The position numbers and the translations under genes are program-made. A DNA stretch of 64,000 bases. It comes from Chloroflexota bacterium. Lineage in GTDB: Bacteria > Chloroflexota > Limnocylindria > Limnocylindrales > CSP1-4. The stretch spans positions 2,728-66,727 of the forward strand of contig JBHOQO010000096.1 of assembly GCA_042408925.1 (NCBI GenBank), given 5' to 3'. How positions within the stretch are numbered: the stretch's first letter is position 1; every line of letters begins with the position of its first letter. The notes beneath the pieces were generated by a model. That model ran no database searches. It saw only the letters and a program-made list of their open reading frames with translations, and was not told the origin of the DNA. Of this stretch, positions 1-64,000 are shown piece after piece.

Positions 1-512
1 TGGGTCCCCATGTGGCAGCCCTCGAAGGCGCACATGAGCCCGTCGACGAGGGTCGCGTCGAGGACCTCGCCGTGGCCGAGCCGGTAGCCGAAGCGGGCCT
101 TCGGAAGCAGGTACGGCGCGGCGCTCATGTTCTCCATTCCGCCGGCCACGACGACCTCGGCGTCGCCGGCCCGGATCTCGGCGGCGGCGAGCATGATTGC
201 CTTGAGCCCCGAGCCGCAGACCCGATTGATCGTCGTCGCGCTCGTCGTCTCGGGGAGGCCGCCGGCGAGAGCAGCCTGGCGGGCCGGGGCCTGTCCGGCG
301 CCGGCCTGGAGGACCTGGCCCATGAGGACCTCGTCGATCGGGGTCCCCTCGGGCAGGCCGGACCGCTCGACGGCGGCCCGGATCGCGACCCCGCCGAGGA
401 CCGTCGCCGGCGTCGTCGAGAGGCCGCCGCCGAACTTCCCGATCGGGGTTCGGGCGGCCGAGACGACGAAGACCGCGCCGTTCGGGCCGGTCGGCCGGGA
501 ACGCTCGTCCAT
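1..512 (-). CDS. Acetyl-CoA C-acetyltransferase (thiolase), N-terminal part; the gene runs off the window start
   Basis: The minus-strand translation from the ATG (reverse complement at 510-512) reads [32 protein letters not shown]...[35 protein letters not shown]. This is a classic thiolase N-terminus with the active-site Cys in NRVCGSG. It is absent from the ORF track because no stop lies inside the window. Confidence 0.85.
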
Positions 513-617
513 GGCCCGGAATCTACACCCGGGACCGGCGGCGATGATCGCGCGCACGGTCGACGGCGGGACGGCCGGCCCTGGACAGATCGGCCCGCGG
601 CGGCCAGACTCCGGCTC

Positions 618-1454
618 GTGGCCGACGACGATCCCCGCCCCACCGACAGCCGCCCCGCCGGGGTCCGGGTCGGGACCTGCGGCTGGCAGTACCGCGACTG
701 GCGGGGTCGCTTTTACCCGCCCGGGCTCGCCGCGAACCGCTGGCTCGCCTACTACGCAACGGTCTTCCCGGCGGTCGAGGTCGACGCCAGCTTCTACCGC
801 CTCCCGACCGAGGCGGCGATCGCGGCCTGGCGGCGGACAGCCGCCGAGCACCCGAGCTTCCGGTTCGCCCTCAAGGGCTCGCGCCTCGTCACCCACGTCC
901 GGCGGCTCGTCGACTGCCGGGCTGAAGTCCGGCGCTTCGTCGAGCGCGTCGGGCCGCTCGCCGAGGCCGGCGCCGTCGCCTTCCTGCTCTGGCAGCTGCC
1001 GCCGAGCCTCCGCCGCGATCCGCCCCGCCTCGCCGACTTCCTCGGGCTCCTGGCGGCGGAAGCCTCCCGGTTCCGCCACGTCGTCGAGTTCCGCCACCCC
1101 TCCTGGCTGACCGACGACGTCCTCGCCGACCTCGCCGCGGCCCGGGTCGCCTGCTGCTGGGTCAGCTCGACGCTCATGCCCCCGGCGGCGCCGCGGACGA
1201 CCGATCTCGTCGCCCTCCGCTTCCACGGCCTCGCCGGCGGCTGGGCCCACGACTACACCGACGCCGAGCTCCGGCCCTGGGCCGAGCGGCTCCGGGCGGC
1301 CGCACTCGCTGGCTGCGAGGCCTACGCCTTCTTCAACAACGACACCCTCGCCCTCGCCCCGAAGAACGCCCGCCGGCTCGTCGAGATCCTCGGCGACGCG
1401 GCGGTCGCCTGGCCGCCGGCGGGGGCGGGTTCGGGAGCGGGACCCCGTCCCTGA
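618..1454 (+). CDS. DUF72 family protein (YecE-like)
   Basis: The C-terminal 260 aa of ORF 12..1454 read [22 protein letters not shown]...FYRLPT...VEFRHPSW, a DUF72 signature. The upstream part of that ORF is antisense to the thiolase. The likely start is the in-frame GTG at 618, but this is uncertain. Confidence 0.75.
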
Positions 1455-1466
1455 CCTCGGCGGCGA

Positions 1467-2336
1467 TTAGCCTCGCTCCCGAGGGTACGTGTAGAAGCCG
1501 CGACCCGTCTTCTGGCCGAGGTGGCCGGCGGCCACGAGATCCTCGAGGCGGCGGGGCGGGCGGAACTGCTCGCCGCCGAGGCCCTCGTGGAGGACCCGCA
1601 TGACGTTGAGACAGACGTCGAGGCCGATGAAGTCGGCGAGCTCGAGGGGGCCCATCGGGTGGTTCAGGCCGATACGCGCACCCGTGTCGATGTCCTCGGC
1701 CGTGCCGACCCCGGCCTCGTAGGCCCGGATCGCCTCGGCGAGGAACGGCATAAGGATCCGATTGACGATGAACCCCGGTCGATCGGCGGCGACGATGACC
1801 TGCTTGCCGAGGGCGTGCGCGAGCTCCCGGATCGCCTCGACGACGGCCGGCTCGGTCTCCGGTCCCGGGATGAGCTCGACGAGGGGCATGACCGGGACGG
1901 GGCTGAAGAAGTGCATCCCGAGGAAGCGCCGCCGCCGTTCCGGGCCGACCGCCTCGGCCAGCCGGCCGATCGAGATCGACGACGTGTTCGTGGCGAAGAT
2001 CGTCTCCGGGCGGGCGAGACGATCGAGTTCGGCGAAGAGCCCCTGCTTGACGGCGACGTCCTCGAAGACCGCCTCGACGACGAGGTCGGCCTCGGCGACC
2101 CGGCCGATCTCGGCGACGGCCTCGATTCGCTCGAGGACGGCGTCGCGCTCACCCGACGTCAGTCGGCTCTTCGCCACCGCTCGGTCGAGATTGCCGGCGA
2201 TCCTCTCTCGGCCGGTCCGAGCCCGCTCGAGCTCCGGTTCGTAGAGGACGACCCGCCGCCCTGCGGCGGCAAGGACCTGGGCGATGCCGTGGCCCATGAG
2301 GCCGGCCCCGGCAACGAAGACGGTGTCGATCGACAT
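1467..2336 (-). CDS. hbd: 3-hydroxybutyryl-CoA dehydrogenase (3-hydroxyacyl-CoA dehydrogenase, NAD-binding)
   Basis: An internal Met gives MSIDTVFVAGAGLMGHGIAQV...RPGFIVNRILMPF...HPMGPLELADFIGLDV. It has the Rossmann GxGxxG motif and 3HCDH motifs, for about 290 aa. The upstream 130 aa of the ORF are low-complexity and overlap meaB. Confidence 0.9.
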   Translation of the reverse strand: MSIDTVFVAGAGLMGHGIAQVLAAAGRRVVLYEPELERARTGRERIAGNLDRAVAKSRLTSGERDAVLERIEAVAEIGRVAEADLVVEAVFEDVAVKQGLFAELDRLARPETIFATNTSSISIGRLAEAVGPERRRRFLGMHFFSPVPVMPLVELIPGPETEPAVVEAIRELAHALGKQVIVAADRPGFIVNRILMPFLAEAIRAYEAGVGTAEDIDTGARIGLNHPMGPLELADFIGLDVCLNVMRVLHEGLGGEQFRPPRRLEDLVAAGHLGQKTGRGFYTYPRERG

Positions 2337-2364
2337 GGCCGATCCTCCCTGTGTGCGTCCCCCG

Positions 2365-3474
2365 TCAGCTCGTCCGGCCCCCGGCCTCCCTCGCGCCGGC
2401 GAGGAGGGCGAGGAGCCGGTCGGCGGCGGCGTAGGGATCGAGGCGGTGCTCGGCGACGGCCTCGACGATCGCCTCGGCGGCCCCGGCCATCTCGGCGCCG
2501 CCGAGACGCTCCCGAGCCCGCTCGACGACGATCGTCCAGACTTGGGCGCTTGCTCGGGCTCGCCGGGCCGCCGCGACCGCGCCGTCGTCGGACCCGGCGC
2601 GACGGTGGCGGTCGATGGCGGCGAGGAGCTCGGGAACACCCTCGCCGGTGGCGGCGGTCGTGACGAGGACCTCGGGGCGCTTCGGGCGAGGGCGGTCGGG
2701 CGCCGCGGCGGCGTCGGTTGCACCTCGAGCCACCGGCTCGGGGACCGGCGCCGCGCCCGCTCGATGGTGGGCCCGCTCGGCCGCCGATTCGGCCGCGACC
2801 GCCGCCGCGGAGAGCATCGCCCGGAGCTGCGCCGCCGTCCGCTGCGCCCCCGGTCGATCGCCCTTGTTCACGACGACGATGTCGGCGACCTCCAGGAGGC
2901 CCGCCTTGATCGCCTGGATCTCGTCGCCCATCTCGGGCGCCTCGAGGACGACGGTCGTGTCCGCGGCCGCCGCGACCTCGACCTCGCTCTGCCCGGCTCC
3001 GACGGTCTCGAGGAAGACGACCTCGAAGCCGACGGCGTCGAGGACCGCCGCCGCCGCGCCCGAGGTCGCCGCCAGGCCGCCGGCGTGACCCCGGGCCGCC
3101 ATCGAGCGGATGAAGACGTCGGGGTCCTCGGCGTACGCCTGCATCCGGACCCGGTCGCCGAGGATCGCGCCGCCGCTGATCGGGCTCGAGGGATCGACGG
3201 CGATGACCCCGACCGACCGGCCGACCGAGCGGAGCTCGCCGATGAGGGCCGCGACGAGGGTGCTCTTCCCCGCCCCGGGCGGCCCGGTGATCCCGACGAG
3301 GTGGGCCCGGCCGGCCTTCGGGTAGAGGAGGCGGAGGGCCGGTTCCGCTACGGCGGTCCGGTTCTCGACCTCGGTGAGGAGACGGGCGAGGGCCCGCCGG
3401 TCGCCGGCGAGGGCCGCCTCGGCGAGGGCGACGCCGCGGGCGACCGGATCGGCGGTGCGCGACGGGACGGCCAC
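2365..3474 (-). CDS. meaB: Methylmalonyl/isobutyryl-CoA mutase-associated GTPase MeaB (ArgK family)
   Basis: P-loop GITGPPGAGKSTL, GDRVRM and NKGD-type motif VVNKGDRPGA, typical of the MeaB/ArgK G3E GTPase family. Confidence 0.9.
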   Translation of the reverse strand: MAVPSRTADPVARGVALAEAALAGDRRALARLLTEVENRTAVAEPALRLLYPKAGRAHLVGITGPPGAGKSTLVAALIGELRSVGRSVGVIAVDPSSPISGGAILGDRVRMQAYAEDPDVFIRSMAARGHAGGLAATSGAAAAVLDAVGFEVVFLETVGAGQSEVEVAAAADTTVVLEAPEMGDEIQAIKAGLLEVADIVVVNKGDRPGAQRTAAQLRAMLSAAAVAAESAAERAHHRAGAAPVPEPVARGATDAAAAPDRPRPKRPEVLVTTAATGEGVPELLAAIDRHRRAGSDDGAVAAARRARASAQVWTIVVERARERLGGAEMAGAAEAIVEAVAEHRLDPYAAADRLLALLAGAREAGGRTS

Positions 3475-3477
3475 CGG

Positions 3478-3879
3478 CTACGCCCGCCGGACGTTGGCCC
3501 GGATGAAGTCGGCAACCTCGCGGATCGTCGTCCCGGGGCCGAAGACCTCGGCGATCCCGGCGGCTTTGAGGGCCGGAATGTCGTCGTCGGGGATGATGCC
3601 GCCGGCGGTGACGAGGACGTCGTCGAGCCCCTTCTCGCGGAGGAGGCGGGTCACCTTCGGGAGGAGCGTCATGTGCGCCCCGGAGAGGATCGAGAGCCCG
3701 ACGACGTCCACGTCCTCCTGGAGGGCGGCCGCCACGATCATCTCGGGCGTCTGGCGGAGGCCGGTGTAGATGACCTCGAAGCCCTCGTCGCGGAGGCCCC
3801 GGGCGAGGACCTTCGCCCCCCGATCGTGGCCGTCGAGGCCGGGTTTCGCGATGAGGACCTTGATCGGCCGCTCGCTCAT
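3478..3879 (-). CDS. Acyl-CoA mutase small subunit, cobalamin (B12)-binding domain protein (IcmB-like)
   Basis: A 133-aa protein reading [18 protein letters not shown]...[11 protein letters not shown], carrying the DxHxxG B12-binding motif. It is a stand-alone B12 domain, as in the split isobutyryl-CoA mutase small subunit. Its stop abuts the meaB start. Confidence 0.85.
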
Positions 3880-4035
3880 GGCGGCGATTGTACGGCGCCC
3901 CCGCGGCTGGTTCTGGGGAGGCGAGGCTCATGGGGACCCTGCGTCCCGGCGGGAGCGCGGGAGGGGACTGGCGTCTCGACAGGGCCGTGGCCGACCGACG
4001 ATCCGTCCCCCCGGGCCGCGTTCACCCCCGAACGC

Positions 4036-4992
4036 CTACGGCTCGAAGGGGTGCCGCAGCCGGGCCAGGGTCGGAAGGACGGCCGCCGCCCCGACGACCG
4101 CCAGCCCGCCCGCACCGACGAACACCGCCCTCGGCCCTGCCGCCGCGGCCAGAGCCCCGGCAAGGAACTGCGAGACAGCACCCGCCCCGAAGGACATGCG
4201 GAGGACAAAGCTCATCGCCCGGCCCAATTGCTCCGTTGGGGCCCAGGACTGGATGAGGGTCACGATGACGACGTTCGCGACACCGGAGCCACCACCGGCG
4301 ACGACGAGAAGGATGAGCGCAAGGGTCAGGTTCGGCGTCAGCCCGACGAGCACAAGCGCCCCTGCACACGCGAATAGCGCGAGACCGGCGGTCAGGGCGT
4401 AGAGCGCCGCCACGAGCACGAGCGACGGTGCTGGTCCGAGAAGCGCGGTCGAGGCGCCGCCGAGCGCCGGGGCCACAAAGTTAACGACGTTCATACCACC
4501 TTGGAGCGCAGCGTTCGCCGGGGCGAGCCGCTCCCGAGCCACGAGTCCGGGGAGTACCGCCAACTCTGCCGGATACTGGACGGCACTGGCGACCCCAAGG
4601 GCCACCGCCGCCACGAAGAGGGGCCAGCCTCCAGCCGCCACCCCGAGCGCCGCGCCCAACGCGAGGACGGTCAGGGCCTTCGTGAGCGAGGCGCCGATGA
4701 TGCTGCGCCGAGGACCGGCACGGTCGACGAGCAAACCGCCGACGGGCAGAAGCGCGGTTCGAACAGTCGCGAAGAGGCCGACGAGGAACCCGAGCGCGAG
4801 GGGTGATCCCGTCCGTTCCAGGACGAGCCAGGCAATGGCGAGCGCAAAGACGCCGTCGCCGAGGAGCGACAGGAGGAGCGCCCCGACGACGGCGCCAACG
4901 CGGACGAGTTCTCGTCGCCCGAGACCCTCGGGGGTCGAAGTCACCGAGCGGCGACGGCTTCGGCTACGGCGACGCCATCCGGCGCCGGCCAA
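4036..4992 (-). CDS. MFS transporter (about 10 TM; possibly C-terminally truncated)
   Basis: About ten hydrophobic helices. MFS motif A (GGLLVDRAGPRR) lies between TM2 and TM3. Only 318 aa. Confidence 0.55.
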   Translation of the reverse strand: MAGAGWRRRSRSRRRSVTSTPEGLGRRELVRVGAVVGALLLSLLGDGVFALAIAWLVLERTGSPLALGFLVGLFATVRTALLPVGGLLVDRAGPRRSIIGASLTKALTVLALGAALGVAAGGWPLFVAAVALGVASAVQYPAELAVLPGLVARERLAPANAALQGGMNVVNFVAPALGGASTALLGPAPSLVLVAALYALTAGLALFACAGALVLVGLTPNLTLALILLVVAGGGSGVANVVIVTLIQSWAPTEQLGRAMSFVLRMSFGAGAVSQFLAGALAAAAGPRAVFVGAGGLAVVGAAAVLPTLARLRHPFEP

Positions 4993-5191
4993 CCGAGACC
5001 CTCGCCGTCCCAGGCGAGTCGGACCACGTCGGAGATCTCATGCGTCAGACGAGCCACGGCCAGAACCTCACCGACATACCAGGCGGCGACCTCTCGGGGT
5101 GCCCAGCAACGTCGTCGAACGCGCCGAGCTTGGGCTCGGACGCCCGCGCTCATGCCCGAGACGTCGCTTGTACGGCGGCCAAGGGTGCATC

Positions 5192-5950
5192 CTAGACTCC
5201 CGGCGCCCTACGCTCCAGATGGGCGAAGAACTCGGCGCGGGTCTTGTCGTTCGAGCGGAAGAGTCCGAGGACGGCGGCGGTCGTCATGATCGTCCCGGGC
5301 TTGCGAACCCCGCGCATGACGGCGCAGAGGTGGGTCGCCTCGACGACGACGCCGACCCCCTTCGGCGCCAGACGCTCCATGAGGAAATCGGCGATCTGTT
5401 GGGTGAGCCGCTCCTGGACCTGGAGCCGCCGGGCGTACATCTCGACGATCCGGGGGATCTTCGAGAGCCCGATGACCCGCCCGTTCGGGATGTAGGCGAC
5501 CCCGGCGGTCCCGAAAAACGGCAGGAGGTGGTGCTCACAGAGTGAGTAGAAGGGCACGTCCTTGACGACGACCATCTCGCTGTAGTCGACCGGGAAGATC
5601 GCCCCGTTCACGAGCCGGTCGGGGTCGACCCGGTAGCCGGCGGTCAGCTCGGCGTACATCCGGTGGACGCGCTCGGGCGTGCCGCGGAGCCCGGGTCGGT
5701 CGGGGTCCTCGCCGATCTCGACGAGGATCTGCCGGACGGCGGCCTCGACCCGGGCGTTCTCCTCGGCCGTCGGCCGGCCGCCCCCGGTGCCTTCGATCGA
5801 AGGCACCGCGTCCCCTTCGATCTCGGCGACGACGTCGAGCGGAGCCTCGCCGATCTCGGTCTCGATCTCGGTCACGAGCTGGCGGAGCCGCGCCGCGGGA
5901 TCCGGCGCGGCGGCCTCGGGCTCGCGGTCGAAGGAGGTGCCGTCGCTCAT
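5192..5950 (-). CDS. folE: GTP cyclohydrolase I FolE
   Basis: [28 protein letters not shown]...[24 protein letters not shown] is the canonical FolE catalytic core. The N-terminal approx 60 aa are an acidic extension, so the true start is uncertain. Confidence 0.9.
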
Positions 5951-6956
5951 CGAGGAGCCGATCGTAGCGCGCCGCCCAGATCGAGGATCGCGGCCGTCAC
6001 GTCGGCCGGGCGGTAGCGCATGAGGTTGTGACCCAGGCCGTTGTAGCGTCGACTCCGGAGCGGCGCTCGGCCGGCGGCCCGACGGGCCCGCTCGACGGCG
6101 GCGAGGGCGGCGGCTCGCCGGCCGTCGGGGTCCTCTCCGGCCACGAGGGCGACGATCGGGGCCTCGACGGCCGTGAGCGTCTCGATCGGCCGATACGCGT
6201 ACATCGCCTCGACGCAGGCCGCGAGGACGTGGGGCCGCGCCGCCAGCTCCAGCCGTCCGACCGGCAGCTCGACGACGCTCGCCCGGGCTGCTCGCTCCTG
6301 GTCGGCGTCCCAGCTGGGCGGATCGAAGCCCGCCCGGTCTTCGAGGAAGGCGGCCATCGACCGGAGGACCTCGGGCGGCTCTTCCATCGAGCGGAGGAGC
6401 TCGGCGGGCTCCAGATCGGTCGCCTCGGCGACGTCCTCCCAGCCGCCGTCGACGAGGACGAGCCCGGCGCAGCGCGACCCGAGGGCGGCGGCGGCCCAGG
6501 CGGCGACGATTGCGCCGAAGCCGTGCCCGGCGAGGACGACCCGGTCGGCGGGTGCGTCGAGGATGCCCGACCCTTCGGCGACGGCGACGACGTCCTCGGC
6601 GAGGGCCGCCGGGTCGTACCGGCCGGTCGGGCCGTCGGAGCCGCCGTGGCCCCGGAGGTCGAGGGCGACGGTCCGCAGGAGCCGGCGCGTTCGGCGGGCG
6701 ACGGGGGTCCAGTTCCAGGCGGTTCCGGCGATGCCGTGGACGAGGACGGCGCCGCTCGCCGTGGGCTCGGGGGCGACGAGCGACCCGCCCGCATCGCCGC
6801 CCCGCTCCGGACCGCCCCAGTCGAGGAAGGCGATCCGGAGCGACGGCTCGACGAGGACGACGAAGGCATCCGGCTCAGCCGCAAGATCGGGAGGTGGCAC
6901 CGACTCGAGGGCGGCAGCCACCTCCCACAGCGCGGGCACGCCCTCGACGTCGTTCA
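5947..6956 (-). CDS. Alpha/beta hydrolase fold protein
   Basis: An HGxAGTAWNW / GHGGS lipase-esterase-type motif ([30 protein letters not shown]). The start is set at the in-frame GTG (VNDVEGV). The longer ORF up to 7395 would be antisense to the 6979-7389 gene. Confidence 0.7.
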
Positions 6957-6978
6957 CCCTCGGTAGGATACGAACCCG

Positions 6979-7389
6979 ATGCCGAAGCGCCGCCGCGGCT
7001 CCGCTCGCGCTCACCGCCACCCGCGCCGCCACCGATCCTTCGAAGCCCTTGTCGAGGCGGCCCTGGCGACGATCCCCGAACCGTTCCGATCGGCTCTCGA
7101 CGAGGTCGCCGTCGTCATCGACGACGAGCCCTCCCCGGAGCAACGCCGCGCCGAGGGCCTCGCCCCGGACGAGACCCTCTACGGACTCTACGAGGGCGTG
7201 CCGCGGACCGAATGGGGCGCCGACTGGGCGCCGGTCCCAAACAAGATCACCCTCTTTCGCCTGCCCCTCGAGGAGGACTTTCCCGATCCCGCCGAGCTCG
7301 CCCGCGAGGTCCGCCTCACCGTCATCCACGAGCTCGCCCACCACCTCGGGATCGACGACGACCGCCTCCGCGAGCTCGGCGTCGACTAG
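6979..7389 (+). CDS. Zincin-like metallopeptidase family protein (HExxH)
   Basis: Conserved ...VAVVIDDEPSPEQ...LYGLYEG...ITLFRLPLEE...EVRLTVIHELAHHLGIDDDRL, carrying an HExxH motif. The start may lie downstream of the first Met. Confidence 0.65.
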   Translation: MPKRRRGSARAHRHPRRHRSFEALVEAALATIPEPFRSALDEVAVVIDDEPSPEQRRAEGLAPDETLYGLYEGVPRTEWGADWAPVPNKITLFRLPLEEDFPDPAELAREVRLTVIHELAHHLGIDDDRLRELGVD

Positions 7390-7419
7390 GAGCACCCGCG
7401 CCGCCGTCCGGGGCGACCG

Positions 7420-8496
7420 TCAGCCCCGACCCAGGACGTTCTGGATCCCGACGATCGAAATGACGACCGCCGTCGCGATCCCGAGCGCCATCGGGACGCT
7501 GAGCCAGCGCTCCGAGCCACGGCCTCCCGGTCCGACGGCCGGCTCGAGCCCGCGGGGCGGCCCGGCCAGGGCGACGACGACCGCCGGCGGGGCGACGGCG
7601 AGGCAGGTCACGCTGAAGAGGAGGGAGCCGACCGCGCTGCTCGCCCCGAGGAGGACGACGAGCGTCACGAAGGTCCGGGTCGGATCGCCGGCCAGGCCGA
7701 GGTCGGCGAGGTCGGCGAGGACCGCCACGACCTCGAGGCCGCCGTTCAGGGCGAGGAGCAGGAGGACCTGGGCGGCGGCCCCGACGGCCACGACGACCGC
7801 CGCCGTGCGCGGTGCCCGGGCGACCAGCCGAACCGAACCGCCGACGGCGGCCCGGATCCCGAGGTCGGCGACGACGATCCCCGCGGCGGCATAGGCGAGC
7901 GGCGCCTGGAGCGCGACCGCGACGAGGACGCCGAGGCCGGCCCCGAGCGGCGACCCGGCGCCGCCAGGACCGGCGAGGGTCTCCCCGGCGAGGGAGCCGA
8001 CGAGGCCGAGGGGGAGCTCGACGCCGGCGGCGAGGAGGACGAGGCGCCAGAACGCCCGCCGGGAGCGGCGGAGCGCGTCCGCGAGCCCGAACGGTCGACC
8101 GAGCACCCGAGCCCCGACGAGGGCGAGCCCGATGGCCCGACTCTCGATGGCGAGGGCCGTCGCTCCGGCGAGGGCGATGAGGATCCCGAGGCCGAGGAGC
8201 CCGGCCAGCTCGGCGTCGGCCGGCAGGACCGGGACGGCCGCCCCGAAGAGGACCTCGGGGTCGGGGAGGCGGGCGACGGCGACGGCGACGAGGACGAGGA
8301 GGGGTCCGAGGAGGCCGAGCGACTGGAGCCCGACGGCGAGGGCACCCCGCCGAACCTCGGTGGCGCTCCGGCGCAGGAGATCGAGGCTCGTGCCGAGGAG
8401 GCGGCGCGGGGTCGGGAGCGCCGGCACGGGATCGGGCGGCCGAGGCGCCTCGGTCGGCGGGTTCGGCGTCACCCCGGGGCGGGTCTCGTCGCTCAT
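7420..8496 (-). CDS. Hypothetical polytopic membrane protein (Ala/Leu/Gly-rich)
   Basis: A 358-aa ORF with 6-8 predicted hydrophobic helices. No recognisable catalytic motif. Codon use matches neighbouring genes. Confidence 0.5.
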   Translation of the reverse strand: MSDETRPGVTPNPPTEAPRPPDPVPALPTPRRLLGTSLDLLRRSATEVRRGALAVGLQSLGLLGPLLVLVAVAVARLPDPEVLFGAAVPVLPADAELAGLLGLGILIALAGATALAIESRAIGLALVGARVLGRPFGLADALRRSRRAFWRLVLLAAGVELPLGLVGSLAGETLAGPGGAGSPLGAGLGVLVAVALQAPLAYAAAGIVVADLGIRAAVGGSVRLVARAPRTAAVVVAVGAAAQVLLLLALNGGLEVVAVLADLADLGLAGDPTRTFVTLVVLLGASSAVGSLLFSVTCLAVAPPAVVVALAGPPRGLEPAVGPGGRGSERWLSVPMALGIATAVVISIVGIQNVLGRG

Positions 8497-8900
8497 GCGG
8501 GAGCCATCCCTCGGGCCGTCCGGGGCGCTCGACGAGGAGGCACGTCCATGCGGTCAGTATCGCCGCTCCGCCACGACCTCGACTGCCGGACCGTCCGCGG
8601 CCACCCTACGGCGGGCTCATCGGTGTCGCTTCGTCGACCGCGCCTGGAGAGGGCGTGTGCTCCCAACACCAAATCGGGCCCGGGCACCGCGCGAGCAGTC
8701 GTCGTTCCCGGCTTCCTGTGTTGGGTCCGCACCAACGCGGCCGAACGGGATGATCCCGCGGACCTCACACCCCGGGTCTGGTCTTCGGTGCGCACGGCCG
8801 GTCGGCTCGGCCCTCCGCACGACTGGGCCGCCGGGACGGGTCGGCCGCGGGCACGGCTCGGCCGCCTCCACACCGCCCGGGCAACCGCCCCGGCGGCCAC

Positions 8901-8916
8901 TTGCGCACTTGCGCAA
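8901..8916. promoter_or_regulatory. Perfect 16-bp inverted repeat TTGCGCACTTGCGCAA, a putative ArsR-type operator overlapping the arsR promoter
   Basis: TTGCGCA-CT-TGCGCAA lies 20 bp upstream of the arsR GTG start. It is followed by an A/T-rich TGGAATAAT stretch that could serve as a -10 element. Confidence 0.5.
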
Positions 8917-8935
8917 CCTGTGGAATAATGCCCGC

Positions 8936-9232
8936 GTGCTGGGAACGACGCCGTCGAGCGAAGCGGACCGCGCGCGCTGGGCAGCGATCGGTCGGGCCCT
9001 CGCCGACCCGAAGCGGCTCTGCGTCCTGGAGTCGCTCGCGGCCGGGGAGCTCTCGGTCGGCGAGCTCTCGGCACGGGTCGGCTGCCAGGTGCCGAACATG
9101 AGCCAGCACCTGGCGGTCCTCCGGAGCGCCGGGCTCGTCACGGCCCGACGCGAAGGGAGCACGGTCTACTACCGCCTCGCGGACCCCCGGGTCCTCGAGG
9201 CGTACCGCCTGATCCAGAGCCTCGCCCGGTAG
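8936..9232 (+). CDS. ArsR/SmtB family transcriptional regulator
   Basis: LADPKRLCVLESLAAGELSVGELSARVGCQVPNMSQHLAVLRSAGLV...YYRL is a winged-HTH ArsR signature. GTG start at 8936. Confidence 0.8.
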   Translation: MLGTTPSSEADRARWAAIGRALADPKRLCVLESLAAGELSVGELSARVGCQVPNMSQHLAVLRSAGLVTARREGSTVYYRLADPRVLEAYRLIQSLAR

Positions 9233-9289
9233 GGCGAGACCGAGACGCAAACGACGAACCCGCCCGACGGGAGAAAGGTTGACGGGCCG

Positions 9290-9667
9290 ATGGCCGAGAT
9301 CAAGCATGCGACGGACGCGACCTTCGAGGATCTCGTCCTGAAGAACCAGCGTCCCGTCGTCGTCGACTTCTGGGCCGCCTGGTGCGGTCCCTGCAAGATG
9401 GTCGCGCCGGAGCTCGAAAAGCTGGCCCAGAAGTACGACGGCATCGTCGACGTCGTGAAGGTCGACGTCGATGCGAACCCGGGCCTTTCGCAGCACTTCG
9501 GGATCATGAGCATCCCGACCATCGCCTTCTTCCAGCCCGGGAAGCAGCCGATCGGCGTCGTCGGCTTCCGGCCGCTCGACGCGCTCGAGGAGGCGTTCCA
9601 CCTCAAGGAGATCGCCGCGAGCGCGAAGGCAACGGCCGAGCAGCCGACCCACCAGCCGCAGGCCTGA
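9290..9667 (+). CDS. trxA: Thioredoxin
   Basis: VVVDFWAAWCGPCKMVAP carries the WCGPC active site. 125 aa. Confidence 0.9.
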   Translation: MAEIKHATDATFEDLVLKNQRPVVVDFWAAWCGPCKMVAPELEKLAQKYDGIVDVVKVDVDANPGLSQHFGIMSIPTIAFFQPGKQPIGVVGFRPLDALEEAFHLKEIAASAKATAEQPTHQPQA

Positions 9668-9856
9668 CGCCGGCGGCAGTTCTTCGGAGGTCCGGTACCT
9701 CCCCCCAACCAGCGCATTCATCGCCCCTCCTCCTCCCCCCGACGGCCGGGCCCCAGGGCCCGGCCGTCGGCGCTTCTCGTGGGACCCGAAGGGCCCACTT
9801 CGTCCCCCGCGGTGGCGACGCCTCGCACCTCGATAGCTTTGCGCTATGATGTTTTT

Positions 9857-10132
9857 ATGCGCACGACTATCGAGCTTCCCGACGAGCTCTACCGGACCCT
9901 CAAGGCTCGCGCGGCGCTCAGTGGGATGCCGGTCCGGATGCTCGTCCAGCGCTTGATCGAACAGGGACTTCAACACCCGAGCCCCACTTCAACCCGGGCC
10001 GGTCGCCGCCAACCACCGCCGGTCATCGTCCCTCCGCGAGGCACGCCGATCCCCGCCCTCTCCCGCGACGACGTCCGGCGCCTCGAAGAGCAAGAAGACG
10101 AAGCCGGACATGCCGGATCTCCTCGACGCTAG
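9857..10132 (+). CDS. vapB: Type II antitoxin VapB-like (ribbon-helix-helix)
   Basis: MRTTIELPDELYRTLKARAALSGMPVRMLVQRLIEQGL is an RHH/Arc-type antitoxin N-terminus. It overlaps the downstream PIN gene by 23 bp. Confidence 0.7.
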   Translation: MRTTIELPDELYRTLKARAALSGMPVRMLVQRLIEQGLQHPSPTSTRAGRRQPPPVIVPPRGTPIPALSRDDVRRLEEQEDEAGHAGSPRR

Positions 10133-10544
10133 CGTCTGGCTGCCGCTCAGCGCACCGGACCACGTCCATCACGAGCGGGCTCGGTGGTACTGGGATCACG
10201 AGGCCGCCGAGGAGCTCGTCTTCTGCCGGGTCACTGCCCTCGCCCTGCTGCGGCTGCTGACGAACCCTCGGGTCCTGGGCGAGGCGACCCTCGACGGGGC
10301 GGCCGCCTGGAACGCCCTGGGGACCTGGCTCGCGACGCCCGGCGTCGCCTGGCGCGACGAGCCGCCCGGCCTCGACGAGTGGCTCGCCCGGTGGAGCCGC
10401 GATCTCGACCCGCACGGCGCTGCCTGGACCGATGCGTATCTTGCCGCCTTCTCGGCGGCGAGCGGCTGCCGGCTCGTCGCCTTCGACGACGACTTCCTCC
10501 GCTACCCGGGCCTCAGCTTCCTCCACCTCCGCCCGTCGAGCTGA
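10110..10544 (+). CDS. vapC: Type II toxin VapC (PIN domain ribonuclease)
   Basis: LLDASVWLPL...HHERA...TDAYLAAFSAASGCRLVAFDDDF shows PIN-domain acidic residues and the conserved C-terminal DxxF motif. Confidence 0.75.
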   Translation: MPDLLDASVWLPLSAPDHVHHERARWYWDHEAAEELVFCRVTALALLRLLTNPRVLGEATLDGAAAWNALGTWLATPGVAWRDEPPGLDEWLARWSRDLDPHGAAWTDAYLAAFSAASGCRLVAFDDDFLRYPGLSFLHLRPSS

Positions 10545-10607
10545 CAGGGCGCACGGCCGGCGCCCGGGTCGGTCGGCAACCAGGCAGCCGGGCCGGGCCG
10601 GCGGGAC

Positions 10608-11096
10608 TCAGCGCTCCGCCGAGCCCGCCGCCGCGAGGATCGCGGCGAGGTCGTCCTCGTGGTCGGCGTAGTGATCGAGCGTCTCCTCCAGGAACGCCGT
10701 GAGGTGGCGATGGTGCTTCACCCAGCGCGCCTCGGGCACGACCGTCAGGGTCCCCCGGAGCTCCCCGGGGACGGTTCGGAAGCGACGCCGGACCTCGTCG
10801 AGCGGCAGCGCGGCCCACTCGCGGAGGAGGCGCTCGTTCATCGCCTCACCGCCGGCCTCCCACTCGGCATCGACCCGGTCGAGGGTCGGCGACGTGTCGC
10901 CGACCGCGAGCTCCCGGGCCGCGGCGAGGGCAATTTCCTGCCAGGCGACGAGGTGGGCCATGAGGTCCCGCCCCGACCAGCCGTGGGCGGCCTCGACCGG
11001 GCGGCTCAAGGCGTCGTCCGAGAGGGCGTCGAGGGCCTCGAAGGGCCGCCAGGCTGCCCGTTCATCCTCGAGGAAAGAGAGGCCGTCGAGGTACAT
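10608..11096 (-). CDS. DinB/YfiT-like (mycothiol-dependent maleylpyruvate isomerase N-terminal domain-like) protein
   Basis: MYLDGLSFLEDERAAWRPFEAL...WSGRDLMAHLVAWQE...HYADHEDDL is a four-helix-bundle, DinB_2-like pattern. The start is set at the internal Met (MYLDG). Confidence 0.5.
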   Translation of the reverse strand: MYLDGLSFLEDERAAWRPFEALDALSDDALSRPVEAAHGWSGRDLMAHLVAWQEIALAAARELAVGDTSPTLDRVDAEWEAGGEAMNERLLREWAALPLDEVRRRFRTVPGELRGTLTVVPEARWVKHHRHLTAFLEETLDHYADHEDDLAAILAAAGSAER

Positions 11097-11270
11097 GGCG
11101 CCTCCTCGTTCGTCCGTTGTTGGCGACTTGGCCCGAGTCCCGCCGCGGCGGCGGGGTCGACTGACGCCCGCACTGCGCCTCCGGCCGGCTCCGGACACGG
11201 CGAACGATAGCGCCCGCGGCCCGGCCGGGTCGGAGCTGAGCCGCGCCGCGGCCCGCCCACTCGGGGCCCG

Positions 11271-13172
11271 TCAGGGGACCGTGTACTCGGCGACGGCGCT
11301 CTCGGCGACGAGGAACGCCCCGAGGGCGGTCGCCCGGATGACCTGGACCCGCAGCCAGTAGGTCGAACCGGGGTGGAGGTCGGCGAGGACCGTGCTCGAC
11401 GTCGACTTCGTTGCGACACCGACGACGCCGTCGTGGCCTCCGAAGTACGACGGCTCCGTCGACGACGCCGACCAGGCGATGACGTACTTCGTGAAGCAGG
11501 CCGAGGACCCCGGATACGACGTCCACGCGACCCGGGTTCCGGCATCGGCCGGTCCGACCTCGATGCTCCCGAGGTTTCGGACCGGAGCGGCCGTCGCAGA
11601 CCCGAGGTCGCTCGCCGCGATGACCCGATCGGCGGCGTCGAAGACGAGGGCTCGATAGTAGTAGGTCCGGCCGATCTCGCCGGTCGTGTCGGCGGCGCTC
11701 GTCTTCGTCTTGTCCGTCGTGTACGTGGCGTCGAGGTACTCGATCGGCGACGCCGGCGGGTAGCGGTCAGGCACCCCGAACGGGCTCGCGCTTCGGTACG
11801 TCGAGTAGTGGTTGAAGGCATCCCCGGTGTACTTCGACCAGGCGATGACGACTCCGCCCTCGCAGCCGGCGAGGCTGATCTCGATGCCGGGCGCCGGCGT
11901 CGCACTTGGTTTCGGCGTCGCGGTCGGCTTCGGGGTCGGCTTCGGGGTCGGCGCTTCGGTCGGCTTCGGGGTCGGCGCTTCGGTCGGCCCCGGCGTCGGG
12001 CTCGTCTCGTGGCTCGGTTCGGCGCTCGCCTCGAGGCTTGGTTCTGCCGTTGGCGAACTCGCCGGACTCTCCTCCGGCGTGATTGCTGGCGTTGGTGCGG
12101 GCGACGCGTGCGCCAGCTCGCCGAGCTTGGCGAGGATGCCGACGTCGAAGCCGAGGGCAACGTCGAGGCGGGCATTGGCGACGAGCCACGGGTCGACGAG
12201 CTCCGACGGTCCGGCCGACCGGACCGTCGCCGCCAGAGAACCGAGGGCGACGCTGGCAAGCCGCCCCTCGTCGACCCGGAGGACGAGCCCAAGGCCCTCG
12301 GCCTCCACGGCGTGCTCGACGGCGAGGAGACGAACGACCGGGTTGGCTCCGCCGTCGGCCCAGGTGAGGTCGAAGGCCGTCCCATCGGCGGTCCAGGTCA
12401 CGGACCCTGTCTGGACGGCATAGGCGATGGGCCCCGCGACGCGGTGGTAGACGCGACCCGCCACCTGCTCGACGGCGACCCGATCCGCCTCGAGCATGAG
12501 GATCCGGACCGAGGCCCCGCCGGCGAGGCGAGCGATGACCGGACCCAGCTCGAGGGTGGCGTGTCCGGAGGCGGCGACGGAGACCGTGTCCCCGACCCGC
12601 AGACCATCTCCCGGCAGGAGGGGGCGAGCGACCCCGTCGCGGACGAGGTCCGCCTCCGCCACGTCGGCCGCCCGAGCATCGTCCCCGGGCAATACCGGTC
12701 GAATCGCCGCCGCGAGGCCGACGAGGAGGGCCGCGGCCGCGGCCAACGGTAGCCAGCGCCTCCGGCCAGCTCCGAAGCGAGGCCGAACGACACCGCGCAC
12801 CATGGCAACGGGCCGGGTCTCGTCGGGCGGCCGCGCGGGCCGCCCTCCCGCCGTCGGTTCGGCGCCACGTCCCCACGGGAGCTCCCCGTCGGGGGACGAC
12901 CGGCTCGAGCCGTAGCCAGCGAGGAGGCGTTCTCGGAGGATGGCGGCGAAGGCCGTCGCGGCCGCCGTCTCCCCGGCCTCCGATCGCGCCCGGGCGCCGG
13001 CTCGGCTCAGGGCGTCGACGATGGCCCGGAACTCCCCGATGCCCAGGTCGTTCCCAGCGAGGCCCGCATCGTCGGCGCCAAACTGATACGTCGCCGGCGA
13101 GCCAGGCCGAGAACCCCCGGCGGTTCGTTCCTTCCGCGTCCGCTCGGAGCGGCTTCGGTCCTCACGCAGCAT
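11271..13172 (-). CDS. Anti-sigma factor (FecR-like) with one TM, a Pro/Thr-rich linker and two FN3-like C-terminal repeats
   Basis: Immediately downstream of, and overlapping, the ECF sigma gene. It has a TM helix (WLPLAAAAALLVGLAAAI), a FecR-like middle region, a PT-rich linker (TPGPTEAPTPKPTEAPTPKPTPKP) and repeated W..Y.G...F..Y modules. Confidence 0.6.
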   Translation of the reverse strand: MLREDRSRSERTRKERTAGGSRPGSPATYQFGADDAGLAGNDLGIGEFRAIVDALSRAGARARSEAGETAAATAFAAILRERLLAGYGSSRSSPDGELPWGRGAEPTAGGRPARPPDETRPVAMVRGVVRPRFGAGRRRWLPLAAAAALLVGLAAAIRPVLPGDDARAADVAEADLVRDGVARPLLPGDGLRVGDTVSVAASGHATLELGPVIARLAGGASVRILMLEADRVAVEQVAGRVYHRVAGPIAYAVQTGSVTWTADGTAFDLTWADGGANPVVRLLAVEHAVEAEGLGLVLRVDEGRLASVALGSLAATVRSAGPSELVDPWLVANARLDVALGFDVGILAKLGELAHASPAPTPAITPEESPASSPTAEPSLEASAEPSHETSPTPGPTEAPTPKPTEAPTPKPTPKPTATPKPSATPAPGIEISLAGCEGGVVIAWSKYTGDAFNHYSTYRSASPFGVPDRYPPASPIEYLDATYTTDKTKTSAADTTGEIGRTYYYRALVFDAADRVIAASDLGSATAAPVRNLGSIEVGPADAGTRVAWTSYPGSSACFTKYVIAWSASSTEPSYFGGHDGVVGVATKSTSSTVLADLHPGSTYWLRVQVIRATALGAFLVAESAVAEYTVP

Positions 13173-13809
13173 CGGTCGACTCTCCGTTGAGGGCGGCTCG
13201 GAGGGCCCGCAGGGCGCGATGGAGGCGGACGGCGAAGGCGCCACGGGTGCAGCCGAGGACCGCGCAGAGCTCGTCGGTCGTCAATTCGTCGAGAAAGCGC
13301 AAGACAAGAAGGCGGCGCTGGGCTTCGGGCAGGCCGAGGAGCGCCCGGCGGAGCTCCAGCCGATCGAGGGCGGCGGCAAGGGCGGCGAGGGCGCGATCGT
13401 CACCGAGATCGCCACCATTCCGCTCAGGGAGCGCCGTCTCGCCGGCCGACGGCGTGCCCAGGATCGGGACGAAACGGCGCTGCCGGCGGACGTGATCGAC
13501 GACGGCGTTCGCCGCGACGCGGTAGAGCCACCCGCCAAACGAGTCGTTTCGGAAGGTGCCGCTGCGGAGCGCCGCAAGGGCTCGCTCGAAGGTCGCCGCG
13601 GTGAGATCCTCGGCCAGGGCTCGGTCGCCCAGTCGGCGGAGGACGAAGCCGTACACCCGCGGCAGATAGAAGTCGTAGAGCTCGCCGAACGCCACCGGAT
13701 CGACCGCCGCCCTCGTCACGAGGATCCGCTCGCGGTCGAGGTCCATCCGGCTCGAGGACCGGCCGGAGTGCCGGCCGGCGAGCTGCGGATCGAGCGCGTC
13801 GTCCGTCAT
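13162..13809 (-). CDS. ECF (sigma-70 family group 4) RNA polymerase sigma factor
   Basis: Region 2 (YDFYLPRVYGFVLRRLGDRALAEDLTAATFERA) and region 4 (LPEAQRRLLVLRFLDELTTDELCAVLGCTRGAFAVRLHRA). Start at the internal Met (MTDDALDP). Confidence 0.85.
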   Translation of the reverse strand: MTDDALDPQLAGRHSGRSSSRMDLDRERILVTRAAVDPVAFGELYDFYLPRVYGFVLRRLGDRALAEDLTAATFERALAALRSGTFRNDSFGGWLYRVAANAVVDHVRRQRRFVPILGTPSAGETALPERNGGDLGDDRALAALAAALDRLELRRALLGLPEAQRRLLVLRFLDELTTDELCAVLGCTRGAFAVRLHRALRALRAALNGESTDAA

Positions 13810-14230
13810 CGGCCCGGCGACCCTACCGCCGAGTCGAGCGGTCGGCGATGGCTCGATGGTCCCGCCCGGTCCCGCCCCCCGATCGTCGGTCCGACTGGTG
13901 ACCGGGCTCGCTGCCCGGCCCAACGGTGTCGTCGAACGAGCGCCGAGGTCGCTCCTGGGACCGCCGAACTCCTCGATCCGGGCGGTCGTCCACATCGGTC
14001 ATTCGTCCCTCCCGTGCGATGGCACAGCCGGCGACGACCGCCGGGCTGAGCGACGGGTTGTCGCTGTGAACAGAACGACCCGGCGGGCGCCCGATTACGC
14101 CGCCGCCGCTAGTCCGATGGTCACCCCTACCGGTAGCCAGGCGCTCAGCCCTCGGCCGGCGGACGGATCACGATGTTGGGCGCCGGATCATCCTCGGCGA
14201 GATCGACGATGGCGAGGGACCGAACTCTCC

Positions 14231-15994
<1,764 letters not shown>

Positions 15995-16053
15995 GGCGGG
16001 ATGCTAGCACCGCGTCGGTCGGCCGTCTCCGGCGAGGGCGGCGCGATCGACCC

Positions 16054-16724
16054 CTACCCGTCGGCGGCGACCGAGGCGGCCACCGCCCGTTCCACGATCG
16101 CCGCGTGGGCTTCGGGGGTCCGGACGTCGCGGGCGGCGCTTCCGACGAGGACGACCCGAAGGGTGTCGGGGCGGGCAGCCCGATGGACGACGATCGTCTG
16201 GAGCTGCCCGCCGTTCTCGAGATCGATCCGGAACGCCGCCGCCCCCCTGATCGTCGGGCGGGTAACGACGACGTTCGAGGTCTTGCGGGCCGAACGGGCC
16301 CCGGCCTCGTACCAGGCGCCGAGCGCCTCGACGGTGAGACGGGGAGCCGAGAAGACGGCGAGGGTCACCCCCGATTCGGCCCCGGTGGGCCAGAGCCCCC
16401 CGGCGAACCGGACCTCGGTGATCCCGGCGTCGGCCAGGCCGCCGAGGTTCTCGCGGCTGCAGTTGCGGCCCGAGTCGAGCCGCTCCGGCGGGCGACCGTC
16501 GAACCGGGCAGGGACGAGCGCCTCGAGCTCCGGGTAGGCGCCGGGTGCCCGGCCGTCGACGCGACAGGGGCCGGCCGGATCGAAGCTCGGCCCGCCGCCG
16601 AGGCCACAACCGGCGGTCACGAGGAGGACCGCCCCGAGGTAGGCGGCGAGGGTTCGGGCGCGGCGTCCGGCGGAGCCTGGGCCTCGACGGTGCGATGGGA
16701 GGACGAGAGGATACGGGGTCACGA
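16054..16724 (-). CDS. Hypothetical lipoprotein
   Basis: A signal peptide with a lipobox (LGAVLLVTAGCGLGG) and no known domain. Start tentatively at the GTG ending at 16724. Confidence 0.45.
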
Positions 16725-17150
16725 TCGGCGGCGAGGGTACCTGGTCGAGCCGCGGCACGTCTCGTAGCTCGCGGTGGCTGTGCGTCGGAGCACCTGGTAC
16801 CCGGGTCCCGGAACGGTGCTCCCGCGCGCCCGCCGATCTTCGGAGGCCCGGACCCGACCGACGGCCCATACCCGATCCGGCAGCGCCCTGGTAGCGTCGG
16901 GGTTGCGCCGTCGACGGACTCGGGGACACCCTGGGGCGTCGGCTACGGGGCGGCGGACGGACGACCCGCCGGCGGTACCGGGGCCGCCGGCCGGGAGGAT
17001 CCCGATCCCCGCCCACGAACCGAGTAACGACGGATCATTCGGCCAGCAGGCCCGAGCCGCGAGGGCGCCGCCATCATCGTTCGTCTCGATCGATCCGAAT
17101 CGTCGCCGGCGGGATGCCGCCGGCGACGTCGCTTCCGGAAGCGAATCGCG

Positions 17151-17870
17151 CTAGGACGCCCCGACCTGAGGCGGCGGCATCGAGACCCGCCGCCGGCGCG
17201 GAACCCCACGGCGGTCGAGGTCGGCGGCGACGACCCGCGCCGCGGCGACGAGGTCGGGGTCGTGGCCGATGGTCCGGGCGATCCAGTCGACGTACGACGG
17301 TTCGCGCCCGGCGATCTCCCCGAGGGTGCAACCGCGGTACTTGCCGAAGTCGACCGGGTACGCGAGGGCCTCGGCGAGGGATGGGCGGCGGGGCCGATGG
17401 TCGGCGAGCGCCGCCCGCTCGAGGGGACCGGTGGGCGGCGACGCTCGGAGCGCTTCGGGCCCGCCGCGGACCGTGATCGGCGGGACCCAGGCCGGTCGGG
17501 CAGCGGGGCGTGGCCCGCCGGGCGGGATCGTCGTGTTCCGGGGCCGGAAGGTGCGGCTCGTGTCGAGGCGCCCGGTCACCGGCCGGCTCGGGGGCGGCGG
17601 CGGCGGCCCGGCCTGGCGTCGCTTCGGGGCCCCGGCCTTTGGAACCCCCGCCGCGCGACCGTCGCCCTTCGCCGCCCCGTCGGCCCGGAGCCGCTCGTAC
17701 GCGGCGTTGATCTCGGCCATCCGACGGGTCGCCCGACGCGCGGCGACCGGATCGTCGCCGGTGAGGTCGGGGTGGTGCTCCCGGGCGAGGCGCCGCCAGG
17801 CGGCCTTGATCGCCGCCTGGCTGGCACCGGGCTCGACGCCGAGGACCTCGTGGGGATCGCGCTGGCTCAC
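17151..17870 (-). CDS. J-domain (DnaJ-like) protein
   Basis: N-terminal DPHEVLGVEPGASQAAIKAAWRRLAREHHPDL is a J domain with an HPD motif. The rest is a Pro-rich linker plus a conserved C-terminal domain. Confidence 0.7.
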   Translation of the reverse strand: MSQRDPHEVLGVEPGASQAAIKAAWRRLAREHHPDLTGDDPVAARRATRRMAEINAAYERLRADGAAKGDGRAAGVPKAGAPKRRQAGPPPPPPSRPVTGRLDTSRTFRPRNTTIPPGGPRPAARPAWVPPITVRGGPEALRASPPTGPLERAALADHRPRRPSLAEALAYPVDFGKYRGCTLGEIAGREPSYVDWIARTIGHDPDLVAAARVVAADLDRRGVPRRRRVSMPPPQVGAS

Positions 17871-17996
17871 CCTCCGAGTCTAGCGCGCCAGCCTCGCTGC
17901 TCGGTTCGGCTCGGCTACCCTGACGGGGTCACACCATCGCCGCGGCCGCCCGCCCGCCGCACCGCTGCAGACCCGCATCCTCGGAGCAACGCCGCC

Positions 17997-18518
17997 ATGG
18001 ACGTCTGGACCGCGATCCGAACGAAGCGCGCCGTCCGCCGCTTCGCCGACCGCCCCTTGGACCCCGATCACCTCCGCCGGATCCTCGACGCGGGACGGCG
18101 GGCCCACAGCTCGAAGAACCTCCAGCGCTGGGACTTTATCGTCGTCCGCGACCGGGATCGGCTCCGCGAGCTCGCCGAGGTGGGGCCGTACGCCGGCCAC
18201 GTCGGCGGCGCGGCGGCCGCAGTCGCCCTCGTCACCCCCGATCCCCGGGCCGCCGGCGCACCGCTCTCGATCATGTGGGACCTCGGCGGTGCGGCGGCCC
18301 AGATGATGCTCGCCGCCTGGGAGCTCGGGGTCGGCAGCTGCCCGGCGACCGTCTACGACCACGACCGAGCCCGGGCGGTCCTCGGCTACCCGGCGGACCG
18401 TCACTGCGAGTACGTCCTGAGTTTCGGCTACCCGGCCGATCCTGACGTCCTCACCGCCCCGCCCCGCCCCGGAGGCCGGAGACCGCTCCCCGAGGTCGTC
18501 CACGAGGAGCGCTGGTGA
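17997..18518 (+). CDS. Nitroreductase family protein
   Basis: MDVWTAIRTKRAVRRFADRPLDPDHLRRILDAGRRAHSSKNLQRWDFIVV is a nitroreductase FMN-binding N-terminus. The upstream part of ORF 17262.. is antisense to the J-domain gene. Confidence 0.8.
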   Translation: MDVWTAIRTKRAVRRFADRPLDPDHLRRILDAGRRAHSSKNLQRWDFIVVRDRDRLRELAEVGPYAGHVGGAAAAVALVTPDPRAAGAPLSIMWDLGGAAAQMMLAAWELGVGSCPATVYDHDRARAVLGYPADRHCEYVLSFGYPADPDVLTAPPRPGGRRPLPEVVHEERW

Positions 18519-18558
18519 GCGACGGCGTCTGAGAGAGGGCGCCCCGCCGCCCGCCCGC

Positions 18559-19647
18559 CTACTGCCAGCGGAAGAAGCGGGCGGCGACGAGGAAGCAGCC
18601 GACGAGCCAGCCGCCGAGGACGAGGGCGCAGACCCAGAGCGGACTGAACGCCGTCCCGTCGACCATCGTCTGCCGGAGGGCATCGGCCAGGTACGTGAGC
18701 GGCATGAGCCGGGCCACGGCCTGGAGCCCCTCCGGCATCTGGTCGATGGCGAAGAAGATCCCCGAGAGGAACATGAGCGGGAACTGGACGATGCTCGTCA
18801 TCCCGTTCGCCGCGTCCTCGGTCGGGGCGAAGCTGGCGATGACGTAGCCGAGGGCGAGAAAGGCGAGGGCCCCGAGGAGGACGAAGCCGCCGACGGCGAG
18901 CCAGTTCCCGGTCGTCCGAACCCCGAAGAGGGCGACTCCGACCCCGACGATGACGATCGTCTGGACGACGGCGACGACGAGCCGCATCACGACGTTGCTC
19001 GCCACGAGCTGCCAGCGGGCGAGCGGGGTCGCCGCGAGGCGCTTGAGGATGAGCTTCTCCCGGTCGGCGACGAGGGGGATCGCGGCGAAGATGCCGAGCT
19101 GCATGATCGACATTCCGAGGACGCTCGGGACGAAGTAGCTGATCGCGTTGAGGGCCTGGGTCTGGATCGTCCGGGTTTCGGGCACGACGAGGGGCGGTCG
19201 ATCGCCGAGGTTGAGCGTCCCGACGACGGCTCCAAGGGCTTGGAAGACGCCGCCCTGGGTCTGGGCCTGACTCGGGTCGGTGTAGACGAGAAGGTTCGCC
19301 GGCGGACCGCCGCCGGCCTTCGCCGCCGCGTACGCCGTCCCGAAGCCCTCGGGCACGATGACGACGGCTCGGACCGAGCCGCTCCGCATCCGCTCGAGCG
19401 CCGTCGGGCGGTCGAGGTCGACGAGCGCCACCGTCGGGTCGGCAGCGAAGGCCGACCGGACGGCGGCGGCGGTCGGGCTTCCGTCCTCGTCGACCCAGGC
19501 GATCGAGGTCTGGAAGCGACCGCTCGTGAAGATGAGGCCGAAGAGGACGATGAAGACAAGTGGAAAGGCCACGGTCCAAAAGAGAGCCGCCCGGTCGCGG
19601 ACGTAGCTCTTCAGGTTCGCGACGGTCAGCTCGACGAGCGCCCGCAT
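18559..19647 (-). CDS. ABC-2 family transporter permease
   Basis: A six-TM ABC-2 permease topology with a large first extracytoplasmic loop. Stop-start coupled to the upstream ATPase. Confidence 0.8.
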   Translation of the reverse strand: MRALVELTVANLKSYVRDRAALFWTVAFPLVFIVLFGLIFTSGRFQTSIAWVDEDGSPTAAAVRSAFAADPTVALVDLDRPTALERMRSGSVRAVVIVPEGFGTAYAAAKAGGGPPANLLVYTDPSQAQTQGGVFQALGAVVGTLNLGDRPPLVVPETRTIQTQALNAISYFVPSVLGMSIMQLGIFAAIPLVADREKLILKRLAATPLARWQLVASNVVMRLVVAVVQTIVIVGVGVALFGVRTTGNWLAVGGFVLLGALAFLALGYVIASFAPTEDAANGMTSIVQFPLMFLSGIFFAIDQMPEGLQAVARLMPLTYLADALRQTMVDGTAFSPLWVCALVLGGWLVGCFLVAARFFRWQ

Positions 19648-19697
19648 CGGTTCCTCCGTGTCCGGGTTGGGCTCTGCCCGCCTGCCGCCCGCGACGC

Positions 19698-20657
19698 TCA
19701 GTCGCGGAGGGCCCGGCCGGTCAGGGCCAAAAAGACATCCTCGAGGGTCGCCCGCCGGATCCCGAGGTTCCGGATCTCGATCCCGCGCTCCTCGGCCCGG
19801 GCGAGAAGTCCGCCGACCGTGGCCGGGACGTCGCGGCTGTAGAGGACAACCTCTCCGTCGTCGCGGCCGGTCCGAGCGACGCCCGGGATGGCCGCCAAGG
19901 TCGCTTCGTCGAGCCCGTCCGCGGCATCGAAGTGGACGACCCGCTCCCGGAAGCGGCGCCCCACGAGCTCCTTGACCGTGCCGATCTCGAGGATCCGACC
20001 GTGGTCCATGATCGCGACCCGATCACAGAGGACCTCGGCCTCCTCCATGTAGTGGGTCGTCAGCAAGACCGTCCGGCCGCGGGCCCGCAGCTCGCCGATG
20101 ATCGTCCAGAGGACCCGCCGCGCCGCCGGGTCGAGACCCGTCGTCGGCTCGTCGAGGAAGACGAGCTCGGGGTCGTTGACAAGGGCAAGGGCGACGGCGA
20201 GCCGCTGGCGTTGGCCGCCCGAGAGCTCCTGGGTCAGGGCCCGGCGGCGTTCGGCGAGGCCGAGGGTCTCGATGAGGTCGTCGATCGCGACGTGCTGCGG
20301 AAAGAAGCTGGCGAAGAGCCGGAGGAGCTCCTCGACGGTCAGCTTCGGGTAGAGCGCTGCCGTCTGGAGGGCGACACCGATCCGGGGCTTGATCGCCCCG
20401 GGCCTCCGGGTGACGTCGACTCCGAGGACCCGGAGCGAGCCCTCGTCGGGGCGTCGCAGCCCCTCGAGCATCTCGACGGTCGTCGTCTTGCCTGCTCCGT
20501 TCGGCCCGAGGAGCCCGAAGATCTCGCCGCGGCCGACCTCGAAGCTCACCCCGTCGACGGCGACGACGGAGCCGTAGCGCTTCCGAACCCCGCGGACCTC
20601 GACGACCGCTTCGTCCGCCGCGCCCCCGCGGGTCGCGGTCTCCCCCGGAACCGTCAT
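19698..20657 (-). CDS. ABC transporter ATP-binding protein
   Basis: Walker A (GLLGPNGAGKTT), signature (LSGGQRQRLAVALAL) and Walker B (LVFLDEPTTGLD). Confidence 0.9.
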   Translation of the reverse strand: MTVPGETATRGGAADEAVVEVRGVRKRYGSVVAVDGVSFEVGRGEIFGLLGPNGAGKTTTVEMLEGLRRPDEGSLRVLGVDVTRRPGAIKPRIGVALQTAALYPKLTVEELLRLFASFFPQHVAIDDLIETLGLAERRRALTQELSGGQRQRLAVALALVNDPELVFLDEPTTGLDPAARRVLWTIIGELRARGRTVLLTTHYMEEAEVLCDRVAIMDHGRILEIGTVKELVGRRFRERVVHFDAADGLDEATLAAIPGVARTGRDDGEVVLYSRDVPATVGGLLARAEERGIEIRNLGIRRATLEDVFLALTGRALRD

Positions 20658-20667
20658 GCCCCGAATT

Positions 20668-21927
20668 CTAGGTTCCGCAGGCCGCGCCTGCGCCGCTGGC
20701 GCCGCCGGCCTCGACGGCCGGCTCGTCGAAGGCGCCCGACCAGTCGATGTCGAGGTCGACGAGCGGCCCTTCTCGCGATTCGGGTGCCGGCGCCCCCATC
20801 GCCAGGTACGCCTCGATCGACGCGGCGAGCCCGACGTCGTGCCCGGCGGCCTCCGACAGGAGCCACTTCGTTTCGAGGACGTCGCAGTAGGCCTGGATCG
20901 GGTCGCGGTTCGGGCCGATCGCCGGCTCGAGCCGGGCGAGGGTCGGCTCGAGGACCTCCCGGAGCCAGCGCTCGGCGCCCTCGGCCTCGGTCAACCGGCG
21001 GCCCTCGGCGTGCTCGAGCCAGGTCCGGTACTCGCGGAGATCGTTCAGGAGGATTCGAGCCTGCCCCTCGAGGGCCCGCAGTCCGGTCAGGCGCTCGAGC
21101 TCCCGGGCGTGGAAGCGTCGCGTCGCCACGGCGACCCGGAGGCGGAGCCGATCCCCGCCCTCCGCCGGCTCGAGGGCGACCTCCTCGACGGCGAAGCCGA
21201 GCTCGTTGAGGCGGCGAATCCGCGACGCCACGGCGTGCCGATCGCCGGGCACGAGGTCGGCGACCGCGTGGATCTCGTCCCACAGCAGCCGGTAACGGTC
21301 GCGGACCGCCTCCGCGGCGGCGATCGCCTCGTCCATGAGGTCGGGCCGACCCTGGAGCGCCGCGAGGTCGGCGAGGCCGAAGGCGACGTTCTCGACGAGG
21401 ACCTCGAGGTCCGCCTCCCGCTGGCCGTCGGAGAGGCTCGGGTGGACCTCGCTCGTCTCGGCGTCGACGAGGTAGGCCTGGATCTTGTCGCCGTCGCGAC
21501 GAAAGAGCGTGTTGCTCAGCGAGCAGTCGCCCCACCAGACCCCGCCCCGGTGGAGGTCGACGAGGAGGCCGGCCATGGCGTCGAGGAGGCGGTCGCGGTA
21601 CGGGTTCGGGCCGGGCGGGAAGCGAGCGAGGAGGCGTCGGTACTGGAGGGAGTGGGCGAGGTAGCGGGTGACGAGGACGGCCGTCTCACGCTCCGGCGCC
21701 TCGGCGAGACCGACCGGCTCGACCGCCGGCAGCTCGAGCTCTTCCAGGTGACGGAGGACCTCGAATTCCCGGCGGGCGACCCCGAGGGGCTCTTCCTTGA
21801 GGGCGAGAAGGGCGCCGTCGACGACGAGGAAGCGGACGAGGTGGCGCGACGGGCCGACCGGGAGAACGCGGAAGGCGAGCCGATCGCTCGGCCAGTCGCC
21901 GAGCGGCCGTTCCCACGGTAGTTCCAG
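20668..21927 (-). CDS. Protein-kinase-like fold (Kdo/LPS-kinase-like) plus DUF4032 domain protein; start codon unresolved
   Basis: ORF track 20668..21576 reads MAGLLVDLHRGGVWWGDCSLSNTLFRRDGDKIQAYLVDAETS, a catalytic-loop-like segment. Clear in-frame protein continues upstream to a stop at 22117 (..DRLAFRVLPVGPSRHLVRFLVVDGALLALKEEPLGVARREFEVLRHLEE..) with no ATG, GTG or TTG. The N-terminus was placed approximately. Confidence 0.6.
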   Translation of the reverse strand: MELPWERPLGDWPSDRLAFRVLPVGPSRHLVRFLVVDGALLALKEEPLGVARREFEVLRHLEELELPAVEPVGLAEAPERETAVLVTRYLAHSLQYRRLLARFPPGPNPYRDRLLDAMAGLLVDLHRGGVWWGDCSLSNTLFRRDGDKIQAYLVDAETSEVHPSLSDGQREADLEVLVENVAFGLADLAALQGRPDLMDEAIAAAEAVRDRYRLLWDEIHAVADLVPGDRHAVASRIRRLNELGFAVEEVALEPAEGGDRLRLRVAVATRRFHARELERLTGLRALEGQARILLNDLREYRTWLEHAEGRRLTEAEGAERWLREVLEPTLARLEPAIGPNRDPIQAYCDVLETKWLLSEAAGHDVGLAASIEAYLAMGAPAPESREGPLVDLDIDWSGAFDEPAVEAGGASGAGAACGT

Positions 21928-22004
21928 GAGGGCGGGCGTCGGTGCGCGGAGCCGGAGGCGCGGGAAGCTCGACGGGGCGGCGGAGCCGCCCGGTCCGGTC
22001 GTCG

Positions 22005-22454
22005 TCAGAGCCGCCTTCTGAGGTATGTCGTCGCCGTCGGGTCGTAGCCGAGGGATTCGTAGAGGTGCCGGGCCTCCGGGCGGTGATGACCGGCGGTCAC
22101 CTCGACGAAGGCGCAGTCATGCTCGGCGGCCCACGCCTCGGCCGCCTCCATGAGGAGGTGGCCGAGCCCCCGCTCGCGCACGCCGGCCTCGACGACGAGG
22201 GCGACGACCCGGGCGATCCAGTCGCCGTGCTCGAACCGCGGCAGGCGGGCGACGGCGACGAAGCCGAGGACCTCGCCGTCGACGTCGGCGACGACGACGG
22301 TGCCCCGGTCGGCACCGAAGCGCTCCAGTCGGGCGGCGATGTCGCTCGCTCCGGCAGGGTACCCCTCGTCGGTCAGGAGGCTCGCGATCCGCTCGGCATC
22401 GGCATCGGTCGCCGGGCGGAGGGTGACGGCTGCGCGGTCGATCACGACGGCCAT
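22005..22454 (-). CDS. GNAT family N-acetyltransferase
   Basis: VVVADVDGEVLGFVAVARL...ARVVALVVEAGVRERGLGHLLMEAAEAWAAEHDCAFVEV carries the GNAT motif A (R/Q-x-x-G-x-G/A). Start at the internal Met (MAVVIDRA). Confidence 0.8.
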   Translation of the reverse strand: MAVVIDRAAVTLRPATDADAERIASLLTDEGYPAGASDIAARLERFGADRGTVVVADVDGEVLGFVAVARLPRFEHGDWIARVVALVVEAGVRERGLGHLLMEAAEAWAAEHDCAFVEVTAGHHRPEARHLYESLGYDPTATTYLRRRL

Positions 22455-22573
22455 GGTAGCCGGTCGCGGCGGGGCCGGGAGGACGGTCCGGACCGGTCCC
22501 CGCTCGCGGCGAAACCGACCGGGCTGCAGGTCCGTATCAGGGATCGACGGGCGGTTGTGACCGCCCGACCCCC

Positions 22574-23080
22574 GTGAACCGGTACCAAGGAGGAGCTGCC
22601 ATGTCGATGACCCGAGGGGCCGGCGCCCGCTTCGCCGCCCCGATCGCCTTCGCCGTCGCCCTCGGCCTCGCCGGCTGCGGCGGGGCCGCGAGTCCCTCGG
22701 CGGTTCCATCCGCGCCGCCCTCGCCGTCGGCGAGCCAGCCGTCGGCGAGCCAGCCGGCCGCCTCGGCCGAACCGTCGGCCCCCGCCTCGGCCGCCCTCGC
22801 CTGCGCGAGCAGCTCGAACGCTCCCGCGGTGACGGTCACGATCAAGGGCTTCGCCTACAGCCCTTCGACGGTGACGATCAAGGCCGGCCAGGCCGTCACG
22901 TTCCAGGACGAGGATGGCGTCCCCCACACGGTGACGATGCTCGACGGCGCCTGCGACAGCGGAACGATCAGCGGCGGCGGCGGCTCGGCGACGCTCGTCT
23001 TCAGCGCCCCCGGCACGTACCGGTACCACTGCCGGATCCACCCGACGATGCCGACGGCGACGATCGTCGTCGAGGGCTGA
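22574..23080 (+). CDS. Cupredoxin-like (blue copper) lipoprotein
   Basis: A lipobox (ALGLAGCGG) and C-terminal HCRIHPTM with an upstream His (PHTVTM), giving a type-1 copper ligand set. Confidence 0.7.
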   Translation: MNRYQGGAAMSMTRGAGARFAAPIAFAVALGLAGCGGAASPSAVPSAPPSPSASQPSASQPAASAEPSAPASAALACASSSNAPAVTVTIKGFAYSPSTVTIKAGQAVTFQDEDGVPHTVTMLDGACDSGTISGGGGSATLVFSAPGTYRYHCRIHPTMPTATIVVEG

Positions 23081-23125
23081 GCGCCGGAGCCGCGCCGGGA
23101 GTCGTTCGCCGGTGCGAACCCGGCC

Positions 23126-24022
23126 CTACTCCCGGCGCCGGAAGCTCGCCGCGCCGACCGCGAGCATGACGAACCCGAAGAGGACGAGGATCCCGAGCTC
23201 GAGCCCCACCGGCAGGACCCGGTCGAAGATCGTCAACCCGAGCGACTCAACGAACGACGCCGGCAGCGATTCGCCGAGGGCGATCCGGCGGAGCGGGTCC
23301 ATCCCGTACGTCACCGGGTCGATCCGGCTCAGGACCGCCATCCAGTCGGGGACGCCCCGGAGCGGGAAGAGCGACCCCGAGAGGAAGAACATCGGCATGA
23401 GCAGGAAGTTCATGACGATCTGGAAGCCCTGCATCGTCGTCATCCGCGAGGCGATCGCGACGCCCATCGCCGAGAGGGCGAAGGCGAGGACGAAGAGGGC
23501 GACCGCGAGGGCGACGACGGTGCCGGGCCCCAGATCGACGCCGACGACCGGGGCGAGGACGAGGACAAGGAGCCCCTGGAGCATCGCCTGGGTCGCCCCG
23601 CCGAGGGTCTTGCCGACGGCGACCGCGGAGCGGTCGACCGGGGCGACGAGGATCTCCTTGAGGAAGCCGAACTCGCGGTCCCAGACGATCGACATCGCCC
23701 CGAAGACGGCGCTGAAGAGGACGGCCATCCCGACGACGCCCGGGTAGACGAACTCGGTGTAGCCGACCGAACCGACCCCGCCGCCGGTACCCCCGCCCGG
23801 GCTGAAGGCGCCGCCGATCGACGAGCCGAGCCCGGCGCCGAAGACGACGAGGAAGAGGAGGGGCTGGGCGAGCGAGCCGACGATCCGGGCCCGGTCCCGC
23901 CAGAAGCGAAGGAGGTCACGGTACCAGACGACGGCCACGCCGCGGGCGAAGGCCGCCGTCCGGCCGGAGATCGGGCGCGGGGCCGTCGCCGCCCGCGGTT
24001 GGAGCAGCCCGTTCGTCGTCAT
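23126..24022 (-). CDS. ABC-2 family transporter permease
   Basis: Six TM helices and an ABC-2 signature region. Overlaps the upstream ATPase stop. Confidence 0.75.
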   Translation of the reverse strand: MTTNGLLQPRAATAPRPISGRTAAFARGVAVVWYRDLLRFWRDRARIVGSLAQPLLFLVVFGAGLGSSIGGAFSPGGGTGGGVGSVGYTEFVYPGVVGMAVLFSAVFGAMSIVWDREFGFLKEILVAPVDRSAVAVGKTLGGATQAMLQGLLVLVLAPVVGVDLGPGTVVALAVALFVLAFALSAMGVAIASRMTTMQGFQIVMNFLLMPMFFLSGSLFPLRGVPDWMAVLSRIDPVTYGMDPLRRIALGESLPASFVESLGLTIFDRVLPVGLELGILVLFGFVMLAVGAASFRRRE

Positions 24023-25044
24023 CGTCGCCCTCCCCAGGCTCGGTGCATCATCCGCATCCGGTCGGTCGCCCCGGGGGCTTCGTCCCGGATCGCGTGGCCG
24101 GTCAGCTTCAAGAAGACGTCGTCGAGGCTCGGGCGGTGGGCGGCGACCGAGACGACGGGGACCGTCAGCTCCCGGACGAGCTTCGGGATGATCGCCGCCC
24201 CGTCGGCGACCTCAATCCGGAGGGCGCCGCCGTCGGCCCGGGCCTCGAGGCCGAAGCGCTCCCGGAGCTGGGCGGCCGCGGCGGCGTCGTCCTCGGTGCG
24301 CAGCTCGACGACGTCGCCCCCGACCAGCGACTTGAGTTCCGCCGGGGTGCCGAGGGCGACGATCCGCCCCCCGTCGATGATCGCAATCCGATCGCACTCC
24401 TCGGCCTCGTCCATGTAGTGGGTCGTCATGAAGAGCGTGACCCCCTCGACGTCCCGGAGCCGGCGGAGGTAGCCCCAGACGTGCCGGCGCGTCTGGGGAT
24501 CGAGGCCGATCGTCGGTTCGTCGAGGAAGAGGACCTCCGGGGTGTGGAGCATGCCGCGGGCGATCTCGAGCCGGCGCCGCATCCCGCCCGAGAACGTCGA
24601 CACCTGGGCGTCGGCCCGATCGGCGAGCTCGACCATCTCGAGGGCCCGCGCGATCCGCTCGCGCCGCTCCCGCCCCGGGACGCCGTAGATGACGGCGTGG
24701 AAGAAGAGGTTCTCCCGGGCGGTCAGCTGGGCGTCGAGGGACGGGTCCTGGAAGACGAGGCCGATCCGGGCCCGGACCGCGTCGGGGTGGCGGTCGACGT
24801 CGAAGCCTGCGACCGTCGCCCGGCCGGCCGTCGGGCGAAGGAGCGTGCAGAGCATGTTGATCGTCGTCGTCTTCCCGGCTCCGTTCGGCCCGAGGAAGCC
24901 GAAGATCTCCCCGCGCCGGACGGCGAGGTCGACGCCGCGGACGGCCTCGAGGGTGCCGAAGCGGCGGGTGAGGCCGACCGTCTCAATGACGGGGTCGCCG
25001 AGGGCCGGGCTGTTTGAAGCGGCAGCGGCCGCCGGTGCGCTCAC
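24019..25044 (-). CDS. ABC transporter ATP-binding protein (DrrA-like)
   Basis: GFLGPNGAGKTTTINML, FSGGMRRRLEIARGML, LFLDEPTIGLDP. Confidence 0.9.
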   Translation of the reverse strand: MSAPAAAAASNSPALGDPVIETVGLTRRFGTLEAVRGVDLAVRRGEIFGFLGPNGAGKTTTINMLCTLLRPTAGRATVAGFDVDRHPDAVRARIGLVFQDPSLDAQLTARENLFFHAVIYGVPGRERRERIARALEMVELADRADAQVSTFSGGMRRRLEIARGMLHTPEVLFLDEPTIGLDPQTRRHVWGYLRRLRDVEGVTLFMTTHYMDEAEECDRIAIIDGGRIVALGTPAELKSLVGGDVVELRTEDDAAAAAQLRERFGLEARADGGALRIEVADGAAIIPKLVRELTVPVVSVAAHRPSLDDVFLKLTGHAIRDEAPGATDRMRMMHRAWGGRR

Positions 25045-25643
25045 GGCCGGGCCTCCGGCGTGTCACCGGGCTCGCGCGTGCCGGACGCCTCCGGCGCCGC
25101 GTTGCCCCCGCCCACCCCGGCGTCGTCCTCGGCGAGGATCCGGTAGAGCTGGCGGCGGGCGTCACGGAGGAGCGCCTCGGCTCGCGAGCGCGCCCCCGCC
25201 GAGCCGACCCGTTCGACCTGGACGGCGGCTGCCACGAGCTGGGCGGCAAGGACCCGGAGCTCCTCGGCGCCCGGCTCGCCGCGGGCTGCGAAAAACCGTT
25301 CGGCGTGCGTCGTCCGGACGGCTTCGGCGGCCCGCCGTCCCTCGTCGGTGAGGGCATACGTCCGTCGACCCTCTCGCTCTTCGCTCCGGACGAGCCCCTC
25401 GTCCTCGAGCTGCTGGAGGGTCGGGTAGATGGAGCCGGCGCTCGGCCGCCAAACGCCGCCGCTCCTGGCTTCGAGGTCCTGGATGATCTGATAGCCGTGC
25501 TTCGGACCGTCGATCAGGGACCGGAGGACCGCCACCCGGACGATCCCCCGCTTGACGGCGGGGCCGCTCCCGAACGGCCCGAAGGCGGCTCGCATGGCAT
25601 GGCGCCAGAACGGCCACGCGGGACTGTGGTGATCCATCGGCAC
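25041..25643 (-). CDS. PadR family transcriptional regulator
   Basis: LRSLIDGPKHGYQIIQDLEARSGGVWRPSAGSIYPTLQQLEDEGLV is a PadR winged HTH. First of a three-gene operon with the ABC ATPase and permease. Confidence 0.8.
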   Translation of the reverse strand: MPMDHHSPAWPFWRHAMRAAFGPFGSGPAVKRGIVRVAVLRSLIDGPKHGYQIIQDLEARSGGVWRPSAGSIYPTLQQLEDEGLVRSEEREGRRTYALTDEGRRAAEAVRTTHAERFFAARGEPGAEELRVLAAQLVAAAVQVERVGSAGARSRAEALLRDARRQLYRILAEDDAGVGGGNAAPEASGTREPGDTPEARP

Positions 25644-25808
25644 TCCTCGCTGCTCGTGAAGCGACCAGCCCTTCGGCGTGCCAACACGATATATCGCGAT
25701 GATCGGGACGTCAAGGGCTAGCGGTCGGCGGGGACGAGGTCGACCGCAGCCCGGCCGGCACGGCGGCGCAGCCGAACGGCTCCTCGACGCGCCGAGGGCC
25801 GGCGCGGT

Positions 25809-26135
25809 CTAGCTCGAGGGCCCGAGGGACGACGGTCGCCGGGCCTGGCGTCGGATCCGCCAGGCGGCACGCTCGGCGGCGGCGGTTGCGGCGGCGGTCC
25901 CGACGGCGACGCCGAGATCGAACGGCAGGGCGACCTCGAACCCGAAGAGGCCGACCGTGGGCCCGACCGACAGGCCAAGGCGGTGCCCGACGAGGTAGAG
26001 GGCGAGGAACGAAGCGGCGATCGGCGGGATGGCAGCGACCCGGGACGGAGGCCCGACGACGCGCCAGGCGGCGACCCCCGAGGCGACGGAAACGACGGAG
26101 AAGAAGCCGACGAGGGCGTAGGCGTTGGCAGGCAT
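25809..26135 (-). CDS. Small hypothetical membrane protein
   Basis: 108 aa with three predicted TM helices. No homology recognised. Confidence 0.35.
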   Translation of the reverse strand: MPANAYALVGFFSVVSVASGVAAWRVVGPPSRVAAIPPIAASFLALYLVGHRLGLSVGPTVGLFGFEVALPFDLGVAVGTAAATAAAERAAWRIRRQARRPSSLGPSS

Positions 26136-26231
26136 GCCGCTAGGCTATCGCAGCGTCCGCGCGGCAGGCTCGGCCCTCGGCGCCGATCCTGGGTAATCGG
26201 GTGGTGAGCAGCGCCCGTCATCCTGCCGCCC

Positions 26232-26885
26232 ATGCCGAAACGCCCCGCCGTCGTTGAGCGAGGTCGAACTCGCGGCCACGAGACGCTGCGGCTCGTCGCC
26301 CGTGAGTTGCGGTTTGCCCGACTCGACCGCGGCCTGACCCAGGAAGCGCTGGCTGACGCCCTCGGGATCGACCGCTCGACCGTCAGCCGGATCGAGCACG
26401 GTCGGGTCGAGGACCTCTCCATCGTGGCCGCGACGCAGCTGCTGGCCGCCGTCGGCCTGGAGCTGTCGATCCGCGCCTACCCGGCCGGCCCGCCGCTTCG
26501 TGACGCCGCGCACGCCAACCTGCTCCGGCGGTTTCGGGCACGCCTCCACCGCTCCCTCGGCTGGGCGACCGAGGTCCCGCTGCCGATCCCCGGCGATCTT
26601 CGTGCCTGGGACGCGCTCGTCAGCGGCCAGGGTTGGCGCTGCGGAGTCGAGGCCGAGACCGGACCGCGCGACGGACAGGCGCTCGAACGCCGAATCGCCC
26701 TGAAGCAGCGCGACGGAGGCGTCGACTACGTCGTCCTGCTCCTCCTCGAGGGCCGCCGCAACCGAACCTTCGTGCGGGAATACGCCGACGTCCTACAGGC
26801 CCGGTTCCCGGTCCCCGGGAGGCGCGCCCTCGAGCTCCTCGGTGCCGGCGTTGCCCCGGGCGGGAACGCGGTGATCCTCCTCTGA
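26232..26885 (+). CDS. XRE family helix-turn-helix transcriptional regulator
   Basis: LTQEALADALGIDRSTVSRIEHGR is an HTH_3 motif. It has a C-terminal domain of unknown function. Confidence 0.7.
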   Translation: MPKRPAVVERGRTRGHETLRLVARELRFARLDRGLTQEALADALGIDRSTVSRIEHGRVEDLSIVAATQLLAAVGLELSIRAYPAGPPLRDAAHANLLRRFRARLHRSLGWATEVPLPIPGDLRAWDALVSGQGWRCGVEAETGPRDGQALERRIALKQRDGGVDYVVLLLLEGRRNRTFVREYADVLQARFPVPGRRALELLGAGVAPGGNAVILL

Positions 26886-27018
26886 GCGAGGCCGGCCCGG
26901 ACATGACCCCCATCCGAGGAGAGGACGACCGCAGAGGGGCAGGAGCCGGAACCGGCGGACGGCTCGCGGAGAGCGCGGAGCCGAACGGCCTCGCCCGCGG
27001 GTCGAGCCCGGGGCGGCC

Positions 27019-27324
27019 GCGTGCACCCGGTGCACATTCTGACGGCCGCTACCGCCGCCCGGGCGGCTGGCATGCTGATTCTGTGAACCTGGTGCACGCC
27101 GTCGGCCGGTCGGGGGAGACCGGACCGGCCGGCTGCTGAGGACGTGCACGGGACGCACGCCGTCGACCCGGGAGGTGCCCCTCGGCCCCGGAATGTGCAC
27201 CCCACGCACGCCGCCGCCGGCAACGTGCACCGGGTGCACGGAACCGACAGGGGCGCGACCGGCGGGACTGGCCGGACCGTGCCGCCGCGCCGGCAACGTG
27301 CACCGGGTGCACGGTACCGACAGG
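27019..27324. repeat. Array of GTGCAC-containing palindromes: three copies of a 17-bp palindrome CGTGCACC-N-GGTGCACG plus three half-site-like units
   Basis: Palindrome copies at 27019-27035, 27223-27239 and 27297-27313. The last two sit inside an approx 35-bp direct repeat CCGGCAACGTGCACCGGGTGCACGG(A/T)ACCGACAGGG. Related GTGCACG...ACGCACGCC units lie at about 27090, 27143 and 27194. Confidence 0.7.
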
Positions 27325-27340
27325 GTCGTCCACCGGGGCC

Positions 27341-27410
27341 GGGCGCGGGCCGCCTCGTCCGGGCGCGCACCGCCTCGTCCGGGCGCGCACCGCCTCGTCC
27401 GGGCGCGGGC
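27341..27410. repeat. 20-bp tandem repeat (CACCGCCTCGTCCGGGCGCG) x3.5 immediately 3' of the rpoD stop
   Basis: Seen directly: ...gggccgcctcgtccgggcgcg caccgcctcgtccgggcgcg caccgcctcgtccgggcgcg ggccc, then the stop at 27412. Confidence 0.8.
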
Positions 27411-27411
27411 C

Positions 27412-29139
27412 CTACTCCAGGTAGTCCTTCAGCTTCCGCGATCGACTCGGGTGGCGGAGCTTTCGGAGCGCCTTCGCCTCGATCTGGCGGATCCGCTCCC
27501 GCGTCACGTTGAACTCCTTGCCCACCTCCTCGAGGGTCCGGGCCCGCCCGTCTTCGAGGCCGAACCGGAGCTGCAGGACCCGCCGCTCCCGACCGGTGAG
27601 CGAACCCAGGACAGCCTCGACCTGCTCGCGGAGGAGTTGGCGCGAGGCCGCGTCGGCAGGCGCCACCGCCCCGCGATCCTCGATGAAGTCGCCGAGGTGG
27701 GAGTCCTCCTCCTCGCCGACCGGAGCCTCGAGCGAGACCGGCTCCTGGCTCACCTTCATGATCTCCCGGACCCGCTCGGGCCCGACCGGCTGCTCCTGAC
27801 CCCGCGACATCGCCTCGGCGATCTCCTCGAGCGTGGGCTCCCGCCCCAGATCCTGGAGAAGCTGGCGGGAGACCCGCATGAGGCGGTTGATCGTCTCGAC
27901 CATGTGGACCGGGATCCGGATCGTCCGAGCCTGGTCGGCGATCGCCCGGGTGATCGCCTGCCGGATCCACCAGGTCGCGTACGTCGAGAACTTGTAGCCC
28001 TTTTCGTACTCGAACTTCTCGACCGCCCGGATGAGCCCGATGTTCCCCTCCTGGATGAGGTCGAGGAAGCTCATCCCCCGGCCGATGTACTTCTTCGCGA
28101 TCGAGACGACGAGCCGCAGGTTCGCGGCCGTGAGCTGCTCACGGGCCTCTCGCCCGAGGCGGACGACCTCGCCCTTCCGGTGGAGGAGCTTCGTGCCCGC
28201 CGGGACCGACGGGTCGTAGCCCATCCGTCGGAGGAGCTCGGCGTCGTGGCCGGCCCGGATCCAGCGTTCGAGGGCCGGGTAGGCGACGGCCTCCCGGGTC
28301 CAGTCGTAGATCGCCCGGAGGCTCGGGTTGTCCCGGGACTCGACGTCGCCGCTGTGGACGGCCTGGTACGCCCAATCGAGGAGCGGCAGGAACGTCTCCG
28401 CGGACGGGGCGGCGACGTAGGCGGCGAGGAGTCGCCGGGCCTGCCGGAGGTGGGCCCGGGTCGGCTCGTGGCTCGTCGCCCGGACCGCCCGCTGGAGGTG
28501 GACGTCGGGCGGCGGACCGAAGAGCTCCCTCGCCTCCGGTGCCGCAAGGGCGGCCCGAACGATCCGGTGGGCGTCCTCGGCGAAGGGCAGTCGGTACTGC
28601 TCGCGGGTCGCCCGGGTCGCCGCCTCGGTCCGGTGGAGCGTCCATTCGTGGAGGCTGACGAGCGCCTTCCACGGCGCCTCGGCCATCTGCTCACCGAGCT
28701 CGATCGCCTTGGCGAGGACGACCTCCTCCTCGGCCGTCAGGAGCGGAACCTTCCCGATCTCCTTGAGATACATCCGGACCGGGTCGTCGATCCCGACGAC
28801 GTCGGCCTCGAGGTCCTCGAGCTCCTCGGGGCTCGGCTCCTCGAGGGTGACCGCATCGAGGTCGCCGGGTCCCTCGTCCGCCTCGTCGTACCCTCCGTCC
28901 ACGTCGGCTTCGATGGCCGCGGCGACGACGGCGTCGGGGACCTCGGCGAGCGGCTCGGTTCCGAGCTCGGGATCGAGCTCCCCCTCGAGCTCGCCCGGGG
29001 CCGGCTCGTCCCGGTCGGCCGCTCCTCCCCCGCGCCGCCGCCGCGACGCCGCCAGGCGCGCCTCCGCCAGCTCGGTCGCCGACGGTCGCGGCCGTCGGAG
29101 CAGCCCCTCGACGAGCCGCCGATCGAGCGGGTCGGACAT
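27412..29139 (-). CDS. rpoD: Primary-type RNA polymerase sigma factor (RpoD/SigA) with a large non-conserved-region insertion
   Basis: Region 1.2 ([22 protein letters not shown]), 2.x ([32 protein letters not shown]), 3 and 4.2 ([29 protein letters not shown]). Start at the internal Met (MSDPLDRR). Confidence 0.9.
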
Positions 29140-29218
29140 CGTCAGCCTCGGACGCTCCGCGGATCCCGGCCCGCGAGCCCCCGGCACTTCGGTCGCCCGG
29201 CCGCCACGGCGCTCCTCC

Positions 29219-31229
29219 CTACGGCACCGCGGCCGCCGGGCGACGAGCGGGGTCCGGGCTCCGCCGGGCCAGGAGGCGGGCCTGCTCACGGCGGCGGTGG
29301 AGCGAGCGCCAGGCCTCGTGGATCTGGCGCTCCTGGGCGAGGAGCTCGGTCATCGCCGCCCGGTCGCCGCGGCGCTCCGCCTCGGCCTGGGCAGCCCGGT
29401 TGTACTCGCTCCGCTCGGCGAGCGCCTCGGCCTCGAGGTTGAGGACGAGGTTCTCCAGTTCGTAGACCTGACGCTCGGGGGACAGGAGCCGCGGATCGGG
29501 TCCCTCGATGGCGAGGACGGCCGTGGCGAGGGCTCGAACCTCCGGCTCGAGCGCGGCCCGCAGCCGCTCGAGGTCGAAGGCCCCGGGGACCCCGGCGTCG
29601 TCCGGTGCCCGCATCTCGACGATCGCCCGGTAGAGCTCCCGAGCGAGGGTCGACGGCAGCTGGTCGGGGCCGAGCTCCTCGACGGCCCGGAGCTGGAGCT
29701 CGGGGACGAGGAGCAGGAGGCGGAGGAGCTCGACCTCGCTCGGACTGACCGCCCGGACGACCTCGCGCGGGTGGAGCTCCTCCGACGCCGCCCGGACCGC
29801 CTCGAGGGTCAGCCGGATCCCGCCGTGGTCGGTGTCCCCGGCCGCCCGCCCGATCGCGGTCCGGCTCCGGAGCGCCTCCCGGAGGACGTCGACGTCGGTC
29901 GCCGCGCGGCGGGCGAGGTGGAGGAGCGCCCCGTCGCGGACCGTCGGGTCGGCGACCCGCCGCAGGACCGGCAGGACCGCGTCGACGAGCCGCCGTCGGC
30001 CGTCGGCCGTCCGGACGTCGACCCGGGCGGCGTGGACGTCGACGAGGTACTCGAGGATGCCGACCGGCGCCGCGACGGCCGCCGCCCAGATCTCCGGCGA
30101 GTCGCGGATGACCTCGTCCGGATCCCGGCCCTCGGGCAGCCGAACGACGCCGACGTCGGTGAGCCCGAACTCCGCCCCCGCCGTCTGGACCTCCGAGATC
30201 AGGGCGGTCAGCTCGCTGACCCCGAAGGCGCCGGCGCTCTGGCCGGCCGGATCGACGTCGTAGGCGAGGGCGACCCGCCGGGCATAGCGGCCGAGGATCG
30301 CGACCTGGCCGGGGGTGAGGGCCGTCCCGAGGGAGGCGACGACGTTCTCGAAGCCGGCCTGGTGGGCCATGAGGGCGTCGGTATAGCCCTCGACGAGGAC
30401 GGCCTGGCCGCTCCGCCGGATCGCCGCCTTCGCCCGGTCGATGAGATAGAGGGTTCGGCTCTTGTCGAAGAGCGGCGTCGCCGGCGAGTTCAGGTACTTG
30501 GGCCCGACGTCCCGCCGACCCGCCTCGCCGCGCCCGCCCTCACCGGTGCCCGAGCCGGACCCGGGCTCCGACCCCTCGAGGATCCGACCCCCGAGCCCGG
30601 TCGGCGCGCCGGACGCGTCCCGGATCGGGAAGATGATCCGGGACCGGAAGCGGTCGTAGGCGCCCCGACCGCCGGGCCGCGGCACGGTCAGCCCCGCGGC
30701 GGCGAGCTCCTCGGGGGTGATCCCGCGCCGCCGCCCGAGCTCCCGGCTCAGCGTGTCCCAACCGGCCGGCGCCCAGCCAAGCTGGAAGCGCTCGATCGTC
30801 GCGTCGCTGAAGCCCCGGCGACGGAGATAGTCGAGGGCGGGCTGGCCGACCCGATGACCGGTGAGGACGGCGTGGTAGAAGGCGATCGCCGTCTCGAGGA
30901 CCTCCCGAAGGCGCGCCCGCCGCCCGTCGTCCCGGCTCGGGCGCTCGTCCAGCTCGACCCCGGCCCGGGCCGCCAGCCGCCTGAGCGCCTCCGGAAAGCC
31001 GACCCCGTCCCGCTCCATCACGAAGCTGAAGACGTCACCGCCCTTCCCGCAGCCGAAGCACTTGTACGTGCCGCGAGCCGGGGTGACGACGAAGCTCGGC
31101 GTCTTCTCGGCGTGGAACGGACAAAGCCCCTTGAACGTCGTCCCGGCCTTTCGGAGCGCGACGGTCTCGCCGACGACGTCGACGATGGAGAGTCTGCTCT
31201 TGATCTCGGCCGCTGCGCCGACCGCCAAT
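29219..31229 (-). CDS. dnaG: DNA primase DnaG
   Basis: CHC2 zinc finger ([37 protein letters not shown]) and TOPRIM ([30 protein letters not shown]). The 5' 220 codons of the ORF are low-complexity antisense. The only candidate start before the first conserved residues is a TTG near 31229. Confidence 0.85.
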
Positions 31230-31409
31230 CGGACCTCCCGACGCGCCCCCGCGTCCGACCGTTGCGCACCCGCCGGACACGACTGTGGGCCTGTCAAGTC
31301 TTGACAGGCCGACGGGCGCCGATTGTATGCCCGCCCCGCGGCGCCGACAAGCGAAGCGCCGATACCCGCGCCGAGGCTCCGATCGGCCGGCCGGCCGGCC
31401 TCGGGGTAC

Positions 31410-32344
31410 GCTCCAGCGTGATGCGTCCGTTCCGCTTCGCCGTCACGGCCGCCTGGGCCCCCGATGCGGCAGCCTGGCAGGACCTCGCCCGCCGCGCCGA
31501 GGCGCTCGGCTACGACGCCCTCGTCGTCCCCGACCACCTCGCACGCCAGCTCGCCCCGATCGCCGCCCTCGCGACCGCGGCGGCCGCGACGACCCGCCTC
31601 CGGATCGGCTCGTACGTCTTCGCCAACGACTTCCGCCACCCGCTCGTCCTCGCCCGGGAGGTCGCCACCCTCGACCGCCTCTCGGGCGGCCGGGTCCTCC
31701 TGGGGCTCGGGGCCGGCTGGCGGATCCCCGACTACCGCCAGCTCGGGCTCCCGTACGATCCGCCGGGAACCCGGATCGAGCGACTCGCCGAAGCCGTCGG
31801 CCTCGTGAAGCGGCTCCTGGCGGGCGAGGAGGTGACCCACACCGGCCGGCACTATCGGTTCGAGCGGGCGACGGTCGAGCCCCGGCCGATCCAGCGGCCC
31901 CACCCCCCGATCATCCTCGGCGGGGGCGGACGCCGGATGCTTCGGCTCGCCGCCCGCGAGGCCGACATCGTCGGTCTCCTCCCCCAGTTCGACGCCCGGG
32001 GGCGACCGATCGTCCGCCAGGCGACCGAGGCGGCGACGGCAGCGAAGGTCGCCCTCGTCCGTGAGGCGGCCGGCTCACGCTGGGGGAGCTTCGACCTCGA
32101 CGTCCTCGTCGCCGACGCCGGGCTCGTCGACTGGCCGCGGCGGCCCCTCCGATCGGTCTGGAGCCTCGCCGCCGCCGGCGCCGGGGCCCTCGTCGGGACC
32201 CCGTACCTGCTCCACGGCACGCTTCGACGCCTCGAAGCCCTCCTCCTCCGCCGCCGCGAGGCCTGGGGCCTGAACTCGTACACCGTCCCCGCCGACGCCA
32301 TGGAGGCGATCGCCCCGCTCGTCGAGCGACTCGCCGGACGCTGA
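31410..32344 (+). CDS. LLM-class (luciferase-like) F420-dependent oxidoreductase
   Basis: MRPFRFAVTAA...LGYDALVVPDHL...RLRIGSYVF...GGRVLLGLGAGW is a luciferase-like monooxygenase fold, F420-dependent class. The rest of ORF 28709.. is antisense junk. Confidence 0.85.
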
Positions 32345-32460
32345 CGGCGCCCCGCTCACCCCCCGGACGCCGCGCGGCTCACCCGCCGGACGGCGCCCCG
32401 CTCAACAGCGGGACGGCGCGCGGCTCACCCCCCGGACGGCGCCAGCCTCCCTGCCGAGCG
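32345..32460. repeat. Approx 23-bp tandem repeat (ACGGCGCSCSGCTCACCCCCCGG) x5 spanning the convergent gap and the 3' end of the MutS-like A gene
   Basis: Seen directly: ctgacggcgccccgctcaccccccgg / acgccgcgcggctcacccgccgg / acggcgccccgctcaacagcggg / acggcgcgcggctcaccccccgg / acggcgccagcctccctgccgag. Confidence 0.75.
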
Positions 32461-33987
32461 GCCGTCGGTCGCCTCGGCCGGCTCGGGGTCCGCCCCGGCC
32501 TCGGCCCCGAAGACCCGGCGATAGACGTCGACACCGTGGCTCGAGCCCTCGGGCGCCCCGGGCACGATCCGGAACGTCCGCGTCCCGTCCGGGCGACGCT
32601 CGGCCCGCAGGAACCGGGTCCCGGCCCGGCCGGCTGTGGCGAGCCCCTCGGCGAGGTCGATGAGATGGGTCACGTAGGCGACCCGGACGTCCGAGTCGAC
32701 GAGCGCCTCGACGACGCCCCGAGCGATCGCCGACCCCTCGCGCTCGTTCGTGGAGCTGAACGACTCGTTGAGGAGGACGAGGTCACCGGGCTGGAGCCCA
32801 TCGACGATGGCGCGCATCCGGGCGAGCTCCTCGTCGAGCTTGCCGCGCCGGAGCGTCTCGTCCTCCTCCCGACTGAAGTGACTGACGACCCGCCGGGCGA
32901 GGGCCGCCCGGTAGGCCCGGGCGGGAACCGGGAGCCCGGCCGCCATGAGGAGCTGGGCCAGCCCGAGGCTCCGGAGGAACGTCGACTTGCCGCCCTGGTT
33001 CGCACCCGTCACGACGAGGAGCCGGGCACCGTCGGCCGCGAGGTCGTTGGCCACGACCGGCTCACCGAGCCTGAGGAGGAGCGCCGCGTCGCCGAGCGCC
33101 TCGGCCCGCAGGGCGAGCGAACCGACCGGCAGCGGCTCCGGCAGACAGGTCGGCCCGAGGGAGGAGAGCCGGGCCTGGAGGTTCACGGCCCCGAGGTAGA
33201 AGGCAACCTCGTCGCGGAGGAGCCGGAAGAAGTCGAGGACGTGGTCGGCCGACGCCGCCACCGCCGCCGCGGCAAGGCTCACGCCGCGACCGGTCAACTC
33301 GGCGAGGGCCCGGAAGCCGCTCTCGTCTCGATCGGGGACCTCGTAGACGTACGTCGAACCGTCGGAGAGACCGAGCCGCTCCCGCCAGCCCGGCCGGCCG
33401 ATCCGCCGCCGGAGGACGTAGTTCACCCCCCGGTTCCCGGCGCCGAGCTCGGCGGTGACGATGATTCCGTCGTCGAAGCGGAGTCGCCGGAGGTGACCCT
33501 CGACGGCCTCGAGGTACGGCTCGTCGAGCTCCCGGCAGAGCATCTCGAAGAGGGTCCGGAAGCCCTCGGAGGCGACGGCCGCGCGCCGTTCCTCGGCGAG
33601 CTGCCGCAGGCGGCGAAGGACGTCGACGAACTGGCCGATGACCTCGACCGACCGGCGGAGCACCGTCTCCGGGTGACGGCTCCAGAGGCCGCCGTAGACC
33701 CGCCGCTCCCGCTCGATCGCCTCGACGGCAAGGTCGTAGCACCGTCGCGGCGTCGTCGGGTCGGTGAGGCAGTCGGCGACGATCGCCTGCCGATACCGGA
33801 CGACGGCCGGATCGTCGGTCCCGGCGAGGACGACCGCCCGAGCGACTTCCGAGATCCGGCGGTCGCCGTCGGCCATCGCCTCGAAGAGGAGCTCGAGCCC
33901 GAGATCGTCGACGAGCGCCTGCTCGAGGGGATCGAGCTCGCGGTCGAGCTCGGCATCGCGGTCGGGGTAGAGGAGCCTGGGCTTCAT
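32425..33987 (-). CDS. MutS-family ATPase paralog A (MutS domain III/V only; no mismatch-binding, clamp or Smr domains)
   Basis: An internal Met of the 1188-aa ORF gives a 520-aa protein with Walker A GANQGGKSTFLRSLGL, the MutS ST-type motif and Walker B-like LVLLNESFSSTNEREG. Its ATG overlaps the stop of paralog B as ATGA. Confidence 0.8.
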   Translation of the reverse strand: MKPRLLYPDRDAELDRELDPLEQALVDDLGLELLFEAMADGDRRISEVARAVVLAGTDDPAVVRYRQAIVADCLTDPTTPRRCYDLAVEAIERERRVYGGLWSRHPETVLRRSVEVIGQFVDVLRRLRQLAEERRAAVASEGFRTLFEMLCRELDEPYLEAVEGHLRRLRFDDGIIVTAELGAGNRGVNYVLRRRIGRPGWRERLGLSDGSTYVYEVPDRDESGFRALAELTGRGVSLAAAAVAASADHVLDFFRLLRDEVAFYLGAVNLQARLSSLGPTCLPEPLPVGSLALRAEALGDAALLLRLGEPVVANDLAADGARLLVVTGANQGGKSTFLRSLGLAQLLMAAGLPVPARAYRAALARRVVSHFSREEDETLRRGKLDEELARMRAIVDGLQPGDLVLLNESFSSTNEREGSAIARGVVEALVDSDVRVAYVTHLIDLAEGLATAGRAGTRFLRAERRPDGTRTFRIVPGAPEGSSHGVDVYRRVFGAEAGADPEPAEATDGRSAGRLAPSGG

Positions 33988-35615
33988 CGGTGCCCGTTCT
34001 CCCGATCGGCGAGGGCGGCCCGGATCTGCTCGTACGTGAGGCCGTGCTTCGCGGCGAGGGCAACCGCGTAGGCCCGACCGTCGGCCGGCCGGCGCTCGAT
34101 CCGGTACGTCCGGATCGTGGGGTCGGCCGGGTCGACCCCGGCGACCATGCTGACGACGGCCGGCCCGAGGATGGCGAGCTCGTCGAGGAAGGTGACGCAG
34201 ACGACGAGCATGTCCCGGCCGGCCATCGTCCGGAGCATGACCCGGTTCAAGAAGAGGGCGTCGGTCGCCGACGTCGAGCTGAAGCTCTCGTTCATGACGA
34301 CGAGGCTCTCCGACGTCGCCGCCTCGAGGATCGCCCGGAAGCGCCGCAGGTCGCGCTCGAGCTTGCCCTCGAGGGTCGAGACGTCTTCGCGGCGCTCGAA
34401 GTGGGTCAGGATCCGATCGACGAGCGGGCAGCGAACCTCGCGACCGGGGACCGGGAGCCCGAGGGCGGCCAGATGGTGGAGCTGGCCGATCGCCCGGGCG
34501 AAGGTCGTCTTGCCGCCCTGGTTCGGACCCGAGACGACGACGATCCGCTCCGCTCCGGCGAGCTCGACGTCGTTCGTGACGATCCGCCCGCCGGCCGCGG
34601 CGAGCCCGTCGGCGAGGGCGAGGTCGAAAATCCCCCGCGCGCGCAGGGTTCGGTCGCCGGCGGCGACGACCGGATAGCAGAACGACAGGCCGCGGCCGCG
34701 GAGCCGCTCGACGTGCTCGAGGTAGGCGAGATAGAAGGCGACCTCCGCGTCGAAGCGTTCGACGACCGGGTCGACGAACGCGGCGTGGCGCTCGAGGACC
34801 GCCTCGACGTCGGCGAAGACCGCGGGGTGGAGCCGGACGACCCGGTCGAGGATCGCCGCCTCGACATGGTTCATCGTCGTGCTGCGGCCGACGTCGAAGC
34901 GGTACTCCTTCGTCGTCCCCTGCCGGAACTTCTCGAAGACGGCGAGGATCTCCGCGCCGTAGTCGGGCTCGCCGCGGTCGCGGGCGACGCGGATCCGGTT
35001 CCCGGAGATGTGGAGCCGGTAGCGGAGCTCGCCGAGGGCGGCGAGGACCCGCCCGACGTCGGCCTCGAGGGTGCGAAACCGCTCCGACGAGCGGTACTCC
35101 TCGATGAACGCCAGGATCCGACGGAACCCGGTCGACTGCGGCCGGCCGGCGGCGAGCCCCTCGGCAAGGCTCGCGACGGCCCGGCAATACGCGGCGGCGG
35201 CATCGAGGAACCAACGCGATCCCTCGTGCCGGTAGTAGGAATGGCGTGCCCGCCCGAGGCGGCGGCGGACGCCGTCCATCTCCGACCGGAATTCGCGGAC
35301 GACGGCGGCGATCTCCGGCCGCTCGAGGTCGCGGCAGACCGCCTGGCGGTACTCGATCGCGGCGACCCGATCCAGGGGCCGTTCGAACGCCGCCCGCAGC
35401 TCGGCGGCGGCCGATTCGTCCTGCCGACCGGCGAGAACCGCGTCGAACACCTGATCGAGCCGGAGATCGACGAGGGCATCGGCGGCGAGGGTATCGAGGG
35501 GCGACGGCGGCCCCTCGGGAACGACGTCCCAGAGGACGCTCGGCACGGCCTCGCCGAGCGCGTCCCGGGAGGCGTCCCGGGCTCGACGGCCGCGGGGCTC
35601 GAGCGCGCCGCTCAT
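33984..35615 (-). CDS. MutS-family ATPase paralog B (MutS domain III/V only)
   Basis: 543 aa: GPNQGGKTTFARAIGQL, LVVMNESFSSTSATDA, and a helical lever-like N-terminal half. Diverged from paralog A. The same N-E replacement of the Walker B D-E is present. Confidence 0.8.
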   Translation of the reverse strand: MSGALEPRGRRARDASRDALGEAVPSVLWDVVPEGPPSPLDTLAADALVDLRLDQVFDAVLAGRQDESAAAELRAAFERPLDRVAAIEYRQAVCRDLERPEIAAVVREFRSEMDGVRRRLGRARHSYYRHEGSRWFLDAAAAYCRAVASLAEGLAAGRPQSTGFRRILAFIEEYRSSERFRTLEADVGRVLAALGELRYRLHISGNRIRVARDRGEPDYGAEILAVFEKFRQGTTKEYRFDVGRSTTMNHVEAAILDRVVRLHPAVFADVEAVLERHAAFVDPVVERFDAEVAFYLAYLEHVERLRGRGLSFCYPVVAAGDRTLRARGIFDLALADGLAAAGGRIVTNDVELAGAERIVVVSGPNQGGKTTFARAIGQLHHLAALGLPVPGREVRCPLVDRILTHFERREDVSTLEGKLERDLRRFRAILEAATSESLVVMNESFSSTSATDALFLNRVMLRTMAGRDMLVVCVTFLDELAILGPAVVSMVAGVDPADPTIRTYRIERRPADGRAYAVALAAKHGLTYEQIRAALADRENGHR

Positions 35616-36076
35616 CGCCGACCTCCGTTCGATCGCGCGGTCGACGCAGCAGGCGACCCGTCAGGCTCGGGCGCCACCCCGAGCGATCGGGAGCGGGACC
35701 GCCGGGCGGGTCCGAGGGCTGCCGCGGCGGCCCGCCGGACGACGACGGGGCCTCCCGCCGCGAGCTCCAGGAGCCGGCCCCGGACCCGCGGCACGTCGGC
35801 GAAGGCACCGAGGGCGCGCGCCGCCGCCGCCGCCCGGTACGGATCGCTCGAGCCCGTCGCCTCGAGGAGCGGCCCGATCGCCCGCCGAGCTCCCCTCGCT
35901 CCGAGGATCTCGGCGGCGAGGACGGCCGTCTCGGTGTCGGGATGGCGGAGCGCCCAGACGAGTCGGTCGTCGAACGCCTCCTCGGTCGCAAGGGCGGCCC
36001 CGCAGCGCTCGCAGAAGGACGCCTCGAACGGGTTGTGGGCGTAGCACGCCGGGCAGTAGCGGACGAGATCCGTCAT
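35612..36076 (-). CDS. Zinc-ribbon plus HEAT-repeat (PBS-lyase-like) protein
   Basis: CPACYAHNPFEASFCERCG (CxxC...CxxC) followed by HEAT-like repeats (LRHPDTETAVLAAEILGARGARRAIGPLLEAT..DPYRAAAAARALG). ATGA overlap with MutS-like B. Confidence 0.65.
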   Translation of the reverse strand: MTDLVRYCPACYAHNPFEASFCERCGAALATEEAFDDRLVWALRHPDTETAVLAAEILGARGARRAIGPLLEATGSSDPYRAAAAARALGAFADVPRVRGRLLELAAGGPVVVRRAAAAALGPARRSRSRSLGVAPEPDGSPAASTARSNGGRR

Positions 36077-36082
36077 CGCCGT

Positions 36083-36445
36083 TCACCTCCCGACGGCCGC
36101 CAGGACGGCGAGCCCGATGAGGTAGGGCCCGACGAGGACGACCAGGAGCGCGAGCCAGTCGCGGGCCCGCAACGGCGGTACGCCGGGGGCCGGACAGCCG
36201 CGGATCGTCCGGACGAGGGTCCGGGCGGCGATCGCCAGCCGTCGGGCGCGCTCGGCGTCCGAGAGAACGGCGGGATGGAGCGCGGAGCTCGGGGCCGAAC
36301 GACCGCCGAACGAGCGCGACCGCGGCCGGCCCAGGGTCGGGCGACCCCGCCGCCGCGTCCGCGTCGGGCGGGCGGGAGCGGTTGGATCAGGGGAACCGTG
36401 CCGGACTTCGAGATCGACGACCATCGCTGACACCTCCTGCGCCAC
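36083..36445 (-). CDS. Small hypothetical protein with a C-terminal TM helix
   Basis: 120 aa with a C-terminal WLALLVVLVGPYLIGLAVLAAVG. It sits 6 bp upstream of the Zn-ribbon/HEAT gene and is likely the first gene of the operon. Confidence 0.4.
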   Translation of the reverse strand: MAQEVSAMVVDLEVRHGSPDPTAPARPTRTRRRGRPTLGRPRSRSFGGRSAPSSALHPAVLSDAERARRLAIAARTLVRTIRGCPAPGVPPLRARDWLALLVVLVGPYLIGLAVLAAVGR

Positions 36446-36485
36446 TCGTGCGCGTAGAGGCTGTCAGCGGACCACCCGCGGATCC

Positions 36486-36506
36486 CCGGGTCGGGACGCG
36501 ACCCGG
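36486..36506 (-). terminator. GC-rich stem-loop (CCGGGTCG-GGACG-CGACCCGG) downstream of the protease gene
   Basis: A perfect 8-bp stem seen directly. There is no U-tract, which is common in high-GC genomes. It would separate the protease transcript from the MutS-like operon. Confidence 0.3.
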
Positions 36507-36597
36507 GCCGGCGAGCCTCATCGCCGATGCCGATATCGTAGCCGAGACGCAGGACCGTGCCCGATCCGACGAGGCGAAGGGTCGGGGCGCCTCCGAT

Positions 36598-37596
36598 CTA
36601 CGGGCCGACGATCGTGTTCGTCGTCGCCGCATTCGCCGCGTCGTAGACCGCCTGGGTATCCGCGTCGAACTTCGGCCCGTGCATGACGTTCTTCACCGAG
36701 CGGTACGTGTACGAGTTCACCGAGGTGAGCGTCCCCGTCCCGCTGGTCGGGTCAAAGCCGGTAAACCACGGACCGCCCGACGAGCCGCCCGTCATGTCGC
36801 AGGCGAGGGCATACGTGAGGTTGCCGTTGTAGGGATCGGAGCCGACCGGCCCGGCGCAGTAGACGAGGTCGCTCCCGTTGTACTTCCCGGCCGCCGGATA
36901 CCCGAAGGCGTACGTCGTCGTCCCGTCGCCGACGGCCGAGAACCGGATCGGGAAGGCGCCGACCGTCGCGTCGAGCTGCCCGCCGTTCTTGCCGCCGGGT
37001 CCCACGACGGCGATCGCGTAGTCGTGGAGCGTCGCCTGGGTATTGAAGCTCCCGGCGGAGGCGAACCCGTTGTGGACGACGAGGGCCGTCGCCGTCCAGC
37101 AGCCGTACGTCGTCGCCGAGCAGGTGTACGTCGGGCTGCTGTCGAACTCGGGGATGAAGAGCCAGTTCGTCGCGAAGACCCGGTTCGTCTCGTCGTACGC
37201 GCAGTGGGCGGCCGTGAGGACGAGCGAGTAGCCGGTTCGGCCGTCGGTGACGACGGCACCCGAGCAGACGTAGGCGGTTCCGCGGAGCTCGAAGTAGACG
37301 CGCCCGGTGGCGTGGTAGGCGGTCGTGTCGGTCTTCGTCCACGAGGCGCCGGTCACCGTGCCGCTCCCGCCGCCCGGCTTGCCGCCCCCGCCGGGGCGCT
37401 TCGCCGGAGCGAACCCGTCACGGGTCCCGAGGACGACGTCGCGCGGCACGGCAGCCCGGAGCCGCTCGGGCGTCCAGCGGGCGATCGCGCGAAGGTGATC
37501 CGCCCAGCCCCGATCGACGGCCGCCGACGGGGCGGCGACGAGGGCGACGAGGAGGGCGGTCGCGAGGACGGTGGAGGCGGCGAGTCGCCGGGACAT
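36598..37596 (-). CDS. Secreted trypsin-like (S1 family) serine protease
   Basis: Signal peptide MSRRLAASTVLATALLVALVAAPSAA. His motif LTAAHC and Ser motif GGSSGGPWF. Multiple Cys pairs. Confidence 0.8.
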   Translation of the reverse strand: MSRRLAASTVLATALLVALVAAPSAAVDRGWADHLRAIARWTPERLRAAVPRDVVLGTRDGFAPAKRPGGGGKPGGGSGTVTGASWTKTDTTAYHATGRVYFELRGTAYVCSGAVVTDGRTGYSLVLTAAHCAYDETNRVFATNWLFIPEFDSSPTYTCSATTYGCWTATALVVHNGFASAGSFNTQATLHDYAIAVVGPGGKNGGQLDATVGAFPIRFSAVGDGTTTYAFGYPAAGKYNGSDLVYCAGPVGSDPYNGNLTYALACDMTGGSSGGPWFTGFDPTSGTGTLTSVNSYTYRSVKNVMHGPKFDADTQAVYDAANAATTNTIVGP

Positions 37597-37751
37597 CGGT
37601 TCCGTCTCCCCGGAGCAAGATTGGACGGAACCTTCATACTGGATCGCCGGGGCGGCGTCAATGGCCGGCCCGTCGATCGGTGGCCGTCCGCACCGGAGCG
37701 AGGACCGCCGCCGCAATTCGCCGCGCCAATTCGAGCTACGGAGGGTTGTCG

Positions 37752-38297
37752 ATGCGCCTCGAAGGGATGCGCGTCCTCGTCCTCGCCGCCGACGGGGTCG
37801 AGGACCTCGAATACTGGGTCACCGTCATGCGCCTCCGGGAGGAAGGCGCCGTCGTTCGGACGGCCGGGCTCGCTCCGGGCACGGTCCGGGGCAAGAACGG
37901 CCTCGCCGTCCCGGTCGAGCTGCCCGTGGCGGAGGTCCGCCCGGACGACGTCGATGCCCTCGTCGTCCCCGGCGGCTGGGCACCCGACAAGCTCCGCCGC
38001 TACCGCACCGTGACCGATCTCGTCGCGGCCGTCCACGCGGCCGGCAAGCCGATGGCGATCATCTGCCACGGCGGCCTCGTCGCGATCTCGGCCCGGATCG
38101 TCGCCGGGCGACGGGCGACCGGCTCGCTCGGGATCAAGGACGACCTGGAGAACGCCGGCGCCACCTGGGTCGACGAGCCCGCCGTCCGGGACGGGACGCT
38201 CGTCTGGGGCCGGGTCGTCGACGACATCCCGGCCTTCCTCCGCGAGGCCGTCGCCTGCTTCGCCGAGCACCACGCGGCGGTCCGCACCGCCGGCTGA
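37752..38297 (+). CDS. DJ-1/PfpI family protein (class I glutamine amidotransferase-like)
   Basis: MRVLVLAADGVEDLEY...ALVVPGGWAPD...AIICHGGLV carries the nucleophile-elbow Cys. GGAGGG RBS upstream. Confidence 0.8.
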   Translation: MRLEGMRVLVLAADGVEDLEYWVTVMRLREEGAVVRTAGLAPGTVRGKNGLAVPVELPVAEVRPDDVDALVVPGGWAPDKLRRYRTVTDLVAAVHAAGKPMAIICHGGLVAISARIVAGRRATGSLGIKDDLENAGATWVDEPAVRDGTLVWGRVVDDIPAFLREAVACFAEHHAAVRTAG

Positions 38298-38322
38298 CGA
38301 ACCCGCCGGCGGGTCACGCCGC

Positions 38323-39735
38323 TCAGCCGGTGCCCGCGACGGCGCCTCCGTTCGCGTCCGCAGGGCCCGCCGCCTCCGCCGCCTGGTACGCCTCGAGGAG
38401 GAGCTGCGAGACGTGGCGGACCCGCTGCCGCCGGCCGGAGCGCCGCAGCCCCATCTCGATCTGGCCGAGGCAGCCCGGGTTCGCGGTCACGACGACCTCG
38501 GCCTCGGTGGCGGCGACGTTGGCGACCTTCGTGGAGAGGAGGGCGAGCGATTCGTCCCAGCGCCGGAACGTGTAGACCCCGGCCGACCCGCAGCACACGT
38601 CGGCGCCGGCCATCTCCCGCAGCTCCAATCCGGGGATCGACCGGAGGAGGGCCCGCGGCGCGGCCGTGATCCGCTGGGCGTGGGCGAGGTGGCACGGCTC
38701 GTGGTACGTCACGACCCGCTCGACCCGACCGAGGGGCGGCCCGGCGGGCAGGAGCTCGAGGGCGAGCTCGGTGAAGTCGCGGGTCTTCGCGGCGATCGCC
38801 CGGGCCCGGTCGGCCCAGGCCGGATCGTCGGCGAGGAGGTCGCCGTACTCCTTGAGCATCCCCGAGCAGGCGGCGCAGTCGGCGAAGACGACGTCGGCGC
38901 CGGTCGCTTCGAGGGCGGCGACGTTTCGGCGGGCGAAGTCCCGGGCGATCTCCACCTCCCCGAGGTCGGTCTGCGGCGCCCCGCAACAGACGAGGTCCGC
39001 CGGGGTCACGACCTCGACCCCGTTCCGCCGGAGGACCTCGACGGCGGCCTCGGCGGCGTCGGCGAAGACGGCGTTCATGAAGCAGCCGAGGAAGTAGGCG
39101 GCTCGGAGCCGACGCGGCCCGTGGGCCTCGAGATGGGTTCCGGCGTCGGGGTAGCGCCACCGCCACGGCCGATCCGGGAGCTCCGGGAGCCAGGCCTCGA
39201 GGCGGCCGAGGGGTCCGAGGAGCCGCATGATCCCGCTCGCCCGGAGGAGGCGCTGGAGGCCGGTCCGCTGGTAGCCCCAGCGCAGGAGCGTGAGCGGCCA
39301 CTCCATCCGCCGCGGGCGCCCGAAGACGATCCGTTGGAGGAGACGCCGCCCGGCGCGGACGACGGCCGACTCCCGCCGGTCGGGGTTGTCGGGTCGCTGG
39401 GCGGCCGCCCGACCCTCGAGGACGATCGTCCCGATGGGCACCCCGACCGGGCAGACCGGCTCGCAGGCCCGACAGTCGAGGCAGTCGTACATCTGGCGGA
39501 GGAAGGCGTCGTCGAGGGCGAGCGAGCCGCCCGCTGCGGCCCGGACGAGCTGGACGCGACCCCGGGGCGACTCGCGCTCGAGGAGCGTCGCCTCGTACGT
39601 CGGGCAGGCGGCGAGGCAGGCCCCGCAGCGGATGCAGGCGTCCGCGCCGGCGAGGTGATCGAAGAGCTCGGCGAGGGGGCCCCGCGGTCGGTCGAGCCCG
39701 GCGAGCGGGTCGGCGGGCGGCGGAGGGGCGATCAC
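38323..39735 (-). CDS. glcF: (Fe-S)-binding oxidoreductase subunit, GlcF-like (two 4Fe-4S Cys clusters plus CCG domains)
   Basis: CIRCGACLAACP and CLDCRACEPVCP ferredoxin motifs. C-terminal CCG cysteine-rich domains (VVTYHEPCHLAH, CCGSAG). Confidence 0.85.
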   Translation of the reverse strand: MIAPPPPADPLAGLDRPRGPLAELFDHLAGADACIRCGACLAACPTYEATLLERESPRGRVQLVRAAAGGSLALDDAFLRQMYDCLDCRACEPVCPVGVPIGTIVLEGRAAAQRPDNPDRRESAVVRAGRRLLQRIVFGRPRRMEWPLTLLRWGYQRTGLQRLLRASGIMRLLGPLGRLEAWLPELPDRPWRWRYPDAGTHLEAHGPRRLRAAYFLGCFMNAVFADAAEAAVEVLRRNGVEVVTPADLVCCGAPQTDLGEVEIARDFARRNVAALEATGADVVFADCAACSGMLKEYGDLLADDPAWADRARAIAAKTRDFTELALELLPAGPPLGRVERVVTYHEPCHLAHAQRITAAPRALLRSIPGLELREMAGADVCCGSAGVYTFRRWDESLALLSTKVANVAATEAEVVVTANPGCLGQIEMGLRRSGRRQRVRHVSQLLLEAYQAAEAAGPADANGGAVAGTG

Positions 39736-41321
39736 GATCGGGGGTCCAGCACGGGACCGGGGGTCGTCTCACCCCGGCCGGGGCCGGGGCGCTCGGAGCC
39801 GGCCGCCTCGGATCCGGGCTCCGACCCGTCCAGCGCACCACCGGACGGTGCGGCCTCGAAGGGCGAGCGGCGCCGCCCCGACTCCTTCGGCGGCGGTTCC
39901 GGCGGCCGGACGAGACCCGTCCCGTCGGGCAGGACCTTGCCCGGGTTCAGGATCCCGCCGGGATCCAGAAGCCCCTTGAGGGCCCGCATGAGCTCGAGGG
40001 CCGCCGGATCGACGGCGAGCGGGAGGAACTCCTTCTTGAGCGCCCCGATCCCGTGTTCGCCGGAGAGGACGCCCCCCAGGTCGAGGGCGGCGAGGAAGAT
40101 GTCGCTGGCGGCGGCGAGCATGCGCTCCCGCTCGTCAGGGTCGGCGGCGTCGAAGAGGATGTTCGGGTGGAGGTTCCCGTCGCTGATGTGGCCGAAGGTC
40201 GCGATCGGGAGCCGGCGGCGCTCGGCGATCTCGCGAATCCGGCGGACCATCTCGACGATCGCCCCCCGCGGCACCGCAACGTCCTCGCCGAGCTTGTTCG
40301 GCCGGAGGCGGGCGAGGGCCGGCGAGACCGCGCGTCGGGCCAGCCACAGCTCGTCGGCCTCCGCCTCGTCAGCGGCGACCCGGACGAGGACCGCCCCGTT
40401 GCTCCGGGCGACGGCGGCGACGGCCTCGACCTCGGCCGCCGTCGAGGCCTCGCTGCCGTCGTGCCGGAAGAGGAGGACGGCCTCGAGGTCGGCGGGCAGC
40501 TCGAGAGGCCGGTACGCCTCGACGGCGTCGAGGCAGACCCGGTCGACGAGCTCGATCGCCGCCGGGAGGATCCCGGCCCCCAGGACGCGGGTCACGAGGG
40601 CCGCCGCCGCCTCGAGGGAGGCGAAGCCGGCCAGGAGCGTCCGTTCCCGGGCTGGTCGCGGCAGGAGCTTGAGGACCGCCCGGGTGATGATCCCGAGGGT
40701 CCCCTCGCTGCCGACGAAGAGGTGGTGGAGCGGGTAGCCGGAGCTGTTCTTCATCGCCCGCGAACCGAGCCGCAGGATCCGGCCGTCGGCGAGGACGACC
40801 TCGAGGGCGAGGACGTAGTCGCGGGTCACCCCGTACTTGAGGCCGCTCGGCCCGCCGGCGTTGCAGGCGAGGTTGCCGCCGATCGTAGAGACGGCGAGGG
40901 AGGCGGGATCGGGCGGGTAGAAGAGCCCGAGGCGAGCGGCGGCGGCCCCCAGATCGGCGGTCACGACGCCGGCCTCGACGGTCGCGGTCATGGTCACCGG
41001 ATCGATCTCGAGGATCCGGTTCATCGCCGCCAGATCGAGGACGAGCTCTGCGCCCGAGGCCGGGACCGGTCCGCCGGTCAGGCTCGTCCCCGAGCCCCGG
41101 GCGACGATCGGGATCTTCCGCTCGGCGCAGACCCGGACGACTGCCGCCACCTCCTCGGTCGACCGGGCGAGGGCGACGGCAGCCGGACGACGCTCGAGGA
41201 ACGTCCCGTCGTAGGCGTACGTCGCCAGGTCGACCGGGGCCGTCAGGAGCCGCTCGCCGACGATGTCGCGCAGCGCCGCGACGGCGTCCGGCGGGAGCCC
41301 GCCTGCCGACGCGGCCGTCAC
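39732..41321 (-). CDS. glcD: FAD-linked oxidase GlcD-like (glycolate / D-lactate oxidase FAD-binding subunit) with a Pro-rich C-terminal tail
   Basis: FAD_binding_4 motifs (VVRVCAERKIPIVARGSGTSLTGG) and a C-terminal FAD-oxidase domain (GEHGIGALK). GTG start at VTAASAGG, overlapping the FmdB stop by 4 bp. Confidence 0.85.
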   Translation of the reverse strand: MTAASAGGLPPDAVAALRDIVGERLLTAPVDLATYAYDGTFLERRPAAVALARSTEEVAAVVRVCAERKIPIVARGSGTSLTGGPVPASGAELVLDLAAMNRILEIDPVTMTATVEAGVVTADLGAAAARLGLFYPPDPASLAVSTIGGNLACNAGGPSGLKYGVTRDYVLALEVVLADGRILRLGSRAMKNSSGYPLHHLFVGSEGTLGIITRAVLKLLPRPARERTLLAGFASLEAAAALVTRVLGAGILPAAIELVDRVCLDAVEAYRPLELPADLEAVLLFRHDGSEASTAAEVEAVAAVARSNGAVLVRVAADEAEADELWLARRAVSPALARLRPNKLGEDVAVPRGAIVEMVRRIREIAERRRLPIATFGHISDGNLHPNILFDAADPDERERMLAAASDIFLAALDLGGVLSGEHGIGALKKEFLPLAVDPAALELMRALKGLLDPGGILNPGKVLPDGTGLVRPPEPPPKESGRRRSPFEAAPSGGALDGSEPGSEAAGSERPGPGRGETTPGPVLDPRS

Positions 41322-41746
41322 CGCGTCCGCTCCGGCGGATCGGCCCGGCCGGGTCCCGCGTCGGACGCCGCGGCCGCCGTCCCGGTCGTCGCGGCCGGCG
41401 TCGAGGCCGGACCGTGATGGTGGTGGTGCTCGTGGGAGGCCACCGGCCGCTGCGGCGGCGGAGCAAGCTCCGGATGGCGTCGCTCGAGCTCGAGGCGCCG
41501 GTCGACGATCCGCTGCCAGCGGGCGATCGTCTCGCGATCGCCGCGCCCCACCGCCTCCCAGCTCGTCGGCCAGGTCGATCGGTCGGGCCCGAGATCGGCG
41601 TGCCCGAGCCGCGCAAAGGGGCTCGGCACCCGCCGGGCGTCCCTCGCCCCGCAGACGGCACACTCGACCGGGCCCGCCGCCGCGGAGAGCGGCTCGAAGC
41701 GCTCGAACCGCGCCCCGCAGCGGCAGCGGTACTCGTAGACTGGCAT
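41318..41746 (-). CDS. FmdB family zinc-ribbon protein with a His-rich stretch
   Basis: MPVYEYRCRCGARFERFE...VECAVCGA is the FmdB CxxC...CxxC motif. HEHHHHHG lies near the C-terminus. Confidence 0.7.
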   Translation of the reverse strand: MPVYEYRCRCGARFERFEPLSAAAGPVECAVCGARDARRVPSPFARLGHADLGPDRSTWPTSWEAVGRGDRETIARWQRIVDRRLELERRHPELAPPPQRPVASHEHHHHHGPASTPAATTGTAAAASDAGPGRADPPERTR

Positions 41747-41750
41747 CGCC

Positions 41751-43028
41751 TCACCAGTTCGTCATCGAGGCCTGGAAGATCGCCGCGAGCGCCGCACCGT
41801 CGACGTCCCGGGGCGCCACGGCGAGGAGCCGTTGCTGCTTGAGCGCCCCGTCGACGAGCCCCTCGATGTCCGCCGGCCCGTACCCGATCGCCGCCAGGCC
41901 GTTCGGGATCCCGACGTCCCGGCAGAGCGAGACGATGGCCTCGGGGAGGGCATCCACCCCGAGGTTCGGGTCGCCGCCGAGGAGGCGGGCCGCCTCTCGG
42001 TGCCGCTCGGGCTGCGCCGGGTAGGTGAACCGGAACGCCGCCGGGGCGGTGAGGACGACCGAGAGCCCGTGGGGCACCATCGGCTCCTCCTGCGGGTAGT
42101 CGGCCGGGCGATAGTCGCGAACCATCCCGGCGATCGGATAGGCGCAGGCGTGGGGGATGTGGACCCCGGCGTTGCCGAAGCCGATCCCCGCGTACATCGC
42201 GGCCCGCATCATGCCCTCCCGTGCCTCGAGGTCGTACGGGGCGTGGACCGCCCGGCGGAAGTATCGGCCGAGGAGCTCGAGGGCGTGGGCCGACCACAGG
42301 TCGCTGATCGGGTTCGCCCCGTTGTAGGCGACCCGCTTGTCCGGGGACGGATACCGCGGCCGGGCGTCGTAGGGGCGGGCCGTGAACGACTCGAGAGCGT
42401 GGCAGAGGACGTCCATCCCCGCCGAGGCTGTGACGTTCGGCGGGAGGCTCACGGTGTTGAGGGGGTCGACGACCGCCATCGTCGGCCGGAGCCGGGCGTG
42501 ACTGATCCCGGTCTTGACCTTGAGATGGAGGACGTCGAGGACGCAGACGGCGGTGCTCTCGCTCCCGGTTCCGGCCGTCGTCGGCACGGCGACGAGCGGC
42601 CGCAGCGGGTTCTTCGGGGCGAGGGCCCGGCCGATCGGAGCGTTCAGATAGTCGAGCACCTCCCCCTCGTTCGTGGCGAAGAGGTTCATCGCCTTCGCGG
42701 TGTCGATGCTCGAGCCGCCGCCGACGGCCACGAAGCCGTCGAAGTTGCGGGCCCGGGCCCAGGCCGCGGCCTCGTTGATCGAGGCGTCGGTCGGCTCGAC
42801 GTGGACGCCGTCGAAGACCTCGGCCTCGATGTCGGCCGCGGCGATCAGGTCGGCGACCCGTCCCGGCAGCCCGGTCGCTGCAACACCGGGGTCGGTGACG
42901 ATGGCCGCCCGGTGGACTCCGAGCGCCGCCAGGTCGTGGCCGATCTCGTTCGTGGCCCCGAGCCCAAACTTGATCGGCGGGGCCGCCCAGGTGAAGACCG
43001 TCTCGTTGGGGTGCGTGAACTCCGGCAT
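41751..43028 (-). CDS. Iron-containing alcohol dehydrogenase family protein
   Basis: GGGSSIDTAKAM, metal-binding His (CHALES..., GVHIPHACAYP), 425 aa. Confidence 0.85.
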   Translation of the reverse strand: MPEFTHPNETVFTWAAPPIKFGLGATNEIGHDLAALGVHRAAIVTDPGVAATGLPGRVADLIAAADIEAEVFDGVHVEPTDASINEAAAWARARNFDGFVAVGGGSSIDTAKAMNLFATNEGEVLDYLNAPIGRALAPKNPLRPLVAVPTTAGTGSESTAVCVLDVLHLKVKTGISHARLRPTMAVVDPLNTVSLPPNVTASAGMDVLCHALESFTARPYDARPRYPSPDKRVAYNGANPISDLWSAHALELLGRYFRRAVHAPYDLEAREGMMRAAMYAGIGFGNAGVHIPHACAYPIAGMVRDYRPADYPQEEPMVPHGLSVVLTAPAAFRFTYPAQPERHREAARLLGGDPNLGVDALPEAIVSLCRDVGIPNGLAAIGYGPADIEGLVDGALKQQRLLAVAPRDVDGAALAAIFQASMTNW

Positions 43029-43042
43029 CGAGCTGCTCCCGA

Positions 43043-43852
43043 TCAGTCGTAGTAGGCGTCGGGGGCCCGACGGAGTTCGTGGATCTGCTGGGCGTCGTGG
43101 CCGAAGACGACCGTCGCGTTCGTCTGCTCGGCGATCGAACGGATCTTCTCGACGCTCCGGAGCCAGGCCTGGCTGTCCCAGACGATGGCCGCCCCGACCG
43201 GTGGCGGCCCGTAGGAGTCGCGCATGTAGATGGCGTCCGAGGTGAAGATCATCGTCCCGCTGTTCTTGAGGTCGACGCGGAGCGACATCGTGCCCCAGGT
43301 GTGGCCGGGGGTGAAGAGGACGCTGACGCCGTCGGCGATCTCGGTGTCGCCTTCGATCGTCTCGAGCGGCACGCCCTCGTAGTCACCCTTGATGTGGGCG
43401 CCCTTGAAGGGACCCTCGAAGCCCAGCGCCCCTTCCTTCTCGGCGGCCTGGACGAGGATCCGGGCCCCGGTGGAACGGAAGAGCTGGAGATTGCCGGCGT
43501 GGTCGAAGTGGAGGTGGCTGAGGACAACGGTCGTGATGTCCTCGGGCCGCAGACCGTGCTGGGCGAGCCTGGCGTCGAAGTACTGCTCCTCGGTCAGGCG
43601 GTCGTAGGGGAAGAAGTCGTGGAGGCCGGTCGGTGCCCAGTGGGTCTCCCAGTTCCGCGGCGCCCCGGTGTCCCAGAGGATGAGGCCGTCCGGGTGTTCG
43701 ACCAGGACGGTATGGATCGGACAGTCGACCCACTCGACCGTCTGATTCATGTGGTAGCGGTCGGTGATGTTGCGACCGGGCTTCAAGAGGAGCCAGGTCA
43801 GGTCGCAACCCATCGCCCCGTGATGGAGGACGTGGAGCTTCGTCGGTGGCAT
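43043..43852 (-). CDS. MBL-fold metallo-hydrolase (N-acyl homoserine lactonase-like)
   Basis: LSHLHFDHAGN is the HxHxDH motif. Downstream His and Asp ligands (TPGHTWG, FGHD). Confidence 0.8.
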   Translation of the reverse strand: MPPTKLHVLHHGAMGCDLTWLLLKPGRNITDRYHMNQTVEWVDCPIHTVLVEHPDGLILWDTGAPRNWETHWAPTGLHDFFPYDRLTEEQYFDARLAQHGLRPEDITTVVLSHLHFDHAGNLQLFRSTGARILVQAAEKEGALGFEGPFKGAHIKGDYEGVPLETIEGDTEIADGVSVLFTPGHTWGTMSLRVDLKNSGTMIFTSDAIYMRDSYGPPPVGAAIVWDSQAWLRSVEKIRSIAEQTNATVVFGHDAQQIHELRRAPDAYYD

Positions 43853-43991
43853 CGGTCACCTCCTCATGACGGTGCCGGCCGTGGCCCCGACCGGCCACGG
43901 CCGGCGGCTGCGATCCTCGCGGCCGCCCCTGCGGCGACCGCGCGTGCGCCCAAGGGTGATGGGGCCGCCGCGGCCCGATGGACGGATCCGC

Positions 43992-44582
43992 TCACCCCTC
44001 TCCGACCCGGACGAGGGGCTCGCCGAGCGGCAGCACCGCCCGGCCGTACATCTCGTTGAGGACGAGCGCCGCCGACAGATACCAGGCGAGCAGCGCATCG
44101 ACGACGCCCGCCCACGCCCCGTACGAAATCGGCACGATCCCGAACTCCGCCAGGTCGAAGAGGACGAGGGTCACGATGAGGACGCTGAAGACGAGCCACG
44201 CCGTCCGGTTCGCCGCGAAGGAGGCGACCCAGAGGTAGCCGCTGAACACCGTCCAGGCCACGAAGTAGAGCCCCAGGGCCGGCCCGGCGGCGTCGCCGAA
44301 GCTCAGCGTCCCCGTCGACTGGAGCAGAACGAGCAGGGCCGTCGACATCCAGAACGCCCCGAAGGACCCGAAGACGATCCCGGTGAACGAGCTTCCGATC
44401 CGGTACTCGTGGAGCCCCACGAGGATCTGGACGAAGCCGTAGAAGAAGCCGCTCGCGAGAAAGACCGGGAACGTCGCCGCGGGGGCGACCCCGGTCAAGG
44501 TGATCGACACAAGGAACAGGTTCAGGGCGAATGCCGCGAGTCCGAGCGCGAGTGCACTCGCCGGACGGGGCGTCTCCATCGA
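43992..44582 (-). CDS. satP: GPR1/FUN34/YaaH family acetate-succinate transporter (SatP-like)
   Basis: Six TM. Conserved NLFLVS..., YGFVQILVG, FGSFGAFW motifs. Start at the internal Met (METPRPAS). Confidence 0.8.
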   Translation of the reverse strand, partial: SMETPRPASALALGLAAFALNLFLVSITLTGVAPAATFPVFLASGFFYGFVQILVGLHEYRIGSSFTGIVFGSFGAFWMSTALLVLLQSTGTLSFGDAAGPALGLYFVAWTVFSGYLWVASFAANRTAWLVFSVLIVTLVLFDLAEFGIVPISYGAWAGVVDALLAWYLSAALVLNEMYGRAVLPLGEPLVRVGEG

Positions 44583-44675
44583 TCGCTCCTCCTCCAAACT
44601 CCTTCGCCGCCCGACCCTTTCCGGCTCCTCGCCGGCACCCTCCGGGCGGTGCGCATGTAGCATGCTACAGGTTAC

Positions 44676-45500
44676 ATGCGCATGTCAAGATGGTTGCCGA
44701 TCGGTCGGCGGCCGGACCGCGCCGCCGGGTACGATGCAGCCGTGCAGCCGCCCGCTCCGGACCCTCGCCGCGCCTCGGGCCGCTCCCGCCGGCCTGCCGC
44801 ACCCGGCCCCGGCCGGCGACTCCTCGCCCCCCTCGACGAGCGCCGGAGCCGGGCCCGGGAGCTGGTCGACGTCCTCCGGACCGCCATCATCCGCGGCGAG
44901 CTCGTCCCCGGCAGCATCCACTCCGTCGCCTCCCTCGCCGCGGCCCTCGGCGTCTCCCGGACACCCGTCCGCGAGGCGCTCATCGAGCTCGCCTCGCGCG
45001 GCATGGTCCGCTTCGAGCGGAACCGCGGCGTCCGGATCCTCCAGAACTCGGTCCACGACATCGAGGAGGTCTTCGACCTCCGGCTCCTCCTCGAGGTCCC
45101 GGCCGTGCGACGGGCAGTGGAGCGCGTGGATCGCCGAGCCCTCCGTTCTCTCGAGGCGGAGTACAACGGGATGGTTCGGGCGGCGGCCGCCGACGATGAG
45201 CAGGCGCTCTGGCTCCACGATCGCGGCTTCCACCACCGGCTCCTCTCGCTCTCGGGGAACCGCCGCCTCGCCGACTACGTCGACAGCCTCCGAGACATGG
45301 TCCTCCTCCGGGGCGCGACGACCGCCGGCCGAAGCCGGTCGCTCGAGGCGATCGCCCTCGAGCACAAGGCGATCCTCGATGCGGTCAGGGCCGGCGATCC
45401 CGACGCCGCGGCGGCGGCGATGGAGCAACACCTGCGGACGACGGCCGAGCTCCTCGTCGCCCAGGAATCCGGCGCCGTCGACTCCGAGGCCGACGGCTGA
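44676..45500 (+). CDS. GntR family transcriptional regulator (FadR/FCD C-terminal domain)
   Basis: ELVDVLRTAIIRGELVPGSIHSVASLAAALGVSRTPVREALIELASRGMV is a GntR HTH. Helical FCD domain. The start may be downstream of the first Met. Confidence 0.8.
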   Translation: MRMSRWLPIGRRPDRAAGYDAAVQPPAPDPRRASGRSRRPAAPGPGRRLLAPLDERRSRARELVDVLRTAIIRGELVPGSIHSVASLAAALGVSRTPVREALIELASRGMVRFERNRGVRILQNSVHDIEEVFDLRLLLEVPAVRRAVERVDRRALRSLEAEYNGMVRAAAADDEQALWLHDRGFHHRLLSLSGNRRLADYVDSLRDMVLLRGATTAGRSRSLEAIALEHKAILDAVRAGDPDAAAAAMEQHLRTTAELLVAQESGAVDSEADG

Positions 45501-45577
45501 GCTGGAGGTCGCAGCCTCGACCCCCGGCCCTGGAGCCGGGAACCCCCGCTGCCCGCGCGAGCCGCTCTGGCCGGCCG

Positions 45578-46147
45578 CTAGCGGCTCAGGATCGTGATGT
45601 CGGCCGCCGGACCGAGCTGCCGGGCCCCGCTCGGCGCCGGCGAGGCGTTCGGGCCGCCCTGACCGAAGCCGCCCGGTCCGGAGAGCTGGACGAGCACGGA
45701 GCTCCCCGTCGCCAGGTCGGCGGTGCTCGCCGGTGTCTGGCGGTGGACGGCGGTGTCGGAACCCAGCTCCACCTCGACGGTCGCGCCCGAGGCGAGCTGG
45801 AGGGTCAGCCGACCGTCGGCCACGGCGGTCACCGTCCCCTCGAGGACGAGCGATCGGAGACCACCTCCGAACCCGAACGGGGCGCCGCTCGCGTTCGGCG
45901 CGCCACCGTTCGCTCCGCCGCCGAAGCCGCGGCCGGCGCCGCCGAACCCTCCGAACCCGGCCGCCCGACTCGCCTGCGGCGCCGTGAACCGGCCCGCCGC
46001 GAAGGCGAGGCCGCCGACGGCGACGCAGAGGGCGACGACGAGGGCGACGGACCCGGGTCCACGTCCCCGCGACCGAACCGCCGACGACGACGGCGGCGCT
46101 GTCCAGCCCTGGGTGTCGGGTTCCGCTCCGGTTCGCTGGTCGTTCAC
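45578..46147 (-). CDS. Gly-rich secreted/anchored hypothetical protein, last gene of the MacAB-like operon
   Basis: N-terminal TM/signal (VALVVALCVAVGGLAFAAG). GFGG repeats. A small beta-rich C-terminal region. Confidence 0.4.
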   Translation of the reverse strand: MNDQRTGAEPDTQGWTAPPSSSAVRSRGRGPGSVALVVALCVAVGGLAFAAGRFTAPQASRAAGFGGFGGAGRGFGGGANGGAPNASGAPFGFGGGLRSLVLEGTVTAVADGRLTLQLASGATVEVELGSDTAVHRQTPASTADLATGSSVLVQLSGPGGFGQGGPNASPAPSGARQLGPAADITILSR

Positions 46148-46196
46148 CTGCTACCTCCTGGCGTAGGATCAGCGGCCCGAGCGAGGCCCGGGCCGC

Positions 46197-47408
46197 TCAT
46201 TCGTATCGAAGGGCCACGATCGGGTCGAGGCGGGCTGCCTGGCGGGCCGGCCAGACCCCGAAGACGACGCCGACGAGGACGCTGAAGCCGAGGGCGACGA
46301 CGACGGTCCAGGGGCTCACGACGATCCCCCAGCCGGCCGCCGTCCCGATGGCGGCTGAGACGGCGACCCCGATGACGGTCCCGACAAGCCCGCCGAGGAC
46401 CGACAGCGTCAGGGCCTCGACGAGGAACTGGACGAGGATGTCGCCCTCGCGGGCGCCGATCGCCTTCCGGATCCCGATCTCCCGGGTCCGTTCGCGGACC
46501 GAGACGAGCATGATGTTCATGATCCCGATCCCGCCGACGACGAGCGAGATCGAGGCGATCCCGGCGAGGAGGAGCGAGAGCGTCGTCGAGACGTCCGAGA
46601 CCGTGCTCAGGAGCTGGGCCTGGTCCTGGATCGTGAAGTCGTCGCTCGCAGCGGCGTCGAGGCCGTGGCGTTGGCGGAGGAGGGCCGTGATCTCGGCCTT
46701 GGCGGCGTCCATGGCGCCGAGGGAGGCGACGCTCACCGCGATGGTCCGGACCCGATCCGTCGAGCTGAAGGCGTGACGGAGCGTGGTGATCGGGATGACC
46801 ACCTGGTCGTCCTGGCTGATCGGCCCGGTCGAGCCCTTCGGCTGCAGGATCCCGACGACCTCGAAGGGAAGCCCGCCGATCGTGATCGTCCGCCCGATCG
46901 CCTCCGGGCCGAGGCCGAGGTCGTCGGCCGTCGTCGCGCCGAGGACGGCGACCCGCAGCCCGTTCTCGACCGCCAGCCCGCTGATGAACGAACCCTGCCA
47001 GATCCGGAAGGCCCGCACCGTCAGGTAGTCGGGGGTCGTCCCGACGATCTGGGTCGTCGTGTTCTGGGCCCCGGCGACGACGAGCTGCTGGGTCGTGATT
47101 TCGGGCGCAACGCCAGCGATGTCGTTGACGGCCGCGACCGCCTCGGCGTCGGCGAGCGTGAGCGTCTGGGCCGACCCCGCCGCGCCCCGCGTGAAGCCGG
47201 TCAGCGTCCCGCCCGGACTGATGGTCAGGAGGTTCGTGCCGAGCCCCTGGAGGCGGGCCGTGATCCCGCTCGTCGCGCCCTGGCCGACACCGACGAGGGC
47301 CACGACGGCGGCGACCCCGATGACGACGCCGAGGGCGGTCAGGACGGTCCGCAGTCGGGCTGCGGCAAGCCGCTGGAGGGCGAGCCGCACGAGCTCGAGG
47401 GCGATCAT
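46197..47408 (-). CDS. macB: ABC transporter permease, MacB/FtsX family
   Basis: MacB_PCD periplasmic domain followed by an FtsX four-TM domain ([33 protein letters not shown]). Start at the internal Met (MIALELV), overlapping the ATPase stop. Confidence 0.85.
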
Positions 47409-48079
47409 GCGACGAGCCGCCCGTCCCGGAGGTGGACCTGGCGCTCGGCCACGGCCGCAACCTCCGGATCGTGGGTGATGAGGACGATCGTCCGACCGGC
47501 CTCGTGGAGGGCGCGGAAGATGGCGAGGACCTCGGCGCCCTGCTCGGTCGCCAGGTTCCCGGTCGGCTCGTCGGCGAGGATGACCTCGGGCTCGGTCACG
47601 AGGGCCCGAGCGATGGCGACCCGCTGCTGCTCCCCACCCGACAACTCGGCCGGCGTGTGGTGGACCCGCGCCCCGAGGCCGAGGCGTTCGAGGGCCGCCC
47701 GGGCCCGCTCGAGTCTCGCCCGCCGGGCGACGCCCTGGTACAAGAGCGGCATCGCGACGTTCTCGACGGCCGAGGTCCGGGGCAGGAGGTTGTAAGCCTG
47801 GAAGACGAAGCCGATCGAGCGGCCCCGGAGCCGGGCCAGCGCGTCGCCGTCGAGACCCGCGACGTCGACGCCGCCGAGGCGGTAGCGCCCGCTCGTCGGC
47901 CGATCGAGGCAGCCGATGATGTGCATGAGCGTCGACTTCCCCGAACCCGAGGGACCCACGATGGCGACGAACTCGCCGGCGGCGACCTGGAGGCTGACGT
48001 CGGCGAGGGCGACGACCTGGACCCGGCCCGTCGAATAGACGCGACCGACCCGCTCGAGGTCGATGAGGGGCGGAGCCAT
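47405..48079 (-). CDS. macB: ABC transporter ATP-binding protein, MacB/LolD type
   Basis: [36 protein letters not shown]. Confidence 0.9.
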
Positions 48080-48091
48080 CGGACGCCTCCC

Positions 48092-49255
48092 TCAGCGGTT
48101 CGGGACGCCGAACCGCCCGCCCCCGAAGCCGCCGCCGGGAAGGCCCAGCCCGAAGCCGCCGTTCGTCGTCGTCGACTGGCGGGTCGAGGCCGTCCCCGTC
48201 ACGACCGTCTCTCCTTCGGCGACGCCGCTCTTGATCTCGACGTACTGGTCGCCGACGAGGCCGACCTCGACCGGTCGAACGGCGACCTGACCGGTCTGGT
48301 CGACGACCCGGACGGTGTAGGTACCGGCCGTCCCCTCGAGGGCCGTGACCGGGACGGCGAGGACGTTGTCGGCGCGGCCCGTCTCGACCGAGACCGTCGC
48401 CGACATCCCGCTCGCCAGCCCGGTCGGCGGGTCGTCGAGGGCGACCGTGACCGGGTACGTCACGACGCTCGAGGTGCCGCTCGAGGCTGCGACCGGGGCG
48501 ATCGCCGTCACCTTGCCGGTCGCGGTCGTGCCGAGGGCGGTGATCGTCACCGAGGCCGCCTGGCCGACGGCGACGGCGCCCAGGTCCGCCTCGGCGACCT
48601 CGGCCGAGACCTCGAGGGGCCCGGCCTCGATGACGATGGCGTCGCCGTTCGGGGCCAGGACGCCGGCGGCGATGTTCACGGCGGTCACGAGCCCGTCGGC
48701 GGGTGCCTTCAGGGTTGCGGCGTCGATCTGGGCGATGATCGACGACCGGTTCCGTTCCACTTGCTGGAGCTGGGCCACGGCGTTGTAGTAGCTGATGTTC
48801 GCCTGGCGCTTCGCGTCGGTCGTCGTCGCCGCATCGAGGGTCGCCTTGGCGCTCGCGACCTGGTTCCGGGCGGCGAGGAGATTCGCATCCGCGATCGACT
48901 TCTGGGCCTGGAGGTCGCTCGTATCGGCCTTGGCGAGGACGTCGCCCGCATGGACGCGGTCGCCGACCGTCACGTCGACCTCGGTCACGAGCCACGTGCT
49001 CGACCCGCTCGCGGCCGCGCTCGCGGTCCCGGCGATGAGCCGCGGTTGGCTGCCGAAGGCGAGGGCGTACGTCGCCGTCGGGACGACCTGCCCGGTCGCA
49101 GCGACGGCCCGGACGACGTTCCGGCGCGTCACCGTCGCCGTCACGTAGTCGACGGTCGGCGAGGCACCGAAGCTGGGCCCGACGACCGCGACGGCGACGG
49201 CGCCGACCCCGACGACGATGAGGAGCACGACGAGGAGCGAGGTCAGTCGGCGCAT
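48092..49255 (-). CDS. macA: Efflux periplasmic adaptor (HlyD/MacA family membrane fusion protein)
   Basis: TM anchor (MRRLTSLLVVLLIVVGVG), coiled-coil region (ADANLLAARNQVASAKATLDAATT...) and beta-barrel/lipoyl-like domains. Start at the internal Met. Confidence 0.8.
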   Translation of the reverse strand: MRRLTSLLVVLLIVVGVGAVAVAVVGPSFGASPTVDYVTATVTRRNVVRAVAATGQVVPTATYALAFGSQPRLIAGTASAAASGSSTWLVTEVDVTVGDRVHAGDVLAKADTSDLQAQKSIADANLLAARNQVASAKATLDAATTTDAKRQANISYYNAVAQLQQVERNRSSIIAQIDAATLKAPADGLVTAVNIAAGVLAPNGDAIVIEAGPLEVSAEVAEADLGAVAVGQAASVTITALGTTATGKVTAIAPVAASSGTSSVVTYPVTVALDDPPTGLASGMSATVSVETGRADNVLAVPVTALEGTAGTYTVRVVDQTGQVAVRPVEVGLVGDQYVEIKSGVAEGETVVTGTASTRQSTTTNGGFGLGLPGGGFGGGRFGVPNR

Positions 49256-49464
49256 CGGTCGCTCGACCTCGTGTCGGGCACGCAACGGGGCGAACCTCGG
49301 GGAGCGCGACGCATGCGAGAACCTCCGTTCGGCGTGATCGGGTTGCTCATCGATGGTCGGGCCGCTCGATGAGACGGTCATGAGAGGACCCGCCCTGTCC
49401 GACCCGTGGTGATCCGGCACGACTCTCACGATCCTGTCAGGGTCCGGCGCTAGACGTTGGCGGC

Positions 49465-49899
49465 ATGAACGAACCGCGCCAGCATCAACCCCGGCCCGTC
49501 GGCCCTCCCGTCCCCGAGTCGAGCGGATCCTCGGGTCCGAGGCGTCCGGCCGGCTCGCCGCCGCGTCCGCGAACGCCGGCCGCGACGGCTCCCGATCCAC
49601 GGCCGCTCGCGAAGCGGCGCCAGGTCCAGGCAGCCGGGCTCAGCCTCGCCGCCTTCGGCGCCCTCGCCGTCCTCGTGGCCGGCCACCCCGTCGGCAGGGC
49701 ACTCGCGACGAGCCCAACGGACGGGAACGCCACCGTCGACCGCTCCGGGAGCGCTCCCCTTGGTCCGAGCGATCCCGGCCTCCAGATCCCGTCCGTCGAC
49801 GGCGGCACGGGTAGCCTCGGGGGCTCCGGGAGCTTCGGGGTGACGCCGCGGCTCCGAATCGGGAGCGGGACGCCACACCTGCGGTCCGGTGGCTCCTGA
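49465..49899 (+). CDS. Hypothetical membrane-anchored Pro/Gly/Ser-rich protein
   Basis: One TM (AAGLSLAAFGALAVLVAG). No recognisable domain. Overlaps the apbE start. Weak call. Confidence 0.3.
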   Translation: MNEPRQHQPRPVGPPVPESSGSSGPRRPAGSPPRPRTPAATAPDPRPLAKRRQVQAAGLSLAAFGALAVLVAGHPVGRALATSPTDGNATVDRSGSAPLGPSDPGLQIPSVDGGTGSLGGSGSFGVTPRLRIGSGTPHLRSGGS

Positions 49900-50995
49900 G
49901 ATCGCCGCCGTCGACTGGCGGCGGGCCGTCTTTCCGGCGATGGGAACGACGGTCACGGTCCTCGTCCCCCCGGCATGGTCGGCGATGACGTCGGTCGTCG
50001 CCGACGTCTTTGCCGAGTGGGAGGCTCGCCTCAGCCGGTTCCGGCCGGCGAGCGAACTCTCGCGCTTGAACCGGACCGGGCGTCGACGGGGCGCCAGCCC
50101 GCTCCTCTTCGACGCCCTCGAGACGGCGGTCGCTGCCGCCGTCGCCACCGACGGCCTTTTCGATCCGACGCTCCTCGACCGCCTCGAGGCCCTCGGATAC
50201 GACCGGACCTTCGAGACGGTCGTCGCCCGGGCGTCCGGCTCCGGCGGCGACGGACCCGCCCGAGCGGGTCGAGCAGGAGCGTCGTCGACGTCGGCGTCCA
50301 ACCGGCCAGACCGCAGTCCTCGGGGCGCTCCAGCGGGTCCCGCCTGGCGGGCGATCCGGCTCGATCCGCGCTCGCGGACGATCGAGCTCCCGCCGGGGAC
50401 CCGGATCGACCTCGGCGGCATCGCGAAGGGGATGGCCGTCGACGCTGCCCTCGCCCTGCTCCGTGCCGTCGGGCTCCCGGCCGCGGCCGTCGAGGCCGGG
50501 GGCGACCTCGCTGTCTTCGGGTCGGCGCCCGACGGCGGGTCCTGGCGGATCGAGGTCGAGCGGCCGCCGACGGCCGGCTCCCCGCCGGCGGGCCGCCTCG
50601 TGCTCGAGCTCGACGGCGGCGCCCTCGCGACGTCGAGTGTCGGACGGCGCCGCTGGCAGGTCGACGGGCGTTGGCACCACCACCTCCTCGATCCCCGGTC
50701 CGGCGAGCCGGCAGCGACCGGGGTCTGGTCGGCGACGGCGACGGCCCCGACGTGCACGGAGGCGGAGGTGGCGGCGAAGGTCGCCCTTCTCCTCGGCGTC
50801 GACGCCGGGGCGGTCTTCCTCCGCTCCCGCGGCTACAGCGGCCTCTTCATCGTCGATGACGGAACCGTCGCCTTCGTCGGCCCCGATCAGCCGCCGACCG
50901 CCGTCGAGCCGCCCGCTGCCGACCTCCCCATCCCCCACCCGACGGCGGGGACGAACGTGCGGCCGGGCCTCGAAGCGGCCGGAGGCGAGGCGTGA
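49889..50995 (+). CDS. apbE: FAD:protein FMN transferase (ApbE family)
   Basis: MGTTVTVLV..., SRFRPASELSRLNR, IDLGGIAKGMAVD, W..HHLLDPRSGEP are ApbE signature segments. Confidence 0.8.
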   Translation: MAPEIAAVDWRRAVFPAMGTTVTVLVPPAWSAMTSVVADVFAEWEARLSRFRPASELSRLNRTGRRRGASPLLFDALETAVAAAVATDGLFDPTLLDRLEALGYDRTFETVVARASGSGGDGPARAGRAGASSTSASNRPDRSPRGAPAGPAWRAIRLDPRSRTIELPPGTRIDLGGIAKGMAVDAALALLRAVGLPAAAVEAGGDLAVFGSAPDGGSWRIEVERPPTAGSPPAGRLVLELDGGALATSSVGRRRWQVDGRWHHHLLDPRSGEPAATGVWSATATAPTCTEAEVAAKVALLLGVDAGAVFLRSRGYSGLFIVDDGTVAFVGPDQPPTAVEPPAADLPIPHPTAGTNVRPGLEAAGGEA

Positions 50996-52116
50996 CCGAG
51001 AGCCAGCTGACGTGGATCGTCGCCCGGACCGCCGGGCTCCTCGCCTATCTCCTGACGACGGCCTCCGTGGTCCTCGGCCTCGTCCTCCACCATCGCTGGC
51101 GATCGGCGACGTGGCCGCGCTTCGTGACGAACGAGCTCCACCGGACCGTCAGCCTCCTCGCCCTCCTCGCCCTGGCAGGGCACGGGCTCGCCCTCCTCCT
51201 CGACCCGTACCTGGCACCGACGGTCTCGGAGATCCTCGTCCCGCTCACGATCAGCTACCGGCCGCTCTGGGTGGCGGCGGGGATCGTCGCCGGATACCTC
51301 CTCGTCGGTCTCTGGCTGAGCCAGTATGTGCGCCCCTGGATCGGGTACCGGGCCTGGGCGCGCCTCCACCTCCTGACCTACGCCGCCTGGATCCTCGCCC
51401 TCGTCCACGGTCTCGCCGCCGGGAGCGACACCTCCACCGTCTGGGCCCTCCTCCTCTACGGCGGCTCGGTCTCCCTCGTCGGCGGCCTCGTCGTGGCCCG
51501 GATCCTCGACACCGAGCCGGAGGTGGCCCGCCTCCTCGGCCTCGCCGCCGCCGGCCTCCTCTTCGCCGTCGTCGCCGTCTGGGCCATCGACGGGCCGCTC
51601 GCACCGGACTGGTCGGCCCGCGCCGGGTCGTCACCGGCCCGCGGCCGGGCCGCGGTCGCGACCGCCGGAGGCAGCGGTTCGGCGGCGGCGCTCGCGAGCC
51701 CCGCACCGAGCTCCGCACCGAGCTCCGACCTGACCTTCACGGCCAGTTTCCTCGGTGCCGTCGGCGTCCAGCGCGTCGCGGGCGGCCGGGCGCTCGTCGT
51801 CCAGGGTCGCTTCGCGGATCCGACAGCCGGCAGCCTGGCAATCCTCATCGGCTCGACCCAAAGCCCGGCCGACGCCTCGCAGCTCGTCCTCCGGGTCGAC
51901 GGACAGCCTGCCTGCACCGGCGTCGTCACCACCCTCGACGAGGCGACCATCGCCGGCCGCTGCCGGACCGGCGACGGGAGCAGCCTCGACGTCCGACTCC
52001 TCGTCAGCGGCTTCGACGGCGAGCGGATCACCGGCACCCTCGTCGTCGGCCCGACGGGCTCCGGCGACGGCCGGACGACGGGGCCGACCGACGGCGGCGG
52101 GGCCGCCACCGGCTAG
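50992..52116 (+). CDS. Ferric-reductase-like transmembrane-domain protein with a C-terminal extracytoplasmic domain
   Basis: Six TM with paired His (LVLHH..., GHGLALLLD, HLLTYAAWILALVHG), typical of the FRD heme-binding core. Overlaps the apbE stop. Confidence 0.6.
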   Translation: MTESQLTWIVARTAGLLAYLLTTASVVLGLVLHHRWRSATWPRFVTNELHRTVSLLALLALAGHGLALLLDPYLAPTVSEILVPLTISYRPLWVAAGIVAGYLLVGLWLSQYVRPWIGYRAWARLHLLTYAAWILALVHGLAAGSDTSTVWALLLYGGSVSLVGGLVVARILDTEPEVARLLGLAAAGLLFAVVAVWAIDGPLAPDWSARAGSSPARGRAAVATAGGSGSAAALASPAPSSAPSSDLTFTASFLGAVGVQRVAGGRALVVQGRFADPTAGSLAILIGSTQSPADASQLVLRVDGQPACTGVVTTLDEATIAGRCRTGDGSSLDVRLLVSGFDGERITGTLVVGPTGSGDGRTTGPTDGGGAATG

Positions 52117-52143
52117 CCGCCGGGCGCCCTACCCCGATGGGGC

Positions 52144-53256
52144 TCAGCTCATGGCTCCGGACCCGGCGCCCGGGGCGAGCTCGCGGGCGAGGAGCGCCGC
52201 CAGCTCGCGGGCGTTCGTAGCGCCGTAGTTCGCGTAGCAGTTGTTCATGAGCAGGTGGGTCGCCCGGACCCGGCGGGCGATCTCACGGACCCGGGGAACC
52301 CACTCCTCCAGCTCGCTGCGGCTGTAGAGGTAGCGGAACCGCTCGACCGGAGCCACGCCGGTCGCTTCCCACATGGCCCGCCGGCGACCGTGGAAGCGGA
52401 CGACGGCGAGGTCCGGGCTCGTCGTCGCCACGACCGGCGGGACGCTGCTTCGAAAGCCCTGGGGCTCGTCGACGAGGACGAGCGCCGCGCCGATCTCCTC
52501 GAGGAAGCGGAGCGTCCGCTCGACGTTCTTCTCGTTGAGCCAGCTCGCGTTTCGGAACTCGACCCCGACCGGAAGCCCGGCGAGCCGCTCTCGGGCCTCG
52601 CGGATCGCCGCCCGGGCCTCCGACGAGCTGTAGACCCAGCGCGGGTACTGGAGGAAGACGGCACCGAGCTGGCCGGCCTCGACGAGGGGGGCGATCCCCT
52701 CGCGGAAGAGCACCCAGAGCGCGTCGAGGAGCTCGGCCGGCAGATCCTTGCCGTAGATCCGGGACCGCTCGGCCAGCTCGGCCGGGAGTTCGGCCCGGAC
52801 GGCCCTCGGGAGGCGGCGGACCTCGCTCGGCTGGCCGGTGAAGAGGGCGAAGGCCTTGACGTCGAAGACGAAGTCGGGCGGGGTGCGTTCGACCCAGAGG
52901 GCTGCCGTCCGGGGCGAGGGAAGCGCGTAGTACGTCGCGTCGACCTCGACGACCGGGAAGCGGGAGGCGTAGTAGGCGAGGCGTTCCTCGGCCGTGTCGG
53001 CGTCGGGCGGGTAGAAGACGCCGGGAGCGACCATCGTCGGATCGGTCCAGGACGCCGTCCCGACCCGGACCTCGCCGCCGTCCGGGACGACGATCGGCTC
53101 CGCGGCCACCTCCTCAACGGCGGCCGCCCGCGCGGCCGCAACCTCCGGCCCCGGGTCGTGCTCGGGATCGAGATCGGGTGCCGGGGCGTGGACGAGGGGC
53201 GGCGGGACGGTTCGAACCGGGGCCCGCGGTCGAGGCGTCGGTCGTTCCGGCGGCAT
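52144..53256 (-). CDS. DUF72 family protein (second paralog)
   Basis: VRVGTASWTDP...FYPP...LAYYASRFPVVEVDATYYALPS...VEFRNASW. Same family as 618-1454. The N-terminal approx 60 aa are a Pro-rich extension, so the start is uncertain. Confidence 0.8.
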   Translation of the reverse strand: MPPERPTPRPRAPVRTVPPPLVHAPAPDLDPEHDPGPEVAAARAAAVEEVAAEPIVVPDGGEVRVGTASWTDPTMVAPGVFYPPDADTAEERLAYYASRFPVVEVDATYYALPSPRTAALWVERTPPDFVFDVKAFALFTGQPSEVRRLPRAVRAELPAELAERSRIYGKDLPAELLDALWVLFREGIAPLVEAGQLGAVFLQYPRWVYSSSEARAAIREARERLAGLPVGVEFRNASWLNEKNVERTLRFLEEIGAALVLVDEPQGFRSSVPPVVATTSPDLAVVRFHGRRRAMWEATGVAPVERFRYLYSRSELEEWVPRVREIARRVRATHLLMNNCYANYGATNARELAALLARELAPGAGSGAMS

Positions 53257-53302
53257 CGCCCGATTGTCGCCGATCCCGCCCCGTTCGGCCCCGGTCCGGG
53301 CG

Positions 53303-54649
53303 CTAGGAGCCTCGGAGGGCGACGAGGAGCGTCCGGAGGCCCGGGCGCTGGCCGTACATGAGGATCCCCGCCGAGTAGAGGCGGGCGGCGAACCAGATCG
53401 CCACCGGGATCGAGAGGGCGAGGAGGACGACGGCGAGGACGACCTCGGGCGGACTGATCGTCCCGAAGGCGAGCCGCGACGGGACGAAGTACGGGCTGAG
53501 GAACGGGACCTGGGTCAGGACGACGATGAGCGGCGAACGGAGGTCGACGACGCCCGACGCCGCCCAGACCGAGACGATGTAGCCGACCGTCGAGACGAGC
53601 GAGAGCGGGGCGACGACCGCGTTCACGTCCTCCTGGCGGCTCACGAGCGAGGCGGCCGCGGCGTAGAGGACGGCGTAGAGCCCGAAGGCAAGGACGAACA
53701 TGACCCCGAAGGCGAGGAGGATCGCAGGGCTCAGCCAGGAGGGGAGGTTTGCCGCCCCGCCGGTCCCGAGGACGAGGGCCGCGATCTGGTCCTGGAACAC
53801 GAGGATGAGCGTGGCGGGGGCGACGGTCACGACGTACTGGAGGAGGCCGAGGCCGCCGACCCCGATGACCTTGCCGGCGAGGAGCTGGAAGGGGGTCGCC
53901 GCTCCGAGGATGACCTCGAGGACCCGGCTCGTCTTCTCCTCGACGACGCTCATCGCGACCCACTGGCCGTAGAGGACGATGGCGAGGAGGATGAAGACCG
54001 CGAGGGCGGTCCCGGCGAGGGAGGCGCCGAGCATCGCCTCGGCGGTGTCAGTCTCCGACGACGGGGCGGTCCAGCCCGCTTCGCTGCTCCAGCGCCGGAC
54101 CTCGAAGCTCGGCGGCGCGAACAGTCCGGCCGCCTGGGTGGGCGAGAGGCCGAGGCGCTCGAGGCGGTCCCCGATGGCGATCGCCGCGGCCGCCTGCTGG
54201 AGGAGCTGCGGGAGGCGGCTCGTCGGGAGGCCCTTCGTGTAGAGGGTGAAGCCGAGATCCCCGCCGCTCGTGCGCCCGAGGGCGAGGCCGGCGTCGTACG
54301 TGCCGTCCTCGACGCCGCGCTCGAGGGCCTCGACGGTGGCGACGGCGACGACCTCGTACGCCCCCCGACCGGCGGACGCGCCGGGTTGGACCGCCGCCGA
54401 GGCGTTCAGGAGCCGCTCGAGGGTGCCGCGGGCGTCGAGCGTCGCCGGAGCGTCGCGGGCGACGAGCCCGATCCGATCGGTGCCGACCTGGTCCCCGAAG
54501 TAGCGGATGAGGATCGGTGAGAGCGCAACCCCCGCAACGACGAGGACGAGAACCGCCGTCGAGATGACGAACGTGCGGGTCGCTCCCCGGGCCAGGAACT
54601 CCCGGCGCGCCACGGCCAGGATGTTCCGGAGGTCCCGCCGCGGGTTCAT
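53303..54649 (-). CDS. ABC-2 type transporter permease
   Basis: The C-terminal 448 aa of the 1551-aa ORF (MNPRRDLRNILAVARREF...) have one N-terminal TM, a large extracytoplasmic loop and five C-terminal TMs. The rest of the ORF is antisense junk. Confidence 0.75.
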   Translation of the reverse strand: MNPRRDLRNILAVARREFLARGATRTFVISTAVLVLVVAGVALSPILIRYFGDQVGTDRIGLVARDAPATLDARGTLERLLNASAAVQPGASAGRGAYEVVAVATVEALERGVEDGTYDAGLALGRTSGGDLGFTLYTKGLPTSRLPQLLQQAAAAIAIGDRLERLGLSPTQAAGLFAPPSFEVRRWSSEAGWTAPSSETDTAEAMLGASLAGTALAVFILLAIVLYGQWVAMSVVEEKTSRVLEVILGAATPFQLLAGKVIGVGGLGLLQYVVTVAPATLILVFQDQIAALVLGTGGAANLPSWLSPAILLAFGVMFVLAFGLYAVLYAAAASLVSRQEDVNAVVAPLSLVSTVGYIVSVWAASGVVDLRSPLIVVLTQVPFLSPYFVPSRLAFGTISPPEVVLAVVLLALSIPVAIWFAARLYSAGILMYGQRPGLRTLLVALRGS

Positions 54650-55614
54650 CGACCGGCCTCGCCGGTCATCGCCGGCGGCGCGAGGCGACCCTCGTCCTCG
54701 GCCGGCGGTCGCCCGACCCGCTCGATGAAGATCTGCTCGATGGACGGGTCGCCGATCTCGAAGCGGGTCACGTAGGCTCCCCGGCGGAGGGCCTCGGCGA
54801 GGACGGTCGCCGGGTCGTGTCCGGCCGCCACCTCGGCCTCCGTGTAGTCCTGCCCGAGGCGGGTAACTCGGACGCCGTCGAGCTCGGCGAGCCAGTCGAG
54901 CCGGCCGTCGACGGCGCCGATCCGGACGACCCGCTTGCCGGTCGAGCGCTTGACCTCGGCGAGCGGCCCGGCGAGGACGAGGCGCCCGCGATCGATGATC
55001 GCGACGGCGTGGCAGAGCTCCTCGACCTGGTCCATCTGGTGGGTCGAGAAGACGATGGTCCGGCCGCGGGCGTTCAGCTCCAGGAGCGCCTCCTTCAGGA
55101 GGTTCGCGTTCACCGGATCGAGGCCCGAGAACGGCTCGTCGAGGAGGAGGATCTCCGGGTCGTGGAGAATCGCCGCGATGACCTGGACCTTCTGCTGGTT
55201 CCCCTTCGAGAGCTCTTCGGCCCGGCGGTCGGCATACTCGGCGATCCGGAAGCGGGCGAGCCAGCCCCGGGCGCGTTCGGTCGCCTCGCGGCGTGAGAGG
55301 CCGAAGAGGACGCCGATGAAGGCGAGCTGATCGAGGACGCGCATCCGGGGATAGAGGCCGCGCTCCTCGGGGAGGTACCCCCAGGTGTTCCGGGGCAGCG
55401 TCTCGGTCGGCACGCCCCGCCAGGTGACTCGACCGGCGTCCGGGCGGAGGATGTTGAGGACGATCCGCATCGCGGTCGTCTTGCCGGCCCCGTTCGCGCC
55501 GAGGAAGCCAAAGATCCGGCCGGCGGGGGCCTCGAAGCTGACGCCGTCGAGGGCGACGGTCGCTCCGAAGCGCTTCGTCAGGTTCTCGAGGACGAGGCTC
55601 ATGGCTACCCCCAA
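54646..55614 (-). CDS. ABC transporter ATP-binding protein
   Basis: GFLGANGAGKTT, LSKGNQQKVQVIAAIL, LLLDEPFSGLDP. ATGA overlap with the permease. Confidence 0.9.
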   Translation of the reverse strand: MGVAMSLVLENLTKRFGATVALDGVSFEAPAGRIFGFLGANGAGKTTAMRIVLNILRPDAGRVTWRGVPTETLPRNTWGYLPEERGLYPRMRVLDQLAFIGVLFGLSRREATERARGWLARFRIAEYADRRAEELSKGNQQKVQVIAAILHDPEILLLDEPFSGLDPVNANLLKEALLELNARGRTIVFSTHQMDQVEELCHAVAIIDRGRLVLAGPLAEVKRSTGKRVVRIGAVDGRLDWLAELDGVRVTRLGQDYTEAEVAAGHDPATVLAEALRRGAYVTRFEIGDPSIEQIFIERVGRPPAEDEGRLAPPAMTGEAGR

Positions 55615-56114
55615 CAGCCGGCGCCGCCCGACGGCCGAACGGCGGGCCCTGGTTCAAACGGCTGTCGACGTCCGGGCGGCGGCTGCGGACGAGCCCCCGG
55701 CGTCGGGTCCAGTATGCCACGCGGCGGACGGCCCGGGCCCGCCGGCCCTCCGAGCGAGGGATCCCGACCAGCCGATCAATCGATCGGGTATGATCGTCGC
55801 GCGCCGGCCGACGCGCCGGGGGAATGATCTTCGGCCGGAGGGCTCCCGGGTCCTCCGGCCGCTCATCGTCCCCCACCCCCCGGAGCCAACGCCCGGTCCG
55901 CCCGACTCCTGGCGGCCCGGCCGAGCGGCCGGCCGGATCATGACTCCCGGCCCCTCCGAGGATGACATCCGGCCACCGCGCCCGGCGCCGCCGTCGGGTA
56001 TCGTTGCGATCGCTGCGGGCACGACGCTGCACCGGCGAGACCGAGCCGCGAGGCTCACCGGTTGCGCACCAGACCTCGCCGGTGCCCGACCTCCCCCGCA
56101 CGCCCTCCTCCCCT

Positions 56115-56140
56115 CCGCCGAGACCCCCCGGGGTCTCGGC
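56115..56140. other. Perfect GC-rich hairpin GCCGAGACCCC-CC-GGGGTCTCGGCG inside a 620-bp non-coding region
   Basis: A 12-bp stem with a 2-nt loop, seen directly. It lies about 100 bp upstream of the LOG gene start. Confidence 0.5.
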
Positions 56141-56236
56141 GTGCCCGGCGTAGCCCTCACGATCACCGTCGAGCGCCGGGATCGCCCCCGGGCGCAGCAA
56201 CGAACCTTCTGTCAGGATTCGCAGCGAGCGAACCCG

Positions 56237-56827
56237 ATGCCCGACGAGCCGACGCGAGCCGCACCGATGGGACCGGCGCCCCGGGAGCCCGGCGCTCCGG
56301 CCGTCGGCGTCCTCGCCCGGATCTCCTGGCCCGCCGGCCGGCCGAGCGTCGAGACAGCCGAGCGCCTGGGGACCCTCCTGGCATCGAACGGGTACACGGT
56401 CGTCTCGACCGGCTACGGAGCGCTCGCCGGAGCCGTCAGTCGCGGCGCCGCCCTCGCCGGGGGACGAGCCGTCGGCTACCCGGTTCGCACCTGGCCGCTC
56501 GAACCGAGCCCCTGGTTGACCGAGGTCCGCTGGGTCCCCGACTCCTACGCCCAGTGTCTCGCCCTCGGCGCCTGTCCGGCCCTCGTCGCGGTGGCACCCG
56601 GGGCCGGGAGCCTCGCCGAGGTCGCCTTCGCCTGGCAGCTCGGCGGTCGCCGGGCGCGCCTCGTCCTCCTTGGCGCGGAATGGGACCACTGGCTCGCCGC
56701 CTGCTGGCGCTGGCTCGTCCCGCGCCGAGGCGACCTCGCCGGCATCGCGGTCGAGGACGATCCCGCCGGGGTGATCGCCCGCCTGGCGGCGGCCCTCCGG
56801 CCGGCCCCGACCTCGTGGCGGCCCTGA
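56237..56827 (+). CDS. LOG family (TIGR00730) Rossmann-fold protein
   Basis: VVSTGYGALAGAVSRGAALAGGRAVG and VAVAPGAGSLAEVAFAW match the LOG GGGxGxMG and PGGxGTxEE-type motifs. The upstream part of ORF 55385.. is antisense to the ABC ATPase. Confidence 0.7.
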   Translation: MPDEPTRAAPMGPAPREPGAPAVGVLARISWPAGRPSVETAERLGTLLASNGYTVVSTGYGALAGAVSRGAALAGGRAVGYPVRTWPLEPSPWLTEVRWVPDSYAQCLALGACPALVAVAPGAGSLAEVAFAWQLGGRRARLVLLGAEWDHWLAACWRWLVPRRGDLAGIAVEDDPAGVIARLAAALRPAPTSWRP

Positions 56828-56850
56828 GGCCTCGAGCGCCGGCGCCGCGG

Positions 56851-57879
56851 CTACGGGTGGACCGCGGCCGGCCGCTGCCGGACCGCGGCGGCATCGGTCT
56901 TCGTGACGAGCTCGAGGACGGCCTCGGCCGTCATTCGATCGGTGACGAGGACGTGAACGAGGCCGGAGCGGAGCGCCCCGGCGACCGCCTCGACCTTGTT
57001 CGAGCCCGCGGCGACGAGGACGACCCGCGGCGTCCGCCGGAGCAGCTCGATCGGGATCGCGATGGTCCGCCGCGACCACTCGTCGTCGACGAACGATCCG
57101 TCGGCCCGGAAGAGATGGCCGCCGAGGTCGCCGACGACCGCCTTGTCGGCGAGCCGGCGGCGACCCGCCTCGTCGAGACGGTCCATGACCGTCCCGTAGC
57201 CCGGCCGGGCGAGCGGCCCCCCACTCGTGCCGACGACCGCGAGGGCGAGCCGATCCCAGTAGCGGGTCGTCGCGGCGATCCCGCTGTCGCGCAGGAGCGC
57301 CAGCTTCGTCTCCTCGGAATCGAGCATTCCCGGAGCGTGGAGGAAGCGGACCTCGGCCGACAGTCGCTCGGCGAAGCGGCGGACCAGCTCGTTGCAGTCG
57401 AGATGCGGGTTTCGGGTATCCCAGCCGCCGACGAGGGGGACGACGGTCAGCCCCGGCCGGTCGAGGCGCGGCAACGCCGAGACGAGCGCCCCGATGGTGT
57501 AGCCGCCGGTGATCCCCACGACCCCGGACTCCGGGAGCTCCCGGGCCACGATGTCGGCCGCCCCGACGCCGCAGAGCCGGGCCGCGACCGAGGGATGAGG
57601 GTCGCCCCCCGGCGTCACGTGGACCTCGATCCCGAAGCGCTCCGCCAGCGCGACCGCCACGCCCGGCTCGGCCGTGGCCGGGGGCTCGACACTGATCCGG
57701 ACGACGCCGCTCGCCCGGGCCTGGGCGAGGAGACGCGAGACCTTCGAGACGGAAAAGCCCGTCAACCGGGCGATCTCGGGCTGGGTCAGGTCGCGCAGGT
57801 AGTACAGCTCGGCGACGAGCCGCATCATCTCCCGATCGCTCCCGGCAGCGCGACCTCGACCCACGCGTGTCAGTTCCAT
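56851..57879 (-). CDS. SorC/DeoR-type sugar-binding transcriptional regulator
   Basis: N-terminal HTH (LTQPEIARLTGFSVSKVSRLLAQARASGVVRISV) and a C-terminal sugar-binding domain. Divergent from the PTS operon. Confidence 0.85.
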   Translation of the reverse strand: MELTRVGRGRAAGSDREMMRLVAELYYLRDLTQPEIARLTGFSVSKVSRLLAQARASGVVRISVEPPATAEPGVAVALAERFGIEVHVTPGGDPHPSVAARLCGVGAADIVARELPESGVVGITGGYTIGALVSALPRLDRPGLTVVPLVGGWDTRNPHLDCNELVRRFAERLSAEVRFLHAPGMLDSEETKLALLRDSGIAATTRYWDRLALAVVGTSGGPLARPGYGTVMDRLDEAGRRRLADKAVVGDLGGHLFRADGSFVDDEWSRRTIAIPIELLRRTPRVVLVAAGSNKVEAVAGALRSGLVHVLVTDRMTAEAVLELVTKTDAAAVRQRPAAVHP

Positions 57880-58047
57880 GGTTCGGTTCGCCCCCTAAAC
57901 TTGACAGCGGCGGTCTGGGCGGAGTATAGATGATGCGTCCCGGCTGCAAGAATTCCACGGGAAAATTCTCACGACGAACCGGTCGATCGCCCGACCGTCG
58001 GGGAGCCGGGATCGACGGGGTCGACCGCCGGACGAGGGAGCGACAAC

Positions 58048-58455
58048 GTGGCGGACTTCCGGATCGTCCTCACCGCCCATGGCGCGCTCGCCCACGGCCT
58101 CCTCGCGGCCGCCGAGCTGATCTGCGGCCCGCTCCCGAACGTCGTGGCCGTCCCCCTGGAGGCAGCCGATTCGCCGGAGTCCTTCGGCGACCGGCTGCGG
58201 GCGGCGATGGGCGACCCCGCCGAGCCGGTCCTCGTCTTGACCGACCTGCGAGGCGGGACCCCGCACAACGTCGCCTGCACCGTCGTCCGGGACCATCCCC
58301 GAGCGGCCCTCGTCTCGGGGATCAACCTGGCGATCGTCATCGAGGCGGCGACCTCGCTCGAGTCCCTCGACGACGCCGCCCTCGATCGCCTCGTCGCCGC
58401 CGGCCGGGACAACCTCGTCGCCGTCCGCCGGCTCGTCGCCGACCGCGCGCCGTGA
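58048..58455 (+). CDS. PTS mannose/fructose/sorbose family IIA component
   Basis: FRIVLTAHGALAHGLLAAAELICG carries the EIIA-Man His site. GTG start. Confidence 0.8.
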   Translation: MADFRIVLTAHGALAHGLLAAAELICGPLPNVVAVPLEAADSPESFGDRLRAAMGDPAEPVLVLTDLRGGTPHNVACTVVRDHPRAALVSGINLAIVIEAATSLESLDDAALDRLVAAGRDNLVAVRRLVADRAP

Positions 58456-58567
58456 ACACCGTCGAGCGCGTGAGGCCGGATCCCGACCGCACCCGGAGGT
58501 GTGCAGCGTCGGTCCCGTGGCGGCCCACCCACCGAAGACGGAGGAGCGGTTCCGGCGGGAGGATCCG

Positions 58568-59050
58568 ATGGCGTTGAAGCTCGTTCGGGTCGACGACCGA
58601 CTCATCCACGGCCAGGTCGTCGCCGTCTGGCTGAAGGCGGTGGGGGCCGATCGGATCATCATCGTCGATGACCGGACGGCCCAGGATGCCTTCCTGACCG
58701 AGGTCCTCACCCTCGCGGCACCGCCAGGCGTACCGGTCGAGGTCTACGGCCTCGCCGACGGCATTGAGCGGGTCGCCCGCGCGGCGAGCGACGCGGAACA
58801 GGTCTTCGTCCTCATGCGCTCCCCGGTCACCGCGCTCCGGCTCCGCGAGGCCGGCATCCCGATCGAGACGCTCAACGTCGGCGGGATCGGTGCCGGACCG
58901 GGGCGCAAACCCCTCTACAAGAACATCTCGGCGAACGCCGAGGAGCTCGAGGCGATGCGGGCCCTCGAGCGCTCCGGGACCCGGGTCGAGCTGCGGATCG
59001 TTCCCGACGACCGGGGCGTCGCCTTCGCCAGCCTCGACAAAGGCACCTGA
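58568..59050 (+). CDS. PTS mannose/fructose/sorbose family IIB component
   Basis: LKLVRVDDRLIHGQVVAVW is the EIIB-Man phospho-His loop. Start at the internal Met (MALKLV). Confidence 0.85.
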   Translation: MALKLVRVDDRLIHGQVVAVWLKAVGADRIIIVDDRTAQDAFLTEVLTLAAPPGVPVEVYGLADGIERVARAASDAEQVFVLMRSPVTALRLREAGIPIETLNVGGIGAGPGRKPLYKNISANAEELEAMRALERSGTRVELRIVPDDRGVAFASLDKGT

Positions 59051-59084
59051 GGCACTCCGTTCACCTTTCCAGGAGGAGGCAAGG

Positions 59085-60011
59085 ATGCGAATACCGATCC
59101 GCCGCATCGTCGGCGTCGCCCTCGTCGGAGCCGGGCTCCTGGCGATGCTGCCCGCCGCCGTCCTCGCCCAGGACGGCGGGCCCAAGATCACGGTCAACCT
59201 CGTCCAGGCGGCCCTCATCGGCTTCGGTTACTACATGGCCCAGGGGCCGTGGCTGTTCGGCATGGGCTTCTTCACCCTCTATCGTCCGCTCGTCGCGGGC
59301 TTCTTCGTCGGTCTCATCCTCGGCGACCCGGCGAAGGGGACGCTCATCGGGGCGGCCATCAACCTCATCTACCTCGGCTTCATCTCGGCGGGCGGTGCCA
59401 TCCCCGGCGACCCGGCCCTCGCCGGCTGGGTCGGGACGACCCTGGCCTTGGCCGGCAACCTCGATTACGGCGCCGCCCTCGCCCTCGCCGTCCCGATCGG
59501 ACTCCTCGGGACCGTCATCTGGAACGCCCGGATGACCGGCAACGTCGTCTTCGTCCACTACGCCGATCGGAAGGCCGAGGAGGCGAACATCGGGGAGGTG
59601 GCGAGGGCAAACTGGCTCTATCCGCAGATCTACCTCTTCGTCATCACCTTCGTCCCGGTCTTCCTCGCCGCCTACCTCGGGACGGGCTTCGTGACCGACA
59701 TCCTGAACGCCCTCCCGATCTGGGTCCTCAACGGCCTCGCGGTCGCCGGCGGCGTCCTGCCGGCCATCGGCATCGCCATGAACATGCGCTTCATCTTCCG
59801 CGGTGCCGTCATCCCCTACTTCTTCCTCGGCTACCTCATGATGGTCGCCTCGAACCGCTCGCTCTCGATCGTCATCATCGGAGCGATCGGCCTCGTCCTC
59901 GCCTATCTCCACGTCTACTTCGTCGGGCAGCGCGAGCGCGGCGCCGTCGTCGCGGCGGCCGCCGCCACGAAGCAGGTCGCCGGCGAGATGAAGTCGGGCT
60001 CGGAGGTCTAG
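59085..60011 (+). CDS. PTS mannose/fructose/sorbose family IIC component
   Basis: MRIPIRRIVGVALVGAG..., polytopic, IIC-Man family. Strong AGGAGGAGG RBS. Confidence 0.85.
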   Translation: MRIPIRRIVGVALVGAGLLAMLPAAVLAQDGGPKITVNLVQAALIGFGYYMAQGPWLFGMGFFTLYRPLVAGFFVGLILGDPAKGTLIGAAINLIYLGFISAGGAIPGDPALAGWVGTTLALAGNLDYGAALALAVPIGLLGTVIWNARMTGNVVFVHYADRKAEEANIGEVARANWLYPQIYLFVITFVPVFLAAYLGTGFVTDILNALPIWVLNGLAVAGGVLPAIGIAMNMRFIFRGAVIPYFFLGYLMMVASNRSLSIVIIGAIGLVLAYLHVYFVGQRERGAVVAAAAATKQVAGEMKSGSEV

Positions 60012-60013
60012 CG

Positions 60014-60982
60014 ATGAGCGCACAGGTCGAGGCGACGGGCGCCAAGATCACCCGTCGCGACGTCATCTGGTCCTGGGTTCTTTGGACCTTCTTCTCCCAC
60101 GCCTGCTACAACTACGAGCGGCTCCAGGCGACGGCCTTCGCCCACGCGATGACGCCGATCATCCGGAAGCTCTACCACACCCCCGAGGAGATCGCGGCGG
60201 CCCTCAAGCGCCACCTCGTCTTCTTCAACACCGAGCCGAATGTCGGCGGCGTCATCCACGGCGCGGTCATCGCCATGGAGGAGCAGCGGGCGAACGGCGC
60301 CGACATCGACGACGACGCGATCAACGCGGTGAAGTCCGGCCTCATGGGACCCCTGGCCGGGATCGGCGACACGATCAGCCAGGGGACGGTCACGCCGCTC
60401 CTCCTCGCCCTCGGGATCGGGATCGCCGGGATCAGCGCCGCCGCCGGCACGCAGCCCGACCTCTCCCAGCTGACCGGCAACCCCCTCGGGGCGATCGTCT
60501 ACATCGTCCTCGAGGCGGCCGTCATCCTCGCCCTCGCCTACTTCTTCTACCTCCAGGGCTGGGAGCGGGGACGCGACTTCGTCACCGACATGCTCCGCTC
60601 GGGCGCTCTCGACCGGCTCATCATCGGCGCGGGTGTCCTCGGGAACCTCGTCCTCGGCGCCCTCGCGGCGACGTTCGTGGCGCTCTACGTCGCCCCGACG
60701 GTCTCGATCGGCGCCGAGAGCCTGAACATCCAGCGCGACCTCCTCGACAAGATCTTCCCGGGCCTCCTGCCGCTCGGCCTTGTCCTCCTCACCTGGTGGC
60801 TGATCCGGCGCGGGACGAGCCCGATCCGGCTCCTCGTCGTCTACCTCGTCATCTGCCTCGTCGGGGCCTTCCCGTTCTTCGGCGAGGCGCCGCAGTACGT
60901 GACCGACAAGTGCGGCTCGGCGGTCTTCCAGCCGTACGGGCCGTGCCCGGAGCCGAGCCCGTCTCCGGGAGCGCAGCAGTAG
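60014..60982 (+). CDS. PTS mannose/fructose/sorbose family IID component
   Basis: KITRRDVIWSWVLWTFFSHACYNYERLQATAFAHAMTPIIRKLY, HLVFFNTEPNVGGVIHGAVIAMEE are IID-Man signature segments. Confidence 0.85.
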   Translation: MSAQVEATGAKITRRDVIWSWVLWTFFSHACYNYERLQATAFAHAMTPIIRKLYHTPEEIAAALKRHLVFFNTEPNVGGVIHGAVIAMEEQRANGADIDDDAINAVKSGLMGPLAGIGDTISQGTVTPLLLALGIGIAGISAAAGTQPDLSQLTGNPLGAIVYIVLEAAVILALAYFFYLQGWERGRDFVTDMLRSGALDRLIIGAGVLGNLVLGALAATFVALYVAPTVSIGAESLNIQRDLLDKIFPGLLPLGLVLLTWWLIRRGTSPIRLLVVYLVICLVGAFPFFGEAPQYVTDKCGSAVFQPYGPCPEPSPSPGAQQ

Positions 60983-61073
60983 CGGCCACGGTCCCGCGTC
61001 AGGGTGCGACGGCCCGGGCACTGCCCGGGCCGTCGCGTGCCGCCCGCGAAACCGAGCCGCCCGGAGCCGAGCC

Positions 61074-62039
61074 GTGTCCCTGAGCCTGCCGAGCCTCGGC
61101 CGCGGCGAGCGGTGGGCCCTTCTCGCCGCCGCGTCCTACACGGTCGTCAACATCACCCTTCGGGCCGCCGCTCCCGACATCGACCCCGTCCTCGGGGCCT
61201 TCCTCCGCCAGGTGCCGGTGGCCGCCATCGCCTGGCTCGTCGTCCTCCGCACCGGCGCCGTCGAGTTTCGCCCCGGCCACCCGGCCTATCTCGGCCGCGA
61301 CCTCCTCTGGGTCCTCCTCGCCTCGGGCGCCGTCAGCCTCGTCGTCGGCAACATCGCCTACCAGCTCGCCCTCGTGACCGCCGGGCTCGGCGTCTCGGTG
61401 AGCGGCATCCAGGCCGGCTCGGTCCTCGGCGGGATCGTCTTGAGCACGGTCACCCTCGGCGAGCCGCCGACCCGGCAGCAGAGCCTTGGCGCCGCCATCA
61501 TCCTCGCCGGGCTCGCCGCCATCGGCATCGCCCAGACGACGGGGCTCCTTCCGCTCTGGTACGTCGGTCTCCTCTTTGCCGTCGCCGCCGGCACCTGCTA
61601 CGCCGCCGCGAACGCCTTGACCCGGATCGTCCAGAAGCGGCGGCCGCTCCTCTTCGTCACCCTCGCCGGCTCGAGCGTCGGCGGGCTCGTCCCCCTCGGC
61701 GGCATCATCGCCGGCCGCGAACTCCTCGAGCCGGGGGCCGTCGTCGGCGGCTTGGCCGCCTCGACGGTCGGGGTCGTCCTCGCCGCCGGCCTCGCGAACG
61801 CCCTCGCCCTCGCGTCGCTCGCCCTCGCCGTCCGCTACACGACGGTCGCCTCGACGAACGTCGTGAGCGCGGCGGCGATCGTCTTCAGCTTCGTCGGCTC
61901 CGTCGTCATCTTCGGCGAGGTCGGCAGCCTACCGATGATCCTCGGGGTGGGCCTCGTCGTCGTGGGACTCGTCGTCGCCCAGCTCCGACGCCCGGTCGGG
62001 CGCGAGGTCGAAGCGGCCCGAGCAGCGAGCGACCGCTGA
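61074..62039 (+). CDS. EamA/DMT family transporter
   Basis: Ten TM helices in two EamA repeats. Confidence 0.8.
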   Translation: MSLSLPSLGRGERWALLAAASYTVVNITLRAAAPDIDPVLGAFLRQVPVAAIAWLVVLRTGAVEFRPGHPAYLGRDLLWVLLASGAVSLVVGNIAYQLALVTAGLGVSVSGIQAGSVLGGIVLSTVTLGEPPTRQQSLGAAIILAGLAAIGIAQTTGLLPLWYVGLLFAVAAGTCYAAANALTRIVQKRRPLLFVTLAGSSVGGLVPLGGIIAGRELLEPGAVVGGLAASTVGVVLAAGLANALALASLALAVRYTTVASTNVVSAAAIVFSFVGSVVIFGEVGSLPMILGVGLVVVGLVVAQLRRPVGREVEAARAASDR

Positions 62040-62168
62040 TCGTCGCCCTCGGCCGTCAGCGGCGGAGGGGCGACGTGATCCGAACCCGAGCGAAGGCGAG
62101 GCTCCGCTCCAGATCCGCAACGTGGAGCTCGACCGACGTCCCGAGCCGCGCCGCGGCCGGGGGCTCGC

Positions 62169-63686
62169 TCACCGGCCCCCGCCGACCCGGAAGAAGGCGT
62201 TCTTCGCCTGCATGTACTTCTCGATCCCGACCCCGCCGTAGCCCGAGCGGCGGTACCCGTGGGACGGTGCCTCGAGGACCCCCGGCGAGAACCATTGGTT
62301 CACGTACACCTGGCCGGCCTTGAGGCGTCGCACGACCCGCCAGGCCCGGTCGAGGTCGCGGGTGAAGCACCCGGCCGCGAGGCCGTACGCCGTGTCGTTG
62401 GCGATCGCAATCGCCTCGTCTTCCGTGTCGAACGGCAGGACCGCGACGACCGGCCCGAAGATCTCCTCGCGGGCGATCCGGCAGGCCGGCGGGACATCGG
62501 CGAAGACCGTCGGCGGGATATACGGCCCGGCCGAGCGGACCGGATCGGTGTACGGCTCGCCGCCGGTGACGAGGCGCGCCTCGGCCTTGCCGGTCTCGAT
62601 GTACGACCAGACCTTGGCGGCGTGGCTCCGGGCGATGACCGGGCCGAGCTGGGTCGCCGGATCGAGGGGGTCGCCGACGACGAAGCCCTCGGCGGCGGCT
62701 CGCAGCCGCTCGACGAAGGCCTCGTAGATCGGCCGCTCGACGAGGATCCGCGAGCCGCAGACGCAGATCTGGCCGGTGTTCGCGAAGGCGCCGAGGGCGC
62801 TCCAGAAGACGGCCGCCTCGAGGTCGGCGTCGGCAAAGACGAGGTTCGGGTTCTTGCCGCCGAGCTCGAGGCTGACGCGCTTGACGGTCGGGGCGGCGAC
62901 TTCCAGGACCCGGGCTCCCGATTCGATCCCCCCGGTCAGCGAGATCATGTCGACGCCCGGATGCCGGACGAGGGCCTCGCCGACGACCCCGCCCGAACCG
63001 GCAAGGACGTTCACCGCCCCGGGCGGGAGGTCGGCCTCGAGGAGGATCTCGGCGAGGCGCATGAAGACGAGGGATGCGAGCTGGGCCGGCTTCACGATCG
63101 CCGCGTTCCCGGCGGCGAGGATCGCCGCCAGGCGCTGGACGCCGGTCCAGAGGGGGCCGTTCCAGGGCAGGATCTCGGCGACGACCCCCAGCGGCTCGAG
63201 GAGCTCGTGGTGGACGACGGCGGCGTCGGGCATCTCCGCCGCACCGCCCCGGCTCGTCCGGGCCCGGCCGGCGAAGTAGTGGAGGGCGTCGATGCTGATC
63301 GCGAGGTCGCTCTCATGGACGCTCGTGATCGGCTTCCCGGCGTCGATCGCCTCGAGGAAGGCGAGCTCGTCGGTGTGCTGCTCGAGGAGGTCGGCGACGC
63401 GGAGGAGGGCGCGGCCGCGGTCGCGGGCGGTCGTCCGGCCCCACGGTCCCTCGTCGACGGCCGCCCGCGCCGCCCGCACGGCGGCATCGACGTCCGCCGG
63501 CCCGGCCTGGGCGATCGAGGCGATCGGCCGATCGTTCCGCGGCGAGATCGCCGGGAAGGTCGCCCCGTCGGCGGCCTCGACGAGGCGGCCGCCGATGAGG
63601 AGGCGGTAGGGTTCGCGCCGGACGAGCTCCCACCGGGGATCGGCCGCGAAGCGGTCGACCGCCTCGGGTCGGGTGTCGGTGGCCAT
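62169..63686 (-). CDS. Aldehyde dehydrogenase family protein
   Basis: VSLELGGKNPNLV, GQICVCGSRILVE (catalytic Cys), EEIFGPV. Confidence 0.9.
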   Translation of the reverse strand: MATDTRPEAVDRFAADPRWELVRREPYRLLIGGRLVEAADGATFPAISPRNDRPIASIAQAGPADVDAAVRAARAAVDEGPWGRTTARDRGRALLRVADLLEQHTDELAFLEAIDAGKPITSVHESDLAISIDALHYFAGRARTSRGGAAEMPDAAVVHHELLEPLGVVAEILPWNGPLWTGVQRLAAILAAGNAAIVKPAQLASLVFMRLAEILLEADLPPGAVNVLAGSGGVVGEALVRHPGVDMISLTGGIESGARVLEVAAPTVKRVSLELGGKNPNLVFADADLEAAVFWSALGAFANTGQICVCGSRILVERPIYEAFVERLRAAAEGFVVGDPLDPATQLGPVIARSHAAKVWSYIETGKAEARLVTGGEPYTDPVRSAGPYIPPTVFADVPPACRIAREEIFGPVVAVLPFDTEDEAIAIANDTAYGLAAGCFTRDLDRAWRVVRRLKAGQVYVNQWFSPGVLEAPSHGYRRSGYGGVGIEKYMQAKNAFFRVGGGR

Positions 63687-63707
63687 CGCCTGCCCTCCCC
63701 TGCCCTG

Positions 63708-64000
63708 CTACCGGGCGACGAGCTGGCCGGCGATCTCGAGGGCCTCGTCGACCGAGCGGTTCTCGTGGATGATCGCCGCGAGACCCCGGGTGATCGCCGC
63801 CGGGTCGGGGTCGCGCCAGATGTTGTTCCCGATCGCGACTCCCGCGCAGCCGGCGAGGACGACGGCGTCGTAGACCTCCTGGTAGAGGTCCCGGACGCTC
63901 GCCTTCTTGCTCCCGCCGAGGATGACGACCGGCACCATCGCGTACTCGACGACCCGCCGCATCGATTCAGGGTCGCCGGTGTAGAAGGTCTTGATGATGT
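63708..64000 (-). CDS. Class I aldolase (DhnA/FbaB/LsrF-type), C-terminal part; the gene runs off the window end
   Basis: VVILGGSKK...AGCAGVAIGNNIWRD is the C-terminus of DhnA-type TIM-barrel aldolases. It adjoins the PTS, SorC and aldehyde dehydrogenase genes. Confidence 0.6.
   Translation of the reverse strand, partial: IIKTFYTGDPESMRRVVEYAMVPVVILGGSKKASVRDLYQEVYDAVVLAGCAGVAIGNNIWRDPDPAAITRGLAAIIHENRSVDEALEIAGQLVAR

Follow-up and report, generated by a model that had tools for sequence, protein, structure and literature searches.

What is an array of GTGCAC palindromes doing at the 3' end of the gene for the principal sigma factor? In a 64-kb stretch of DNA (hereafter the window) from an uncultured member of the Chloroflexota, class Limnocylindria, such palindromes crowd a 526-bp gap (26886-27411) between two convergent genes, rpoD and a gene for a 217-amino-acid protein of XRE type. 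An initial annotation had offered several readings of them: a binding array for a regulator or nucleoid protein, a partition-, centromere- or replication-related cluster, a structured 3' UTR or sRNA, or the remnant of a small repeat element. To our knowledge, almost nothing is known about gene regulation in Limnocylindria. The reading that we favour, and hold with good though not high confidence, is that the gap carries a cis-acting array of six operator-like sites, probably bound by the adjacent 217-residue protein, in which a helix-turn-helix (HTH) domain appears to be joined to a nuclease-like one. The features are as follows (sites, inverted and tandem repeats are given without strand):

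26232..26885, plus strand: XRE-type HTH gene, 217 amino acids; N-terminal HTH at about residues 20-80, C-terminal 130-residue domain with a predicted PD-(D/E)XK nuclease-like fold
27012..27218: extended inverted repeat around s1 and s4, arms 27012-27039 and 27191-27218 (28 nt, 82% complementary)
27021..27035: site s1, GTGCACCCGGTGCAC, closest to the stop codon of the XRE gene (offset +136)
27083..27097: site s2, GTGAACCTGGTGCAC, with 1 mismatch, 62 bp from s1
27144..27158: site s3, GTGCACGGGACGCAC, 61 bp from s2
27195..27209: site s4, GTGCACCCCACGCAC, 51 bp from s3, 5' flank GAAT
27225..27239: site s5, GTGCACCGGGTGCAC, 30 bp from s4
27298..27312: site s6, GTGCACCGGGTGCAC, 73 bp from s5, an extra s5-type unit
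27215..27328, plus strand: direct repeat, two 41-nt copies (27215-27255 and 27288-27328, 95% identical) comprising s5 and s6 plus flanks
27339..27407: tandem 20-mer in 3.5 copies, CCGGGCGCGCACCGCCTCGT, 95% match, next to the rpoD stop codon
27412..29139, minus strand: rpoD, principal sigma factor, 575 amino acids, convergent with the XRE gene; stop codon 27412-27414

All features that had been described are present in the sequence, their coordinates being off by at most 1 bp. The three 17-bp palindromes start at 27020, 27224 and 27297, the first of them palindromic at 16 of 17 positions, as it ends in A and not in G. The direct repeat, given as about 35 bp, extends to 41 nt, and the DNA between its two copies is unrelated to it. 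Three further units of the form GTGCAC..ACGCACGCC were recovered as one repeat family (D4), and the tandem 20-mers, said to run to the rpoD stop codon, end 4 nt short of it. That no coding signal explains the gap also held: codon-position GC signal is absent, and no ORF is conserved between the window and a relative whose RpoD is 86% identical (locus L004). Promoter and terminator scans detected neither promoter-like nor terminator-like sites in the gap.

The palindromes form six sites of 15-17 bp between 27021 and 27312. The pattern GTGCAC-N3-GTGCAC matches perfectly at 27021, 27225 and 27298 and with one mismatch at 27083, which makes four matches against 0.03 expected from dinucleotide shuffles; with up to two mismatches there are six (27021, 27083, 27144, 27195, 27225 and 27298), and no seventh was found in the rest of the window. 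Indeed, 9 of the window's 11 GTGCAC hexamers are packed into the 292 bp of the array, and the relaxed core TGC-N7-GCA matches only four times in the window outside it, i.e., at chance level. The motif, which it had been proposed to classify as dispersed or unique, is thus unique within these 64 kb. Related loci show that an inverted repeat GTGC-N7-GCAC, R/Y-degenerate at its inner positions, describes the unit better than a direct repeat of GTGCAC does; the consensus built from 133 sites is Y-GTGC-RYCNGRY-GCAC-R, in which the centres of GTGC and GCAC lie 11 bp apart. The sites thereby have the form of XRE-family operators, whose inverted repeats measure 14-20 bp and whose half-sites are separated by about one helical turn.

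Comparison of the orthologous regions, which had been proposed as a check, revealed the array in relatives, linked to the XRE-type gene. Among 69 loci, the 450 nt that follow this gene hold TGC-N7-GCA at about 5.25 per kb, compared with 0.40 per kb elsewhere, a 13-fold enrichment; over the 200 nt that precede the gene the density of this core is 0.59 per kb, inside the gene it is 0.17 per kb, and an exact core match is absent in 20 of the 69 loci. In most loci, 14-140 nt separate the stop codon of the HTH gene from the start of the array. Across about 70 related loci the sites keep their order and spacing (62-61-51-30 bp) whereas spacer sequences are free to change, and the 30 bp between s4 and s5 is the best-conserved spacing of the family (in a strict test for the full five-site chain, only 6-8 loci pass). 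In the same gap of L004 the sites lie 62, 61, 52, 30, 73 and 72 bp apart, so that compared with the window the sites are kept and the spacers scrambled; the extra s5-type unit is present once in the window (s6) and twice in L004. In a 12-locus alignment the invariant columns fall almost exclusively in the TGC/GCA half-site cores of five sites; s1-s5 form a module conserved across the family. The tandem 20-mers, which had been counted as part of the array, lie outside this conserved element and their sequence is not shared by relatives; as a candidate structured terminator they were rejected as well, as they fold no better than shuffles (z = +1.0) and are not conserved. In 33 of 70 loci the 600 nt that follow the XRE gene contain GC-rich tandem repeats of unrelated sequence, mostly past the site array.

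The array adjoins rpoD in the window, as its initial description as lying downstream of the principal sigma gene implied, but it travels with the XRE-type gene: in two loci (L127, L128) other genes separate it from rpoD and it stays with the XRE-type gene, and in L005 the XRE-type gene and the array are both absent. By these comparisons the array is tied to the XRE-type gene and not to rpoD as such, and rpoD is context for the array rather than a demonstrated functional partner. The absence in L005 and many short contigs had suggested that gene and array are a mobile insertion, an idea rejected because more than 35 loci, with protein identities of 50-90%, retain synteny with rpoD-dnaG. An autoregulatory operator at the gene's own promoter was likewise rejected, as the sites of the window, like those of most loci, follow the gene on its 3' side and none is found at its promoter; only in six loci, where the gene is flipped and the array lies upstream of it, do the sites overlap its own promoter or that of a divergent target gene. 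The 3' position is not usual for XRE autoregulators and leaves no obvious regulated promoter.

The distances between sites are quantized. Spacings fall into classes of 30, 40, 51, 62, 72, 82, 103, 112, 124, 154, 165, 196 and 205 bp, and a periodicity scan peaked at 10.3-10.4 bp (R = 0.83, n = 94); another scan gave 10.2 bp (R = 0.70). All spacings are multiples of about 10.3 bp, which places the sites on one helical face, and the shifts from lineage to lineage also come in steps of about 10.3 bp. This strict phasing points to a wrapped complex.

The gene accompanying the array encodes a predicted DNA-binding protein. Its HTH is recognized by Pfam HTH_3 (E 5.4e-10) and HTH_31 (E 1.5e-9), both above cut-offs; a PDB profile search and Foldseek matched it to HigA, HipB, C-proteins, SinR and the 434 repressor, the nearest structures being restriction-modification (R-M) controller proteins, HipB and HigA. 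No family for the C-terminal domain was found in Pfam, NCBIfam, PADLOC or PDB sequence searches. Its AF2 model (pLDDT 88, pTM 0.83) has the order H-E-E-E-H-E, and the top Foldseek matches of this model in the PDB are nearly all PD-(D/E)XK proteins (YaeQ, Bax1, Hjc, EcoT38I, BspD6I, PaqCI), with weak scores, the best E being 5e-3; at the strength that these scores allow, the domain is predicted to have a restriction-endonuclease/Hjc-like PD-(D/E)XK fold. E114, D127, E140, E142 and K158 are invariant. The other neighbours are a 108-aa membrane protein, PadR, a DrrA-type ABC exporter, rpoD and dnaG, and no methyltransferase gene was found near the 217-aa gene.

A link between this protein and the sites comes from residue 48, with which the predicted recognition helix (H48-55) begins. 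The equivalent position in the phage 434 repressor is occupied by Gln28, which reads the outermost base of the operator. Where position 48 is Arg or His, the outer half-site base is G in 67 of 72 half-sites; with other residues it is G in 43 of 222 and T predominates, small or hydrophobic residues going with the outer T. Counted by locus, the split is 10 of 10 with Arg/His48 against 4 of 30 with other residues (Fisher test, 1.2e-6, not phylogenetically corrected). Within a locus the outer base of all sites changes together and with the protein, and such switches occurred in at least four places on the protein tree. Exceptions are two loci with mostly G (L155 with Ser48, L201 with Ala48) and one with T (L142, Gln48). 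It is this co-variation of the outer base with residue 48 that makes the 217-aa neighbour the probable binder; that it binds the array is probable from linkage and co-variation only. Among the options offered for the locus, a binding array is supported: the units are palindromic, helically phased, conserved in position despite spacer drift and co-varying with the adjacent HTH recognition helix.

According to the model that we propose, each site would be occupied by one dimer of the adjacent protein. As the spacings of 62, 61, 51, 30 and 73 bp are integral multiples of about 10.3 bp, all bound dimers would lie on one face of the helix and would likely assemble cooperatively into a single higher-order nucleoprotein complex that loops or wraps about 220-290 bp of DNA. 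Direct binding, cooperativity, wrapping and any role of the nuclease-like domain are what we infer from these patterns, whereas the sites themselves, their uniqueness in the window, their conserved position and spacing, their class-wide linkage to the XRE-type gene and the co-variation of their outer base with residue 48 are observed. The fusion of an HTH with a predicted restriction-endonuclease-like domain carrying invariant catalytic-type residues, together with sites between convergent genes and not at a promoter, suggests a job other than classical repression. As a first candidate, the complex could be a protein barrier or insulator that separates the dnaG-rpoD operon from the gene next to it and that in flipped-gene lineages would double as the gene's own operator; the second is a unique chromosomal organising or segregation site, and the third a site nicked or cut by the putative nuclease domain.

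A bolder version, which we put forward tentatively and think more likely wrong than right, holds that the HTH-nuclease-fold protein and its phased five-site array are an undescribed chromosomal cis-acting machine that sits beside dnaG-rpoD throughout Limnocylindria and goes beyond ordinary promoter control. At the end of the macromolecular-synthesis operon such a machine could act as a dedicated roadblock to RNA or DNA polymerases; alternatively, its PD-(D/E)XK domain could carry out programmed nicking or recombination, with the covarying inverted repeat of s1 and s4 as its target. No description of a module made of such a protein and such an array was found in literature searches. If the reading as an operator-like array holds, it provides a DNA-binding protein paired with its own site array, readable from sequence alone, and a natural recognition-code experiment in which Arg or His at position 48 goes with G and small or hydrophobic residues with T. 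The module lies next to the gene for the principal sigma factor, in a class of Chloroflexota from soil and freshwater that is both abundant and uncultured, and its candidate jobs are those of a transcription or replication barrier, chromosome organisation or site-specific DNA processing.

The s1/s4 inverted repeat deserves separate mention. The 3' flank of s1, ATTC, complements the 5' flank of s4, and across lineages these flanks show compensatory changes: 86% of cells in the arms are paired compared with 68% in shuffles, and the covariation score is 0.49 compared with 0.16 when shuffled and at most 0.18 when slid. Such changes are not expected from a simple protein-site model, and they could mean a DNA or RNA stem. 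An inversion polymorphism of the s1-s4 segment was considered and rejected, as the segment has the same orientation in L003, the sole near-identical strain reading through.

Among the alternatives, the one that survives best is a replication terminus or fork barrier comparable to RTP/Ter, or else a centromere-like site comparable to sopC/parS; this reading would be compatible with the operator-like array, and we regard it as unlikely. A gene for the binder (here predicted) followed by its own array of repeats is the arrangement of sopB-sopC, parB-parS and rtp-IRI/IRII, and the convergent genes, the inverted pair s1 and s4 and the single array per locus would suit it. However, no ParA-, ParM- or TubZ-type NTPase gene lies alongside, the nuclease-like domain has no counterpart in those systems, and GC skew makes no clean switch at 27 kb (the cumulative skew in the 64 kb has several local turns, one of them near 26 kb).

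We judge it quite improbable that the sites are bound by some other protein, such as a global regulator or nucleoid-associated protein of Limnocylindria, with the XRE-type gene as a syntenic bystander. What speaks for it is L022, another Limnocylindrales metagenome-assembled genome, in which a three-site array of this motif with 72 and 71 bp spacing precedes an aspartate-kinase-like gene and no XRE-type gene lies within 8 kb; this array may mean that the binder has other targets or that the binder is another protein. The location of the window's sites at the 3' end of the XRE gene, not at its promoter, would fit as well. Against a bystander, the outer base has followed residue 48 in four or more independent switches, the array remains beside the XRE gene where rpoD is displaced and vanishes when the XRE gene is absent, and there is no further copy in 64 kb, unlike what is expected for the sites of a global factor.

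Very improbable in our view is a structured RNA or single-stranded DNA, i.e., a transcript of about 250 nt (an sRNA, or the 3' UTR of either rpoD or the XRE-type gene), in which the GUGC...GCAC units would form hairpins and the pairing of s1 with s4 would close a multi-branch structure. The compensatory changes that keep s1 and s4 complementary are one point in its favour, and both strands of the window's gap fold better than shuffles (z -4.2 and -4.5); near-equal values on the two strands are, however, what palindromes alone would give. Hairpins at each palindrome were rejected, since complementarity of the inner positions is at chance (z = 1.7, 2.9 and 0.0) and G-T is not favoured over A-C (nor, in RNA terms, G-U over A-C), and structured spacers were rejected too, since they fold no better than shuffles on either strand (mean z about 0 on both strands for the three long spacers in 8 loci). 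RNAalifold recovered the palindromes and the s1:s4 helix only. No Rfam family matched the gap at E < 1, the only match in 24000-31000 with E up to 1 being an irrelevant IRES outside the gap; neither a described family nor covariation over the whole element supports the RNA reading. Moreover, spacings that change by about 10.3 bp at a time are characteristic of duplex DNA and not of RNA, the outer bases of all sites shift together with the protein, and the gap lacks detectable promoter-like or terminator-like sites. The proposal of a structured 3' UTR or sRNA was therefore not borne out.

The weakest alternative, REP/BIME- or MITE-like selfish palindromes or a decayed CRISPR-like array that came by chance to lie in the convergent gap, is hardly credible: the extragenic location and palindromic units would suit it, and the assemblies of two samples break at the same base beside s1, but there is no second copy in 64 kb (such elements run to tens to hundreds of copies) and no GTAG/CTAC tetranucleotide in the flanks, hairpin stems are not maintained, and the units are orthologous with order and spacing fixed across a class, while for CRISPR the conserved unit is just 15-17 bp and degenerate (not a near-identical repeat of 23-47 nt), the "spacers" are homologous in length between relatives with spacings of 30-73 bp, and no cas genes are adjacent. 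A collection-wide scan for two units 40-70 nt apart would also suit the REP reading, as it returned more than 118 stretches, many of them genuine REP-like elements (GTAGG-GTGCACTCCGTGCACC) from Proteobacteria and Desulfobacterota; the matches were mostly unrelated (REP-like elements, tandem arrays of 9 bp and arrays of other kinds), a related HTH gene lay near none of them, and the bare motif was rejected as a diagnostic.

Several known systems resemble parts of the operator-like array. REP/BIME elements are likewise short GC-rich palindromes in extragenic DNA between convergent genes, and the bare GTGCAC-N3-GTGCAC is also a REP hairpin in other phyla; the array described here differs in that it is not dispersed, its stems are not maintained, its orthologous position is fixed and its spacing is phased. 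In Bacillus subtilis, the gene for RTP, a small dimeric DNA-binding protein, lies beside its own inverted-repeat cluster (IRI/IRII), as may be the case here, and a polymerase barrier is a possible common function; RTP is a winged-helix protein without a nuclease-like domain. In the plasmid centromeres of F (sopB-sopC) and P1 (parB-parS), too, a gene for the binding protein is followed by an array of palindrome-bearing repeats, and sopC/parS repeats nucleate a large nucleoprotein complex. Here, however, a partner NTPase gene is missing, the probable binder belongs to neither the ParB nor the RHH type, in place of tandem copies there are repeats that share only 15-17-bp cores, and the array is chromosomal, beside dnaG-rpoD.

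The R-M controller (C) proteins with their C-boxes are another such system. The HTH of the 217-aa protein is most similar to C.BclI, C.Esp1396I and C.AhdI (29-36% identity), and palindromic operators (here operator-like sites) and an association with a restriction-endonuclease-type fold (here a predicted one) are shared as well. In contrast to these systems, HTH and predicted nuclease-like fold are fused here in one chain of 217 residues with no methyltransferase gene nearby, and five to six phased sites take the place of the OL/OR pair ahead of the C gene. In phage repressors of the 434/lambda type (XRE/Cro-CI), dimeric HTH proteins bind palindromes of 14-17 bp at several sites (OR1-3, OL1-3), as the sequence suggests for this array; the outermost base is read by the residue that opens the recognition helix, as it appears to be here, and cooperative binding with DNA loops between sites on the same face is a likeness that we propose. 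The differences concern architecture and setting: five to six sites extend over 220-290 bp and lie 3-7 helical turns apart rather than adjacent to each other, in most loci the array follows its gene on the 3' side, between convergent genes, where no promoter was identified, a PD-(D/E)XK-like domain apparently replaces the simple dimerisation domain, and the element is not phage-borne but chromosomal and class-wide.

The rpoD gene of the window (G+C content 73%) and a gene for a 217-aa protein, in which an N-terminal XRE-type helix-turn-helix (HTH) precedes a predicted nuclease-like domain, are separated by a gap of 526 bp. The features concerned are as follows:

26232-26885, plus strand, 217-aa gene
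27012-27039 and 27191-27218, arms of an extended inverted repeat at sites s1 and s4
27021, 27083, 27144, 27195, 27225 and 27298, six copies of GTGCAC-N3-GTGCAC at ≤2 mismatches (s1-s6, numbered from the stop of the 217-aa gene)
27339-27407, tandem repeat of a 20-mer
27412-29139, minus strand, rpoD (575 aa, 100% identical to an NCBI protein; closest named relatives in 'Candidatus Limnocylindrales', Chloroflexota)

All features named in the initial annotation, i.e., GTGCAC palindromes, a direct repeat and tandem 20-mers, are present, with positions agreeing to within 1 bp. GTGCAC-N3-GTGCAC occurs in the gap in four copies at ≤1 mismatch (0.03 expected), the direct repeat is real (41 nt, 95% identity), and the 20-mer array comprises 3.5 copies. 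The rest of the 64 kb contains no such palindrome at ≤2 mismatches, and 9 of the 11 GTGCAC hexamers of the window fall in the array region. In the gap, a codon-position GC signal is absent, an Rfam search gave 0 matches, and scans for promoter-like and terminator-like sites found none. The finding is real, and the array is more interesting than a chance cluster.

The metagenome contig L004 (RpoD 86% identical) has the same gene order of rpoD, gap and 217-aa gene. Its gap harbors seven sites, spaced from the side of the 217-aa gene by 62, 61, 52, 30, 73 and 72 bp (62, 61, 51, 30 and 73 bp in the window). When the two gaps are aligned, the sites are in register and the intervening DNA is for the most part scrambled; L004 has nothing corresponding to the 20-mer repeat. 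Two further relatives, L005 and L006 (RpoD 80% identical), possess neither the 217-aa gene nor the array, and a 108-aa gene that lies past the 217-aa gene in the window is located there 134 bp after rpoD. A strain 98% identical (L003) differs at five positions, all outside the sites; the three sites that it covers are unchanged. The contigs L001 and L002, from two independent sequencing runs, stop at an identical base (window 27044, 9 nt past s1). Two adjoining genes with MutS_V domains (MutS2-like paralogues; window 32425-35991) neighbor a luciferase-like monooxygenase gene and dnaG-rpoD, an arrangement kept in L005 (1-2729).

The 217-aa protein family gave 1412 matches, nearly always of exactly this length. 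In three long contigs (proteins 64-73% identical), the gene is located 0.4-4 kb from rpoD-dnaG, and in two of these contigs, L127 and L128, a peptidase-like gene and others intervene. The sites are still immediately 3' of the 217-aa gene, spaced by 62-61-51-30 and 62-63-50-30 bp. After enlargement of the locus set with 80 more loci from JGI metagenomes, the density of TGC-N7-GCA was 5.25 per kb in the 450 nt 3' of the gene, 0.59 per kb in the 200 nt upstream of it, 0.17 per kb within it, and 0.40 per kb in all other DNA of the same loci. At least one site was found in 49 of 69 loci and at least two in 40, and the invariant columns of a 12-locus alignment are almost all in the TGC/GCA half-site cores of five sites. 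In at least 30 loci, rpoD is convergent with the 217-aa gene and lies 180-1000 bp beyond it. In six others (L147, L186, L189, L196, L198, L203), dnaG, rpoD and the 217-aa gene follow in this order and are co-directional. The gap between rpoD and the gene, i.e., the region upstream of the XRE-type gene, carries sites in L186, L196 and L198; in L189, L203 and L147 it carries a different repeated motif, CGTCCCACG. As the 30-bp site pair of L186 is on the side of rpoD, the 217-aa gene appears to have been flipped there with the orientation of the array relative to rpoD retained.

The consensus of 133 distinct sites is a 17-bp palindrome, Y-GTGC-R-Y-C-N-G-R-Y-GCAC-R, of which GTGCAC-N3-GTGCAC of the window is one realization. 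Complementarity of the inner symmetric positions is about chance level (z = 1.7, 2.9 and 0.0), and G-T and A-C mismatches are equally frequent there (22 versus 31; 21 versus 18); therefore, the palindromes are conserved as sequence rather than as stems. With regard to RNA or hairpins, the gap does fold better than its shuffles (z = -4.2 and -4.5 on the two strands); however, an equal score on both strands is what palindromes by themselves give, the mean z of the spacers is approximately 0 on either strand, and RNAalifold revealed nothing beyond the palindromes and one long-range s1-s4 helix. In this helix, the flank 3' of s1 is the reverse complement of the flank 5' of s4, and the two covary between lineages (ATTC/GAAT, ACAA/TTGT, GTGT/ACAC, GTAA/TTAC, CAACGGTC/GACCGTTG), with many compensatory changes and 86% of cells paired versus 68% in shuffles. 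The extended inverted repeat is also present in L004, L127, L128, L151, L157, L168, L192 and L201; the distance between its arms is 163-175 bp in most cases and reaches 216 bp in a few loci. The covariation could reflect a stem in DNA or RNA, two extended, opposed sites for a second contact (perhaps by the nuclease-like domain), or concerted evolution.

Neighboring sites are spaced by 30, 40, 50-52, 61-63, 69-73, 79-82, 102-104, 111-112, 123-124, 154, 165-166, 196 or 205 bp, each class by our arithmetic no more than ~2 bp off a multiple of 10.3 bp. A scan for periodicity peaked at 10.3-10.4 bp (R = 0.83, n = 94, a count inflated through common ancestry of the loci), and independent scoring gave 10.2 bp (R = 0.70, phase near 0). 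The argument for phasing rests on the lineages differing in whole helical turns rather than on raw counts; the s2-s3 spacing, for example, is 41, 50-52, 61-63 or 70-72 bp. In the window, the six sites are at 0, 62, 123, 174, 204 and 277 bp, that is, at 0, 6.05, 12.0, 16.98, 19.9 and 27.0 turns of 10.25 bp.

The HTH of the 217-aa protein matches Pfam HTH_3 (5e-10) and HTH_31 (1.5e-9), and the closest solved structures are HigA, HipB, restriction-modification controller proteins, SinR and the 434 repressor. The predicted recognition helix comprises residues 48-55 (AlphaFold model, pLDDT 88). Across loci, the outermost base of the half-site is predictable from residue 48. With Arg or His, it is G in 67/72 half-sites (majority in 10/10 loci); with other residues (A, P, G, V, I, E, S, Q), it is G in 43/222 (majority in 4/30 loci) and T predominates (Fisher test by locus, 1.2e-6, uncorrected for phylogeny). 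Arg/His with G arises in at least four separate places beside T-bearing sisters in a neighbor-joining tree, one Gln48 locus has A and one Gly48 locus has C, and within any one locus all sites change the outer base together. In the phage 434 repressor, Gln28, the first residue of helix 3, touches the outermost base of the operator. Classical contacts include Arg with guanine and a small or hydrophobic side chain with the thymine methyl group. From these comparisons we infer that the 217-aa protein reads the adjoining sites, for which the covariation with residue 48 is the strongest support available. L022 (2081-2238; Candidatus Limnocylindrales MAG FBaNitSoil1_24, contig9) likewise has three exact copies of GTGCAC-N3-GTGCAC, at spacings of 72 and 71 bp; they lie between divergent genes, upstream of an aspartate-kinase-like gene. 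The 8 kb examined there contain no XRE-type gene, and the copies may be another target of this binder.

Residues 85-217 gave no match to the families of Pfam, NCBIfam and PADLOC or to the sequences of the PDB. Modeled by itself, this domain (pLDDT 88, pTM 0.83) runs from a helix through three strands to a second helix and a final strand. Foldseek matches in the PDB were weak (best E 5e-3), and the top ones were nearly all PD-(D/E)XK proteins (YaeQ, Bax1, archaeal Hjc resolvases, EcoT38I, BspD6I, PaqCI, the DdmD nuclease domain, SfsA). Among 37 sequences (56-88% identity to the window protein), E114, D127, E140, E142 and K158 never vary, nor do several arginines, and a profile search of 1.8 billion representatives yielded 1100 relatives, most of those listed also being ~217 aa long. 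We regard a PD-(D/E)XK fold as probable, and the predicted nuclease-like domain is possibly catalytically competent.

The 20-mer repeat is not conserved in sequence in relatives and not notably structured. It is one of a set of short, GC-rich tandem repeats with mutually unrelated sequences (2-8 copies of 10-35 nt) that 33/70 loci carry in the 600 nt 3' of the 217-aa gene, mostly past the site array, e.g., at 4100-4250 in L004 and, in many of L128-L208, ~250-450 nt beyond the 3' end of the XRE-type gene. Their density there is 1.10 per kb, versus 0.48 per kb elsewhere in the loci. We read them as unconstrained, slippage-prone filler, possibly with a role in setting length.

The arrangement of gene and array would fit a centromere as well, but a partner NTPase gene is absent. 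Cumulative GC skew, considered with a replication terminus in mind, turns several times within the window, once near 26 kb, and shows no clean switch. A REP/MITE element is not supported, given the lack of dispersed copies in the window, the absence of the GTAG/CTAC tetranucleotide from the array and its orthologous position between relatives. A collection-wide scan did reveal the bare motif pair, both in 9-bp tandem arrays and in genuine REP-like elements from other phyla, with no related HTH gene found near either. The REP-like elements, GTAGG-GTGCACTCCGTGCACC hairpin units, are scattered in other genomes (Desulfoluna spongiiphila, a Desulfobulbales MAG, Thiobacillus, Gammaproteobacteria MAGs; L012, L014, L021, L024, L028, L031-L033, L040, L043, L051, L055 and others), often as inverted pairs 73-81 bp apart; they are a REP/BIME-like family sharing the GTGCAC-N3-GTGCAC core with the array by convergence. 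In the Actinomycetota MAG LS2_sbin.26, several contigs start or finish in long 9-bp tandem arrays of (GTGCACGGG)n or (GTGCACCCC)n (L050, L054, L056, L072, L086, L107), which may be telomere-like repeats or mere assembly break points. CRISPR was ruled out, as repeats and spacers fail the definition and cas genes are absent.

The locus holds a module conserved across the class, consisting of one HTH-nuclease-fold protein and, between the 217-aa gene and rpoD, a helically phased array of its probable binding sites. As an operator array of palindromes for an XRE-type dimer, it is of a known kind. Unusual are the fusion of a PD-(D/E)XK-like domain to the HTH, the phased architecture of five sites over 220 bp, the location of the sites at gene 3' ends instead of a promoter, the covariation in the inverted repeat of s1 and s4, and the constant neighborhood of the principal sigma factor gene.

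What the first reader, a model, noticed from the sequence alone, without database searches (positions are those of the whole stretch)
32425..36445. Operon of two translationally coupled, diverged MutS domain-V-only ATPase paralogs with a Zn-ribbon/HEAT protein and a small membrane protein
Two adjacent genes (520 and 543 aa, ATGA stop-start overlap) encode MutS-family ABC ATPases that keep the lever/domain III-like helical region and domain V (Walker A GxNxGGKST, ST motif). They lack mismatch-binding domain I, connector, clamp and Smr/KOW modules. Both carry Asn where Walker B normally has Asp (LLNESF, VMNESF versus canonical LLDEIG), while the catalytic Glu is kept. Upstream, with 6-bp and 4-bp junctions, sit a small TM protein and a CxxC..CxxC zinc-ribbon/HEAT-repeat protein. 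MutS ATPases work as dimers with composite ATP sites, so two diverged, co-translated paralogs suggest an obligate heterodimer, by analogy with eukaryotic MSH heterodimers. A HEAT scaffold and a membrane anchor are not part of any characterised mismatch-repair or MutS2/RqcU system. The function is open: DNA or ribosome surveillance, or defence. A 23-bp tandem repeat overlaps the 3' end.
Basis: partly seen in the sequence, partly recalled or inferred. Interest (0 to 1): 0.8.

Follow-up and report, generated by a model that had tools for sequence, protein, structure and literature searches.

The report
Fluoride-riboswitch operon with paired MutS-like ATPases
The two MutS-like genes are real, but they belong to an already described and very widespread gene pair (MutS4A/MutS4B) that sits behind a fluoride-sensing riboswitch, here and in most relatives, so this is a fluoride-stress operon of unknown biochemical role, not a new repair or defence system.

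Summary
On the minus strand, four tightly packed genes encode a 113-aa tail-anchored protein, a 154-aa zinc-ribbon/HEAT protein, and two MutS-like ATPases of 543 and 520 aa joined by ATGA overlaps. Both ATPases carry an invariant Walker-B Asn.

The interpretation needs revising in three ways:
- **Known pair.** It matches the MutS4A/MutS4B description of Lin, Nei & Ma (2007). In 80 genomes from many bacterial and archaeal phyla it keeps the same order, and 67 of 75 loci with both genes keep a 4-bp overlap.
- **Missed leader.** An 87-nt fluoride-riboswitch variant lies at 36448-36534 (-). It scores 22.5 bits against Rfam's cut-off of 34. Its core is invariant in six relatives and it overlaps an anti-Shine-Dalgarno helix.
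- **Fluoride context.** In relatives, 46 of 67 pairs have a fluoride riboswitch within 300 nt upstream and 61 of 67 within 3.5 kb. Neighbours are crcB, enolase, DUF190, antiporters and dynamin-like GTPases. "mutS" behind this riboswitch was noted in 2010.

New here are the clade-specific zinc-ribbon/HEAT and small membrane partners. Also new are the asymmetric H-loop (His in one paralog, Phe in the other) and the family-wide Walker-B Asn. The biochemical target is unknown. I found no sign of defence or of a frameshifted MutS2.

The parts
36535..36540 (-). Probable -10 promoter element (TACGAT; TAnnAT in all six relatives), just 5' of the aptamer
   Evidence: In the alignment of six orthologous leaders, T1, A2, A5 and T6 are invariant while the flanks vary. 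This is an inference only. The E. coli-type promoter scan found nothing in this high-G+C DNA.
36448..36534 (-). Fluoride riboswitch aptamer, a divergent variant. P1 is 36525-36522 paired with 36513-36510. A 23-nt inserted hairpin lies at 36507-36485. P3 is 36479-36476 paired with 36470-36467. The pseudoknot pairs loop GAGGC (36519-36515) with tail GCCUC (36461-36457).
   Evidence: Rfam RF01734 scores 22.5 bits against a gathering score of 34, with E 0.0084 in 8 kb and 4e-4 in 401 nt. My own model R1 scores 22.2 bits, E 0.0011 in 1.2 Mb. The same element lies at the same place in L006, L086, L090, L091 and L093. Its core is invariant and the insertion hairpin changes in a compensatory way. The loop/tail variant AGGC/GCCUC is the second most common among the 150 riboswitch hits examined.
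36425..36469 (-). Expression platform. A helix pairs the aptamer's 3' strand (36469-36457) with the Shine-Dalgarno region and spacer (36436-36425). The SD AGGAGG is at 36438-36433.
   Evidence: The minimum-free-energy fold is -28.1 kcal/mol, z = -2.58. The helix uses the nucleotides that form P3 and the pseudoknot, so the two folds exclude each other. The sequence is conserved in six relatives. No U-tract follows it, so control of translation is more likely than termination (inference).
36083..36424 (-). Small conserved protein (113 aa): basic, probably disordered N-terminus, conserved core (S.AER.RRL..A...LVRTI..CPAPGV.P.R.RDWLA) and a hydrophobic C-terminal anchor
   Evidence: Orthologues sit directly upstream of the HEAT gene in L006, L086, L090, L091, L092 and L093, at 51-72% identity with 35 invariant positions. 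There are no Pfam, NCBIfam, PADLOC or PHROG hits.
35612..36076 (-). Zinc-ribbon plus HEAT-repeat protein (154 aa), likely adaptor subunit
   Evidence: Pfam HEAT_2 scores 2.9e-11 and the zinc-ribbon models score weakly. C8, C11, C22, C25 and the WALRHPD motif are invariant in 18 homologues. The family is small, with 35 proteins. Every sampled context is next to a MutS pair.
33984..35615 (-). Upstream MutS-like paralog (543 aa; MutS4A position): domain III-like core, reduced clamp, domain V ATPase with Walker-B Asn442 and Phe476 in place of the H-loop His
   Evidence: Pfam MutS_V scores 2.7e-13. The search returned 5039 homologues, and the closest relatives outside this clade are about 50% identical. 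The model has pLDDT 88 and matches MSH2/3, MutS and MutS2 over the full length.
32425..33987 (-). Downstream MutS-like paralog (520 aa; MutS4B position): same architecture, Walker-B Asn407, H-loop His441 retained, Arg-rich reduced clamp (YVLRRR..WRER)
   Evidence: Pfam MutS_V scores 8.6e-16. Homologues come and the profile search finds 2064 clusters at E <= 1e-30. The model has pLDDT 85 and matches MutS and the MutS2 core. The motif alignment to Taq MutS and T. thermophilus MutS2 is. It is 37% identical to the other paralog in domain V.
32343..32443 (.). 23-bp tandem repeat (4.4 copies) between the convergent stop codons of the 520-aa gene and an LLM-type oxidoreductase gene
   Evidence: Tandem Repeats Finder score 132. 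It is found only here in the window. It folds strongly but not exceptionally, z = -1.95. Its role is unknown; a bidirectional terminator is possible.

Best explanation
This is a four-gene operon switched on by fluoride.

**Regulation.** Transcription starts a few bases before an 87-nt variant of the fluoride riboswitch. Without fluoride, the 3' strand of the aptamer pairs with the Shine-Dalgarno region of the first gene and blocks translation. When fluoride, with Mg2+, locks the aptamer's pseudoknot, the Shine-Dalgarno sequence is freed. The four genes, separated by 6 bp or overlapping by 4 bp, are then translated as a unit.

**Products.** The core products are the two MutS4-type paralogs. I infer that they form an obligate asymmetric heterodimer of the MutS/ABC type. 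Each subunit has a helical core, a reduced clamp and an ATPase domain. One subunit keeps the H-loop His, which suggests one catalytically competent site. The other has Phe there, which suggests a degenerate site.

**Walker-B Asn.** Both subunits have Asn in place of the Walker-B Asp. In E. coli MutS the same substitution (D693N) empties the Mg2+ site, weakens ATP binding about 15-fold and slows switching. I therefore expect a slow, switch-like ATPase with weakened Mg2+ coordination. This may be an adaptation to Mg-fluoride chemistry.

**Accessory subunits.** In this clade a zinc-ribbon/HEAT protein and a small tail-anchored membrane protein are co-translated with the pair. They probably act as adaptor and membrane tether.

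**Target.** What the heterodimer acts on is not known. My best guess is an ATP-gated clamp on a nucleic-acid or nucleoprotein substrate that is disturbed by fluoride, such as DNA or stalled ribosomes.

**Shown versus inferred.** Shown: the gene anatomy, the family identity, the riboswitch association across relatives and the motif conservation. Inferred: fluoride binding by this variant, heterodimer formation, the accessory roles and the target.
For: **Riboswitch in the window**
- RF01734 hits at 36448-36534 (-). My own model gives E 0.0011 in 1.2 Mb.
- The same element lies at the same place in five relatives, with an invariant core and compensatory changes in the inserted hairpin.
- The pseudoknot is preserved by a loop/tail variant that is common elsewhere, and the CUGAC variant recurs upstream of other fluoride-associated genes.
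- The anti-SD helix excludes the aptamer fold.

**Association in relatives**
- Rfam hits at gathering level lie directly upstream of the pair in 12 of 18 loci scanned. These include Streptomyces, Mycobacterium kyorinense, Thermoanaerobacter and a Methanomassiliicoccaceae archaeon. In a 13th, a K. pneumoniae plasmid, the riboswitch heads an antiporter-usp-MutS-MutS operon.
- With my model, 46 of 67 pairs have a same-strand riboswitch within 300 nt and 61 of 67 within 3.5 kb.
- Neighbouring genes are CrcB, enolase, DUF190/CBS, Na+/H+ exchangers, MFS transporters, phosphoglycerate-mutase-like proteins and formate-hydrogenlyase-like subunits.
- Weinberg 2010 lists "DNA repair (mutS)" among crcB-motif genes.

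**Heterodimer**
- Fixed order, with a 4-bp overlap in 67 of 75 loci.
- Two distinct orthologue groups: about 450-700 bits within a group against 80-120 bits between groups.
- H-loop asymmetry.
- MutS-family dimers with composite ATP sites are established knowledge.

**Mg2+ site and accessory genes**
- Asn aligns to the Walker-B Asp. The D693N data are from Lebbink 2010.
- Accessory genes.
Against: - The window's aptamer scores 11.5 bits below Rfam's gathering cut-off. It also carries CUGACAG where the consensus has CUGAUGA. Fluoride binding by this variant is untested.
- The window holds no crcB, enolase or other fluoride-associated gene. In this genome the operon stands alone next to dnaG and rpoD.
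- No experiment in the searched literature shows that a MutS4-type pair contributes to fluoride tolerance.
- The E. cloacae FRM fluoride-resistance operon confers high resistance without such a pair.
- The conserved residues of the 543-aa paralog's clamp-like insert are acidic or aromatic, not basic. This weakens the nucleic-acid-clamp idea.
- Heterodimer formation was not modelled, because no multimer prediction was available.
Confidence: 0.7

Rival explanations
1. The heterodimer is a protein-remodelling "reactivase", not a nucleic-acid clamp. It would use ATP to open fluoride-poisoned metalloenzymes, such as enolase or pyrophosphatase carrying Mg/Mn-fluoride-phosphate complexes, and release the inhibitor. 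Regulation by fluoride would be the same as in the best explanation.
For: NCBIfam names a 508-aa MutS-domain-V protein, KamC, as the reactivase ATPase of lysine 5,6-aminomutase. Both paralogs hit that model at 1.9e-17 and 2.1e-11, far below its cut-off, so a non-DNA role has a precedent in this superfamily. Enolase is the most frequent neighbour (25 loci), and phosphoglycerate-mutase-like genes and a pyrophosphatase also occur nearby. The clamp-like insert of the 543-aa paralog is not basic.
Against: The KamC match covers only the ATPase domain and is no better than the matches to MutS1 and MutS2. I found no literature on KamC in the library. The 520-aa paralog has a conserved Arg-rich insert. 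No physical link to enolase is shown.
Confidence: 0.12
2. The heterodimer works at the membrane. It would act with the small tail-anchored protein and the HEAT adaptor in this clade, and with dynamin-like GTPases in other clades, in membrane or envelope maintenance under fluoride and acid stress.
For: Dynamin_N GTPases occur in 22 of the loci. They share an operon with the pair in L024, L073 and L070, and two of them separate the two paralogs in L021. This operon starts with a membrane-anchored protein. Many neighbours are membrane transporters.
Against: Many of the dynamin-like genes have their own riboswitch and lie on the other strand. They may simply be separate members of the same regulon. 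Most pairs have neither a dynamin-like gene nor a HEAT gene nearby. MutS-type folds have no known membrane function.
Confidence: 0.1
3. The riboswitch-like leader in this clade no longer senses fluoride. It would be decayed or re-purposed, and the operon would be expressed constitutively or under another signal. The pair would serve a general DNA or ribosome surveillance role.
For: The score is below Rfam's threshold. There is a U-to-C change in the conserved CUGAUGA segment. The window holds no other fluoride-associated gene.
Against: The aptamer core is invariant across six relatives whose flanks and insertion loops vary, which argues for selection on the fold. The pseudoknot and P3 are intact and compete with an anti-SD helix. 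The same CUGAC variant precedes enolase and phosphatase genes in other loci. More distant relatives that carry the HEAT gene (L087, L088) have 35-bit riboswitches upstream of the pair.
Confidence: 0.1
4. It is an anti-phage defence system, or an artefact made of frameshifted MutS2 fragments.
For: HEAT/ARM and ATPase components do occur in some candidate defence systems, and there is a weak PADLOC HEAT-ARM hit at 1e-4.
Against: No PADLOC model matches the ATPases better than E 0.002. There are no PHROG hits. The only phage match is one weak partial hit. The neighbours are housekeeping or fluoride-associated genes. The two-ORF arrangement with a 4-bp overlap is conserved in 67 of 75 loci. No Smr or KOW domain lies in frame or nearby. 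The few "fused" database proteins are themselves frameshift artefacts.
Confidence: 0.02

Closest known systems
MutS4A/MutS4B subfamily (Lin, Nei & Ma, Nucleic Acids Res 2007, PMC2190696)
   Same: Both proteins show only the MutS ATPase (MutSac / domain V) region by sequence. [quoted passage not shown] Each paralog forms its own group with bacterial and archaeal members. The taxa overlap: Thermoanaerobacter, Chloroflexi and Thermoplasmata-related archaea.
   Different: In 2007 the subfamily was known from five bacterial and two archaeal species and had no proposed function. I did not place the window's proteins in a tree with the named 2007 sequences. The small-protein and HEAT accessory genes and the riboswitch were not part of that description.
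The "mutS" class of genes downstream of the crcB motif / fluoride riboswitch (Weinberg et al. 2010, PMC2864571; from memory, also Baker et al. 2012, Science, which I could not retrieve)
   Same: A fluoride riboswitch lies in the 5' leader of MutS-like genes, among crcB, Cl-/K+ transporter and formate-hydrogenlyase genes.
   Different: Those papers list the association without describing the genes as a translationally coupled pair of domain-III-to-V paralogs with Walker-B Asn. The window's riboswitch is a variant below Rfam's threshold, with a 23-nt inserted hairpin. It controls two extra genes placed ahead of the pair.
MutS2 / RqcU (ribosome-collision sensor and endonuclease)
   Same: The core architecture is similar, lacking the mismatch-binding and connector domains. 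T. thermophilus MutS2 core (7vuf) is the best match by sequence profile (5.6e-23) and by target-normalised TM-score (0.55-0.60). The B. subtilis MutS2-disome complex (7qv3) is also among the top structural hits.
   Different: There are no KOW or Smr domains. It is a heterodimer of two paralogs, not a homodimer. The Walker-B residue is Asn, not Asp. NCBIfam mutS2 scores 68 and 61 bits against a cut-off of 400.
Eukaryotic MSH heterodimers (MSH2-MSH6, MSH2-MSH3)
   Same: Paralogous MutS subunits with unequal ATPase sites. MSH2 and MSH3 chains are the top Foldseek hits for the 543-aa paralog.
   Different: There is no mismatch-binding or connector domain, the proteins are about 520-540 aa instead of more than 900, and the duplication is independent.
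E. coli MutS D693N (Lebbink et al. 2010, PMC2857095; PDB 3k0s)
   Same: The same Asp-to-Asn change at the Walker-B position. In the mutant the Mg2+ pocket is empty and ATP binding is about 15-fold weaker (Kd 0.505 against 0.034 uM).
   Different: That is an engineered loss-of-function mutant of a mismatch-repair enzyme. Here Asn is the invariant natural residue in both paralog families, which implies a selected property.
KamC, lysine 5,6-aminomutase reactivase ATPase (NCBIfam NF052383)
   Same: A MutS-domain-V protein of about 508 aa, of similar size and named for a non-DNA role.
   Different: Only the ATPase domain matches (63 and 43 bits against a cut-off of 300). The gene context is different.

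Membership tests
MutS superfamily (ABC-type ATPase, Pfam MutS_V) | MutS_V domain above Pfam's gathering score, with a Walker A P-loop | tested here: met
   58.9 and 50.8 bits against a cut-off of 30.2. Walker A is GANQGGKST and GPNQGGKTT.
MutS superfamily (ABC-type ATPase, Pfam MutS_V) | Canonical Walker B hhhhDE | tested here: not met
   Asn replaces Asp (LLNESF, VMNESF) and the Glu is kept. The Asn aligns to the D of Taq MutS and Tth MutS2 and is invariant in both families.
MutS superfamily (ABC-type ATPase, Pfam MutS_V) | Helical core/lever (domain III) preceding the ATPase domain | tested here: met
   There is no Pfam MutS_III hit. The predicted structures align to MutS, MSH and MutS2 over 480-590 columns, with probability 1.00 and E down to 1e-17.
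MutS1 (mismatch repair) | N-terminal mismatch-binding domain I and connector domain II | tested here: not met
   No MutS_I or MutS_II hits at E <= 0.1. NCBIfam mutS1 models score 44-66 bits against cut-offs of 480-642. The proteins are only 520 and 543 aa.
MutS2 / RqcU | C-terminal KOW and Smr endonuclease domains | tested here: not met
   No Smr hit. The proteins end shortly after domain V. No such ORF is adjacent. TIGR01069 scores 68 and 61 bits against a cut-off of 400.
MutS4A/MutS4B (Lin et al. 2007) | Only the MutSac (domain V) region is recognisable by sequence | tested here: met
   compared with the description.
MutS4A/MutS4B (Lin et al. 2007) | Two paralogous genes adjacent, with the stop of the first overlapping the start of the second | tested here: met
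   ATGA at 33987-33984. 67 of 75 related loci have a 4-bp overlap.
MutS4A/MutS4B (Lin et al. 2007) | Each paralog groups with its orthologues across bacteria and archaea | tested here: met
   Every locus has one ORF that scores best against the 543-aa protein and one that scores best against the 520-aa protein, with 4- to 6-fold higher scores within a group. Archaeal loci L045 and L074 are included.
MutS4A/MutS4B (Lin et al. 2007) | Placement in a tree with the named MutS4 sequences (T. tengcongensis, C. aurantiacus, T. volcanium) | not tested
Only genus- or family-level relatives were found: Thermoanaerobacter sp. L023, Roseiflexaceae L062 and Methanomassiliicoccaceae L045.
Fluoride riboswitch (Rfam RF01734, crcB motif) | Covariance-model score at or above Rfam's gathering score (34 bits) | tested here: not met
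   22.5 bits in the window. The orthologous leaders score 20-24.4 bits with my own model.
Fluoride riboswitch (Rfam RF01734, crcB motif) | P1 with a GAUG-containing loop, a second stem, and a pseudoknot between the P1 loop and the 3' tail | tested here: met
   Loop GAGGC pairs with tail GCCUC. Loop/tail covariation across the 150 hits is. An insertion at the same site is seen in hits that pass or score well (L035, L087, L088).
Fluoride riboswitch (Rfam RF01734, crcB motif) | Located in the 5' leader of genes of the fluoride regulon, with an expression platform overlapping the aptamer | tested here: met
   It lies 24 nt upstream of the first start codon. The anti-SD helix overlaps P3 and the pseudoknot. 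The downstream genes are the pair that carries bona fide riboswitches in other genomes.
Fluoride riboswitch (Rfam RF01734, crcB motif) | Selective binding of fluoride with Mg2+ | not testable with these tools
   This needs in-line probing, ITC or a reporter assay.
Known anti-phage defence systems (PADLOC-DB 2.0) | A significant match to a defence protein model and a defence-island context | tested here: not met
   The best ATPase hits are E 0.0018-0.003 on the P-loop only, and the HEAT-ARM hit is 1e-4. The neighbours are housekeeping or fluoride-associated genes.

The most novel reading that the evidence does not exclude
MutS4-type heterodimers are a dedicated fluoride-stress machine unrelated to mismatch repair. 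Their invariant Walker-B Asn would re-tune the Mg2+ site so that the ATPase either resists or deliberately senses Mg-fluoride (MgFx/AlFx) trapping. They would work with lineage-specific partners, namely the zinc-ribbon/HEAT protein plus a small membrane anchor here and dynamin-like GTPases elsewhere, to clear a class of fluoride-induced lesions not yet recognised. Examples would be fluoride-trapped GTPase-ribosome complexes or Mg-F-bridged nucleoprotein complexes.
Probability: 0.3. Interest if true: 0.8.

Novelty: new variant of a known kind. Interest (0 to 1): 0.5.

Why it matters
Fluoride riboswitches have been linked to "mutS" genes since 2010. In the searched literature I found nothing on what these proteins do, or even a description of them.

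This analysis joins two separate threads, the MutS4A/MutS4B subfamily and the riboswitch-associated "mutS" genes. It shows the link is the rule: a riboswitch lies within 300 nt upstream of 69% of pairs and within 3.5 kb of 91%.

The pair is spread across many bacterial and archaeal phyla. It also sits on conjugative Klebsiella, Salmonella and Citrobacter plasmids, beside an island like the one proven to confer fluoride resistance in Enterobacter cloacae.

The work also yields concrete handles for experiments:
- an invariant Asn at the Mg2+-coordinating Walker-B position;
- a His/Phe asymmetry between the two ATP sites;
- candidate partner proteins, namely the zinc-ribbon/HEAT protein, a small membrane protein and dynamin-like GTPases.

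If the pair proves to be a fluoride-specific ATP-driven machine, MutS-fold proteins would have a function outside DNA repair and ribosome rescue. It would also show what fluoride damages in cells beyond enolase and pyrophosphatase.

For genome annotation, these genes should not be called "DNA mismatch repair protein MutS".

Tried and rejected
- **Rfam on the whole window at gathering threshold:** no hits. The riboswitch appeared only at E-value threshold, after the neighbourhood analysis pointed to it.
- **PADLOC and PHROGs:** nothing meaningful, so I dropped defence.
- **Phage collection:** one weak partial hit.
- **E. coli-type promoter and terminator scan:** no promoter, and one terminator-like site inside a coding region, which is what chance predicts.
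- **Palindromic Rfam "miRNA" hit at 33881-33959 on both strands, just inside the 520-aa gene:** its fold is not better than shuffled sequence, z = -1.09. I treat it as noise.
- **Apparent single-chain fusions of the two paralogs (P0277, P0279):** I considered these as Rosetta-stone evidence for a heterodimer. Their junctions are garbled, Arg-rich out-of-frame stretches, so they are frameshift artefacts and I did not use them.
- **Papers not held:** Baker et al. 2012 and the 2021 Annual Review on fluoride exporters.
- **Literature searches:** searches for fluoride plus MutS function, for dynamin plus fluoride riboswitch, and for KamC returned nothing useful.
- **P. putida fluoride paper:** no mention of DNA damage or mutagenesis.
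- **Other fluoride genes in the window:** none found among CrcB, enolase, DUF190, antiporter, MFS and dynamin-like proteins.
- **The window's own contig in the contig index:** only a 1.9-kb fragment came back.
- **Multimer structure prediction:** not available, so the heterodimer and the HEAT and small-protein contacts were not modelled.

Full report
**1. What is in the sequence**

The region lies in 74% G+C DNA. It holds four minus-strand ORFs exactly as described:
- a small ORF ending at 36083;
- a 154-aa ORF at 35612-36076;
- a 543-aa ORF at 33984-35615;
- a 520-aa ORF at 32425-33987.

The first junction is a 6-bp gap, and the next two are ATGA overlaps. Pfam detects only MutS_V in the two large proteins, and HEAT_2 plus weak zinc-ribbon models in the 154-aa protein. 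NCBIfam's MutS1, MutS2 and KamC models match only the ATPase domain and fall far below their cut-offs. Tandem Repeats Finder confirms the 23-bp repeat at 32343-32443.

**2. The pair is a large, old family**

Each paralog has thousands of homologues. The closest ones outside the immediate clade are 50-57% identical, and sources name them "MutS-related protein" or "DNA mismatch repair protein MutS". A profile of the 520-aa family finds 2064 clusters at 50% identity with E <= 1e-30.

The best 80 loci span these groups:
- Chloroflexota, Actinomycetota, Bacillota, several proteobacterial groups, Planctomycetota, Verrucomicrobiota, Acidobacteriota and Spirochaetota;
- two archaeal lineages.

In these loci the 543-type gene always precedes the 520-type gene. 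Of the 75 loci with both genes, 67 have a 4-bp overlap (61 ATGA, 5 GTGA, 1 TTGA), three have a 1-bp overlap, and the rest look disrupted. In L021 the two genes are separated by two dynamin-like genes.

This matches what Lin, Nei & Ma (2007) described as MutS4A/MutS4B. [quoted passage not shown] They found them in Thermoanaerobacter, Chloroflexus-type bacteria and Thermoplasmata archaea, with function unknown. I could not build a tree with their sequences, so membership rests on the matching description and taxa.

**3. The neighbourhood points to fluoride**

I clustered the ORFs flanking the pair in the 80 loci. The recurrent families, confirmed with Pfam, were:

| Family | Loci |
|---|---|
| Enolase | 25 |
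| Dynamin_N GTPases | 22 |
| DUF190/CBS | 21 |
| MFS transporters | 17 |
| Proton_antipo_M / formate-hydrogenlyase-like subunits | 17 |
| Na+/H+ exchangers | 12 |
| CrcB | 12 |
| Histidine-phosphatase / phosphoglycerate-mutase-like | 7 |
| HAD hydrolases | 7 |

This is the gene set known to be controlled by fluoride riboswitches (for the review; for the original crcB-motif report, which names "DNA repair (mutS)").

Rfam confirmed it. At gathering threshold, RF01734 lies directly upstream of the 543-type gene in 6 of 10 loci and in 6 of 8 further loci. The second batch includes Streptomyces sp., Mycobacterium kyorinense, Mangrovihabitans endophyticus, Thermoanaerobacterium butyriciformans, Ca. 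Formimonas warabiya and a Methanomassiliicoccaceae archaeon. In one more locus of that batch, a K. pneumoniae plasmid, the riboswitch heads an antiporter-usp-MutS-MutS operon.

I built a covariance model from 11 of these hits. It found 152 matches in the 1.2 Mb of loci. Of 67 loci with a full-length 543-type ORF:
- 46 have a same-strand riboswitch within 300 nt upstream;
- 61 have one within 3.5 kb;
- 62 have at least one anywhere in the locus.

The 11 seed sequences match by construction. The Rfam calls are independent of my model.

**4. The window has the riboswitch too, in a divergent form**

At gathering threshold Rfam finds nothing in the window. At E-value threshold, RF01734 matches 36448-36534 (-) with 22.5 bits (E 0.0084 in 8 kb; 4e-4 in 401 nt). 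My model gives 22.2 bits (E 0.0011 over 1.2 Mb). The element ends 24 nt before ATG 36424, the likely start of the small ORF, which is preceded by AGGAGG.

Its parts are:
- P1 (GGCG...CGCC) with the GAUG-containing loop;
- a 23-nt hairpin inserted between P1 and the second stem, at the site where the passing hit in L035 and the high-scoring hits in L087 and L088 also carry insertions;
- the second stem (GCGG/CCGC);
- a pseudoknot between loop GAGGC and tail GCCUC.

Across the 150 hits examined, the loop and tail covary: GAGU/ACUCC 27 times, AGGC/GCCUC 14 times and AAGC/GCUUC 6 times. The window therefore uses the second most common variant. Its unusual CUGAC also recurs upstream of enolase and phosphatase genes in other loci.

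The same element sits at the same place in five relatives that share the four-gene operon (L006, L086, L090, L091, L093). In the six-way alignment the aptamer core is invariant. The 5' flank and the insertion hairpin vary, with compensatory changes in the hairpin stem (U-A, A-U, G-C, G-U). A TAnnAT motif just upstream looks like a -10 element.

The minimum-free-energy fold of the 3' part pairs the aptamer's 3' strand (36469-36457) with the Shine-Dalgarno region and spacer (36436-36425). It scores -28.1 kcal/mol, z = -2.58. That helix and the ligand-bound aptamer exclude each other, which is the standard design of a translational ON switch. Fluoride binding itself is untested.

**5. The two accessory genes are real and clade-specific**

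- **Small protein.** It is conserved in seven contigs (51-72% identity), with an invariant core and a hydrophobic C-terminal segment. It matches no family.
- **Zinc-ribbon/HEAT protein.** It belongs to a small family of 35 proteins, with four invariant Cys and a WALRHPD motif.
- **Linkage to the pair.** Every context I sampled is next to a MutS pair. Six contigs (L006, L086, L090-L093) have small ORF - HEAT - 543 - 520. Four (L087, L088, L047, L015) have 543 - 520 - HEAT, with overlapping or abutting junctions. One (L089) has the HEAT gene 2.6 kb away.

Linkage in two different gene orders argues for a functional, probably physical, partnership. Most of the 80 loci lack both genes, so they are accessories and not part of the core.

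L086, L090, L091 and L093 also share flanking genes with the window. All four share the trypsin-like protease, L086 and L093 also DJ-1/PfpI, and L086 also the GlcD/F-like, LLM-oxidoreductase and DnaG genes. The window is therefore a normal chromosomal locus of this clade. Its nearest named relative is a Chloroflexota MAG.

**6. Protein anatomy**

AlphaFold models built on 116- and 120-sequence alignments are confident (pLDDT 85 and 88; pTM 0.83 and 0.86). Foldseek aligns them over nearly their full length to MutS, MSH2/3/6 and MutS2. The best target-normalised scores are for the T. thermophilus MutS2 core.

The layout is helical core, small beta insert at the clamp position (low confidence), long return helix, then the ATPase domain. 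That is domains III, reduced IV and V.

The two paralogs are homologous over 430 columns (hhalign E 2e-44) and 37% identical in domain V. Three features are conserved across each family:
- Walker-B Asn in place of Asp in both paralogs, with the catalytic Glu kept;
- the H-loop His kept in the 520-aa paralog (H441) but replaced by an invariant Phe (F476) in the 543-aa paralog;
- the MutS "STF" signature replaced by GKL(D/E) in both.

In E. coli MutS, the D693N mutant has an empty Mg2+ pocket and about 15-fold weaker ATP binding. The abstract of that paper reports impaired fast switching and impaired in vivo repair for mutants with lower Mg2+ affinity.

The natural Asn therefore predicts weak Mg2+ coordination and slow, switch-like cycling. 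The His/Phe difference predicts one competent and one degenerate site, as in many heterodimeric ABC proteins. Both points are inferences from sequence.

**7. Mobile copies**

The pair occurs on 48 plasmids, including 21 conjugative ones, in Klebsiella, Citrobacter, Enterobacter, Salmonella, Rhodococcus, Burkholderia and others.

On K. pneumoniae pKp_Goe_579-1 it is annotated "DNA mismatch repair protein MutS" twice. It lies in a riboswitch-headed antiporter-usp-MutS-MutS operon. Next to it is a riboswitch-headed ppaC-usp-eno-gpmA-crcB-ATPase operon, followed by a riboswitch-headed CLC gene. [quoted passage not shown] That strain's island lacks the MutS pair. The pair is thus a frequent but dispensable member of fluoride-resistance islands.

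**8. What it most likely does, and the alternatives**

The regulatory part, a fluoride-induced four-gene operon, is well supported by comparative evidence. The heterodimer is a strong inference. The molecular target is open. I rank the options as follows:
- An ATP-gated clamp or switch on a nucleic-acid or nucleoprotein substrate. For: the MutS fold, the Arg-rich insert in one paralog and the resemblance to the MutS2 core.
- A protein "reactivase" for fluoride-poisoned enzymes. For: the KamC precedent by name and the frequent enolase neighbours.
- A membrane-associated role. For: the small anchor protein here, and dynamin-like GTPases that in some genomes share the operon.

Each is a hypothesis with a stated test. 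Defence and frameshift explanations are contradicted.

**9. Novelty and score**

Known already:
- the paired, overlapping, domain-V-only MutS4A/B genes (2007);
- the presence of "mutS" behind the crcB/fluoride riboswitch (2010).

New as far as the searched literature shows:
- these two are the same thing, and the link is near-universal;
- the invariant Walker-B Asn and the His/Phe asymmetry;
- the zinc-ribbon/HEAT and small membrane partners;
- the sub-threshold riboswitch variant;
- the recurrent dynamin-like neighbours.

The literature library is limited to open-access papers and bioRxiv, so a study in a subscription journal could have been missed. I rate this a new variant of a known kind, of moderate interest (0.5). 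It does sharpen a 15-year-old open question into testable form.

Noticed in passing
L014, L021, L024, L038, L045, L064, L067, L070, L073, L075, L082 and others (e.g. L082:4258-6015): Dynamin-family GTPases (Pfam Dynamin_N, 2.9e-26) occur in 22 of the 80 MutS-pair loci. They are often preceded by their own fluoride riboswitch. In L021 two of them sit between the two MutS paralogs, and in L024, L073 and L070 they share the operon. No paper in the library links dynamin-like proteins to fluoride riboswitches.
   Followed up: partly
L058 (8 hits in 17.5 kb), L014 (7), L036 (7): Some loci are dense fluoride-riboswitch islands, with a separate riboswitch in front of almost every transcription unit. 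In total there are 152 hits in 1.2 Mb around MutS pairs.
   Followed up: partly
L030:13806-14240 (-) and homologues in 10 loci: A protein of about 144 aa with no Pfam match recurs next to enolase and the MutS pair in fluoride islands. It is a candidate uncharacterised member of the fluoride regulon.
   Followed up: no
L087:12048-12140 (-), L088:7337-7427 (-), L008:13429-13522 (-), L047:15676-15768 (-): High-G+C fluoride riboswitches of 86-94 nt carry a 26-28-nt hairpin inserted between P1 and the second stem. They precede Na+/H+ exchanger, DUF190 and CrcB operons. The same insertion site is used in the window's aptamer. Such variants may be under-detected at Rfam's threshold.
   Followed up: partly
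L094 (K. pneumoniae plasmid pKp_Goe_579-1, NZ_CP018313.1 36687-56174): A conjugative IncFIB/IncHI1B plasmid from a human nasal isolate carries a three-riboswitch fluoride island: antiporter-usp-MutS-MutS; ppaC-usp-eno-gpmA-crcB-P-type ATPase; CLC. Similar hits occur on Salmonella, Citrobacter and Enterobacter plasmids.
   Followed up: partly
P0277 (1026 aa), P0279 (942 aa): Database proteins that look like fusions of the two paralogs have garbled, Arg-rich out-of-frame junctions. They are frameshift or gene-calling artefacts, not natural fusions.
   Followed up: yes
window 32343-32443: A 23-bp tandem repeat (4.4 copies; also read as 46 bp x 2.2) fills the gap between the convergent MutS-like and LLM-oxidoreductase genes and supplies the last codons of the 520-aa protein. 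It is not found elsewhere in the window, and its fold is only mildly better than shuffled sequence.
   Followed up: partly
window 27412-31903 (-), about 31433-32344 (+), 36598-41663: The flanking genes are housekeeping or metabolic: rpoD-like sigma factor, dnaG primase, LLM-type oxidoreductase, secreted trypsin-like protease, DJ-1/PfpI, and GlcF- and GlcD-like oxidase subunits. L086 conserves the order on both sides; L090, L091 and L093 conserve the protease side.
   Followed up: partly
L033:3412-3520 (-) and 17185-17287 (+): Two SAM riboswitches flank the MutS-pair locus in Thermoanaerobacterium butyriciformans. They are probably unrelated to the finding.
   Followed up: no
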